A stretch of DNA of 41,138 bases from Dysgonamonadaceae bacterium (GCA_035271465.1 DATERO010000280.1:1-41138); one strand, 5' to 3'; positions 1 through 41,138 are shown, counted from the first letter of the stretch. The notes: generated from the sequence alone by a model not told the origin. Program-made: numbers and translations.

Positions 1-273
1 AAATCAAAACACTTTGAAGTGGCTCTTTCTTCCCGAATCGTAAACTTAATGTACAACAACATAAAAGGCGATTTAATTTTTGGTGGAGAAAATCAAATAG
101 AATACTTAGAAGAGAACAAATCAAACTTCCTGATAGAACCAGCTATAACCCTTAGAGGTGGATTAGAGAATATAAAGCTTCAACTTCAATATGGCTATAG
201 CTTTAACTTATCCAACAAGGATTTCAGACAGGACAACTCACTATTCACGTTGGGAATAAGTTATAAATTTTAA
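1..273 (+). CDS. C-terminal fragment of an outer-membrane beta-barrel protein (5' end lies outside the window)
   Basis: The frame is open from base 1, so the track's M at 19 is an internal GTG. Alternating beta-strand-like pattern, ending ...LGISYKF with a terminal Phe typical of OMP barrels. A hairpin terminator follows. Confidence 0.5.
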   Translation, partial: KSKHFEVALSSRIVNLMYNNIKGDLIFGGENQIEYLEENKSNFLIEPAITLRGGLENIKLQLQYGYSFNLSNKDFRQDNSLFTLGISYKF

Positions 274-304
274 ACTGAGCATTTCATACTATCTTATTTG
301 CATT

Positions 305-346
305 AATTACCTGAGTTCGTGTTGATTCGAGCTCAGGTAATTTATT
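305..346 (+). terminator. Rho-independent terminator
   Basis: Stem aattacctgag(ttcg)/(cga)gctcaggtaatt with one mismatch, followed by tttatt. Confidence 0.6.
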
Positions 347-624
347 ATAAATATCTTTGCACCACTAACATTCATTTGATAATGCATCAATTGAATAGCA
401 TCAACATAATGCTAAAATCAAGACATGAGCAAGAGTACACATTTTAGCAGACACTATTATTCATTTTACTACTTAGAAAGCATTAAGAAAAGACAAATAC
501 TTAAAAACATCTACATAGAATAATGCAACAGGCCTGAACGTAATCAAACTCTAGGAAACCATTATAAATTAACACATATAACTTTCTTAATGATTTATTA
601 TAGTGCGTATTTTTAAGGTTTTTG

Positions 625-632
625 TATGTTTG
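625..632 (+). promoter_or_regulatory. Bacteroidota-type -7 promoter box
   Basis: TATGTTTG matches TAnnTTTG and lies 46 nt upstream of ATG 678. Confidence 0.4.
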
Positions 633-677
633 CAAATTGTCAAAAAAATAAAAACTAATAAATTTACAATTTAAGCA

Positions 678-2302
678 ATGAATTTAAAGAAGGAGAAAGA
701 AAAACTTTACTCACGAAACTTCACAAAATTTGGGTTCGACATGAATGTGTTTGTATCTGTAGTTACAGCACTTTTAGTCCTTGCATTTAGTGTTTTCACC
801 ATTTAAAACCTAACGTATCCGCAGAGTTTTTTGGCGGTGTCAATTCTGCAATCAATAAAAACTTCAACTGGCTCTACATACTCACAGCAAATGCTTCAAT
901 AGCATTTCTACTTTTTATTGGATTTTCGAAATTTGGGAATATCAGATTGGGTGGTTACACAGCCAAGCCTGAATTTAAAGATGTGTCATGGTTTGCCATG
1001 ATGTTTAGTGCAGGTATAGGTATAGGTATATTCTTTTACGGAGTTGCAGAACCTCTATATCACTTAAGAATTCCATCTGGACTTCAAAGTGGTTCTGCAT
1101 TTGATAATTTTAAAGTAATGTATCTCCACTACGGTGTGCATGCTTGGGCAATCTACATTATATTTGCTATCGGTCTAGGGTACTTTAGCTATAATAAAGG
1201 ACTTCCTTTTGCTATTCGCAGTCTGTTTTTCCCTCTTCTAAAAGAAAAGATATATGGCTTTTGGGGCAATATTATAGATACAGTAGCTGCGTTAGCTGTA
1301 CTTTTCGGATTGGCTGTTTCACTTGGTCTTGGGGCGTTGCAAATTAATGCAGGACTCAACTTTGTGTTTGGTATTCCAAATGCGTCCAATGTACAGGTTA
1401 TGATTATTATATTCATTACTATTATTGCAACCTTCTCGGTTGTTAGTGGTGTAAACAAAGGAATAAGATGGCTAAGCGAAGCCAACATGGCAATAACTAC
1501 TATCTTTTTGATAGCGGTAACGCTTATTGGTCCAACTGTTTATATTTTCTCTACCTACATTTCAAGTATGGGTATCTATATTCGGGATATTTTCAGTTCA
1601 GGATTATTTATTGCTACAGAACCTAGTGATGTGACTTGGCAAGGAGCATGGACAATATTCTACTTAGCTTGGTGGGTTTCATGGGCTCCTTTTGTTGGCA
1701 CATTTATCGCACGTATTTCAAAAGGAAGGACCATTCGTCAATTAGCACTGGGTGGATTAGCCATACCTACTCTTGTTGTAACTTTTTCTATGACAATATT
1801 GGGTGCATCGGGTGTTTTTCTCAATAATCTACACGAGGGAGCTATTGCAAAAGCAATAGAAAGCAATATCGCTATATCATTATTTGAAATGTTTACTTAT
1901 CTCACCAGTTCAGGAGTATTGCAAATGGCTTTGTCCATTGTGGCTGTGCTTGCTGTAATGATATTCTTTGTTACCAGTAGCGACAGTGGTTCACTTGTGG
2001 TATGTAGTCTCACCAGTAGTGGACATTCTACTGTTCCAAAAAAACAAAGGGTGTTTTGGGCATTTATGGAAGGTATTATTGCTATCTCTGTTTTATTGAT
2101 TGGCGGTGAAGCTGCACTTAATACACTTCAGTCAGCTGCTATTATTTTGGGATTGCCGTTTTCTATCATCCTTTTGATAATTATATTTTCATTGGCTAAA
2201 GAGCTCCAAAGTAGCTATAAAAAATACAGCTATAATAAGAGAATTACTCTCAAAAAGCAGTTAGGCAAAATAGAAAAAAATGCTAAGTTTGAACAAGAAT
2301 GA
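678..2302 (+). pseudogene. BCCT-family (betaine/carnitine/choline) transporter with the N-terminal region split by a frameshift near 788-806
   Basis: The 947-2302 ORF carries the BCCT signature WTIFYLAWWVSWAPFVGTFIARISKGRTIRQ. Its frame is open back to 791 and encodes ...KPNVSAEFFGGVNSAINKNFNWLYILTANASIAFLLFIGFSKFGNIRLGG. ATG 678 opens a different frame (MNLKKEKEKLYSRNFTKFGFDMNVFVSVVTALLVLAFSVFTI*) that stops at 804-806. The two pieces join into a normal BCCT N-terminus if one base is added at ATT-TAAAA. Confidence 0.6.
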
Positions 2303-2350
2303 TAATATTTTAAACTTGAATATCATACATCTTTACAACTTATATAACAA

Positions 2351-2384
2351 GTGGGACTCTCTTATAGGGTTCCACTTTTATTTG
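2351..2384 (+). terminator. Rho-independent terminator after the BCCT gene
   Basis: gtgggac/gttccac stem (one G-U pair) followed by ttttattt. Confidence 0.55.
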
Positions 2385-2463
2385 CCTAAATATACTTGAA
2401 AAGCAAATGAAATAATAGAAATTCGTGAAAAAGCAAAACAATATTTAAGTTGAAGCGTTATAA

Positions 2464-2483
2464 TATTTAAGCGCGCTTAAATA
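2464..2483. promoter_or_regulatory. 20-bp perfect palindrome, candidate metalloregulator operator
   Basis: TATTTAAGCG|CGCTTAAATA ends 22 nt upstream of the ABC ATPase start at 2506. Confidence 0.4.
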
Positions 2484-2505
2484 AACTTATTAATTAGCAC
2501 AATAA

Positions 2506-3252
2506 ATGAGAGAAACATCAAAAGCATTAAGCATTGAAAACTTATCTGTCTCTTATAACGAAAACGAAGTACTTCGAAATATTTCTTTTTCTATCGACAC
2601 TGGAAAGGTGATAGGAATTTTAGGTCCAAACGGTGCTGGAAAGTCTACTTTGATAAAAGCTGTATTGGGATTGATCGATACAGATAGTGGTAAGATAGAG
2701 ATATGTGGCAAGTCACTCAATAAAATGAGGCAATCAATTGCTTATGTACCTCAACGTGCAGATATTGATTGGAACTTTCCGATAGTTGTGAAGAAGGCTG
2801 TACTGCTTGGAACATATCCTCGTCTTGGTATTTTTAAACGCCCCAAACAGAAAGATAAAGAATGGGCTAATGAGTGTCTTATAAAGGTAGGAATGCACGA
2901 ATATGCTAATAATCAAATTGGAGAGCTTTCAGGCGGTCAACAACAACGCGTGTTTCTTGCCAGAGCTATAGTTCAAAAAGCCGATTGTTACTTTCTAGAT
3001 GAACCATTTATAGGTATAGATGCAAATAGTGAAGAAATAATTATCAATATTCTGCATGAATTGCGTAAAGAGGGTAAAACAATTTTTGTGGTTCATCACG
3101 ATCTAACAAAAGTTGAAGGTTTTTTTGATGATATTATTCTGATCAATAAAAAGCTGATTGGTGTTGGCCCTGTTCATCGTGTCTTTGTACCTGAATTAGT
3201 TGCGGCTGCTTATGAAACACCATTATCAATGCTCAAAATATTAGGAGGGTAA
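2506..3252 (+). CDS. Metal (Mn/Zn/Fe) ABC transporter ATP-binding protein, ZnuC/MntB/TroB type
   Basis: Walker A GPNGAGKST, signature LSGGQQQR, Walker B CYFLDEP. It is first in a C-B-A operon with a cluster-9 permease and binding protein. Confidence 0.9.
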   Translation: MRETSKALSIENLSVSYNENEVLRNISFSIDTGKVIGILGPNGAGKSTLIKAVLGLIDTDSGKIEICGKSLNKMRQSIAYVPQRADIDWNFPIVVKKAVLLGTYPRLGIFKRPKQKDKEWANECLIKVGMHEYANNQIGELSGGQQQRVFLARAIVQKADCYFLDEPFIGIDANSEEIIINILHELRKEGKTIFVVHHDLTKVEGFFDDIILINKKLIGVGPVHRVFVPELVAAAYETPLSMLKILGG

Positions 3253-3257
3253 CAATA

Positions 3258-4112
3258 ATGGATTTTTTTCAAGACTTGTTGGTTTATGCTTTTCTTCAAA
3301 AAGCACTTCTTACTTCCGTAATAGTTGGAGTTATATGTGGAGTTATTGGTAGCTTCATTGTTTTGCGAGGAATGGCATTGATGGGCGATGCTATTTCACA
3401 TGCAATACTACCTGGTGTTGCTATATCATATATATTGGGCATTAATTACTTCTACGGAGCCGTAGTAGTGGGAGTTCTAACAGCTCTGGGTATTGGTTTA
3501 ATTAGTGAGAAAAGCCGTATTAAAAGTGATGCTGCCATTGGAATTGTGTTTTCAGCCGCTTTTGCTATTGGAATAATTCTTATCACCTCTGCACAGAGTG
3601 CAATTGATCTCACACAGATATTATTTGGCAATGTTTTGTATGTTCGAAATATTGATATGTGGTTAACAGTAATTGTTGGAATCATCCTTCTATTTATAGT
3701 TATAGTGTTTTATAAAGAATTGCTCGTTTCAAGTTTCGATGAAACCATGGCAAAAGCTTATGGATTGAAGACCCGTTTCATTCATTATGGAATAATGGTG
3801 CTTCTAACTTTGGTGACTGTTGCATCGTTGCAAACAGTAGGTGTAATATTAGTTGTCTCATTACTAATAACACCTGCATCAACAGCCTACTTGTTGACCA
3901 ATCGATTATCGACCATGATTGTGCTTGCCTCACTCTTTGGGGCACTATCATCAATAATAGGTATGTACTTTAGCTATGTGTACAACTTGCCTTCTGGACC
4001 TGTTATTGCATTAGCTGCAACTCTCATATTTTTAATTGCACTCCTTTTCTCTCCTAAACAAGGACTTTTAGTGCCACGACTGAAAAAGAGAAAAAGTTTA
4101 TCAGAAAATTAA
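3258..4112 (+). CDS. Metal ABC transporter permease, ZnuB/MntC/TroC type (ABC-3 family)
   Basis: Polytopic membrane protein with ABC-3-like motifs (LRGMALMGDAISHAILPGVA). Starts 6 nt after the ATPase stop. Confidence 0.9.
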   Translation: MDFFQDLLVYAFLQKALLTSVIVGVICGVIGSFIVLRGMALMGDAISHAILPGVAISYILGINYFYGAVVVGVLTALGIGLISEKSRIKSDAAIGIVFSAAFAIGIILITSAQSAIDLTQILFGNVLYVRNIDMWLTVIVGIILLFIVIVFYKELLVSSFDETMAKAYGLKTRFIHYGIMVLLTLVTVASLQTVGVILVVSLLITPASTAYLLTNRLSTMIVLASLFGALSSIIGMYFSYVYNLPSGPVIALAATLIFLIALLFSPKQGLLVPRLKKRKSLSEN

Positions 4113-4193
4113 ATACAAATAAGAAAACATAAAAATATACAGATTACTCTTAATAACTAAACAAAAAAATTACTCTAAGAATATTATTGTAAA

Positions 4194-5141
4194 ATGAGAA
4201 AAACATTCAAGTATTTTATTATAGCAAATATTGCACTGGTTTTATTATCTACTTGTGGAGAAGCAAGTAAAAAACCAAATACCGATTCCAATTCAGACAA
4301 ACCATTGCAAGTAGTTACAACCTTTACTATACTTCAAGATATAGCGCGAGAGATAGGAGGTAATGATGTTGACATTCACAATCTTGTACCAACTGGAACG
4401 GCTCCGCATGAGTATGAACCACTACCAATTGATATGAAAAAAACTTCAGATGCAGATATTCTGTTCTATAATGGTTTGAATTTAGAAGGAGGAAAAAGAG
4501 GTTGGTTCTTTAGAATGATTGAATCTGTTGGACAAAAAGAAGAAAATGTGTATAGTTTAACTAATCGTGTTGAACCAATGTATTTAAAGAATGTAAATGG
4601 GAAAGAAGAAGAAGAAGTTAATCCGCATGCATTTATTGATCCTGCAGTTGGTATAATTATGGCTGAAGACATGCGAGATGCATTTATCGAGAAAGATCCT
4701 TCCAGAAAAGAGAGTTATGAAGAAAGAGCCACTAAATATATAAACAGACTACGAGAGATTGACAAAGAATATAGAGAAAAAATCAACGACATTCCTAAAG
4801 AACGACGCATTTTAGTTACCAGTGAGCGAGCTTTCCAATATATGGCCAATCATTATGGACTTAAAGAGGGCTTTATTTGGTCAATAGATACTGAAGAAAA
4901 TGGTTCACCTGAACAGATTAAGGCATTAATACATTTCATAAAAGCACATGAAGTTCCAGTTCTTTTTATTGAATCAAATGTTGATATACGTCCCATGAAG
5001 ACTGTTTCGAAAGAAACTGCAGTGCCATTTTCTAAAAGACCTATTTACTCAGATGAAATTGGGAAATTAGGAGACGAAGTGGATACCTATATTAAATATC
5101 TCAAGTATAATATCAATCTAATTCACGATGAACTAAAGTAA
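4194..5141 (+). CDS. Metal ABC transporter substrate-binding lipoprotein (TroA/PsaA/ZnuA cluster-9 family)
   Basis: Lipobox LLSTC. Motifs VVTTFTILQDIAREIGG and NPHAFIDP are typical of cluster-9 binding proteins. It has an acidic loop (EEEE) rather than a His-rich one. Confidence 0.9.
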   Translation: MRKTFKYFIIANIALVLLSTCGEASKKPNTDSNSDKPLQVVTTFTILQDIAREIGGNDVDIHNLVPTGTAPHEYEPLPIDMKKTSDADILFYNGLNLEGGKRGWFFRMIESVGQKEENVYSLTNRVEPMYLKNVNGKEEEEVNPHAFIDPAVGIIMAEDMRDAFIEKDPSRKESYEERATKYINRLREIDKEYREKINDIPKERRILVTSERAFQYMANHYGLKEGFIWSIDTEENGSPEQIKALIHFIKAHEVPVLFIESNVDIRPMKTVSKETAVPFSKRPIYSDEIGKLGDEVDTYIKYLKYNINLIHDELK

Positions 5142-5226
5142 ATTAGAATTGTTAATTATTATATCAACATTTGGCTGCCATATTATACCTATTATGTATT
5201 GCAACCACTCAAATAATATGTACGTT

Positions 5227-5685
5227 ATGAATAAATTTGGTTTTTTAATTGGAATATTAGCGATTACCTTAGTGAGTTGCACCAATCAAAGTAATAAGGA
5301 GAACGATTCACAGCATGAATCAGCATTAGTAGAGAATAGTATTATCGATTCTCATACTTCGGCAATGTCATTGGATTGGGCAGGTGTTTATGAAGGAAGA
5401 TTACCCTGTGCTGACTGTGAGGGAATTGAAACAAGTATTGAGTTGAGAAGTAATTATACTTATCTTGCTCATTATAAATATTTAGGCCAATCTGTAGATG
5501 ACAATGAATTTAGTCAAGAAGGGACTTTCACTTGGGATGATATGGGATCTGTCATTACTATGGAATCCGAGAATGAAACCTCTCAATATAAAGTTGGTGA
5601 GAATCAATTAATATTATTGAATGCCGATGGAGAATTAAACACTGGTGAATTAGCTGAATTATATGTATTGAAAAAAAAGATGTAA
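5227..5685 (+). CDS. NlpE (CutF) N-terminal-domain-like lipoprotein with a CxxC motif
   Basis: Internal ATG 5227 gives MNKFGFLIGILAITLVSC (lipobox), whereas the 5149 start adds a non-signal extension. The GVYEGRLPCADCEGIETSIEL motif is characteristic of the NlpE N-terminal domain. Confidence 0.65.
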   Translation: MNKFGFLIGILAITLVSCTNQSNKENDSQHESALVENSIIDSHTSAMSLDWAGVYEGRLPCADCEGIETSIELRSNYTYLAHYKYLGQSVDDNEFSQEGTFTWDDMGSVITMESENETSQYKVGENQLILLNADGELNTGELAELYVLKKKM

Positions 5686-5740
5686 ACGTGGTATATTTTT
5701 AAGACTCTTCGATAAGCTTAGAATCATTCGTTTAAAAAAA

Positions 5741-5777
5741 GGGCAGGAACATTTTGTTTCTGTCCTTTCGTTTTTTT
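5741..5777 (+). terminator. Rho-independent terminator closing the metal-uptake operon
   Basis: gggcaggaac/gtttctgtcc pair fully (with G-U pairs) and are followed by a T-run. Confidence 0.6.
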
Positions 5778-6008
5778 ACTATTTGATGTATCAACATATT
5801 GTGAGACTCATTCAATATTATAATAACCTTTAATGTAGTACATGGAACACTTGCAGACAAATGCAACCTTAAATAAAAACATCCATTATTTACCATGACA
5901 AAAACGAACACCCATTTCTCATGATCATAAAAGACTGATTATCAACCCTAGCTAAACTTTTAACAAAAATAATTCCACGAGAAGACATCATTCAATAAAT
6001 TTAATTTG

Positions 6009-6016
6009 TATATTTG
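6009..6016 (+). promoter_or_regulatory. Bacteroidota-type -7 promoter box upstream of nrdJ
   Basis: TATATTTG matches TAnnTTTG and lies 171 nt upstream of ATG 6187. Confidence 0.35.
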
Positions 6017-6186
6017 AAAAATAAATGTCGATAAACACTTTGTGTTTTCAAACATACAAATGTCAAGACCTTTGATATCATATACATAGCAATAATTACT
6101 TAATAACAACTTGATAATTCTAAACGAATTGGAATTTATCACAATAAATACAACAAATCATTTTAAACCTGTAACGAATTACGTCA

Positions 6187-8727
6187 ATGAAAAAGAAGAG
6201 GATTTACACTTTTAATGAAGCCTTTAAAGCTTCTCATGCTTATTTTAAATGGGATGAGCTTGCAGCTAAAGTATGGGTGAGCAAATATGCACTCAAAGAT
6301 AGTGATGGAAACATATACGAAGAAACGCCCAGAGATATGCACTGGCGTTTGGCAAAGGAGATAGCAAGGATAGAAGAAAAGTATCCAAACCCAATCGGAG
6401 AGGAAGATTTATTCTATCTTTTTAATAAATTCGAATATATTATTCCACAGGGTAGTCCCATGACTGGTATCGGCAATGACTTTCAAGTAGCTTCACTTTC
6501 AAATTGTTTTGTTGTAGGAATGGAAGGTGATGCTGATTCATATGGTGCTATAATTCGTATTGATGAGGAACAAGTCCAGCTAATGAAGCGTAGAGGTGGT
6601 GTTGGACACGACCTATCTCATATCCGCCCAAAAGGCTCTGCAGTTAAGAATTCTGCTCTCACTTCAACAGGATTGGTACCTTTTATGGAACGTTATTCAA
6701 ACTCGACACGTGAAGTTGCTCAAGATGGTCGTCGTGGCGCACTGATGCTTACAGTTTCCATCAAACATCCCGATTCGGAAGACTTTATCGATGCAAAAAT
6801 GGAGCAGGGTAAAGTGACAGGTGCGAATGTTTCGGTCAAGATAGATGACGCATTCATGAAAGCCGTTGCAAGTGATAGTAAATATACACAACAATATCCA
6901 ATTGACTCAAAAGAGCCCAAGTACAAGAAAGAGATAAATGCAAAAGATTTGTGGTCAAAAATTGTACATAATGCATGGAGCTCTGCAGAACCAGGTGTAT
7001 TGTTTTGGGATACTATTATCAATGAGTCTGTACCCGATTGCTATGCTGACTTAGGCTTCAACACAGTTTCTACAAACCCTTGCGGTGAAATTCCTTTGTG
7101 TCCTTATGATAGCTGTCGTTTATTAGCTGTAAACCTCTATTCGTATGTTGTAAATCCATTTACCAAGGAGGCTTATTTTGATTTTGATTTATTTGAAAAA
7201 CATATCATGATAGCTCAACGAGTAATGGATGATATTATTGACTTGGAAGCTGAAAAAATTGATGTAATTCTCGACAAGATTAATCAAGATCCAGAAACTG
7301 AAGAGGTAAAAAGTACTGAGCGTCACCTGTGGGAGAAAATAAAGAAAAAAACACTCCAAGGACGTAGAACAGGTCTTGGAATTACAGCCGAAGGAGATAT
7401 GTTGGCTGCAATGGGATTAAGATATGGCACAGAGAAAGCAACTGATTTCTCAGAGTTAGTTCACAAACGATTAGCATTGAATGCATATGCTGCATCAGTT
7501 GAATTGGCTAAAGAGAGAGGAAAATTTGAATTGTTTGATGCTGAGAGAGAAAAAAACAATCCATTTATAAATAGATTAAAAGAGGCCAATCAGTCACTTT
7601 ATGATGATATGGTGAAGTATGGTCGTCGAAATATCGCATGTCTCACAATTGCTCCAACAGGCACAACAAGCTTAATGGCGCAAACTACATCAGGCATTGA
7701 GCCCATTTTCATGCCTATGTATAAGCGTCGTCGTAAAGTAAATCCTAATGATGCGAAAACCAGAATTGATTTCGTTGATGAAAATGGAGATTCGTGGGAA
7801 GAGTTTGTTGTTTATCATCATAAATTTGAAACTTGGATGGAAGCTAATGGTCATTCAGTACACAAAGAATATACACCTGAACAATTGGATTTACTGGTGC
7901 AAAAGTCTCCTTATTATAAAGCGACGGCAAATGATGTTGATTGGCTACAAAAAGTAAAGATGCAAGGACGTATTCAGAAATGGGTAGATCATTCGATTAG
8001 TGTAACTATTAATTTGCCGAGCGATGCTACAGAAGAGCTTGTAGGGAATCTATACTTAGAAGCATGGAAGAGTGGTTGCAAAGGCTGTACTGTGTATCGT
8101 GATGGTTCACGCTCAGGAGTATTAATTGCCAATGATAAGAAAAAAGAAAAAGAAGAGCCATGTTTTGAGCTACCTAAATTGGTAACTTCTCGCCCTATTG
8201 AACTTCCCGCAGATGTAATTCGTTTTCAGAACAATAAAGAAAAGTGGATTGCGGTAATTGGGTTGTTAAATAATAGACCATACGAAATATTTACGGGTAT
8301 TGCAGATGAAGATGATGGCCTTCTTTTACCAAAGAAGGTGACAAGTGGCACTGTAATAAAATCGTATGATGAAAAAGGTGAGAAACGTTATGACTTTCAA
8401 TTTAGAAACCGTAGAGGATACAAAATTACAATTGAAGGATTGGATGGCATGTTTAATCCAGAGTTCTGGAATTATGCAAAGCTTATATCAGGAGTACTTC
8501 GATATGGAATGCCTATTGATCAAGTTTTAAAACTTGTTTCAGGACTAGAGTTGGATAATGAAACTATTAATACCTGGAAAAACGGTGTTGAACGTTCATT
8601 AAAAAACTATTTACCGAATGATACCGAAATGAAAGGCGAGAAATGTCCGGTTTGTAATTTAGAAACTCTTACATATCAAGAAGGTTGTTTGACGTGTCGC
8701 AATTGTGGAGCTTCAAAATGTGGATAA
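6187..8727 (+). CDS. nrdJ: Class II (adenosylcobalamin-dependent) ribonucleotide reductase
   Basis: Active-site motif STNPCGEIPL, no ATP-cone, and a C-terminal Cys cluster CPVCN...CLTCRNCG typical of class II RNR tails. Confidence 0.9.
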   Translation: MKKKRIYTFNEAFKASHAYFKWDELAAKVWVSKYALKDSDGNIYEETPRDMHWRLAKEIARIEEKYPNPIGEEDLFYLFNKFEYIIPQGSPMTGIGNDFQVASLSNCFVVGMEGDADSYGAIIRIDEEQVQLMKRRGGVGHDLSHIRPKGSAVKNSALTSTGLVPFMERYSNSTREVAQDGRRGALMLTVSIKHPDSEDFIDAKMEQGKVTGANVSVKIDDAFMKAVASDSKYTQQYPIDSKEPKYKKEINAKDLWSKIVHNAWSSAEPGVLFWDTIINESVPDCYADLGFNTVSTNPCGEIPLCPYDSCRLLAVNLYSYVVNPFTKEAYFDFDLFEKHIMIAQRVMDDIIDLEAEKIDVILDKINQDPETEEVKSTERHLWEKIKKKTLQGRRTGLGITAEGDMLAAMGLRYGTEKATDFSELVHKRLALNAYAASVELAKERGKFELFDAEREKNNPFINRLKEANQSLYDDMVKYGRRNIACLTIAPTGTTSLMAQTTSGIEPIFMPMYKRRRKVNPNDAKTRIDFVDENGDSWEEFVVYHHKFETWMEANGHSVHKEYTPEQLDLLVQKSPYYKATANDVDWLQKVKMQGRIQKWVDHSISVTINLPSDATEELVGNLYLEAWKSGCKGCTVYRDGSRSGVLIANDKKKEKEEPCFELPKLVTSRPIELPADVIRFQNNKEKWIAVIGLLNNRPYEIFTGIADEDDGLLLPKKVTSGTVIKSYDEKGEKRYDFQFRNRRGYKITIEGLDGMFNPEFWNYAKLISGVLRYGMPIDQVLKLVSGLELDNETINTWKNGVERSLKNYLPNDTEMKGEKCPVCNLETLTYQEGCLTCRNCGASKCG

Positions 8728-8825
8728 TAACTCAGTTTAAATTTACATTTATAAATCAAACAACTTATAGACTCCGAAAACAACTCAAACAAACATAAAG
8801 AAGTATTTATAAGTGTAACCAGTAT

Positions 8826-8872
8826 AGAAAAGCAATTTCCAAATAAAACAGGACGTTGCTTTTCTTGTTTTT
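8826..8872 (+). terminator. Rho-independent terminator after nrdJ
   Basis: agaaaagcaa/ttgcttttct stem followed by tgttttt. Confidence 0.6.
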
Positions 8873-8929
8873 ATGTTACAATTGTTCTAATAATCTTTTT
8901 TCTGCTTAAATCATTGTATTTTTGTATTT

Positions 8930-9547
8930 ATGGATGATAGTTATAAAACCATAGAGCATAAAGCAGAGGGATACATTACAGAACGGAAGAGTAAATTTAT
9001 TTCATACATACTCCCAGTTAACACTGAAGAAGAAGTGAAAGAGATTCTTGAAGAGTATCGAAGAAAGCACTATAATGCACGTCATATTTGTTGGGCATAT
9101 ATGCTAGGACACTCACGTGAGGACTTTCGTTCTAATGATGACGGAGAACCTTCTGGCACAGCTGGTCGGCCTATATTGGGACAAATCAATTCCCACGAAC
9201 TCACGAATGTATTAGTATTAGTTGTTAGATATTTTGGGGGAACATTGCTGGGCACAGGTGGATTAGTGCGAGCTTATAAAGAAGCAACTGTTGCTGCTAT
9301 TGAAAATGCAGCAATTGTTGAAAAAACAATAGATAATACATTTGCAATTAAATTTGAGTATCCTTTACTAAATGAAGTGATGCGAATTTTGAACCAATTT
9401 GATGAAGCGAAATGGACACAAAACTTCACAGAAACGTGTGAATTGGAGATTTCAATTCGTCAAACACAATATAAAGAGCTTGCTAAAAAGTTGTCCTCAA
9501 TCTATGGAGTCAATGTGATTAACTTAGATAATCAAGCAGCAGAATAA
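8930..9547 (+). CDS. yigZ: IMPACT/YigZ family protein (UPF0029)
   Basis: Motifs HICWAY and DDGEPSGTAGRPIL are hallmarks of the YigZ/IMPACT N-terminal domain. The -7 box TATTTTTG at 8917-8924 ends only 5 nt before the ATG, which suggests a near-leaderless transcript. Confidence 0.85.
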   Translation: MDDSYKTIEHKAEGYITERKSKFISYILPVNTEEEVKEILEEYRRKHYNARHICWAYMLGHSREDFRSNDDGEPSGTAGRPILGQINSHELTNVLVLVVRYFGGTLLGTGGLVRAYKEATVAAIENAAIVEKTIDNTFAIKFEYPLLNEVMRILNQFDEAKWTQNFTETCELEISIRQTQYKELAKKLSSIYGVNVINLDNQAAE

Positions 9548-9600
9548 TTTCATTTAACAACTAATTAACCCAATTAGTCGCAATAGTAATACAAAATTTG

Positions 9601-9608
9601 TACTTTTG
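9601..9608 (+). promoter_or_regulatory. Bacteroidota-type -7 promoter box for topA
   Basis: TACTTTTG matches TAnnTTTG. It overlaps the track's TTG start at 9606, which argues for ATG 9660 as the true start. Confidence 0.4.
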
Positions 9609-9659
9609 CCACCTGAAATATTTCATTACAACCCGTTTAGGATTAAAGAAAGGAAGTTC

Positions 9660-12092
9660 ATGCATAAGAATTTGGTGATTGTGGAGTCGCCTGCAAAGGC
9701 AAAAACCATAGAGAAGTTTTTAGGAAAAGATTTTCATGTTATGTCAAGTTACGGACATATCCGTGATTTAAAGAAAAAAGATTTTGGCATTGATATTGAA
9801 AATGGTTTTACACCAGTTTATGAAGTTCCAGATGATAAGAAAAAAGTTGTTTCCGAACTTAAATCTGCAGCAAAAAAAGCTGAAATAGTATGGCTAGCAT
9901 CGGATGAGGACCGTGAAGGAGAAGCTATTTCTTGGCACTTATATAAAGTACTTGATTTGGATGAAAAGAAAACAAGACGCATTGTTTTTCATGAAATAAC
10001 CAAATCCGCTATTCTAAAAGCTATTGAAAATCCTCGCCCAATAGATATAAACTTAGTTGACGCACAACAAGCACGTCGCGTATTAGACCGAATAGTTGGT
10101 TTTGAACTCTCTCCTGTTTTATGGAGAAAAATTAAACCTGCTTTGTCAGCAGGTCGAGTTCAATCTGTAGCTGTTAGACTTATCGTTGAGCGTGAACGTG
10201 AGATAAGAGATTTTGAATCAGTTGCTGCTTACCGTATTATTGCAGTATTTACAAAAGAGGAAGACGGGCATACATATGAGCTAAAAGCAGAGTACAACAA
10301 ACGATTAAAATCAAAAGAAGAAGCTCTGGACTTATTGAATAAATTGAAATCATCTTCCTTTAACGTAGCTGATGTTACAATGCGTCCAACAAAGAAAACT
10401 CCAGCAGCACCTTTCACAACTTCAACTTTGCAACAGGAAGCTTCAAGAAAGCTTGGTTTCTCCGTTGGTCAAACAATGATGGTCGCACAAAGGTTGTATG
10501 AATCAGGAAAGATTACCTATATGCGTACAGACTCTGTTAATCTATCAGGATTAGCTATTAATGCTGCAAAAACAGAAATTGAATCGCATTATGGGGACAA
10601 TTATGTGAAAATAAGAAAATACGCTACAAAATCAAAGGGTGCGCAAGAAGCACACGAGGCCATTCGCCCTACTTTTATGAATGCTCATGAAGTAAGCGGA
10701 ACTGCACAAGAAAAAAAGCTATACAACCTAATTTGGAAAAGAGCTGTTGCTTCGCAAATGGCCGATGCACAATTAGAAAGAACAACCGTCAACATCAGCC
10801 CATCTGAAGCAGAAGGTAGATTTACAGCATCTGGTGAAGTAATCAAGTTTGATGGTTTCTTACGTGTCTATCTTGAAGGAACAGATGATGAAGACACAGA
10901 GAAAGAATCAGCAGGATTACTACCTCCGATAAAAGAAGGCGAGACACTCACAATGCAGGAAACAACAGCTACTGAACGATATACATTAAAGCCACCGCGT
11001 TATACTGAAGCTGCTTTGGTTCGTAAATTGGAAGAGCTTGGTATTGGTCGTCCTTCTACTTATGCACCAACAATTTCAACAATACAAAATCGCGGCTATG
11101 TTGAAAAAGGTAATGTAGAAGGTGTTGAAAGAGCATACAATGTAATTACACTTTCAAACAATAAGATAAAAGACGCTACAAAAAAAGAAATTGCTGGTGC
11201 TGATAAGAACAAGCTTATTCCTACTGATACAGGAATAGTAGTGAATGACTTCTTAGTAGAATATTTTTCTTCTGTCTTAGATTATAACTTCACTGCAAAA
11301 GTTGAAAAGAACTTCGATAAGGTAGCGGAAGGTGAGACTGAATGGAAGAAGTTGATTGAAGAGTTTTATAATGTATTTCATCCAAAAGTGGAGGAAATTA
11401 TAAACATGAAAACTGAACATAGAGCAGGTGAACGTGTATTAGGCACCGACCCTAAAACAGGCAGACAGCTCTCAGTTAAAATTGGACGATACGGACCTTT
11501 AGCACAGATTGGCGAAAAGGAGGAGGAGGAGAAACCTCTGTTTTCAGCGCTGAGAAAAAATCAATCCATCGAAACAATTACTTTTGAAGAAGCAATGAAG
11601 TTATTCGATTTACCACGAACTGTTGGTGAATATAAAGAGAAAGAAATGATTGCGAATGTGGGGCGCTTCGGTCCATATATTAGATACGATGGTAAGTTCT
11701 ATTCATTACCAAAAGAACTTGACCCATATGAAGTAAAAGCGGATGAAGCAATAATTGTTATTGAGGAAAAGATAAAAAAAGATAAAGAAAAGATCATTCA
11801 AACTTTCGAGGAAGAACCAGGGTTGATTGTACAGCATGGTAGATATGGTCCTTATATCTCTTTTGAAAAGAAGAACTACAAGATTCCAAAAGGTGCAAAA
11901 CCTGAGGAGTTATCATTGGAAGATGTGAGAAAGATTATCAACGAAACCGAACCATCAAAGTCAAGAACAAGAGCTACTACTAAAGCAAAGCCCAAAACGA
12001 CGAAAAAAACTGCCTCAAAGAGCAAGACAAAGAAAACTAAAGCCACAACTTCTAAATCAAAATCGAATACAACAAAAAAAGATAAAAAGTAA
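9660..12092 (+). CDS. topA: DNA topoisomerase I
   Basis: Toprim motifs LVIVESPAKAKTIEKFLG and DEDREGE, and active-site Tyr context ITYMRTDS. Three Cys-less C-terminal repeats (GRYGPL, GRFGPYIRY, GRYGPYISF) are followed by a Lys/Thr/Ser-rich basic tail. Confidence 0.95.
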   Translation: MHKNLVIVESPAKAKTIEKFLGKDFHVMSSYGHIRDLKKKDFGIDIENGFTPVYEVPDDKKKVVSELKSAAKKAEIVWLASDEDREGEAISWHLYKVLDLDEKKTRRIVFHEITKSAILKAIENPRPIDINLVDAQQARRVLDRIVGFELSPVLWRKIKPALSAGRVQSVAVRLIVEREREIRDFESVAAYRIIAVFTKEEDGHTYELKAEYNKRLKSKEEALDLLNKLKSSSFNVADVTMRPTKKTPAAPFTTSTLQQEASRKLGFSVGQTMMVAQRLYESGKITYMRTDSVNLSGLAINAAKTEIESHYGDNYVKIRKYATKSKGAQEAHEAIRPTFMNAHEVSGTAQEKKLYNLIWKRAVASQMADAQLERTTVNISPSEAEGRFTASGEVIKFDGFLRVYLEGTDDEDTEKESAGLLPPIKEGETLTMQETTATERYTLKPPRYTEAALVRKLEELGIGRPSTYAPTISTIQNRGYVEKGNVEGVERAYNVITLSNNKIKDATKKEIAGADKNKLIPTDTGIVVNDFLVEYFSSVLDYNFTAKVEKNFDKVAEGETEWKKLIEEFYNVFHPKVEEIINMKTEHRAGERVLGTDPKTGRQLSVKIGRYGPLAQIGEKEEEEKPLFSALRKNQSIETITFEEAMKLFDLPRTVGEYKEKEMIANVGRFGPYIRYDGKFYSLPKELDPYEVKADEAIIVIEEKIKKDKEKIIQTFEEEPGLIVQHGRYGPYISFEKKNYKIPKGAKPEELSLEDVRKIINETEPSKSRTRATTKAKPKTTKKTASKSKTKKTKATTSKSKSNTTKKDKK

Positions 12093-12138
12093 ATAACAAT
12101 CAACTTTAAGTTCGATTCGATATTTAATTAAATAAAAA

Positions 12139-12170
12139 AGTTCAGAGTTTGGCAACTCTGAACTTTTGTT
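12139..12170 (+). terminator. Rho-independent terminator after topA
   Basis: agttcagagtt-tggc-aactctgaact followed by tttgtt. Confidence 0.7.
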
Positions 12171-12238
12171 CATTAATAATGTTTTATATATGAAGAGTGT
12201 ATCCAAATTTCCCTATCTAACCTTCAAGCACAAAAACT

Positions 12239-12472
12239 ATGAGTAAACTATTAAATATGTGTAAAGCTATATGTGTAACGTTTATATCCCTCTTATCCAC
12301 TAAAATTGCTTCCGCACAAGATATACTCAACAATACAGATGTTGATATTATAACTACAGAGTTTAATGATAATCCATTCTATGCTCAACTATGGTTTTGG
12401 ATTGTTATAGGATTAGTGTTTCTTCTTATCTTGATAGCTTTATTACGTGGTGGAGGTAAAAAAAAGGATTAA
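12239..12472 (+). CDS. Small hypothetical membrane-anchored protein
   Basis: N-terminal signal-like segment ending ASAQ, one C-terminal TM helix (LWFWIVIGLVFLLILIALL) and a basic tail. No recognisable family. Confidence 0.35.
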   Translation: MSKLLNMCKAICVTFISLLSTKIASAQDILNNTDVDIITTEFNDNPFYAQLWFWIVIGLVFLLILIALLRGGGKKKD

Positions 12473-12578
12473 CGATAAGAAAGATAATAATTACATGCAT
12501 TGATTATAATTAAATGTAATATTCATACTAGATCTAAACCAAATATTAATACGAGTATACTCCTAAAGATCTTTTATT

Positions 12579-13136
12579 TTAGTAGAGTAAGAAACCCGCC
12601 AACCCTGCAAGTGCAATCAATAGAATAGGATCAACTTTTTTGACAGATGCAAGAAAGACAACTCCAAAGATAGCCCAGCTCTTATAGTCAATAAAATTAA
12701 ATCCATTTATCAACATAATACCAGCAGCTGCAATTAAACCAATTACTGCTGGTTTAATTCCAAACAAGGCTGCACGTACATACCTATTTTCATTAAATTT
12801 AAAAAAGAATGCAACTACTAATGTCATAATACCAAAAGAAGGTAGACTGACCGCAAGAGTACAAATTGCTGCACCAAATATACTTGCTAATGTCGAATGG
12901 CCGCCACTGTTCACTGCTTTGTAACCAATAAATGTAGCAGAATTAAATGAAATAGGTCCAGGTGTGGTTTGAGAGATAGCAACAATATCAGTGAATTCAC
13001 TTACAGTAATCCACTCGTTTGACACTACTACTTCCTGCTGAATAAGTGGCAACATTGCATACCCGCCACCAAAACCAAATAACCCAATCTTAAAGAATGA
13101 GAAAAACATAGAGAGATATAGTTGAAACAGCAGCAT
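12579..13136 (-). CDS. chrA: Chromate ion transporter (CHR) family protein, short-chain half 2
   Basis: FKIGLFGFGGGYAMLPLIQ motif of the CHR family at about 185 aa. Its start overlaps the stop of the upstream paralogue. Confidence 0.85.
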   Translation of the reverse strand: MLLFQLYLSMFFSFFKIGLFGFGGGYAMLPLIQQEVVVSNEWITVSEFTDIVAISQTTPGPISFNSATFIGYKAVNSGGHSTLASIFGAAICTLAVSLPSFGIMTLVVAFFFKFNENRYVRAALFGIKPAVIGLIAAAGIMLINGFNFIDYKSWAIFGVVFLASVKKVDPILLIALAGLAGFLLY

Positions 13137-13137
13137 T

Positions 13138-13689
13138 TTATCTATTAATTACTTTTTTAATAAACATATGATATAGAATACCCAAAGCAATTCCCAACAC
13201 TATAATTAAGATGGGGGAAACATGAAATAGTCCAACAACTAATGCTACTCCTATAGGAATCCAAAGTGTTTTCAATGTAATATCTGCATTTTTCCCCATT
13301 CTCAACAACGGTGCAAATATAAGAGCAACCACAGCAGGACGGATCCCTTTGAAAACAGCTTCAACTACATCATTTTCACGAAACTGTGTGAAAACAATAA
13401 CCAATAAAAGAATAGTTACAAAAGAAGGAAGAATTATTCCGAGACTTGAAAAGATACTGCCTTTTACGCCTTTGTGTTTGTTGCCTACAAAAATAGCTGT
13501 GTTCAGAGCAATCGGGCCAGGCATTGATTGAGCTATAGCAAGCATATCAATAAACTCTTTGTCATCTAGCCATTTTTTTTTATCTACCACTGCATCTTGA
13601 ATTAGTGGTAGCATTGCATAACCTCCACCAAATGTGAAAGCACCAATTTTAAAAAACACCAAAAACAACTCCCAATAACTCTTTTTCAT
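13138..13689 (-). CDS. chrA: Chromate ion transporter (CHR) family protein, short-chain half 1
   Basis: FKIGAFTFGGGYAMLPLIQ motif. I chose start ATG 13689 (MKKSYWELF...) because the 13755 start would translate through a terminator hairpin and U-run, and it gives an N-terminal length matching the paralogue. Confidence 0.85.
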   Translation of the reverse strand: MKKSYWELFLVFFKIGAFTFGGGYAMLPLIQDAVVDKKKWLDDKEFIDMLAIAQSMPGPIALNTAIFVGNKHKGVKGSIFSSLGIILPSFVTILLLVIVFTQFRENDVVEAVFKGIRPAVVALIFAPLLRMGKNADITLKTLWIPIGVALVVGLFHVSPILIIVLGIALGILYHMFIKKVINR

Positions 13690-13710
13690 CTTTTCAGCTA
13701 TATAAATGCA

Positions 13711-13763
13711 ATTAAAAAAGAAAAAAGCAGACTGCATCAAATTAATTAATTGCAAATCTGCTT
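13711..13763 (-). terminator. Intrinsic terminator/attenuator in the chrA leader
   Basis: Minus strand reads AAGCAGA...UCUGCUU (plus an inner UGCA pairing) followed by UUUUCUUUUUU. It sits between the structured leader and the start codon at 13689. Confidence 0.6.
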
Positions 13764-13776
13764 CTTTTATATTAAA

Positions 13777-13953
13777 GCCGCACCGGTGGAATAAGACGAA
13801 ACTCCTGTAGACAGGATTTGAGTGCCTCGCTGCCTCTGTAATTCGCTGTGCATTAAAAATGCATATCCCGCAGGATGCGACCCGCCATTAGCAACAAAAA
13901 CTTTACTCGTTTCATAGATGTAATTGATGAGTTTCCCAATCGACCAATGCGGC
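13777..13953 (-). promoter_or_regulatory. Candidate cis-regulatory structured RNA (riboswitch-like leader) of unassigned class
   Basis: Locally GC-enriched 177 nt. Minus-strand ends form a 10-bp closing helix GCCGCAUUGG/CCGGUGCGGC. A second helix is GAAACUC/GAGUUUC. Internal hairpins are AUCC(UGCG)GGAU, closed by a cUNCGg tetraloop, and UGCAUU(UUU)AAUGCA. A -7 box lies upstream and a terminator downstream. Confidence 0.5.
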
Positions 13954-13978
13954 AAAATTGTTCCCTTTAATTACATAT

Positions 13979-13986
13979 CAAAAGTA
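13979..13986 (-). promoter_or_regulatory. Bacteroidota-type -7 promoter box for the chrA leader
   Basis: The minus strand reads TACTTTTG, about 25 nt upstream of the first base of the closing helix. Confidence 0.35.
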
Positions 13987-14320
13987 ACAAAACATTTCCA
14001 CACTTCCAAACATAATGATGTTAAAAGTCAGCCATCAATCACATATATGCGCACTACTTCAGTGTTTGACCAGTAAATTACACGATATCTCATAGCCTTT
14101 GATATAATTTCATTATCAGTAAATTATTCGCTAATTCGTTGATTTGATATTTATAATAAAAGGCGATGTTAATCATGATATTTTCATACAAATACTAAAA
14201 AGATAATCATGTGTTGTAAATCCTATTCTTTGTTAGTTTAAAATATAGATTATCTTACTCAAAATCTTATTCAAAGCCATTTTAAACGCTATTTAATCGT
14301 GCCATTTGAAATTTTATTCC

Positions 14321-14328
14321 TAAATTTG
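14321..14328 (+). promoter_or_regulatory. Bacteroidota-type -7 promoter box for TetR-fabG
   Basis: TAAATTTG matches TAnnTTTG and lies 27 nt upstream of ATG 14355. Confidence 0.4.
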
Positions 14329-14351
14329 CACATTAATCATCTAAATGTGCA
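14327..14351. promoter_or_regulatory. Inverted repeat, candidate TetR autoregulatory operator
   Basis: TGCACATT-N9-AATGTGCA overlaps the -7 box and ends 3 nt before the TetR start codon. Confidence 0.45.
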
Positions 14352-14354
14352 TCT

Positions 14355-14939
14355 ATGTCGTCAATTAAAACCAGAGAAATGTTCATGGAAAAAGCCAGGC
14401 AGCTTTTTGCTAAATCGGGCTTTGAAAATACCACCATGAACGATATCGCAGAAGCTTCTCAAAAAGGACGTCGTACATTATATACGTATTTTAGCAATAA
14501 AAAGGAAATTTACAACGCCGTTATTGAGTCTGAGCTGGAAGCCCTATATGTTCAATTGCAAAAAACAGTAGACAGGGAAACTACTGCCACCGATAAGTTA
14601 CTCCTGTTTTTCATTACCCGTCTGGAGATCATCAAAGAAGTTGTTACTAGAAATGGTACACTCAGAGGTGATTTTTTTCGAGATATTTTCCGTGTTGAAA
14701 ATGTTAGAAAAACATTCGATAGGAAAGAAATCAGTTTCTTGAAAATGATTTTAGATGAAGGTATTGAATCCAATGAGTTTGAGATGGTTGATAGTATGCA
14801 AACTGCTCGCATTCTTCACTTTGCTCTAAAAGGATTAGAGGTTCCATATATAAGAGGTGTAATGACTCACGATCCTAAAGACTCAATAGATCGCACAACC
14901 GTTGCAAATTTAATATTCAAAGGAATTTTAAAAAAGTAA
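14355..14939 (+). CDS. TetR/AcrR family transcriptional regulator
   Basis: N-terminal HTH FENTTMNDIAEASQKGRRTLYTYF. Size and helical C-terminal domain are typical of TetR. Confidence 0.9.
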   Translation: MSSIKTREMFMEKARQLFAKSGFENTTMNDIAEASQKGRRTLYTYFSNKKEIYNAVIESELEALYVQLQKTVDRETTATDKLLLFFITRLEIIKEVVTRNGTLRGDFFRDIFRVENVRKTFDRKEISFLKMILDEGIESNEFEMVDSMQTARILHFALKGLEVPYIRGVMTHDPKDSIDRTTVANLIFKGILKK

Positions 14940-14974
14940 ATATTTTTTCAAAGTCATTTTAACAAAAGAATAAT

Positions 14975-15721
14975 ATGAAACTATTAGAAGGAAAAACTGC
15001 AATTGTTACTGGTGCTGGTCGCGGTATTGGAAAAGCAATTGCATTGCGTTTTGCGGAAGAAGGTGCAAATATTGCATTCACTGATCTTTCAATTGATGAA
15101 AATGTAAAAGCAACAGAAAAAGAGATTGCAGCATTAGGCGTAAAAGTGAAAGGTTATGCTTCCAATGCAGCAAGCTTTGATGATACCCACAAAGTAATTG
15201 AGCAAATAAAAGAAGATTTTGGTATAATTGATATTCTTGTAAATAATGCAGGCATCACTCGCGATGGCTTAATGATGCGTATGGATGAGAAACAATGGGA
15301 TATGGTAATCAATGTAAACTTGAAGTCTGCATTCAACTTTACTCATGCACTTACACCAATTATGATGCGACAAAAAAGTGGTAGTATAATTAACATGAGT
15401 TCAGTGGTTGGTGTTTCTGGAAATGCAGGTCAGGCTAACTACTCGGCCTCTAAAGCAGGAATGATTGGATTGACCAAGTCGATGGCTAAGGAGATTGGCT
15501 CGCGCAACATTCGTGTGAATGCAATTGCACCAGGCTTTATTATTACAGAGATGACTGGCGCATTGTCTGAAGAAGTCCGCAAGCAATGGGCACAACAAAT
15601 CCCTTTGCGTCGAGGTGGAACTCCTGAGGATGTTGCAAATACGGCATTATACTTAGCTTCCGACCTTTCGTCATATGTTAGTGGTCAGGTAATAAACGTT
15701 TGTGGTGGAATGAATACATGA
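14975..15721 (+). CDS. fabG: 3-oxoacyl-[ACP] reductase (SDR family)
   Basis: [12 protein letters not shown] cofactor motif, NNAGITRD, and catalytic YSASKAG. Confidence 0.85.
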
Positions 15722-15786
15722 TATAAATTTTCACATCGATTTTGACATATTATATTACTTGCACATAATATAATATCAATACAATA

Positions 15787-15825
15787 ACAGAGTAGAGTCG
15801 TAATAAACTGCGCATCTACTTTGTT
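15787..15825. terminator. Bidirectional hairpin between fabG and a minus-strand small ORF
   Basis: acagagtag/ctactttgt stem with one mismatch. T-rich on the plus side and T-rich in the minus-strand reading as well. Confidence 0.4.
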
Positions 15826-15839
15826 GTATGTGCTAATAA

Positions 15840-15983
15840 TTATTTAGGCTTCTTTGTTTCGCTCTTCTTATCAGCAGGTTCTTTGCCTGCTGTACTTGTG
15901 TCTTTATTAATACCATCTTTAGGCGCTTTTGTGCCTTCAGTAGATTTGACAGGATTTTTTGACTTTCCTTTTCCTTTATCCAT
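15840..15983 (-). CDS. Possible 47-aa lysine-rich small protein (below the ORF-track cutoff)
   Basis: Hand translation gives MDKGKGKSKNPVKSTEGTKAPKDGINKDTSTAGKEPADKKSETKKPK*. A hairpin follows the stop. Two longer overlapping track ORFs (15833-16069 minus, 15883-16122 plus) have less protein-like composition. The coding status of all three is uncertain. Confidence 0.25.
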   Translation of the reverse strand: MDKGKGKSKNPVKSTEGTKAPKDGINKDTSTAGKEPADKKSETKKPK

Positions 15984-16207
15984 AACATTCTTTGTTTATA
16001 TTCCGCCTGTTTTTTTTCGAGTTCCTGGAAATATAACATTTCATGGATATTTTTGTTTGCTGCACACACCTACTTATTTCAACTACCAACAGTTAATTAA
16101 TACCATTTTAGGTCACTTTTGATCTAAATATTCCTCTTTATTGAGATCTGCTTTATACTCATTCCGTTTTCTTTCTACATATCAAAGACCAACTGCTTTT
16201 TTTTTAG

Positions 16208-16215
16208 TATTTTTG
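16208..16215 (+). promoter_or_regulatory. Bacteroidota-type -7 promoter box for the pta operon
   Basis: TATTTTTG lies 77 nt upstream of ATG 16292. Confidence 0.4.
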
Positions 16216-16291
16216 TAAGAATCGAATTTTAGTAACTCAAAACCTTATATAAATTCAAGGCTAATAAGAAAAAAATCAATTAAAAACCACT

Positions 16292-17317
16292 ATGAAACTA
16301 ATAGAAGGCATCATTGCCCGTGCAAAAGTGAACAAACAACGTATTGTGCTTCCTGAAAGTACAGAAGAGCGTACGTTAAGAGCTGCAGACTTACTTATCA
16401 AAGATGGAGTTGCAGAAATAATACTAATAGGCGATGAGTCAGAAATTTATGAGAAAGCGAAAAAAATAAACCTGCTGCATATTAAAGATGCAACCTTTAT
16501 AAATCCTGATAAAAACAGCAAGAAAACAGAATACGTAAACCTGCTTATTGAATTAAGAAAGCACAAAGGAATAACATCTGACAAAGCTGAACAGCTTGTG
16601 AAAGACCCATTATTTTTAGCTTGCTTAATGATTAAGAACGGAGATGCTGATGGAGAAGTTGCTGGAGCAGAAAATACTACAGGTAATGTTTTACGTCCTG
16701 CATTACAGATTGTCAAAACTTCGCCAGGAATAAAAGTTGTATCAGGAGCTTTCTTAATGTTTACATCGTTTACTGAATATGGAGACAATGGTGTGTTACT
16801 CTTTGCAGATTGTGCTGTTATGCCCAATCCCAATGCTAGGGAATTGGCACAAATAGCAATTTCATCAGCTCAAACATGGAAAGCACTCATTGGTAAAGAG
16901 CCACGCGTAGGTATGTTGAGTTACTCAACTAATGGCAGTGCAAAGCACGAAATGATAGATAAAGTGGTTGAGGCAACAAAAATAGCAAAAGAGATGAATC
17001 CAGACTTAATAATTGATGGAGAGCTTCAAGCAGATGCTGCAATTGTTCCCTCTATTGCTAATTGCAAAGCACCCAATAGTGTACTGGGAGGTAAAGCCAA
17101 TGTGTTGGTATTCCCAACGTTAGAGTCAGGGAACATTTCATATAAACTAGTTCAACGATTAGGTAATGCTGAAGCTATAGGTCCTATACTTCAAGGTATG
17201 GCTGCTCCTATAAATGATTTATCGCGGGGTTGCACTGTAGAAGATATATACCGAATGGTGGCTGTTACTGCAAACCAAGCAATTGAGAGTAAAAAGACAA
17301 ATAAAATATACAAATGA
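16292..17317 (+). CDS. pta: Phosphate acetyltransferase (short form)
   Basis: PTA_PTB-domain motifs (RIVLPE, ADGEVAGA, GPILQG), about 340 aa, and cotranscribed with ackA. Confidence 0.9.
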   Translation: MKLIEGIIARAKVNKQRIVLPESTEERTLRAADLLIKDGVAEIILIGDESEIYEKAKKINLLHIKDATFINPDKNSKKTEYVNLLIELRKHKGITSDKAEQLVKDPLFLACLMIKNGDADGEVAGAENTTGNVLRPALQIVKTSPGIKVVSGAFLMFTSFTEYGDNGVLLFADCAVMPNPNARELAQIAISSAQTWKALIGKEPRVGMLSYSTNGSAKHEMIDKVVEATKIAKEMNPDLIIDGELQADAAIVPSIANCKAPNSVLGGKANVLVFPTLESGNISYKLVQRLGNAEAIGPILQGMAAPINDLSRGCTVEDIYRMVAVTANQAIESKKTNKIYK

Positions 17318-18288
17318 GTGAATTAATTATAGAACCACTTGAGCAATTTGGCCTAAGTCTTACAGCAAAAGACACCAAACGGTCTTTGTTTTCAAAGATT
17401 GGTGTAGTGGGTTGCGGAAAAGAAGGACGCAACATTGTAAATTTAACTGCATCTGCTGGATTAGATGTAGTTTTTATGGAGGAGTCTGAAGAACGAATCG
17501 AGTATGTTATGAACACACTCAACGACAACTTAGATACCAAAGTTGAAAACTGGGGTTTAACTCAGGCAGAAAAAAGAGGCATTATGAATCGCATTCAACC
17601 TACTTTGTCTTATGATGATTTTGTGGGTTGTGACTTTGTTGTCGAATGCACTCGTTTTTCAGAAACTGGGAGAAGAAGCACGCAGTTAAGAAAAAATATT
17701 TTCAAGAAATTGGAAGAGGTGCTCGAACCCGATGCAATTATAGCAACTAATGGTTCAACTGTTATTATAAGTGAGTTGGCAGCAGAGCTTGAACATAGAG
17801 AGCGTTGCGTTAGTCTCTATTTTCCAGTTTCTCATTCTGGCGCAAACGTGCTAGAAATCGTAAGCGGAATGTACACATCTGAGGAAACCTATAATAGAAT
17901 AGTACTTTTCGCTAAGCTTATCAACTATATACCTCACAAAATATATGAAAGTAATGGCAATATCAGTCTTCGTGTATTAACAATAATGTTAAATGAAGCG
18001 TGCCAAATACTGATGGAAGGAGTTTCTACTCTCGAGAATATTGATAGAACCTTTACTGTAATTTACGGACAGAGATTCGGCATATTTAGATTAGCTGATA
18101 TTGTAGGCATTGAGCGTATTGTATCACTTATGGAAACGATGTTTAATGACTACGGCGATAAAAAGTACAAACCTAATCCTATTTTGTGGAAACTATATCG
18201 CACCAACCAGTTGGGTATCCGTACTGGAAAAGGTTTTTACCTTTACGAAAATGACATGACCATTGGAATTAACACAGCAGTTTTTTAG
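17314..18288 (+). CDS. Divergent 3-hydroxyacyl-CoA dehydrogenase-fold protein
   Basis: Rossmann start IGVVGCGKEGRNI, and C-terminal 3HCDH-like region ending TGKGFYLY. Its ATGA start overlaps the pta stop. Confidence 0.75.
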   Translation: MSELIIEPLEQFGLSLTAKDTKRSLFSKIGVVGCGKEGRNIVNLTASAGLDVVFMEESEERIEYVMNTLNDNLDTKVENWGLTQAEKRGIMNRIQPTLSYDDFVGCDFVVECTRFSETGRRSTQLRKNIFKKLEEVLEPDAIIATNGSTVIISELAAELEHRERCVSLYFPVSHSGANVLEIVSGMYTSEETYNRIVLFAKLINYIPHKIYESNGNISLRVLTIMLNEACQILMEGVSTLENIDRTFTVIYGQRFGIFRLADIVGIERIVSLMETMFNDYGDKKYKPNPILWKLYRTNQLGIRTGKGFYLYENDMTIGINTAVF

Positions 18289-18309
18289 ACTGAAATAAAA
18301 AGAATCAAA

Positions 18310-19524
18310 ATGAAGATATTGGTATTGAACTGTGGAAGTTCATCGATAAAATATAAAGTGTTTAACATGGATTCGCATGAAGTGTTAGCACAAGGAGGAG
18401 TTGAGAAAATTGGTTTAACAGGCTCATTTCTGAAGTTAACCTTACCAGGAGGACAAAAAGTTATGTTGGAAGGAGAAATTCTGGAACATAGAGCTGGAAT
18501 AGAATACATTTTGGGTGTATTGATAAGTAAAAAATATGGATGTATAGAATCGTTAGATGAAATTGGCGCTGTTGGACATCGTGTTGTACACGGTGGAGAG
18601 AAGTTTAATGAAAGCGTTCTCATAAACGAAGAAGTAATTGATATGATTGAAGAATGTATTGATCTTGCTCCTCTACATAACCCACCCAACTTAAAAGGAA
18701 TATATGCAATACTTGAATTTATGCCTGGCACTCCCCAGGTGGCGGTATTTGACACAGCATTTCATCAAACCCTGCCGGACTATGCATACTTCTACCCGCT
18801 ACCGTATTCGCTTTACGAGAAATATAATATTCGTCGTTATGGATTTCATGGAACAAGTCACAGATATGTTTCAAAACGTGTATGTGAGTTCCTTAATGTC
18901 CCATACGAGTCTCAGCGAATTATCACAGCCCATGTCGGAAATGGCGTTTCCACAACTGCCATAAAAAATGCTAAATCTATTGATACAAGTATGGGAATGA
19001 ATCCAATTGAGGGATTGATGATGGGCACACGTACTGGAGATATTGACCCCGGTGTAATTACCTATGTAATGGAAAAAGAGCATTTAGGAATACAAGGCGT
19101 TTCAACATTACTAAATAAATTTTCAGGAGTACTGGGCATCTCAGGCATCTCATCAGACATGAGAGAAATTGAAGATGCGGTAAATAAAGGCAATGAAAGA
19201 GCCAAATTGGCATTAAACATGTATAATTATCGAATCAAAAAGTACATTGGTTCATACGCTGCTGTACTTGGCGGTTTGGACATACTTGTATTTACTGGTG
19301 GAGTTGGAGAGAATATGAGCTTGATGCGAAAGGAGGTTTGCGAAAACATGGAGTATATGGGTATCGAGCTAGATGATGCACTAAATGAATCTACAAGATC
19401 AAAAGAAGCAGTTATAAGCAAACCAACGTCAAAAGTAAAAGTTGTAGTGATCCCTACCGATGAGGAACTTACCATAGCTCAAGATGCAAATAAGATATTA
19501 GAGCAATTAACCACAATAGATTAA
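18310..19524 (+). CDS. ackA: Acetate kinase
   Basis: MKILVLNCGSSSIKY N-terminus, GHRVVHGG, and FTGGVGEN. Confidence 0.95.
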   Translation: MKILVLNCGSSSIKYKVFNMDSHEVLAQGGVEKIGLTGSFLKLTLPGGQKVMLEGEILEHRAGIEYILGVLISKKYGCIESLDEIGAVGHRVVHGGEKFNESVLINEEVIDMIEECIDLAPLHNPPNLKGIYAILEFMPGTPQVAVFDTAFHQTLPDYAYFYPLPYSLYEKYNIRRYGFHGTSHRYVSKRVCEFLNVPYESQRIITAHVGNGVSTTAIKNAKSIDTSMGMNPIEGLMMGTRTGDIDPGVITYVMEKEHLGIQGVSTLLNKFSGVLGISGISSDMREIEDAVNKGNERAKLALNMYNYRIKKYIGSYAAVLGGLDILVFTGGVGENMSLMRKEVCENMEYMGIELDDALNESTRSKEAVISKPTSKVKVVVIPTDEELTIAQDANKILEQLTTID

Positions 19525-19549
19525 ACTCATTAAATCAATTTATATGATA

Positions 19550-19585
19550 CAAAGAAAGGGCATTTTAGCCCTTTCTTTGTTTATT
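19550..19585 (+). terminator. Rho-independent terminator after ackA
   Basis: caaagaaagggc-atttta-gccctttctttg followed by tttatt. Confidence 0.75.
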
Positions 19586-19968
19586 CATACAATGCATATT
19601 AGACAAACATATCACTCAATATTTTCATACTATACCTCACGCCGATTTATTCTAAATTGATTTTTAGCTCTTTAAACGAATAGCAAAAGGTGCAAAATAT
19701 TTACTTTTATCTATTAAGTGTGCCGCCATGTGTTATTCTCTTCCAATACATGAATACAGTCTTGTATTTAAGCACAAAAAGCAATGTAAGTATAGGAGAA
19801 ATCATTTATAAGAGACAATTTTCTTTTAACATGTTCCAACATTAACATTTGTAAGCTCCACAAACATAAAGACCGATTTCTCAATAAACACATTGCAAAG
19901 CAGATGTAAATAAGCAGCACTACCAATTTATCTAGACACGTCGTGGTAGGAGAACGATAAAGAACAAC

Positions 19969-20008
19969 AAAAAAAAACCACCAAAGGAGTATAATACTTG
20001 CGTGGTCT
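19969..20008 (-). terminator. Rho-independent terminator of the GT4/GH130 operon
   Basis: The minus strand has a GACCAC...GUGGU hairpin (with inner AGUAU/AUACU pairing) followed by a run of nine U. Confidence 0.6.
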
Positions 20009-20060
20009 TTTTGCTAACAAAGAAACAATGATTGTATCTGAATTATAATTCAGACATCCA

Positions 20061-21539
20061 TTATTCTATTGATTCAAGCTTCATTTTATCTATCAGTCTA
20101 TTAACATCAACGATTGCAATTCGTGATGCAACATCAGACATTGCATAAGGTAAAATTAATTTATCATTCACAATCATGCTACCACACGAGTAAATCACAT
20201 TCGGAACATACCCTTCGCGCTCTTCTTCGTTAGCAGTCAACAAAGGCTCTTCTAATCGTGCAATAATTTTGGTTGGATCATCTAAATCTAATAAGATTAC
20301 TCCAATAGAGTATTGTCTCATATAGCTTACACCATGGGTAACCACTAACCAGCCTTTTTCTGTTTCAATGGGAGAACCACAATTCCCAATTTGGACAAAC
20401 TCCCATGGTTCTTTAGGCACCTGTAGAAGAGTGGCTTCTTTCCAAAAGTTCAAATTATCGGAAAACATGATATAATTGTTCTCTCCGTCTTGTCGAGACA
20501 ACATAGCATACTTTCCGTTTATTTTGCGTGGAAAAAGTGCCATACCTTTGTTCTTAACGCCTTCTCCATTAAGGGTGCTCATGTTGAAAGTTTGGAAATC
20601 CTTTGTTTCAATCAATTGAGACAAAATCCGTCTGCCATTATAAGCAGTATAAGTGGCATAGTATGTTGTATCGCCATTGTCATGTGTAAACTCTACAAAG
20701 CGTGCATCTTCAATTCCCTTGCTCTCATTAGCAGATACAGGAAATATAACACGTTCTGATATAGCTGTATCATCTTCAAATCTAATTTTATAATTAGAGT
20801 CGGCCAACCAATGAATTGTTGTAGTAGTCCAACTATCAGGAGCAAAGCTTTCATCTAAAAAAATATCCCTAATACTATCTTTAAGTTCTTCATGAGTAAA
20901 GAAAGTAGGTAGTTTGCTTAATACCCTTCTGCTAGTTTCATTCCAAGCTTTCAAATCTTTTAATTTCAACTGAAATAGGTTATTATCATAAAAAGGGTCA
21001 TGAACCATTAATGGGGTTTCTACATACTCAGAAACGCTATCAAAGTTAAGAGACAAGTCTTTACTCAATATTCCACTTCTAAAAACAATTGATGAAACAT
21101 GACCTTCGCCCGTTGCTCTCAAGCTCATTATAAATCGTATACTACCTTCAGGAAGGAAACTTTGATCGGGATGTAACACAATGGAAGGATTGAAGAGTGC
21201 AGCTGACTCAATTGAATATTCCATTGTGAAGTAAGCACCAATAAGCAATTTCTGCATATCACTTATTGTCTCTTTTTTGACAACGTATTCAGAAATTCTA
21301 TCATAATGCCTCATCAAAAGCTGTTCGAGGTTCCTATGTCTATCCTCAAAAAGAAGATATGTTTCTTCTAGTTCTTTTTGAGTTTCCTCTTTTGAAAGTT
21401 TAAGTACACGTTTAATGATGTTGTTGATACGAGGTATCTTGCTTGGAACATGCGGCAATGTGATAACTCTAGAATTATCTCCAACTATTTTAATTTTTTT
21501 TCTTTTGACAAGTTGCGTCCTATTTATTGCTTGCTTCAT
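20061..21539 (-). CDS. GH130-family beta-propeller glycosidase/phosphorylase-like protein with an N-terminal extension of about 250 aa of unknown function
   Basis: The C-terminal half has GH130 (DUF377) motifs: IEDARFV, NKGMALFPRKINGKYAMLSRQD, GWLVVTHGV. No signal peptide. Confidence 0.75.
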   Translation of the reverse strand: MKQAINRTQLVKRKKIKIVGDNSRVITLPHVPSKIPRINNIIKRVLKLSKEETQKELEETYLLFEDRHRNLEQLLMRHYDRISEYVVKKETISDMQKLLIGAYFTMEYSIESAALFNPSIVLHPDQSFLPEGSIRFIMSLRATGEGHVSSIVFRSGILSKDLSLNFDSVSEYVETPLMVHDPFYDNNLFQLKLKDLKAWNETSRRVLSKLPTFFTHEELKDSIRDIFLDESFAPDSWTTTTIHWLADSNYKIRFEDDTAISERVIFPVSANESKGIEDARFVEFTHDNGDTTYYATYTAYNGRRILSQLIETKDFQTFNMSTLNGEGVKNKGMALFPRKINGKYAMLSRQDGENNYIMFSDNLNFWKEATLLQVPKEPWEFVQIGNCGSPIETEKGWLVVTHGVSYMRQYSIGVILLDLDDPTKIIARLEEPLLTANEEEREGYVPNVIYSCGSMIVNDKLILPYAMSDVASRIAIVDVNRLIDKMKLESIE

Positions 21540-21558
21540 AAATATTTTGTTTTTAATT

Positions 21559-22569
21559 TCAAACTTCTAAAACTTGTTTATATACATTGTAGTAGCTATC
21601 CACCATCTTTTCGAGACTGAAATTTGATAAAGCCCATTCATTACAATATTTTCGATTGATTGAATTTATATCATCTACCGCGTTTACTGCTTCTTCAACA
21701 GAGTTCACAAGGTATCCTGTTTGCTTGTCCTTAATCAATTCAGGCATCGACCCTCTTTTAAAAGCTATTACGGGTGTTCCACAAAGCATAGCTTCGGCAA
21801 CACTCAAGCCAAAAGGCTCGTCGAAGCTTATTGGGTGCAACAAAGCTGAAGCTTCTCCCAGTAACTTATCTCTTTCGATTGGACCTGAATTTCCAACATA
21901 AATTATATCCTCATTATTTATAAAGGGCTTAACTTTCTCCTCAAAATAAGCATCATCTTGAATGAGACCTGAAATTATTAATCTTCTGTTTGACTTTTTT
22001 GCTATTTGAATTGATTCATAAGTTCCTTTCTCAGGATGTATTCTTCCAAAGAACAATAAATAGTCATTGGGATTATTATTGAAAGTGAAATCTTTAGGAT
22101 CAATTCCATTATAAACCGTGGCTATGTAATCTAATTCAGGACTTCTGTCGGAGTCGCTGATAGATACATAGTGATTGTTATTATTGTATTTTTTATAAAC
22201 AGGGATTATTTGTTGTGATGAGAATCCATGGATTGTTGTAATCATGGGAGTCTTGATCAAACGACTGTATGTAAGTGGAAGAAAGTCGAAGTTGTTGTGA
22301 ATAATATCAAACTCCGATGCTCTTTCCATCACATTGCTAATGTGTAAACACTCCCATACTTTTGGGTCAATAGAGTTATCTTCTGCATAAGCAGTTTTAG
22401 ATATATATTCCAATTTACCAGAGGTTTGTGAATTACCCGTAGCAAATAGTGTAACATCCACTCCTTTTTTCACCATGCCTTCGGCAATATTGGATGCTAC
22501 TTGTTCCCATGGACCATATTTCAACGGTGGCGTTCGCCACGCTATGGGTGCTAATAATGCAATTTTCAT
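21559..22569 (-). CDS. Glycosyltransferase family 4 (GT-B, group 1)
   Basis: N-terminal MKIALLAP...PPLKYGPWE, and C-terminal E-x7-E region PISFDEPFGLSVAEAMLCGTPVIA. Confidence 0.85.
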   Translation of the reverse strand: MKIALLAPIAWRTPPLKYGPWEQVASNIAEGMVKKGVDVTLFATGNSQTSGKLEYISKTAYAEDNSIDPKVWECLHISNVMERASEFDIIHNNFDFLPLTYSRLIKTPMITTIHGFSSQQIIPVYKKYNNNNHYVSISDSDRSPELDYIATVYNGIDPKDFTFNNNPNDYLLFFGRIHPEKGTYESIQIAKKSNRRLIISGLIQDDAYFEEKVKPFINNEDIIYVGNSGPIERDKLLGEASALLHPISFDEPFGLSVAEAMLCGTPVIAFKRGSMPELIKDKQTGYLVNSVEEAVNAVDDINSINRKYCNEWALSNFSLEKMVDSYYNVYKQVLEV

Positions 22570-22736
22570 TTATTGATTTAGTTTATTTAAATAAACACAC
22601 TAGTTTACGCACTATAATTTTTGTGTTGTTACGTTCACGAAAGGGTGTGATTATGACAGATACTTATCGCAAAGTTGCAACAGTTAATGTATTTATGAAA
22701 AGCGTAAGATAATAATTATTAGTAATAGGTTGTACT

Positions 22737-23663
22737 TTACAATGCGCTTCTACTGTTTTTGAAGCAATGATCTACAAGCTCTTCAATATTGGCCGTTCCA
22801 ACACACATTACCGTATCTGCACCACCCCAATATATTTTGACGCTTCCGTCAGGTTCAGGAATTGCACCACATGTGAATACAACATTGGGGACATATCCAG
22901 TAATTTCATAAGTTTCTTCCGGCTGCAGAATCCACTCATCACCCACAGCAATTATTTTTGCTGGATTTTTCAAGTCATGCAATGCAACTCCCAATCTATA
23001 TACACTCCCTGCCATAGTAGGGAACACACCATGATAGATGTTTAACCATCCTCGTGGGGTTTTGATAGGTGTTGCTCCTGGGCCGATCTTCATTTCATCC
23101 CAATGATATTGAACGGGTCTCATTATTAACTCCGAATCTCCCCAGTATCTCAAATCGGGCGAATAAGAAATCCAAATTGCCCAAGGAGATATTTCAGAGT
23201 GAGGACGATCTAAGCGTGCGTACAATCCATTGAATTTTTCAGGAAATATTACAACATTTCGATAATCAGCTTCTGTGATTAAAGAGAATCTTTCCACAGA
23301 TTTAAAATCTTTTGTTTTTGCCAGCCCAATTCTCACACCGTGTTGAGAATATGCACTATATGTAATTAAGTATTCGCCATCAATGTATGAAATTCTGGGG
23401 TCCTCTACACCAAAAGCTTCGTATTCTTTGAATACTCCTTCAGTTGCTGGTATAATAAATGGCTCTTTATCAACCTCAAAGTTATACCCATTTTTGCTTA
23501 CAGCTTTTCCAATAATACTTCGTCCATTAAGGTTGTGGGATCTAAACAACATGATGTAATCATCATTATGTTTGACCATCCCTGCATTATGTACCGTTGA
23601 TACAGAATAGGGTATGTCTTTTTTTGTTAGTATGGGATTACCTGAATATCGTTTTATTATCAT
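22737..23663 (-). CDS. GH130-family glycoside phosphorylase/hydrolase (single domain)
   Basis: NPILT start, GVEDPRI, YRNVVIFPEKFNGLYARLDRP, and GWLNIYHGV. No signal peptide. Its start overlaps the end of the upstream GT4 gene by 26 nt. Confidence 0.85.
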   Translation of the reverse strand: MIIKRYSGNPILTKKDIPYSVSTVHNAGMVKHNDDYIMLFRSHNLNGRSIIGKAVSKNGYNFEVDKEPFIIPATEGVFKEYEAFGVEDPRISYIDGEYLITYSAYSQHGVRIGLAKTKDFKSVERFSLITEADYRNVVIFPEKFNGLYARLDRPHSEISPWAIWISYSPDLRYWGDSELIMRPVQYHWDEMKIGPGATPIKTPRGWLNIYHGVFPTMAGSVYRLGVALHDLKNPAKIIAVGDEWILQPEETYEITGYVPNVVFTCGAIPEPDGSVKIYWGGADTVMCVGTANIEELVDHCFKNSRSAL

Positions 23664-25920
23664 TGCTTTCTTGTTTAGTTATTCTTTTATCTTTACGGTA
23701 ATAGTCTTCGTGAGCTTTTAATACGTTCAGGTATGAAACTAAATATGCAATAGTGCTTTCTGCACCTTGGTTCTGATTTACACCATAGCTTTCTATTCCG
23801 TCACAACACCCCTGAGTGTCATGATTGTAAAGGCTTATTCTTAAATCATTTTCACCTAAGAACCATCTAAATGATTTAAACAACTTGGTTAAATATGATT
23901 TGTCTCCGGTTAGATTGTATGCTTGTCTAAACATTAACACCATCCCCATTGCATCCACTGGTTGTTGAGCAAAAACTGATCGTTCACCATCTTTCACAAA
24001 CCACTCTTCATTACCAATTATGGAGAGATATCCATTTTTCATAGTATGATCAACTAGAAAGTTCATTGATTCAAAAGCAACTTTTTTAATTTTCTCCTCG
24101 TTTAATATGCTCGCAGCATGAAGCATTGCTAGTGGAAGAATGGCGTTATCGTATGCTAGCAGAGCTTCGTACCAATGCCAGCCGTCATGATTATTAATAT
24201 TGTAATGATCAATTAGTTTGTATGCAAGGTTTCTAAGCTTCTCAATGATTGCATCGTCAGACATATTACTTCTTAAATAGTAGCTAATGCCTATCATTGT
24301 GTTTGCAATACTCCTAATTGACTTCAAGTTATCAAAGTGAGGTTTAGCTTTATCAAATATCAAATGACCAATCTGACAGTAAGAATTGTTAGGTGGATAA
24401 TTGAGCAAATATCCTACAGCCCATATTGTTCTTCCAAAAGAATCCTCAGAACCGACCTCATCCAAATATTCGCGGCTAAAGCTCAGGAAATTTCTGAAGT
24501 TGCCATCTTCGTTTTGCATATAATGGATGTAGCTTAAATAAACAGGGATAAGTTTGAGCGAAGAATTGTCTTTTTTTATTCTGTATGACATCAATGCTAA
24601 AAGCAAAGCTCGCGAATTGTCACACAAACAATAACCTTCTTTGAGATTGGGGATGCCAAATATAGCATGTTGAATAATGCCAGTATCATCGGTGAGTCTT
24701 CTTATCTGTTTCATTGAAAATTCAGGTAAAAGAGAAATGTCGAATGGAGCATCTTCTTTCTTTTCAATTTTAATTTTCTCGTCAACCACATCCTGAACGG
24801 TTTCGTTGTATAAACCACCAATTTTTGGCCATGTGATTTTTAATCCGTGTTCACGGGCTTTTCTCCTTATTTCTAACCTTTTTTCGGGTTGATCCAGCAA
24901 ATCAATTAAAACATCAGATAGCTGGTCAATTTTTCCAAAATCGAAAAGAACCCCTCTTCCATCGCTCAACAATTCTGTAGCATGCCAATAAGGTGTGGAT
25001 ACAACTGCTGAGCCAACCCCCACAGCATAAGATAGTGTGCCGCTCGTTATTTGAGCCTCATTCAAATATGGTGTTATATAAATGTCAGAAGCATATAAGT
25101 ATTTAAAAAGCTCTTTTTGAGTCGAAAACTCGTTGAGCAAGACTACATTTTTCTCTAATTTTAAATCTTCAATCAACTGTATCAATGATAAACGATATTC
25201 TTCTCCAGCATGCTTAAGTACATTGGGGTGAGTTTTACCTAACACAATATACATAACCTCAGGATGTTTTTCAACAACTTTGGGTAATGCTTTTATTGCA
25301 GTTTCAATTCCTTTGTTTCGACCTACAAAGCCAAAGGTTAGAAGAACTTTTCTGTTTTCTAATTTAAATTCCGTCTTAACTTTCTCCTGAACATATTGTA
25401 TATCTGGTACACCATGCTCAATATAAGCTATTTTATTGCGAGGTATTTCATATATATCAACCAACATCTCAATTGCTTTACGGCTCATCACTACAACGCG
25501 ATTAGCCATACGGCATATTGTTTGTAATACTTCCTTCTGGTTGTTTGAAGGAGTTTGAATTACAGTATGCAGTGTTACTATCAATGGTATCTCTAGTTCA
25601 TGCAACAGGGGTAGGATATAAACTCCATCTTGACCACCAAAAATACCGAATTCATGTTGCAAAATACAACAATCAGCTCCACTTGCATTTATATATTTTG
25701 CGGCAGCAAGATAATCTTCTTGAAGTTCTTGTCTTATAGTCAGCTTTACTTCTTCTGGGTAGGTTAACTTCTCATTTGGATCATCCATTGCAACGACAAA
25801 GCTATTCCTGTTGTCTGGATCATCTTTTTTTGATGCATTCATCGACTCAAATAGATTTTGCGTAAATGTTCCTATTCCGCATTGACGTGGTGGATAAGTT
25901 GCTATGTAGGCATTTTTCAT
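23638..25920 (-). CDS. GT4 glycosyltransferase fused to a C-terminal helical domain of about 365 aa with unknown function
   Basis: The N-terminal 390 aa or so has a GT4 pattern (YPPRQCGIGTF, ITPYLNEAQITSGTLSYAVGVGSAVVSTP). The remainder is rich in aromatic and helical repeats, suggestive of an (alpha/alpha) barrel. No signal peptide. Confidence 0.8.
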   Translation of the reverse strand: MKNAYIATYPPRQCGIGTFTQNLFESMNASKKDDPDNRNSFVVAMDDPNEKLTYPEEVKLTIRQELQEDYLAAAKYINASGADCCILQHEFGIFGGQDGVYILPLLHELEIPLIVTLHTVIQTPSNNQKEVLQTICRMANRVVVMSRKAIEMLVDIYEIPRNKIAYIEHGVPDIQYVQEKVKTEFKLENRKVLLTFGFVGRNKGIETAIKALPKVVEKHPEVMYIVLGKTHPNVLKHAGEEYRLSLIQLIEDLKLEKNVVLLNEFSTQKELFKYLYASDIYITPYLNEAQITSGTLSYAVGVGSAVVSTPYWHATELLSDGRGVLFDFGKIDQLSDVLIDLLDQPEKRLEIRRKAREHGLKITWPKIGGLYNETVQDVVDEKIKIEKKEDAPFDISLLPEFSMKQIRRLTDDTGIIQHAIFGIPNLKEGYCLCDNSRALLLALMSYRIKKDNSSLKLIPVYLSYIHYMQNEDGNFRNFLSFSREYLDEVGSEDSFGRTIWAVGYLLNYPPNNSYCQIGHLIFDKAKPHFDNLKSIRSIANTMIGISYYLRSNMSDDAIIEKLRNLAYKLIDHYNINNHDGWHWYEALLAYDNAILPLAMLHAASILNEEKIKKVAFESMNFLVDHTMKNGYLSIIGNEEWFVKDGERSVFAQQPVDAMGMVLMFRQAYNLTGDKSYLTKLFKSFRWFLGENDLRISLYNHDTQGCCDGIESYGVNQNQGAESTIAYLVSYLNVLKAHEDYYRKDKRITKQESNDNKTIFR

Positions 25921-25962
25921 ATTTTCTTTTTTTGATAATTAAATTGTGAGTATAATTTATGG

Positions 25963-26009
25963 ATAACATACGTTTTAAAACATGTCTCATGTTTTAAAAC
26001 GTATGTTAT
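25963..26009. promoter_or_regulatory. Perfect 22+22 bp inverted repeat with a 3-nt spacer, upstream of the GT4/GH130 operon
   Basis: ATAACATACGTTTTAAAACATG-tct-CATGTTTTAAAACGTATGTTAT lies 43 nt upstream of start codon 25920. Each arm contains the self-palindrome GTTTTAAAAC. Confidence 0.6.
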
Positions 26010-26330
26010 AGTGTTGTTTTCATGATTGAAAGGCTCTAATATCTAACAAAATATGATAATAAATAGTTTGTTAGATTGATGTAATATACAATAAATGATC
26101 GAGAAAAAGAAGTTTTTATGAGAATATGACAATTAGAGCACTCTTCACAATATCTGTATTTTATTTGTCATCATATCATCTTTGAGATGAAAGTAAGATT
26201 AATGCTATCTATTCTGCAAGAAATTTAAATAGTGTTTTGAATAACAAATTTATATTATAATAGTAACTCTAAAATTGTCGTAATGTGACGATTAAGATGT
26301 ATGTTCAATTTTATATTATCATCTTATAAT

Positions 26331-26375
26331 AGAAAAATCCGCAGTCATTGCTTATTATTAGCAACATCTGCGGAT
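26331..26375 (-). terminator. Rho-independent terminator after tnaA
   Basis: The minus strand reads AUCCGCAG...CUGCGGAU (with inner UUGCU/AGCAA pairing) followed by UUUUUCU. Confidence 0.7.
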
Positions 26376-26402
26376 CATATCCTATAAGGTAGTTATCTAA
26401 GA

Positions 26403-27851
26403 CTACAAACTATCTCCAAAATCTTCTTTAAACTTAGCAATCAACTTTTGAGGCCAGTCGCCAATTGGTTCTAAACCACCCATAAAGAAACGAAGCACAG
26501 GGGGTTCGTACACAAACTTCAATCCACCAATCAATTCACGATTTTCGTACAACCAGCACAAACGATCTTCCACATATTTAATTTGCGAAAGCGTAAACAC
26601 TCGTCGTGGAACAGCTAAACGAAGTAATTCCATATCGGCATATGTTTCATTACCATATTCATCCCTTTGATTCGAAACTGAGCCACGCTCCATACCACGC
26701 ACTCCTGAGATAAGGAATAAGGCAGCTGCTAATGCTCCAGCAGGATATTGCGATTGTGGTATATGAGCACATACTTGCATTGCATCAACATGAGCACCCA
26801 AAACACCTGCTGGTTTAATAACAGGAACTCCTTTTGCGTCTAAAGCATCAACAAGATATTTTATAAATGCAGGACTTTGACTTATCATAGTTTCATCCAA
26901 TGTTTCGTACAAACCAACAGCCATAGCTTCAACCTCACGAATGGACATACCACCGTAAGTCAAAAAGCCTTCATACAATGGAATGAATGCTTCCAGTTCT
27001 CTGAAGATTTCCATGCTATCAGTACAAATACCACCTCCACGAGAAGAGCTGAGCTTTCGAGCTGAGAAATAAACCAAATCAGCCAAACCTGTCATGGTAT
27101 GTATGATAGTTTTCATGTCGGAGTCTTTAAACTCTTCCTCACGTTGCAACACAAGGAATGCATTTTCACCTAACAAACTTGCGTCAAGCACAAGTCGGAT
27201 GTTATATTTATCCGCAAGAGCACGAACATCACGCAGATTTTGCACCGAAAATGGCTGTCCTCCTATTAAGTTCGTAGAAGCCTCCATGCGAATAAATGGA
27301 ATATTCTTCGGTCCATGATATTTTATAACCTCTTCGAGTTTCTCAATGTTCATGTTACCTTTGAAAGGATGGTCAGAATCTATAACATAGGCTTCGTCAT
27401 AAAGCAACTCAGCAATTTGTCCACCTTTATCGGTAATGTGCGCCATGGCAGTAGTAAAGTGATAGTTCATTGGAACAAGACTACCTTTGCGTACATAAGC
27501 AACCGAAATTATATTTTCAGCCGCACGTCCTTGATGTACTGGCAATAAATACTTTTTTCCAATTACATCTTGCACTGCTTTTTCCAATCGAACAAAACTT
27601 TGAGAACCAGCATAAGCATCATCGGCTTGCATCATGGCTGCCATCTGATTATCACTCATAGCATTAGTTCCTGAGTCGGTAAGCATATCAAGAAACACAT
27701 CATTGGTAGTCAATCTAAAAGTATTAAAACCACCTTCGTATAATGCCTCCAAACGACGCTCGATTGGTACTAAATGTAACTTTTGAACAATACGCACTTT
27801 GTGCAACTCTAATGGAATGTTTTCTCCATTATAAAATTTGATTTCCTGCAT
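26403..27851 (-). CDS. tnaA: Tryptophanase (beta-eliminating lyase family; tyrosine phenol-lyase not excluded)
   Basis: FLDMLTDSGTNAMSDNQ N-terminal motif, PLP-lysine context FSARKLSS, and a size and pattern typical of TnaA/TPL. Confidence 0.85.
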   Translation of the reverse strand: MQEIKFYNGENIPLELHKVRIVQKLHLVPIERRLEALYEGGFNTFRLTTNDVFLDMLTDSGTNAMSDNQMAAMMQADDAYAGSQSFVRLEKAVQDVIGKKYLLPVHQGRAAENIISVAYVRKGSLVPMNYHFTTAMAHITDKGGQIAELLYDEAYVIDSDHPFKGNMNIEKLEEVIKYHGPKNIPFIRMEASTNLIGGQPFSVQNLRDVRALADKYNIRLVLDASLLGENAFLVLQREEEFKDSDMKTIIHTMTGLADLVYFSARKLSSSRGGGICTDSMEIFRELEAFIPLYEGFLTYGGMSIREVEAMAVGLYETLDETMISQSPAFIKYLVDALDAKGVPVIKPAGVLGAHVDAMQVCAHIPQSQYPAGALAAALFLISGVRGMERGSVSNQRDEYGNETYADMELLRLAVPRRVFTLSQIKYVEDRLCWLYENRELIGGLKFVYEPPVLRFFMGGLEPIGDWPQKLIAKFKEDFGDSL

Positions 27852-27915
27852 TGTGATTACTAAATATAGTGAGTTATTTAAAAATGATTGCGTTATATAT
27901 TTACATCATTAGAAA

Positions 27916-27923
27916 CAAAGGTA
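27916..27923 (-). promoter_or_regulatory. Bacteroidota-type -7 promoter box for tnaA
   Basis: The minus strand reads TACCTTTG, about 65 nt upstream of the start codon at 27851. Confidence 0.35.
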
Positions 27924-28093
27924 ATAAATTTATCAAAACGTAAAACGATTAAGTAATAAAATGGAAGATATTGCTTTATTTTCATTACATTTTAACACCT
28001 AAAATCATCAATGCACTTTAATTGCAAATTGGGCATAAATGTAATTTGCAAGCTTAATAGCTTAACTACATTCTATTTCTTAAATTTTAATCC

Positions 28094-28101
28094 TATCTTT
28101 G
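28094..28101 (+). promoter_or_regulatory. Bacteroidota-type -7 promoter box driving riboswitch 1
   Basis: TATCTTTG is identical to the box ahead of riboswitch 2. Confidence 0.5.
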
Positions 28102-28107
28102 CACAGA

Positions 28108-28293
28108 TTTTTGGTGTCATTCACTTCAGTTTAAACTTCGAGGTTAATGATTAAAAGGGAATCAGGTGTAAGTCCTGAACAGACCCGCTGCTGTAAGCTC
28201 AACAAAAATCCTTGTGCAATACTCAACATCCACTGTCTCGCCATTGCGAGATGGGAAGGGCGCACAAAGGATGAGTAAGTCAGAAAACCTGCC
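28108..28293 (+). promoter_or_regulatory. Cobalamin riboswitch (aptamer), copy 1
   Basis: Core AAAAGGGAAUCAGGUGUAAGUCCUGAACAGACCCGCUGCUGUAAGC, CCACUGU...GGGAAGG, and B12-box-like AAGUCAGAAAACCUGCC. Confidence 0.9.
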
Positions 28294-28327
28294 ATAAATA
28301 TTCTAGACAAACGTTCTCGGGAATTGG

Positions 28328-28366
28328 AACAATTGATCAGGCCCATGGGCCCTGGCCTCAATTGTT
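28328..28366 (+). promoter_or_regulatory. GC-rich hairpin in the riboswitch-1 expression platform
   Basis: AACAATTGA...TCAATTGTT encloses GGCCCATGGGCCCTGGCC. It lies 33 nt before ATG 28399 and has only a weak U-tract after it. Confidence 0.5.
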
Positions 28367-28398
28367 ATATTTAATATATAATTAATTTAAAGCTAAAA

Positions 28399-30057
28399 AT
28401 GAGAAGAATGAGATTGTATGCGATATTAATCGCAATGGTAACTTTTGTGGCTTGTAATGACGAAGATTTTGACTCAATACTAACAACAGATTTAGAAACG
28501 GAGACATTTATATTCTCTGCCGAAGGTGGAAAACAAACATTTGTACTCGAAAGCAATGACAAATGGTTTGTAAGTGAATTACCTGAATGGTTAAACGTAG
28601 AAGTAAAAGATTTTGAAGAGATTTCAGCAAGAAGCGTTTCCTACACTAAAGGCAAGAAAGAAGTAACAGTTATTGTAAAAACAAATCCAGATTATGAAGA
28701 GCGAAGCAGCGAAGCCATTTTATCCACAATAAATGGGACAATATTGAAGCTTACAATAACACAAGAAAAGAAAACAAAGCTTCTAACAGATTTAGAGTCT
28801 AACGAATTAAATTTCTCCTATCGTGGAGGTCAACATTCCTTTTTGCTAGAAAGCAATGAGGAGTGGACCATCAATGACATACCCAGTTGGTTGTCAGTTT
28901 CTGTTATAGATGTCGAGGAAGTTGATGTGCGTAGCACTTCGTATGAGAGTGGTGAAAAAGAAATCACCATTACTGCAGAAGTAAACAGTCAATTTGAGAC
29001 ACGTTCAGCTGAGATCACTTTAACATCACTGAAAAATCAGACAATCATCCTAGAAGTTGTGCAAGAAAAGAAACCGGAACTCGTAGGCTATTGGATTTTG
29101 AGTGAAGGATATGCAGGAAGTGACAATTCTGAAATCGCCTGGTTTGATAATGCAACAGGCATACTAACTAAAAAGCATTTCAAAACTATAAATGGAACAA
29201 CTTTAGGTGACACAGGTAATGCTCTGAAAATTTATGGTAGTAAAATGTACGCTGTTATAAGTGGCTCTGGCTTCGGGGCAAATACTCCTCATGGCACCAG
29301 CTACATTGAAGTGATTGATCCAAAAAACGGAAAATCGATTAAGCGTATTCAATTTACAAATACTGGAGGTGATGCAGCTAAACCACGCAACATCATCTTT
29401 GAAGGCGGATTTGGATACATTACTAGCTATTCTAATGAATTAGTTCGCTTAGACACATTAACTTTGGAATTTGATTCGCGAGCAGCACTGTCTGGAAAGT
29501 TGGCTGAAGGTTTAGCATATAGCAATGGATATATATATGTGTGTAACTCAGGACAAGGAGAGGATAACAAAATATCAGTTGTAAATACTGAAACTATGGA
29601 AGAAACAAAAATTATCACCTCACCAATGAATCCTACTGGAATTGTGGCTACTAGTAGTGGTGAAATTTACTTCAATACAAATTATCCTGAATATAAACTT
29701 TACAAACTGACAGAAGATGATAATTATGAAGAGTTGCAAGGATTGAGTGTCGCTGATATGATATATACAAACAACAATATATATACAAGTTCTTTCGATT
29801 GGGGAACTTACATGGGTGAAGTTAACCAATTTAACACGACAACACATACTCACACTAAGCTAGGTCTTGATTTAAAAAGTGTCGGAATTGACATGCTTAT
29901 GGAGTATCACATTGGAACAATAAATGAATCGGATGATCTATACTTATCTGGAATGGGGCAGGATGTTATAATCTTTGATCCTGCAACACTGGAGATCAAA
30001 CACGCATTTCAAACAGGCGTAGCAAATGGGTCGGGAGTTGTTGCAGTTTATAAATAA
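28399..30057 (+). CDS. Surface lipoprotein: two tandem BACON-like Ig domains plus a BtuG/YncE-like (DUF5074-type) beta-propeller
   Basis: Lipobox TFVAC (Cys19). Two repeats of about 100 aa fit the BACON pattern (F.FSAEGG.QTF.LESN..W...P.WL.V...KEVTV...N...E.RS.E..L...L.ITQ). The C-terminal region starts GYWILSEGY...LGDTGN, paralleling FYLLNEGN...LGDVGN in the propeller gene at 34056. Confidence 0.8.
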   Translation: MRRMRLYAILIAMVTFVACNDEDFDSILTTDLETETFIFSAEGGKQTFVLESNDKWFVSELPEWLNVEVKDFEEISARSVSYTKGKKEVTVIVKTNPDYEERSSEAILSTINGTILKLTITQEKKTKLLTDLESNELNFSYRGGQHSFLLESNEEWTINDIPSWLSVSVIDVEEVDVRSTSYESGEKEITITAEVNSQFETRSAEITLTSLKNQTIILEVVQEKKPELVGYWILSEGYAGSDNSEIAWFDNATGILTKKHFKTINGTTLGDTGNALKIYGSKMYAVISGSGFGANTPHGTSYIEVIDPKNGKSIKRIQFTNTGGDAAKPRNIIFEGGFGYITSYSNELVRLDTLTLEFDSRAALSGKLAEGLAYSNGYIYVCNSGQGEDNKISVVNTETMEETKIITSPMNPTGIVATSSGEIYFNTNYPEYKLYKLTEDDNYEELQGLSVADMIYTNNNIYTSSFDWGTYMGEVNQFNTTTHTHTKLGLDLKSVGIDMLMEYHIGTINESDDLYLSGMGQDVIIFDPATLEIKHAFQTGVANGSGVVAVYK

Positions 30058-30166
30058 CCATTAAAGAACATTTGCTTTATACTTATGTTCTGTTAGTAGA
30101 ATAAATAAAAGATACGGATATAATTACGAAGAATATAAATACTAAACTGACTAAATAACAAAAAAA

Positions 30167-31510
30167 ATGAAAGGATTTAGATTATATGCGATTTTACTCG
30201 CATTCATATCATTTGCAGCATGTAGTGATGACGATTTTGATTCGATAATAACTACAGACTTAGAAACTGAGACATTGGCATTTGCAGCCGAAGGTGGTAA
30301 ACAAACATTTGTTCTTGAAAGCAATGATAAATGGTTTATTGACAAACGTCCAGATTGGTTAATCGTAGAAGTAAAGGATTTAGAGGAAATAACCGTTAGA
30401 AGTGGCTCTTATACCGAAGGAAGAAAAGAAGTAACTGTTGTTGCCGCAGCTAATCTTGAAAATGAGATCCGCACTGTAGAGTTAATACTATCAACACTCA
30501 ATGGAAAGATGGTGAAATTGACAGTTACTCAAGATAAGCAACTCGCTCTTGCAGGCTATTGGATTCTGAGTGAAGGATATACTGGACAAGCAAATGCAGA
30601 ATTGGCTTGGTACGACATTGCTAAAAATAAGGTTTTAGAAAAACAATTTTCAGCATTAAATGACAAACCTTTGGGTGATACTGGAAATCAGTTGGCATTA
30701 TATGGAAGCAAAATGTACGTTATCGTGACAGGTGGTGGATTTACTACTGAAACATCAAGCGATGACAGCTATATTGAAGTAATCAACCCTTATGATGGAA
30801 AATCAATCAAGCGTATTCCTTTCAAAAATGTGGAAGGAACTCCTGCAAAACCGCGCAACATTATTTTTGAAGGTGGATATGGTTATGTTAGTAGTTACTC
30901 CAACGAAGTAGTTCGTTTAGATACTGCTTCACTTACGCTTGATGAGCATGCTGCATTAAGTGGAACAATGGCAGAAGGACTTACCTATAATAATGGAAAC
31001 TTATACGTTAGCAATGGTGGACAGGGGTTTGACAATAAAATATCTGTTGTAGATGTTGAAAACATGGAAGAAACTAAAGTTATTTCTACGGCTTATAATC
31101 CAAACCATATCGTATCTGTAAGCAATGGAGACATCTACTTCAATACAGACTGGCCAGAGTATAAATTATACAAACTAACCATTGCCGACGAAGAAGTAAC
31201 CGAGGTGCCAGGCCTTAGTGTTGCAGATTTAACTTTCAGCAACAACAATATATATACAAGCTTTTATGACTGGGATAATTCAAAGGGATCCGTCAATGAA
31301 TTGAACATTGCTACGTCTGAAGTTACAGAACTTAATCTTGAATTAGGAAGCTCTGAATATCATATTGGCACAATCAATGGTTCAGACCTACTTTATCTCA
31401 CAGGAATGGGTGATGATATTGTAATCTTTGATCCAGTTACAAAAGAAATTAAACACTCATTCGCAACAGGTGTTCCTGGAGGAAGTGGTGTTGTAGCAGT
31501 CTATAGATAG
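30167..31510 (+). CDS. Surface lipoprotein: one BACON-like domain plus a BtuG/YncE-like beta-propeller (paralogue of 28399-30057)
   Basis: Lipobox SFAAC (Cys19). Clearly collinear with the upstream gene by eye, apart from the missing second BACON repeat, and ends ...GSGVVAVYR versus ...GSGVVAVYK. Confidence 0.8.
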   Translation: MKGFRLYAILLAFISFAACSDDDFDSIITTDLETETLAFAAEGGKQTFVLESNDKWFIDKRPDWLIVEVKDLEEITVRSGSYTEGRKEVTVVAAANLENEIRTVELILSTLNGKMVKLTVTQDKQLALAGYWILSEGYTGQANAELAWYDIAKNKVLEKQFSALNDKPLGDTGNQLALYGSKMYVIVTGGGFTTETSSDDSYIEVINPYDGKSIKRIPFKNVEGTPAKPRNIIFEGGYGYVSSYSNEVVRLDTASLTLDEHAALSGTMAEGLTYNNGNLYVSNGGQGFDNKISVVDVENMEETKVISTAYNPNHIVSVSNGDIYFNTDWPEYKLYKLTIADEEVTEVPGLSVADLTFSNNNIYTSFYDWDNSKGSVNELNIATSEVTELNLELGSSEYHIGTINGSDLLYLTGMGDDIVIFDPVTKEIKHSFATGVPGGSGVVAVYR

Positions 31511-31548
31511 AAGTTTCTATTAGGTAGAAGTAAAATTATAATTTATTG

Positions 31549-31601
31549 CGAGATGCATGGTAAAGAATATAAACATTCTTCACCGAGCATCTCGTTTTTT
31601 T
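31549..31601 (+). terminator. Rho-independent terminator ending riboswitch unit 1
   Basis: cgagatgc/gcatctcg stem (with inner gaat/attc pairing) followed by T7. Confidence 0.75.
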
Positions 31602-31666
31602 ACAAATATCTAGTCTCATAAAATAATATAGAAGTTAAATACATTCTATATTATTAATTTAATACT

Positions 31667-31674
31667 TATCTTTG
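31667..31674 (+). promoter_or_regulatory. Bacteroidota-type -7 promoter box driving riboswitch 2
   Basis: TATCTTTG. Confidence 0.5.
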
Positions 31675-31680
31675 TCCTAG

Positions 31681-31867
31681 AATTTTGGTGCTACATGTTT
31701 CAACAATGCTTCGAAACAATGTGGTGAAAAGGGAATCAGGTGAAAGTCCTGAACAGACCCGCTGCTGTAAGCTCAACCAAAATCCTTGTGCAAAACTCAC
31801 AAACCACTGTCTCGCCTCGGCGAAATGGGAAGGACGCACAAAGGATGAGCAAGTCAGAAAACCTGCC
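31681..31867 (+). promoter_or_regulatory. Cobalamin riboswitch (aptamer), copy 2
   Basis: Same core as copy 1 with a few substitutions, including changes in the helix CUCGCCAUUGCGAG versus CUCGCCUCGGCGAA. B12 box AAGUCAGAAAACCUGCC. Confidence 0.9.
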
Positions 31868-32001
31868 AGAATTAAATAAATGTTTCAAAATGCTTTCGGG
31901 GAATAAAGCTTGAGAACGACTTGGTAATTCAATTTTTTGATTGCTCTTTTCGCATACCTTCGTTTTTACTCTTTTATTCTATCGGAATAATATTTCGATA
32001 A

Positions 32002-34059
32002 ATGTTCTCATTTCATAAAACAACCTTCTCTTTTCTCTTCGCACTCTTTGTGCTGAGCAATACTGTTGTGCTTGCACAATACCAAACAGACAGTTTGCAA
32101 TATCTACCCGAAGTGGTGATAACAATTGGCAGCACATATAAAGAAGTGATTCCTGCACAAAAGCTTTCGGGCGAAGAGTTGAAAACTCTTAACAGTTTTT
32201 CTGTTGCTGATGCTATCCGATATTTCTCAGGCGTACAAATTAAAGATTACGGAGGCATTGGTGGTCTAAAAACTGTCAATGTGCGAAGCCTTGGGACAAA
32301 CCATGTAGGAGTTTTTTACGATGGCATTCAATTGGGCAACGCGCAAAATGGACAAATCGACTTAGGGAAATTTTCACTTGATAATATCGAAGAGATTTCA
32401 TTGTACAATGGACAAAAGAGCGACATATTACAAACTGCAAAGGATTATGGTTCGTCTGGGTCTGTCTATCTTCGTTCTCGATCTCCAAGATTTGAATATG
32501 GTAAGAAGCAAAATCTTAAAGCTGTTATAAAAACAGGCTCTTTCGACCTCATTAATCCATCCGTGCTCTACGAGTACAAAATCAACAATGATTTAAGTGC
32601 ATCTATTAATGGTGAATACATCAAATCATCGGGCAAATACAAGTTTAGGTACAAACGTGTTCTTCCAGGAACATCGGAGGTAATGTATGACACAACTGCG
32701 GTCAGACAAAATGGAGATATCGAATCAATACGCCTTGAGGCTGGATTATATGGGCTACTATCTCAAGGACATTGGAAATGGAAAAACTATTTCTACAACT
32801 CCGAAAGAGGAATGCCTGGTGCAATTGTAAACAATCGATGGATGAATCCTCAACGTCAATGGGACAGAAGCTTTTTCACTCAAGCATCATTGCAAAAAGC
32901 ATTTGGTAACAATTACGAACTCCAAGCAAATGCAAAGTATGCTCATGACTACATGCGCTATCTCAATCCCGATACCACACTCATGTTGATTGACAATTCG
33001 TTTCGACAACAAGACCTTTATGCATCCTTAGCAAACAGATATACTATTTTGCCCAATTGGGATGTCTCTTTGTCAACAGATATACAATATAACACCCTTA
33101 CTTCAGACATGGCAGGTTTCATTTTCCCCAAACGATTGACAACACTAGTAGCATTAGCAAGTGCTGTTGAAATAGGGAAAGTGAAAGTGCAAGGAAGTGC
33201 ATTGGGTACTTTCGTAAACGAAAGAACTGATAGAGGAACAACTGATGATGGTGAATCTATAAAGTCTGCACCTAACAAAAAAGAGTTCACTCCTGCCCTA
33301 TTCGCATCATACAAACCATTTTCGAATCACAACTTCAATATCAGAGCATTTTATAAAAACATCTTTAGGATGCCTACGCTTAATGATTTGTATTATACTG
33401 ATATAGGCAATGCAAACCTGAAACCAGAGTTCACACATCAATACAACTTAGGTTTTCAGTATTCAAAATCATTTAAGAACAGATTGGTAAAGCAAGCAGA
33501 CTTTCAAGCAGATGGATACTACAACGAGATTACAAATAAAATTGTAGCAATACCAAAAGGAAGCGGACAGTATCGCTGGATGATGATGAACTATGGATAT
33601 GTGGAAATACGTGGTGTGGATATAGCAACATCAGCATTGTTAGAGCCTTATAAAGACCTGTTCATCAACTTAAAATTGACCTACACTTATCAAAAAGCAC
33701 AAGATTTCACAGAACGTATCAGCGAAGAGTTGCAGCAAACCACCTACGGTGGACAAATTGCGTACATTCCTTGGCATAATGGCTCAGCCATTGCAAGCAT
33801 CAATTACAAATCGTGGCAATTGAACTATAGTTTCATATATGTAGGAGAACGTTATCATTCATCAGCAAATATTCGAGAAAACTATGAACAACCTTGGTAC
33901 ACAAATGACATGGCGTTGATAAAAAACATTGAATATAAGAAGATGAAGATGAGAGTTAGTGCAGAAGTGAATAACCTCTTAAGTCAAGACTACGAAGTAG
34001 TGCTCAACTACCCCATGCCAAAAAGAAATTACAAACTTTCATTGACTTTTGAAATATGA
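32002..34059 (+). CDS. btuB: TonB-dependent outer-membrane receptor, vitamin B12/corrinoid type
   Basis: Signal peptide ...VVLAQ, TonB-box-like LPEVVIT, and plug motifs (FSVADAIRYFSGVQIKDYGG, VRSLGTNHVGVFYDG). The 685-aa size is typical of BtuB. It lies directly downstream of a cobalamin riboswitch. Confidence 0.85.
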   Translation: MFSFHKTTFSFLFALFVLSNTVVLAQYQTDSLQYLPEVVITIGSTYKEVIPAQKLSGEELKTLNSFSVADAIRYFSGVQIKDYGGIGGLKTVNVRSLGTNHVGVFYDGIQLGNAQNGQIDLGKFSLDNIEEISLYNGQKSDILQTAKDYGSSGSVYLRSRSPRFEYGKKQNLKAVIKTGSFDLINPSVLYEYKINNDLSASINGEYIKSSGKYKFRYKRVLPGTSEVMYDTTAVRQNGDIESIRLEAGLYGLLSQGHWKWKNYFYNSERGMPGAIVNNRWMNPQRQWDRSFFTQASLQKAFGNNYELQANAKYAHDYMRYLNPDTTLMLIDNSFRQQDLYASLANRYTILPNWDVSLSTDIQYNTLTSDMAGFIFPKRLTTLVALASAVEIGKVKVQGSALGTFVNERTDRGTTDDGESIKSAPNKKEFTPALFASYKPFSNHNFNIRAFYKNIFRMPTLNDLYYTDIGNANLKPEFTHQYNLGFQYSKSFKNRLVKQADFQADGYYNEITNKIVAIPKGSGQYRWMMMNYGYVEIRGVDIATSALLEPYKDLFINLKLTYTYQKAQDFTERISEELQQTTYGGQIAYIPWHNGSAIASINYKSWQLNYSFIYVGERYHSSANIRENYEQPWYTNDMALIKNIEYKKMKMRVSAEVNNLLSQDYEVVLNYPMPKRNYKLSLTFEI

Positions 34060-35246
34060 AAAAGATGAATAAAACATACATAACGAAAGCATTAATATCA
34101 CTCATTGCCCTCATTCTCATGATTAGCTTCACAGCTTGTCGTGACGATGTTGAGTTGAATCTATCGGAAAATACTGATGTAGATTCACCAGGTGTGATAG
34201 GAGACTATCAAGGTTTCTATTTATTGAATGAAGGAAACATGGGGAACAACAAATCAACCCTCGACTTTTATGATTTTGAAACTGGAGTTTACACAAAAAA
34301 TATTTATGCAGAAAGAAACCCTACAGTACCCAAGGAGTTAGGTGATGTTGGCAATGACATAGGTATATATGAAGGAAAATTATATGCAGTAATAAACACA
34401 TCCAACAAAGTAGAAGTAATGGATGCTGTGACAACTAAGCGTATTGGACAAATAGATATTCCCAATTGTCGATTTATTAAATTTCACGATGGCTATGCCT
34501 ATGTAACCTCGTATGCAGGACCTGTGATAATTGATCCAAACTATCAACAGTTAGGTTATGTTGCAAAAATAAACACTACCACACTAAAGCAAGAAGACCG
34601 ATGCCTGGTAGGCTTCCAGCCCGACGAATTAGAAATAGTGGATGGTAAAATATATGTTGCCAACTCAGGTGGTTATATGGGTGCAGGAAATACATCAGGA
34701 TATGAGCGAAACGTTTCTGTAATAGACATTGCTACTTTTAAAGAAGAAAAGCGTATTGATGTTGCTGATAATTTAGAACGTATTAAAGCGGACAAGCGAG
34801 GCAACTTATGGGTGAGTTCGCGTGGTGATCACGGTAATCTTCCTCCACGTCTCTTCTTTATTGATAAGGAAAAACAGCAGGTTACAGACACCATTAATAT
34901 TCCTGCCAGCAATTATTGGTTGGACGATGATTTGCTCTACGCTTATGGAAGTGAAGATGGTAATTATTCTGAGGGGGCTTATTCATATCACATAGTGGAC
35001 ACCAAAACACATGAGATTGTCACCAAACAGATTATCACAGATGGAACTGACAAGAAGATTGAGAAACCATACGGCATCATGGTACATCCCGAAACAAAAG
35101 ATATATACATTACCGATGCAGGCAATTATGTTACGACAGGGATATTGTACTGCTTTGATAAAGATGGAAAGAGAAAGTGGAGCGTAGCTGCGGGAGATAT
35201 ACCCGCACACTTTGCATTGCTACCTGCCTCTAAACAAACCGATTAA
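34056..35246 (+). CDS. BtuG-like surface lipoprotein (YncE/DUF5074-type beta-propeller)
   Basis: Lipobox FTAC (Cys28). FYLLNEGNMGNNKSTLDFYD start motif and repeated blade-like segments. Its ATGA start overlaps the btuB stop. Confidence 0.8.
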   Translation: MKKMNKTYITKALISLIALILMISFTACRDDVELNLSENTDVDSPGVIGDYQGFYLLNEGNMGNNKSTLDFYDFETGVYTKNIYAERNPTVPKELGDVGNDIGIYEGKLYAVINTSNKVEVMDAVTTKRIGQIDIPNCRFIKFHDGYAYVTSYAGPVIIDPNYQQLGYVAKINTTTLKQEDRCLVGFQPDELEIVDGKIYVANSGGYMGAGNTSGYERNVSVIDIATFKEEKRIDVADNLERIKADKRGNLWVSSRGDHGNLPPRLFFIDKEKQQVTDTINIPASNYWLDDDLLYAYGSEDGNYSEGAYSYHIVDTKTHEIVTKQIITDGTDKKIEKPYGIMVHPETKDIYITDAGNYVTTGILYCFDKDGKRKWSVAAGDIPAHFALLPASKQTD

Positions 35247-35279
35247 TTTTAAAAACTATTAAATATAAACATTTGAACT

Positions 35280-36737
35280 ATGAAACAGAGAATTATTTAC
35301 ACGTTATTGATTGTATTTGCAGCCTTTACTTCTTGTAAAGACGATGCAGAAGTTATATTAGCTCCTGTTATCTCGGGAATCGATAAGACATACACTATAG
35401 TTGAAGGTAGAAAGTTGGAGTTATCGCCAACCATTGAGAATGGAAATAATGCGACTTATTTATGGCAATTGGATGGAGAAGAAGTAGCTCAAACACCGAA
35501 CTATGTGTTTGAAGAATCAAACCCAGGAGAATACACGTTGATCTTAAAAGTTGGAAACGAAAGTGGTACGGACGAAGCAAAAACATCTATTACTGTTGGA
35601 GCAAAAGATATGACAATTGAAGGGGCGGCACACACATTAATATCCTTAGAGCTACCTGACTATATGAAAGGGAATGGAGACCTCGCATGGAGTGTACTTG
35701 AAGCGCCTTCGGAACTTTACCGATTTTCTCAAATGAATGCCGAGGAAGCACCTCTATTTATTGCTGCTGAAGTAGGGACCTATTTAATGCAAGTAAGCTC
35801 AGGCGATATAAATGGTGAAGTGACTATTATTGTTAGTGAAAATGAGAACGAACTATCGTCTTACATTGCCAATGTGTTTGACTACCTCCCAGCTCCAGGA
35901 CAGTTTGTAAATAAAATGCCTGTTTATGAAGAAGGTGACACACATGAAGATATGGTGGCAAAAGTAGCAGAAAAAATTACGGGTGAGAACTCAGGATTTA
36001 TTACTCTTGGCGGTTGGGGTGGATATGTAACTTTTGGTTTTGACCACACCATAGTTAATGTTGCTGGTAAACAAGACTTTCGCATTGAAGGAAATGGATT
36101 TACTAATAGCAGCGAGCCTGGAATTGTAATGGTTTCATATGATGCAAATGGTAACGGCGAACCAGATGATGAATGGTATGAAATTGTGGGTAGTGGAAAC
36201 TTCACTGCAGAAAATGAAGAGTGGTATCAATCTGCTTTAGAAACTGGTAATGACGTTAATACCTATCGTGACTTTGAAATGACATACTATAGACCTGAAG
36301 TAGAAGAAAATGCTCCTCTTAAAGAGTATATCCGCTGGACAAATAACAAAGACCAAGAAGGTTATAAAGAGAAAAACTCATTTCACAAACAATCCTACTT
36401 TCCTCTTTGGGTAGATGCCGATGAAATTACATTTAATGGCGTGCGTTTGGCTCAAAGTGGTGTTGATGCAAGTGGTCAAGGTAGCTTCTTTACTTTAAAA
36501 AGCTACAAATATGGATATGCTGACAACCACTCAAATTCGGATAACAGATCTACTTTTGATATTGACTGGGCAATTGACAAAGATGGAAATAAAGTAAACT
36601 TACCAGGTATTGACTTCGTAAAAGTATATACGGGAGTTGACCAAGAGAATGGTTGGATAGGCGAAAACTCTACAGAAGTAGGCAGAGGAAGTGACTTACA
36701 CCTACTTGGAACAAGTATTAATACAATAAAAGAATAA
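35280..36737 (+). CDS. Surface lipoprotein with two N-terminal PKD/Ig-like domains and a C-terminal domain of about 300 aa with unknown function
   Basis: Lipobox FTSC (Cys19). The Ig-like repeats are TYTIVEGRKLELSP...YTLILKVGNESGTDEAKTSITV and a second similar module. Last gene of the riboswitch-2 unit. Confidence 0.75.
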   Translation: MKQRIIYTLLIVFAAFTSCKDDAEVILAPVISGIDKTYTIVEGRKLELSPTIENGNNATYLWQLDGEEVAQTPNYVFEESNPGEYTLILKVGNESGTDEAKTSITVGAKDMTIEGAAHTLISLELPDYMKGNGDLAWSVLEAPSELYRFSQMNAEEAPLFIAAEVGTYLMQVSSGDINGEVTIIVSENENELSSYIANVFDYLPAPGQFVNKMPVYEEGDTHEDMVAKVAEKITGENSGFITLGGWGGYVTFGFDHTIVNVAGKQDFRIEGNGFTNSSEPGIVMVSYDANGNGEPDDEWYEIVGSGNFTAENEEWYQSALETGNDVNTYRDFEMTYYRPEVEENAPLKEYIRWTNNKDQEGYKEKNSFHKQSYFPLWVDADEITFNGVRLAQSGVDASGQGSFFTLKSYKYGYADNHSNSDNRSTFDIDWAIDKDGNKVNLPGIDFVKVYTGVDQENGWIGENSTEVGRGSDLHLLGTSINTIKE

Positions 36738-36773
36738 GAATTTTTTTTATTATTGTTTTTTTAATGTTGGGTT

Positions 36774-36820
36774 GAAAGAGGTGTTATATATTTGGAAGTA
36801 TATAATGCCTCTTTCTTTTA
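36774..36820. terminator. Bidirectional hairpin terminator between the B12 unit and the RAYT gene
   Basis: gaaagagg...cctctttc with inner ttatata/tatataa pairing, followed by tttt. Confidence 0.65.
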
Positions 36821-36835
36821 TTGGTAACAAGTATA

Positions 36836-37432
36836 TCAAAGTTTATAAAAACAATCTTTTTCCCAATTTTCTACATTTGTATCTATATAATTAGAAATAC
36901 GATCATAATCTTCATCTTTCTGAATGATATGATCGTGAAACCGTGATTGCCATTTGAAAACGAACCCCAACCTGTTGACGTGTTTAGTTACAGCCGATTT
37001 ATAGGATCCAATAATGGAAGACACAGAATTTTTACCAATATTTTGAAACCGAGATTGTCCGATTGTTTTTGGTGGTGTTGCCCGTAGTAGAGACAGGGCA
37101 TGCCCTGTCTCTACTATCGCCGTTTCTACATGCCCTGTCTCTTCAATTTCATCACCATTCCCCGACAATATTAATATACCATGAATATGATTGGGCATAA
37201 CTACAAATGAACCTAATTCTACATTTCTTGAATGGTTTGGTATTTGATGCCATATTATATCAGCTATGACACCTATATTCGATAACTGCATATTGTAAGC
37301 ATTGTCTATTTCTCCAAAATAATGCTCCCTATCTTGTGTGCAAATTGTAATAAAATATGAAGCTGCCCAACGATAATCCCACGATTGTAATCGTGAAGAT
37401 GCTATGCGGTATTTGTTTTGGAATTTAGTCAC
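36836..37432 (-). mobile_element. REP-associated tyrosine transposase (RAYT / IS200-like Y1 HUH transposase) gene
   Basis: HUH motif MPNHIHGILIL and a C-terminal Tyr motif ISNYIDTNVENW. Single gene with no flanking IS inverted repeats seen. Confidence 0.8.
37085..37116. repeat. 32-bp perfect palindrome inside the RAYT ORF, with a 14-nt direct repeat of one arm
   Basis: TAGTAGAGACAGGGCA|TGCCCTGTCTCTACTA. CATGCCCTGTCTCT recurs at 37129-37142. The segment is translated in frame as ETGHVETAIVETGHALSLL. Confidence 0.85.
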
Positions 37433-37496
37433 CTTATCAATTTGATTCTAATCGTTAGTAAATGATGCTTTCAGTAATTAATCAGTAGAGATAACG

Positions 37497-37994
37497 CTAT
37501 TTTATTTCCAACACCCTAAATACACTTTCACCATGCTCTAATTTAAGAACCACCCTATCACCTACTTTTTTATTCATCATAACTTTTGCAAGAGGTGAAA
37601 TAAAAGCAATTTTCCCTTCTTTTAGATCTGCTTCATCAACCCCCACAATTTGGAGCTTACGCGTTTTCCTACTTCTCCCAATTTGTAATAACACTGTAGA
37701 TCCGAAGCGCACTTCACTCTTATCTTGATCTTCTAATGGGATAACATTTGCAGTAACAATCCTGTTCTCCAACATTTGTAGTTTAATGTGGATAACTTTA
37801 ATAGCATTCAGTTTGCCATGTTCATCGCCAGCGTTCCACTCCTTTAACTCTTCCGAAAGGTCTTCTTTCTCTTTCAATAAAGCTTCCATTCCTGCTGGAG
37901 TAACATAGTTGGTTACGTTTTGCGGTAAATCAGCGCGAGGTGGTACAAAAGGTGTATCTACCTGTTGATCTTCGTTTATAAATGCTCTGCTCAT
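37497..37994 (-). CDS. GreA/GreB-family protein (Rnk-like, C-terminal domain conserved)
   Basis: C-terminal ISPLAKVMMNKKVGDRVVLKLEHGESVFRVLEI resembles the GreA C-terminal domain. The N-terminal coiled-coil region is short. Confidence 0.75.
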   Translation of the reverse strand: MSRAFINEDQQVDTPFVPPRADLPQNVTNYVTPAGMEALLKEKEDLSEELKEWNAGDEHGKLNAIKVIHIKLQMLENRIVTANVIPLEDQDKSEVRFGSTVLLQIGRSRKTRKLQIVGVDEADLKEGKIAFISPLAKVMMNKKVGDRVVLKLEHGESVFRVLEIK

Positions 37995-38100
37995 GATAAT
38001 TTATTAGTTGTAAAAAAATTCAATCATTATGGAGAATAATTTGTCCTGTGCTTTCGATTTAAGAATATACTGACCTCCTAAAATGATATTACGTTGCAAC

Positions 38101-38108
38101 CAAAGATA
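38101..38108 (-). promoter_or_regulatory. Bacteroidota-type -7 promoter box for the greA-like gene
   Basis: The minus strand reads TATCTTTG, 107 nt upstream of start 37994. Confidence 0.3.
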
Positions 38109-38572
38109 CACATTTTTAGATTAAAACACAATAAACATCAAACCTAACTCAATTTAAATCAATAACGTAGTAAAGAAACTAAATCGCAGCTTATTTTCTT
38201 TTTCCAATTCTGTTTTTTCAAAACGATTTATCTAAATCAATTTTATAGCGGGACAATAACATAGGCTGTGAGTAGAGATATGCACTTTTAAGAATAAAAT
38301 GAGCATTAGCAGAGCAATTATACAAATAAAAACATAAAGATGTAAAATCCTATAAAAAAATTAGTATCTTTATAAGCAAATATTTACAATACCAAGTGAA
38401 CATATAAATCTAATCAGAATAGATGTTTGGAGGAAGCAAATTAAATATGGAAATTAATTAGAGATTTATTTCTTTTAGAAAATAAACTTTTGAACGACTC
38501 GATTGTTAATGTTAATATTAACAGAGAAATAATTATATACCAATTCACATTATTAAATTAAAAATAAACTTT

Positions 38573-39676
38573 ATGAAAAAAATTTTTGTTTTTCTCTTTG
38601 CGTTGACCCTACTACCTATGGTAGCTTTCTCTCAGGAAAGAGAAGTAAAAGAAGAAGGTCAGACGTATTTTAAACCCCACGCTTACTTACAACTTCAAGG
38701 TGGGGCGGCTCACACATTAGGTGAAGCAAAGTTCATGGATCTTATCTCACCAGCAGCAGCGCTGAATTTGGGATATCAGTTTTCACCTGTATTTGGAATG
38801 CGCATTGGCGCCTCTGGATGGCAAGGAAAAGGCGGATGGGTAGTTCCTGCTCAAGTTTATGACTTCAAATTCGTTCAAGGTAACCTAGATTTTGTATTCG
38901 ATCTTGCCTCAATCTTTAATGGTTTCAATCCCGAACGTGCTGTAACTCCCTATATTTTTGCTGGAGGAGGTTATGCATACGGTTTTGAAAACGGTGCAAC
39001 CGATCTCAAAACAGGCAATTACGACCTAGAATATTTGTGGGAAGAAAACAAAGGATTCATAGGTGGACGTGTAGGTCTTGGTTTCAACTTCCGTTTGAGT
39101 GATGCTTTTGCACTTACTCTGGAAGGAAACACCACCATATTGGACGACCGTTTCAACTCGAAAAAAGCGGACAATCCTGACTGGCAGTTTAATGCTCTAG
39201 CCGGATTTAAAATAAACCTTGGAAAGACATCAAGAAAAACGGAAACCGTATATTACGATCCACAACCAGCACCAGCTCCAGCACCCAGACCTACACCAGC
39301 TCCTGCGCCAGAGCAAAAGCCTGCGCCAGCACCTGTTGTACAGAAAGAGTTCCCACAGTTGCCTCCTGTACACTTTGCTTTTGACAGCGATGTACTCAAC
39401 ACCAGTGAATATGCAAGTGAGTTATCTACAATTGTATCTACATTAAAAGAATTTGACGATGTGGACGTTGTAATCACAGGTTATACTGACCATAAAGGTT
39501 CAAATGCATACAACGATGCACTTTCTGAAAGAAGAGCAGAGTCGGTGAAAAAGTATCTTGTTAACCAAGGTATAAGCGCATCGAGACTAAGCACTACAGG
39601 AAAAGGAAAAGATCCAAAAACTTCGGGTGATGAAGCTCTTACTATTAAAGCTCGTCGTGTTGAAGTAGCGAAATAA
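38573..39676 (+). CDS. ompA: OmpA-family outer-membrane protein
   Basis: Signal peptide ...VAFSQ, an N-terminal beta-barrel region, a Pro/Ala linker PQPAPAPAPRPTPAPAPEQKPAPAP, and a C-terminal OmpA domain (TGYTDHKGSNAYNDALSERRAESVKKYL). Confidence 0.9.
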   Translation: MKKIFVFLFALTLLPMVAFSQEREVKEEGQTYFKPHAYLQLQGGAAHTLGEAKFMDLISPAAALNLGYQFSPVFGMRIGASGWQGKGGWVVPAQVYDFKFVQGNLDFVFDLASIFNGFNPERAVTPYIFAGGGYAYGFENGATDLKTGNYDLEYLWEENKGFIGGRVGLGFNFRLSDAFALTLEGNTTILDDRFNSKKADNPDWQFNALAGFKINLGKTSRKTETVYYDPQPAPAPAPRPTPAPAPEQKPAPAPVVQKEFPQLPPVHFAFDSDVLNTSEYASELSTIVSTLKEFDDVDVVITGYTDHKGSNAYNDALSERRAESVKKYLVNQGISASRLSTTGKGKDPKTSGDEALTIKARRVEVAK

Positions 39677-39698
39677 TAAAGCGAAAAGCTTATCTATT

Positions 39699-39746
39699 AA
39701 AATAAGAAAGGGTGTCCAAAACATATTGGACACCCTTTCTTATTTT
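39699..39746 (+). terminator. Rho-independent terminator after ompA
   Basis: 19-bp perfect stem aaaataagaaagggtgtcc/ggacaccctttcttatttt whose 3' arm ends in a U-run. Confidence 0.8.
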
Positions 39747-40207
39747 AATTAACCAACAGCTTGTCTAATACTGATTTTCATATTTATTGGATCTCGAATC
39801 ACTAATAAAATAATGAGTCTCTACTAATCTACTCCCAGAATGAGAGTCAACACCTCAAATCCATGACTTTAAAACAATTTGATTGGTTGCAAAAATTGGA
39901 AAGAACAGTCATGCTATAAATACCCAAAGCAATCGAGATATAATAAAGAGGCGAAATGAAACGGCGAGAAAACAACCGAGGGATCAATTTAAAGCTTTTC
40001 ATAATAGTGCTCTTTTAAAGTGTCAGTAGTGTCGCATGCTGTCTTAAATAAACATTAATCCTTCAACAGGTTCGAATTGAAATTCGCAAAAGAATCTCAG
40101 CACCATGTTTTCCCTGCATAGCAACTCAGTTAGTGACAACAACAATATGCTTACTGCCCTATTATTTGCACTTACAACACTTCCTACATATTATTAAAGT
40201 CACAATT

Positions 40208-41138
40208 TCAGTCCCCATCATCCACAGGTGATGACTGCTGATATTTCGTTAAGGTTAGAACGGCGTCATCTTGTTTCAATGACATTACATCAAGGCCATT
40301 GCCGTTATCTTTCCCATTCTTATTCTTAACCTCAATCTTCCCTCCATTCATACTCTTACTCAACTCCTCTCTGTCCAGCGTGAACGTTTTATGATTGAAA
40401 GACGGTACTTCCTGAGACGAATTTGTTTCTACTGCACACTCCTCAGGCTCTTTTGTCGATAACTCTTTGTTCTTTTCTGCTTTTTGTTTGTTGTGCGATA
40501 TACGTCTGCTCAGTGCATTTCTATAATTAGTTGACAGTGTGTTGAGCTCATCATACAGCGGTTTATAATCCAGATCTTTATTTTTAATTTGAGCTATTTC
40601 CAACTCTTTAAATAAATCCTCAACGGCTATCATCAATGATTTTCTAAGCGTCGGAGTTTTTTCACTGGGTCGTTCCGAATTCGATTTAATGATATCCTTA
40701 CCCAACTTCATAATGTCTGCATGAACATTCCGCAGCTTATCTAAATGTTCTGTAAACTTGAGTGATACAAACCTACCTCTCAACTTTTTATCTTTATCTA
40801 TCTCATCAAAAAAGAGCTCCACCTTTTCACACCTCTCCACTTCGTTTTTGCAGGCTTTTAGGTTCTTCAAATACCGATTCAGATGAATCCTCACCTCATT
40901 TACTGAAATATCATCCTCACTGTTTTCCACCTCCACCACTCTCAGGTGGTTAAATATTGAACCCACATAAACGGTTCGCACTCTGCGTAAGTCGGTCACT
41001 ATCTTCGTTAAAGGATGAGCTTTATAGGGCACATCCAACTTTTTCAGCTGTGGGGATTCAGCAACTAAAAGATCAAATGTACAGTCAATCTGATGTAGCT
41101 CGGGGTTGTGGTTATCGACTATACGGATGACATTGTTG
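40208..41138 (-). CDS. Hypothetical protein, C-terminal part (N-terminus outside the window)
   Basis: The track's M at 41038 is an internal TTG. I read the same frame codon by codon to the window edge (NNVIRIVDNHNPELHQIDCTFDLLVAESPQLKK-LDVPYK...) and found no stop. The sequence looks more GC-rich by eye than its neighbours. No family recognised. Confidence 0.5.
   Translation of the reverse strand, partial: NNVIRIVDNHNPELHQIDCTFDLLVAESPQLKKLDVPYKAHPLTKIVTDLRRVRTVYVGSIFNHLRVVEVENSEDDISVNEVRIHLNRYLKNLKACKNEVERCEKVELFFDEIDKDKKLRGRFVSLKFTEHLDKLRNVHADIMKLGKDIIKSNSERPSEKTPTLRKSLMIAVEDLFKELEIAQIKNKDLDYKPLYDELNTLSTNYRNALSRRISHNKQKAEKNKELSTKEPEECAVETNSSQEVPSFNHKTFTLDREELSKSMNGGKIEVKNKNGKDNGNGLDVMSLKQDDAVLTLTKYQQSSPVDDGD

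Follow-up and report, generated by a model that had tools for sequence, protein, structure and literature searches.

BtuG-lineage propellers on BACON domains behind a cobalamin riboswitch: putative accessory corrinoid-capture lipoproteins of a Dysgonamonadaceae bacterium

Two adjacent genes, here called A and B, encode lipoproteins with BtuG-lineage propellers that are uncoupled from BtuB. They lie on a stretch of 41,138 nucleotides from a Dysgonamonadaceae bacterium, which was analysed as a whole and is referred to as the window. The two proteins represent a variation on accessory proteins already known to capture B12 in Bacteroidota, and not a new kind of system. The best explanation, which we consider probable, is that A and B are surface-located, probably vesicle-borne accessory lipoproteins that capture corrinoids.

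RESULTS AND DISCUSSION

A two-gene unit in a larger B12 locus

The unit formed by A and B makes up the front half of a more extensive B12 locus, in which a second promoter and riboswitch follow directly and drive genes in the order btuB-btuG-btuH. The features are, by position and strand:

28094..28101, +, Bacteroides-type -7 box TATCTTTG (read TAtcTTTG), at the 5' edge of riboswitch 1
28095..28310, +, cobalamin riboswitch aptamer 1 (RF00174; 95.4 bits, E = 1.1e-22, full model 1-189)
28328..28366, +, expression-platform hairpin AACAAUUG...CAAUUGUU, followed by A/U-rich sequence, about 30 nt ahead of the start codon
28399..30057, +, gene A, predicted surface lipoprotein of 552 aa (ORF, Pfam, profile search, AlphaFold2)
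28399-28455, +, gene A, signal peptide and Cys19
28477-28767, +, gene A, BACON 1
28777-29067, +, gene A, BACON 2
29074-30054, +, gene A, BtuG-type 7-bladed propeller
30167..31510, +, gene B, predicted surface lipoprotein of 447 aa (ORF, Pfam, alignment of A with B, structure model)
30167-30223, +, gene B, signal peptide and Cys19
30245-30535, +, gene B, BACON
30542-31507, +, gene B, BtuG-type propeller
31548..31601, +, hairpin resembling an intrinsic terminator and run of seven T, closing the two-gene unit (folding, sequence reading)
31667-31674, +, second -7 box
31669-31884, +, cobalamin riboswitch 2 (92.9 bits, E = 5.6e-22, model 1-189)
32002..34059, +, btuB, TonB-dependent B12 receptor (Plug and TonB-dependent barrel; partial match to TIGR01779)
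34056..35246, +, cognate btuG, DUF5074 propeller lipoprotein with a short linker (83.2 bits), overlapping the end of btuB
35280..36737, +, btuH-like lipoprotein (PKD_3 and a C-terminal BtuH-type B12-binding domain)
36774-36815, terminator-like hairpin past the btuH-like gene (consensus terminator scan)

The gathering score of the Rfam covariance model RF00174 is 31.5 bits. By sequence reading, the same -7 box precedes both riboswitches, and the two modules of promoter and riboswitch are 80% identical. The box at 28094..28101 is predicted, from the consensus alone, to act as a promoter. An earlier annotation made from the DNA without database searches, the sequence-only reading, had set promoter and riboswitch at 28094-28293; both are present, with the 3' end drawn about 17 nt short of 28310. 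The hairpin at 28328..28366 is the centroid structure of the leader fold, and in seven orthologous leaders its stem is kept and its loop is variable, with almost no covariation. Taken alone, it is not more stable than shuffled sequences (z = -0.44). From the leader sequence, A and B would be switched off by vitamin B12 through the riboswitch.

Behind riboswitch 1 there are exactly two ORFs, at 28399-30057 and 30167-31510, and no transporter gene before the terminator at 31601, which agrees with what had been read from the sequence. The terminator and Rfam scans found neither a terminator nor a riboswitch in the 109-nt spacer between A and B. The strong terminator first placed at 31549-31601 was recovered by folding as a 48-nt hairpin (31548-31595; -33.1 kcal/mol, z = -7.52), with none of 200 shuffled sequences being equally stable. 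The consensus terminator scan, which limits the loop to 8 nt, did not list this hairpin because its loop is long.

In the second half of the locus, the cognate BtuG matches BtuG1 (8BLW_B) over its full length at 4e-37, and the btuH-like protein matches the C-terminal domain of BT1490 at 1.4e-61 and BtuH2 (7BIZ) at 1.1e-47.

Domain architecture and export signals

Both proteins carry the expected lipobox with Cys19, followed by an acidic signal after the Cys (C-NDEDFD in A and C-SDDDFD in B). At least two acidic residues within six residues past the Cys are found in 91/95 relatives. The signal suggests that A and B are exposed at the surface.

The two BACON domains proposed for A are supported by the Pfam family (PF13004; 35.4 bits over two stretches, cut-off 25), whereas the single domain proposed for B scores slightly below the cut-off (24.7 bits) but is 66% identical to BACON 1 of A. 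One or two BACON domains are thus located between the lipid anchor and the propeller, as had been noted. Across BACON 2 and the propeller, B is 56% identical to A. With the family profile, the BACON domain of BoGH5A (3ZMR) is found at 2e-5, and the BACON regions of A and B are modelled as beta-sandwiches. The BoGH5A domain is reportedly a spacer and not a glycan binder, a result ascribed to Larsbrink et al. in 2014.

The C-terminal regions of A (46.8 bits) and B (41.1 bits) both exceed the cut-off of 27.2 bits for DUF5074 (PF16819), the family that the sequence-only reading had pointed to. The propellers are acidic, with net charges of -17 (A) and -23 (B), and the binding face of BtuG is likewise described as negatively charged.

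The propellers belong to the BtuG lineage

The family profile matches the propeller of BtuG1 (BT1490) over its full length with an E value of 8.5e-59, followed among the B12 propellers by BtuG2 (1e-9), BtuG3 (5e-9), and BtuK1 (0.02). A PDB search with the single sequence reached only the first ~200 propeller residues, whereas the family profile covered the whole propeller.

The structure models of A (AlphaFold2, pLDDT 89.0) and B (AlphaFold, pLDDT 90.7) support this assignment. The best Foldseek match is BtuG1 for both A (8PTF/8PTD; TM 0.81, rmsd 2.7-2.9 A) and B (TM 0.82), the rmsd of the two models to 8PTD/8PTF being 2.6-2.9 A overall. BtuG2 and BtuG3 are next, and all three BtuG structures are B12-bound. 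The similarity to BtuK is lower, with a TM of 0.59-0.66 against 0.81-0.82 for BtuG1. The initial description of the C-terminal regions as BtuG/YncE-like propellers is thereby borne out, and BtuG2, which had been named for the superposition, is among the top matches, with BtuG1 being the best. Within the locus, A and the cognate BtuG are only 26% identical, and the same applies to B.

Relatives and linkage to cobalamin control

The relatives search yielded a BACON-plus-propeller family of ~100 clusters at 90% identity, and among the best 150 representatives the full BACON-plus-propeller architecture is retained in roughly 25 clusters at 50% identity. Chance or an annotation artefact is ruled out by the conservation of the architecture across these clusters. 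The number of BACON repeats among relatives varies from one to three (63, 31, and 1 clusters, respectively).

We scanned 26 related Bacteroidales loci for B12 linkage. In 16/26, a riboswitch lies directly upstream of the gene (< about 200 nt), and in 11 of those 16 a btu transporter gene is absent from the available flanks. The gene is found inside a riboswitch-headed btu operon in 6/26, five of the six being btuB-btuG-btuH operons, and in the remaining 4/26 the contig stops within an operon of this kind. No locus among the 26 is without a tie to B12 control, so that the linkage that the sequence-only reading had proposed to survey holds in 26/26. Pairs of a 552-aa and an about 450-aa protein are also present in L080, a relative with 72% identity, and, within the same lineage, in several samples (L081-L084). 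In one locus (L018), the next gene encodes the corrinoid adenosyltransferase BtuR/CobO.

These loci bear on how the propellers relate to BtuB. BtuG1, BtuG2, and BtuG3 (the BT1490 propeller, BT1954, and BT2095) are B12-binding lids of BtuB (PMC6143338; PMC10404256; PDB IDs 8PTD, 8BMX, and 8P98). Their similarity to A and B covers DUF5074, the fold, the lipobox with its export signal, the acidic surface, and, by alignment, the core positions corresponding to corrin-amide contacts, with BtuG1 being the closest in sequence. A and B might be alternative lids of a neighbouring or distant BtuB, as BtuG is in the stable BtuB-BtuG complex. The BtuG1 lineage of the propeller would fit such a role, and so would the fact that BtuG is otherwise almost always a partner of BtuB, with 106/112 homologues in gut strains being located in btuB operons (PMC6143338). 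However, the short linker of BtuG2 between lipid anchor and propeller is held against the BtuB barrel (PMC10404256), whereas in A and B 100-200 residues of one or two BACON domains intervene and the genes form a unit of their own rather than lying next to btuB. Every btuB in the window and the related loci is, moreover, adjoined by its own short-linker btuG, and in the 11 loci described above the gene stands alone behind its riboswitch, and the available flanks contain no btuB. We regard a function as lids as highly improbable.

Residues at the binding face

Corrinoid contacts of BtuG (PMC13616437; bioRxiv 10.1101/2024.02.16.580637) were mapped by MAFFT alignment only, for which residues 52-360 of BtuG1 and 47-271 of BtuG2 were reassembled from printed alignments; the mapping leaves out W272, Y316, Y335, and I359 of BtuG2, and the placement of loop positions, S195/Y196 among them, is uncertain. 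In this alignment E236 (= E55 of BtuG2), N274 (= Q93), N411 (= Q219), and R330 (= R133 of BtuG2 and R141 of BtuG1) are invariant in 61/61 members. The four residues align with BtuG contacts to corrin amides. Y344 (= W149) is aromatic in 60/61, W468 (= Y290 of BtuG1) is retained in 60/61, and G237 is also conserved among the positions aligned with BtuG contacts.

The Phe of BtuG that stacks on the lower ligand, DMB (F58 in BtuG2 and F60 in BtuG1), is replaced by Ala in A and by Thr in B; across the family Ala is found 36 times, Ser 6, Trp 5, and Thr 4. By the same mapping, R244 of BtuG1 is replaced by Asn or Asp, E249 is deleted, the N107 position is Ser or Thr, and the S131/Q139 position is Lys. 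The position equivalent to N107 is followed directly by a 12-residue insertion that is specific to the family (residues 289-300 of A) and lies at the binding face. This insertion could block the site, by analogy to the loop of the non-binding BtuK2 (PMC13616437). The idea of a different corrinoid specificity finds a lead in the replacement of the DMB-stacking Phe by Ala, Ser, or Thr, with binding itself being a prediction.

BtuK2 has a propeller fold and does not bind cobalamin (PMC12751083; PMC13616437), and A and B could likewise be non-binding accessory proteins that serve the B12 regulon as scaffolds or in docking, for example by bridging binders or vesicles to BtuBG. The loss of the DMB-stacking Phe and of the R244 and E249 equivalents, together with the insertion at the face, would be in line with this. 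On the other hand, four polar and two aromatic contact equivalents are (nearly) invariant in the 61 members down to about 33% identity, which would be unexpected of a disused pocket, and both paralogues keep them, unlike BtuK1/BtuK2. It might, however, be the structure of DUF5074, and not contact with a ligand, that keeps the face residues invariant. Overall, we judge a non-binding role unlikely.

A third alternative is that the propellers have a non-corrinoid ligand, for example a different tetrapyrrole, a protein by which a competitor or the host carries B12, or a glycan via BACON, with B12 limitation serving as no more than the regulatory cue. BACON is typical of glycan-utilisation proteins (Pfam ID PF13004; matches to 3ZMR and 8VA4), a SusC/SusD-like pair follows the BACON-propeller gene in one related locus (L016), and the altered lower-ligand residues would allow a different ligand. 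However, the linkage to a riboswitch or btu genes is consistent in all related loci, the positions aligned with corrin-amide contacts are conserved, and the unit contains no carbohydrate-active enzyme, which makes such a ligand very unlikely.

Relation to BtuK, BtuH, and BtuJ

The closest described arrangement is that of BtuK1/BtuK2 (BT1486/BT1487; PDB IDs 9S6C and 4R5O) in operon 1 of B. thetaiotaomicron, tandem PKD-plus-propeller lipoproteins which were described in 2025 and are located behind a riboswitch and upstream of btuB1, BtuK1 being a cyanocobalamin binder (PMC12751083; PMC13616437). A and B likewise form a tandem lipoprotein pair that follows a cobalamin riboswitch directly and precedes btuB. 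The two domains of BT1490 (BtuGH) are the best matches of BtuG and of the BtuH-like protein in the window, the neighbouring transporter genes being of the same subtype as at the BtuK locus. Since position and tandem arrangement are identical, we considered orthology of A and B to BtuK. It is ruled out by the sequences and by coexistence: the family profile matches 9S6C with an E value of 0.02 over about 60 residues and does not match 4R5O, BLAST against a BtuK2-like protein gives 22-27 bits, and in two loci (L006, from which this protein comes, and L011) a BACON-propeller gene shares its operon with a BtuK2-like gene for PKD plus propeller, showing that these are separate lineages. The stalks differ as well, with BACON in A and B and PKD in BtuK; Pfam found no PKD family in A or B. 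In contrast to the BtuK arrangement, the A/B unit has its own terminator and the transporter a second riboswitch.

BtuH2 (BT1956) and BtuJ (DUF4465), accessory binders of B12 at the surface or on vesicles, are lipoproteins that belong to the same riboswitch-controlled regulon as A and B. In BtuH2 the binding domain likewise stands on an Ig-like stalk, in this case PKD. For BtuH2 and BtuJ, a role as an antenna or reservoir that feeds BtuBG has been proposed, as it is here for A and B (PMC13616437). The globular domain of BtuH and the jelly roll of BtuJ are folds unrelated to the propeller of A and B.

The view that the architecture is undescribed thus goes too far. Ig-plus-propeller B12 lipoproteins are known from BtuK, whereas BACON on a BtuG-lineage propeller, or a stand-alone riboswitch unit of this form, was not found in the openly accessible literature.

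Proposed role

In the explanation that we favour, accessory corrinoid capture, low intracellular B12 would permit the expression of A and B through riboswitch 1. Cys19 would receive the lipid, and the acidic export signal would have the proteins flipped to the cell surface, where one or two BACON Ig-like domains would serve as a passive stalk, placing the BtuG-type seven-bladed propeller some nanometres off the membrane. The propeller would take up corrinoids on the same face as BtuG and pass them on to the BtuB-BtuG(-BtuH) machinery encoded next door. Because of the intervening BACON residues and the short-linker btuG that each btuB has of its own, A and B would act not as BtuB lids but as an antenna or reservoir, as BtuK, BtuH2, and BtuJ may do. 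From sequence and model, we infer that the propellers bind corrinoids, that these are passed to BtuBG, and that BACON serves as a stalk.

A review from 2026 on the B12 relay of Bacteroides names as open points what BtuK and BtuH do, what multiple paralogues mean, and whether scavenging by BtuG can take place independently of BtuB (PMC13616437). The usual seat on BtuB is barred to the propeller of the BACON-BtuG family, and a transporter gene is often lacking nearby, which makes the family a clean test of whether the BtuG fold can serve as scavenger or donor on its own. The family also provides the first B12-linked context for BACON domains, and its altered lower-ligand position offers a handle on cobamide selectivity. 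Furthermore, it extends the relay model past human-gut Bacteroides, to Dysgonomonadaceae of digesters, food, and termite-gut metagenomes.

A more far-reaching idea, which we put forward tentatively and consider possible but doubtful, is that the BtuG fold, known until now as an obligate lid of BtuB, has in Dysgonomonadaceae and related Bacteroidales been released from it and turned into a free-standing, riboswitch-controlled antenna, with the number of BACON domains (1-3) tuning its reach and with a different corrinoid range. If so, the remodelled lower-ligand pocket and loop would accommodate, for example, cobinamide or purinyl and phenolyl cobamides, and the monocistronic riboswitch-gene units would be portable add-ons, increasing B12 capture or hoarding on vesicles without a transporter. 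Purinyl and phenolyl cobamides are common in anaerobic digesters.

Two adjoining riboswitch-headed units

The gene pair A and B makes up the first of two adjoining units in a B12 locus, with the following features.

28094-28101 (+): Bacteroides-type -7 box TAtcTTTG, by sequence reading; riboswitch 1 starts here
28095-28310 (+): cobalamin riboswitch 1, Rfam, full-length, 95.4 bits
28399-30057 (+): ORF A, 552 aa, after riboswitch 1
30167-31510 (+): ORF B, 447 aa, after A
31548-31601 (+): terminator-like 48-nt hairpin with a run of seven T, 3' of B
31667-31674 (+): Bacteroides-type -7 box TAtcTTTG, by sequence reading; riboswitch 2 starts here
31669-31884 (+): cobalamin riboswitch 2, Rfam, full-length, 92.9 bits
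32002-34059 (+): btuB, first gene after riboswitch 2
34056-35246 (+): short-linker btuG, overlapping the end of btuB, BtuG1 match at 4e-37
35280-36737 (+): btuH-like gene, PKD_3 followed by a C-terminal BtuH-type domain

The Rfam scan of the window returned these two full-length cobalamin riboswitches, both on the + strand (gathering score 31.5). The 109-nt spacer between A and B contains neither a riboswitch nor a terminator-like site in the Rfam and terminator scans, and the hairpin 3' of B has a folding energy of -33.1 kcal/mol (z = -7.5 against shuffled sequence), being absent from the pattern-scan output only because of its long loop. The sequence-only reading of a riboswitch-headed two-gene unit with a strong terminator is thus borne out by Rfam, the ORFs and the folding z-score, with a second B12 unit adjoining it. 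For the C-terminal domain of the btuH-like protein, the E-values are 1e-61 against the BtuH domain of BT1490 and 1e-47 against BtuH2 (PDB ID 7BIZ).

The two promoter and riboswitch modules (28040-28400 and 31610-32003) share 80% identity overall, and about 90% in the aptamer core, which indicates that one arose from the other by local duplication. The duplication may have put the accessory unit and the transporter unit each under its own B12 control.

Two further features were seen in the window. The Bacteroidales-1 RNA (RF01693, a suggested 6S-like RNA) lies full-length at 13770-13954 (-), with 130.7 bits and E = 1e-21. Between the btuH-like gene and greA, a 198-aa ORF (36836-37432, -) carries an HUH-like motif (VVMPNHIHGILIL) and has no Pfam match at 1e-5; the motif is suggestive of an IS200/REP-associated tyrosine transposase, and the absence of the ORF from the equivalent position in the syntenic related locus L004 makes it probably an insertion.

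Domains and predicted fold of A and B

Both proteins carry the proposed lipobox Cys19 after a hydrophobic signal peptide, followed by acidic residues (C-NDEDFD in A, C-SDDDFD in B), and at least two acidic residues lie within six positions after the Cys in 91 of 95 relatives. Such an acidic pattern marks surface-exported lipoproteins in Bacteroidota (Lauber et al. 2016, cited in PMC6143338).

Pfam likewise agrees with the expected BACON copies, two in A (35.4 bits) and one in B, the latter at 24.7 bits just short of the cut-off of 25, and both proteins exceed the cut-off of DUF5074. A and B are 56% identical overall. The BACON domain of B is 66% identical to the first of A, whereas the second of A is only 42-43% identical to either, suggesting an older internal repeat.

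A family profile of 61 members was searched against the PDB sequences, the best match being the BtuG1 propeller (BT1490; PDB IDs 8PTD, 8PTF, 8BLW_B) with E = 8.5e-59 over residues 14-318 of 342. BtuG2 (1e-9), BtuG3 (5e-9), the BoGH5A BACON domain (3ZMR, 2e-5) and BtuK1 (9S6C, 0.02 over about 60 residues) were also matched. The AlphaFold2 models are confident (pLDDT 89.0 and pTM 0.76 for A, 90.7 and 0.81 for B), and Foldseek against the PDB places BtuG1 first for both (TM 0.81-0.82, rmsd 2.6-2.9 A), followed by BtuG2 and BtuG3, with BtuK1 18th-19th (TM 0.59-0.66). The C-terminal regions of the models do fold as BtuG-like propellers, so that the proposed propeller survived a fold test set in advance.

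By BLAST, the A and B propellers are 52-68% identical to the BACON-propeller family, 41% to a DUF4988-propeller of the related locus L024, 35% to BtuG1 over 200 aa and 25-30% to the cognate BtuG proteins, while BtuK-like proteins score a non-significant 22-27 bits. We rejected an assignment to BtuK on this BLAST result, the weak BtuK1 profile match and the low BtuK1 TM values; A and B are neither BtuK members nor canonical BtuG.

Relatives and genomic context

At 90% identity, the BACON-propeller family falls into about 100 clusters, every one of them from Bacteroidales metagenomes or MAGs and annotated as "hypothetical" or "BACON domain-containing". A Dysgonomonadaceae MAG (L001) is the closest genome, at 98% identity, and the family also occurs in Proteiniphilum, Petrimonas, Dysgonomonas and Prevotellaceae-labelled MAGs. 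In a profile search of 1.84 billion cluster representatives (50% identity), roughly 25 of the best 150 cover BACON and propeller end to end, the remainder being plain BtuG (350-370 aa), BtuGH-type fusions and large multi-BACON proteins. One BACON domain is found in 63 clusters, two in 31 and three in one (P0002, 652 aa). The tandem pair of 552 and about 450 aa is also present in L080, a relative with 72% identity, and in several samples from the lineage of the window itself (L081-L084); in the syntenic L004 there is only one gene, with one BACON.

The proposed survey of cobalamin riboswitches, covering 26 related loci by Rfam scan and gene calling, supports B12 control. A riboswitch lies directly upstream, within about 200 nt, in 16 loci, and the gene belongs to btu operons in the other 10, which are riboswitch-headed in six (L006, L011, L012, L018, L027, L024) and have their 5' end beyond the contig in four (L005, L007, L013, L014). 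None of the 26 contradicts B12 control. Among the 16, four resemble the window in having a second riboswitch and btuB downstream (L003, L004, L010, L015), 11 have no btu gene in the flanks scanned, which reach up to 10 kb and are sometimes short on one side (L002, L008, L016, L017, L019, L020, L021, L022, L025, L026, L028), and one, a 2-kb contig (L009), has flanks too short to judge.

BtuG is regarded as an obligate lid. Its linkage to btuB was described as almost universal (106 of 112 homologues in btuB operons; PMC6143338), and BtuG2 has a short linker from its lipid anchor pinned to the BtuB barrel (PMC10404256). A and B might likewise act as a lid on BtuB, but this is unlikely, since a BACON stalk separates propeller and anchor and every btuB observed is already paired with its own btuG.

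The claim of an undescribed architecture holds in part. Its general form is already described, an outcome which the sequence-only reading had named as counting against it, by BtuK1 and BtuK2 (2025-2026), tandem PKD-plus-propeller lipoproteins heading B. thetaiotaomicron operon 1; BtuH2 is a known accessory binder on an Ig-like stalk. What stands is the BtuG-lineage version: the searched literature has no account of its fusion to BACON domains, of its separation from btuB or of its frequent occurrence as a single-gene riboswitch unit. With BtuK, BtuH and BtuJ known, A and B would not greatly surprise a specialist. With this family, stand-alone scavenging by the BtuG fold could be tested cleanly in a natural system, and cobamide selectivity becomes approachable.

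Binding face and proposed function

BtuG1 (52-360) and BtuG2 (47-271) were rebuilt from printed alignments and aligned with A, B and the window BtuG; contact residues from PMC13616437 and bioRxiv 10.1101/2024.02.16.580637 were transferred by alignment, with conservation counted over 61 members. In A numbering, E236 (E55 of BtuG2), N274 (Q93 of BtuG2, also Asn in BtuG1), R330 (R133 of BtuG2, R141 of BtuG1) and N411 (Q219 of BtuG2) are kept in 61/61, W468 (Y290 of BtuG1) in 60/61 and G237 (G56 of BtuG2) in 58/61, and Y344 (W149 of BtuG2) is Tyr in 56 and Phe in four.

The Phe with edge-to-face stacking on the DMB base (F58 of BtuG2, F60 of BtuG1; same two sources) is Ala in A and Thr in B, and across the 61 members Ala in 36, Ser in six, Trp in five and Thr in four. 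The N107 equivalent is Ser or Thr, S131/Q139 is Lys, R244 of BtuG1 is Asn or Asp, and E249 of BtuG1 falls inside a deletion. After the N107 equivalent, the alignment shows a 12-residue insertion specific to the family (A 289-300, with the consensus G-P-G-F-G-x-x-T-x-E-G), and the propellers are acidic (net charge -17 in A, -23 in B). The window's canonical BtuG has M62 at the stacking Phe position of B. thetaiotaomicron BtuG1/BtuG2/BtuG3, so lower-ligand recognition may differ across the whole lineage.

In our reading of the alignment, the pocket keeps its corrin-amide grip and its nucleotide-loop and lower-ligand reader appears remodelled, which fits binding with altered selectivity but is not proof of it. 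The main rival is that A and B are non-binding adaptors like BtuK2, which does not bind although it is a propeller of comparable kind (PMC13616437); given the conserved corrin-amide contact positions, we consider this rather improbable.

We lean towards A and B being de-repressed, surface-exported stalked propellers that capture corrinoids and pass them on. Low B12 would de-repress riboswitch 1, judging from its aptamer, and A and B would be lipidated and taken to the cell surface. The BACON domains may be spacers, as suggested by their variable number and by BoGH5A, where BACON reportedly has this role. Packing into vesicles is probable from the export signal and the precedent of BtuK, BtuH1 and BtuJ, which are present in vesicle proteomes (PMC12751083). 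The propeller would bind corrinoids on the BtuG face, as fold and conservation suggest, and hand them to BtuBG or BtuH by analogy with the relay model of PMC13616437.

Other stalked propellers and neighbours in related B12 loci

Further domain combinations suggest that the stalked propeller theme extends beyond BtuK. PKD_3 with a BtuK2-like propeller (4R5O at 6e-9) is found in L006 (11385-12764) and L011, PKD with a propeller in L013 (7875-9227), DUF4988 with a propeller in L012 (7314-9212) and L024 (3655-5049), and a 721-aa stalked DUF5074 propeller form in L014 (565-2730). DUF4988 appears to be undescribed in a B12-operon propeller context. DUF4465 (BtuJ) proteins also occur in BACON-propeller operons.

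Directly before the BACON-propeller gene of L012, within its riboswitch-headed btuB-btuG-btuH operon, lies a DUF6580 protein gene (9301-9891, 196 aa, 190 bits). The btu operon of L013 includes a 537-aa lipoprotein (5983-7596) with a weak MACPF_D3 match below the cut-off (23.7 bits), and in L018 an ATP:corrinoid adenosyltransferase (BtuR/CobO, 11366-11887, 220 bits) starts one base past the BACON-propeller stop. In L016, a frameshift or stop divides the riboswitch-preceded BACON-propeller gene (10001-11514) into parts of 397 aa and 104 aa, with a SusC-like and SusD-like pair downstream on the same strand (11884-16982). L008 carries at 11563-11735 a group II intron domain (150.7 bits, RF02001), about 200 nt past its stand-alone, riboswitch-controlled BACON-propeller gene. 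An extra cobalamin riboswitch directly 3' of the BACON-propeller gene (11617-11830 in L012/L013, 12180-12394 in L018) precedes a ribonucleotide-reductase-like gene (MGNKEIQIQKRDGKRVPF...); the RNR large-subunit gene of the window (6187-8727) has no riboswitch.
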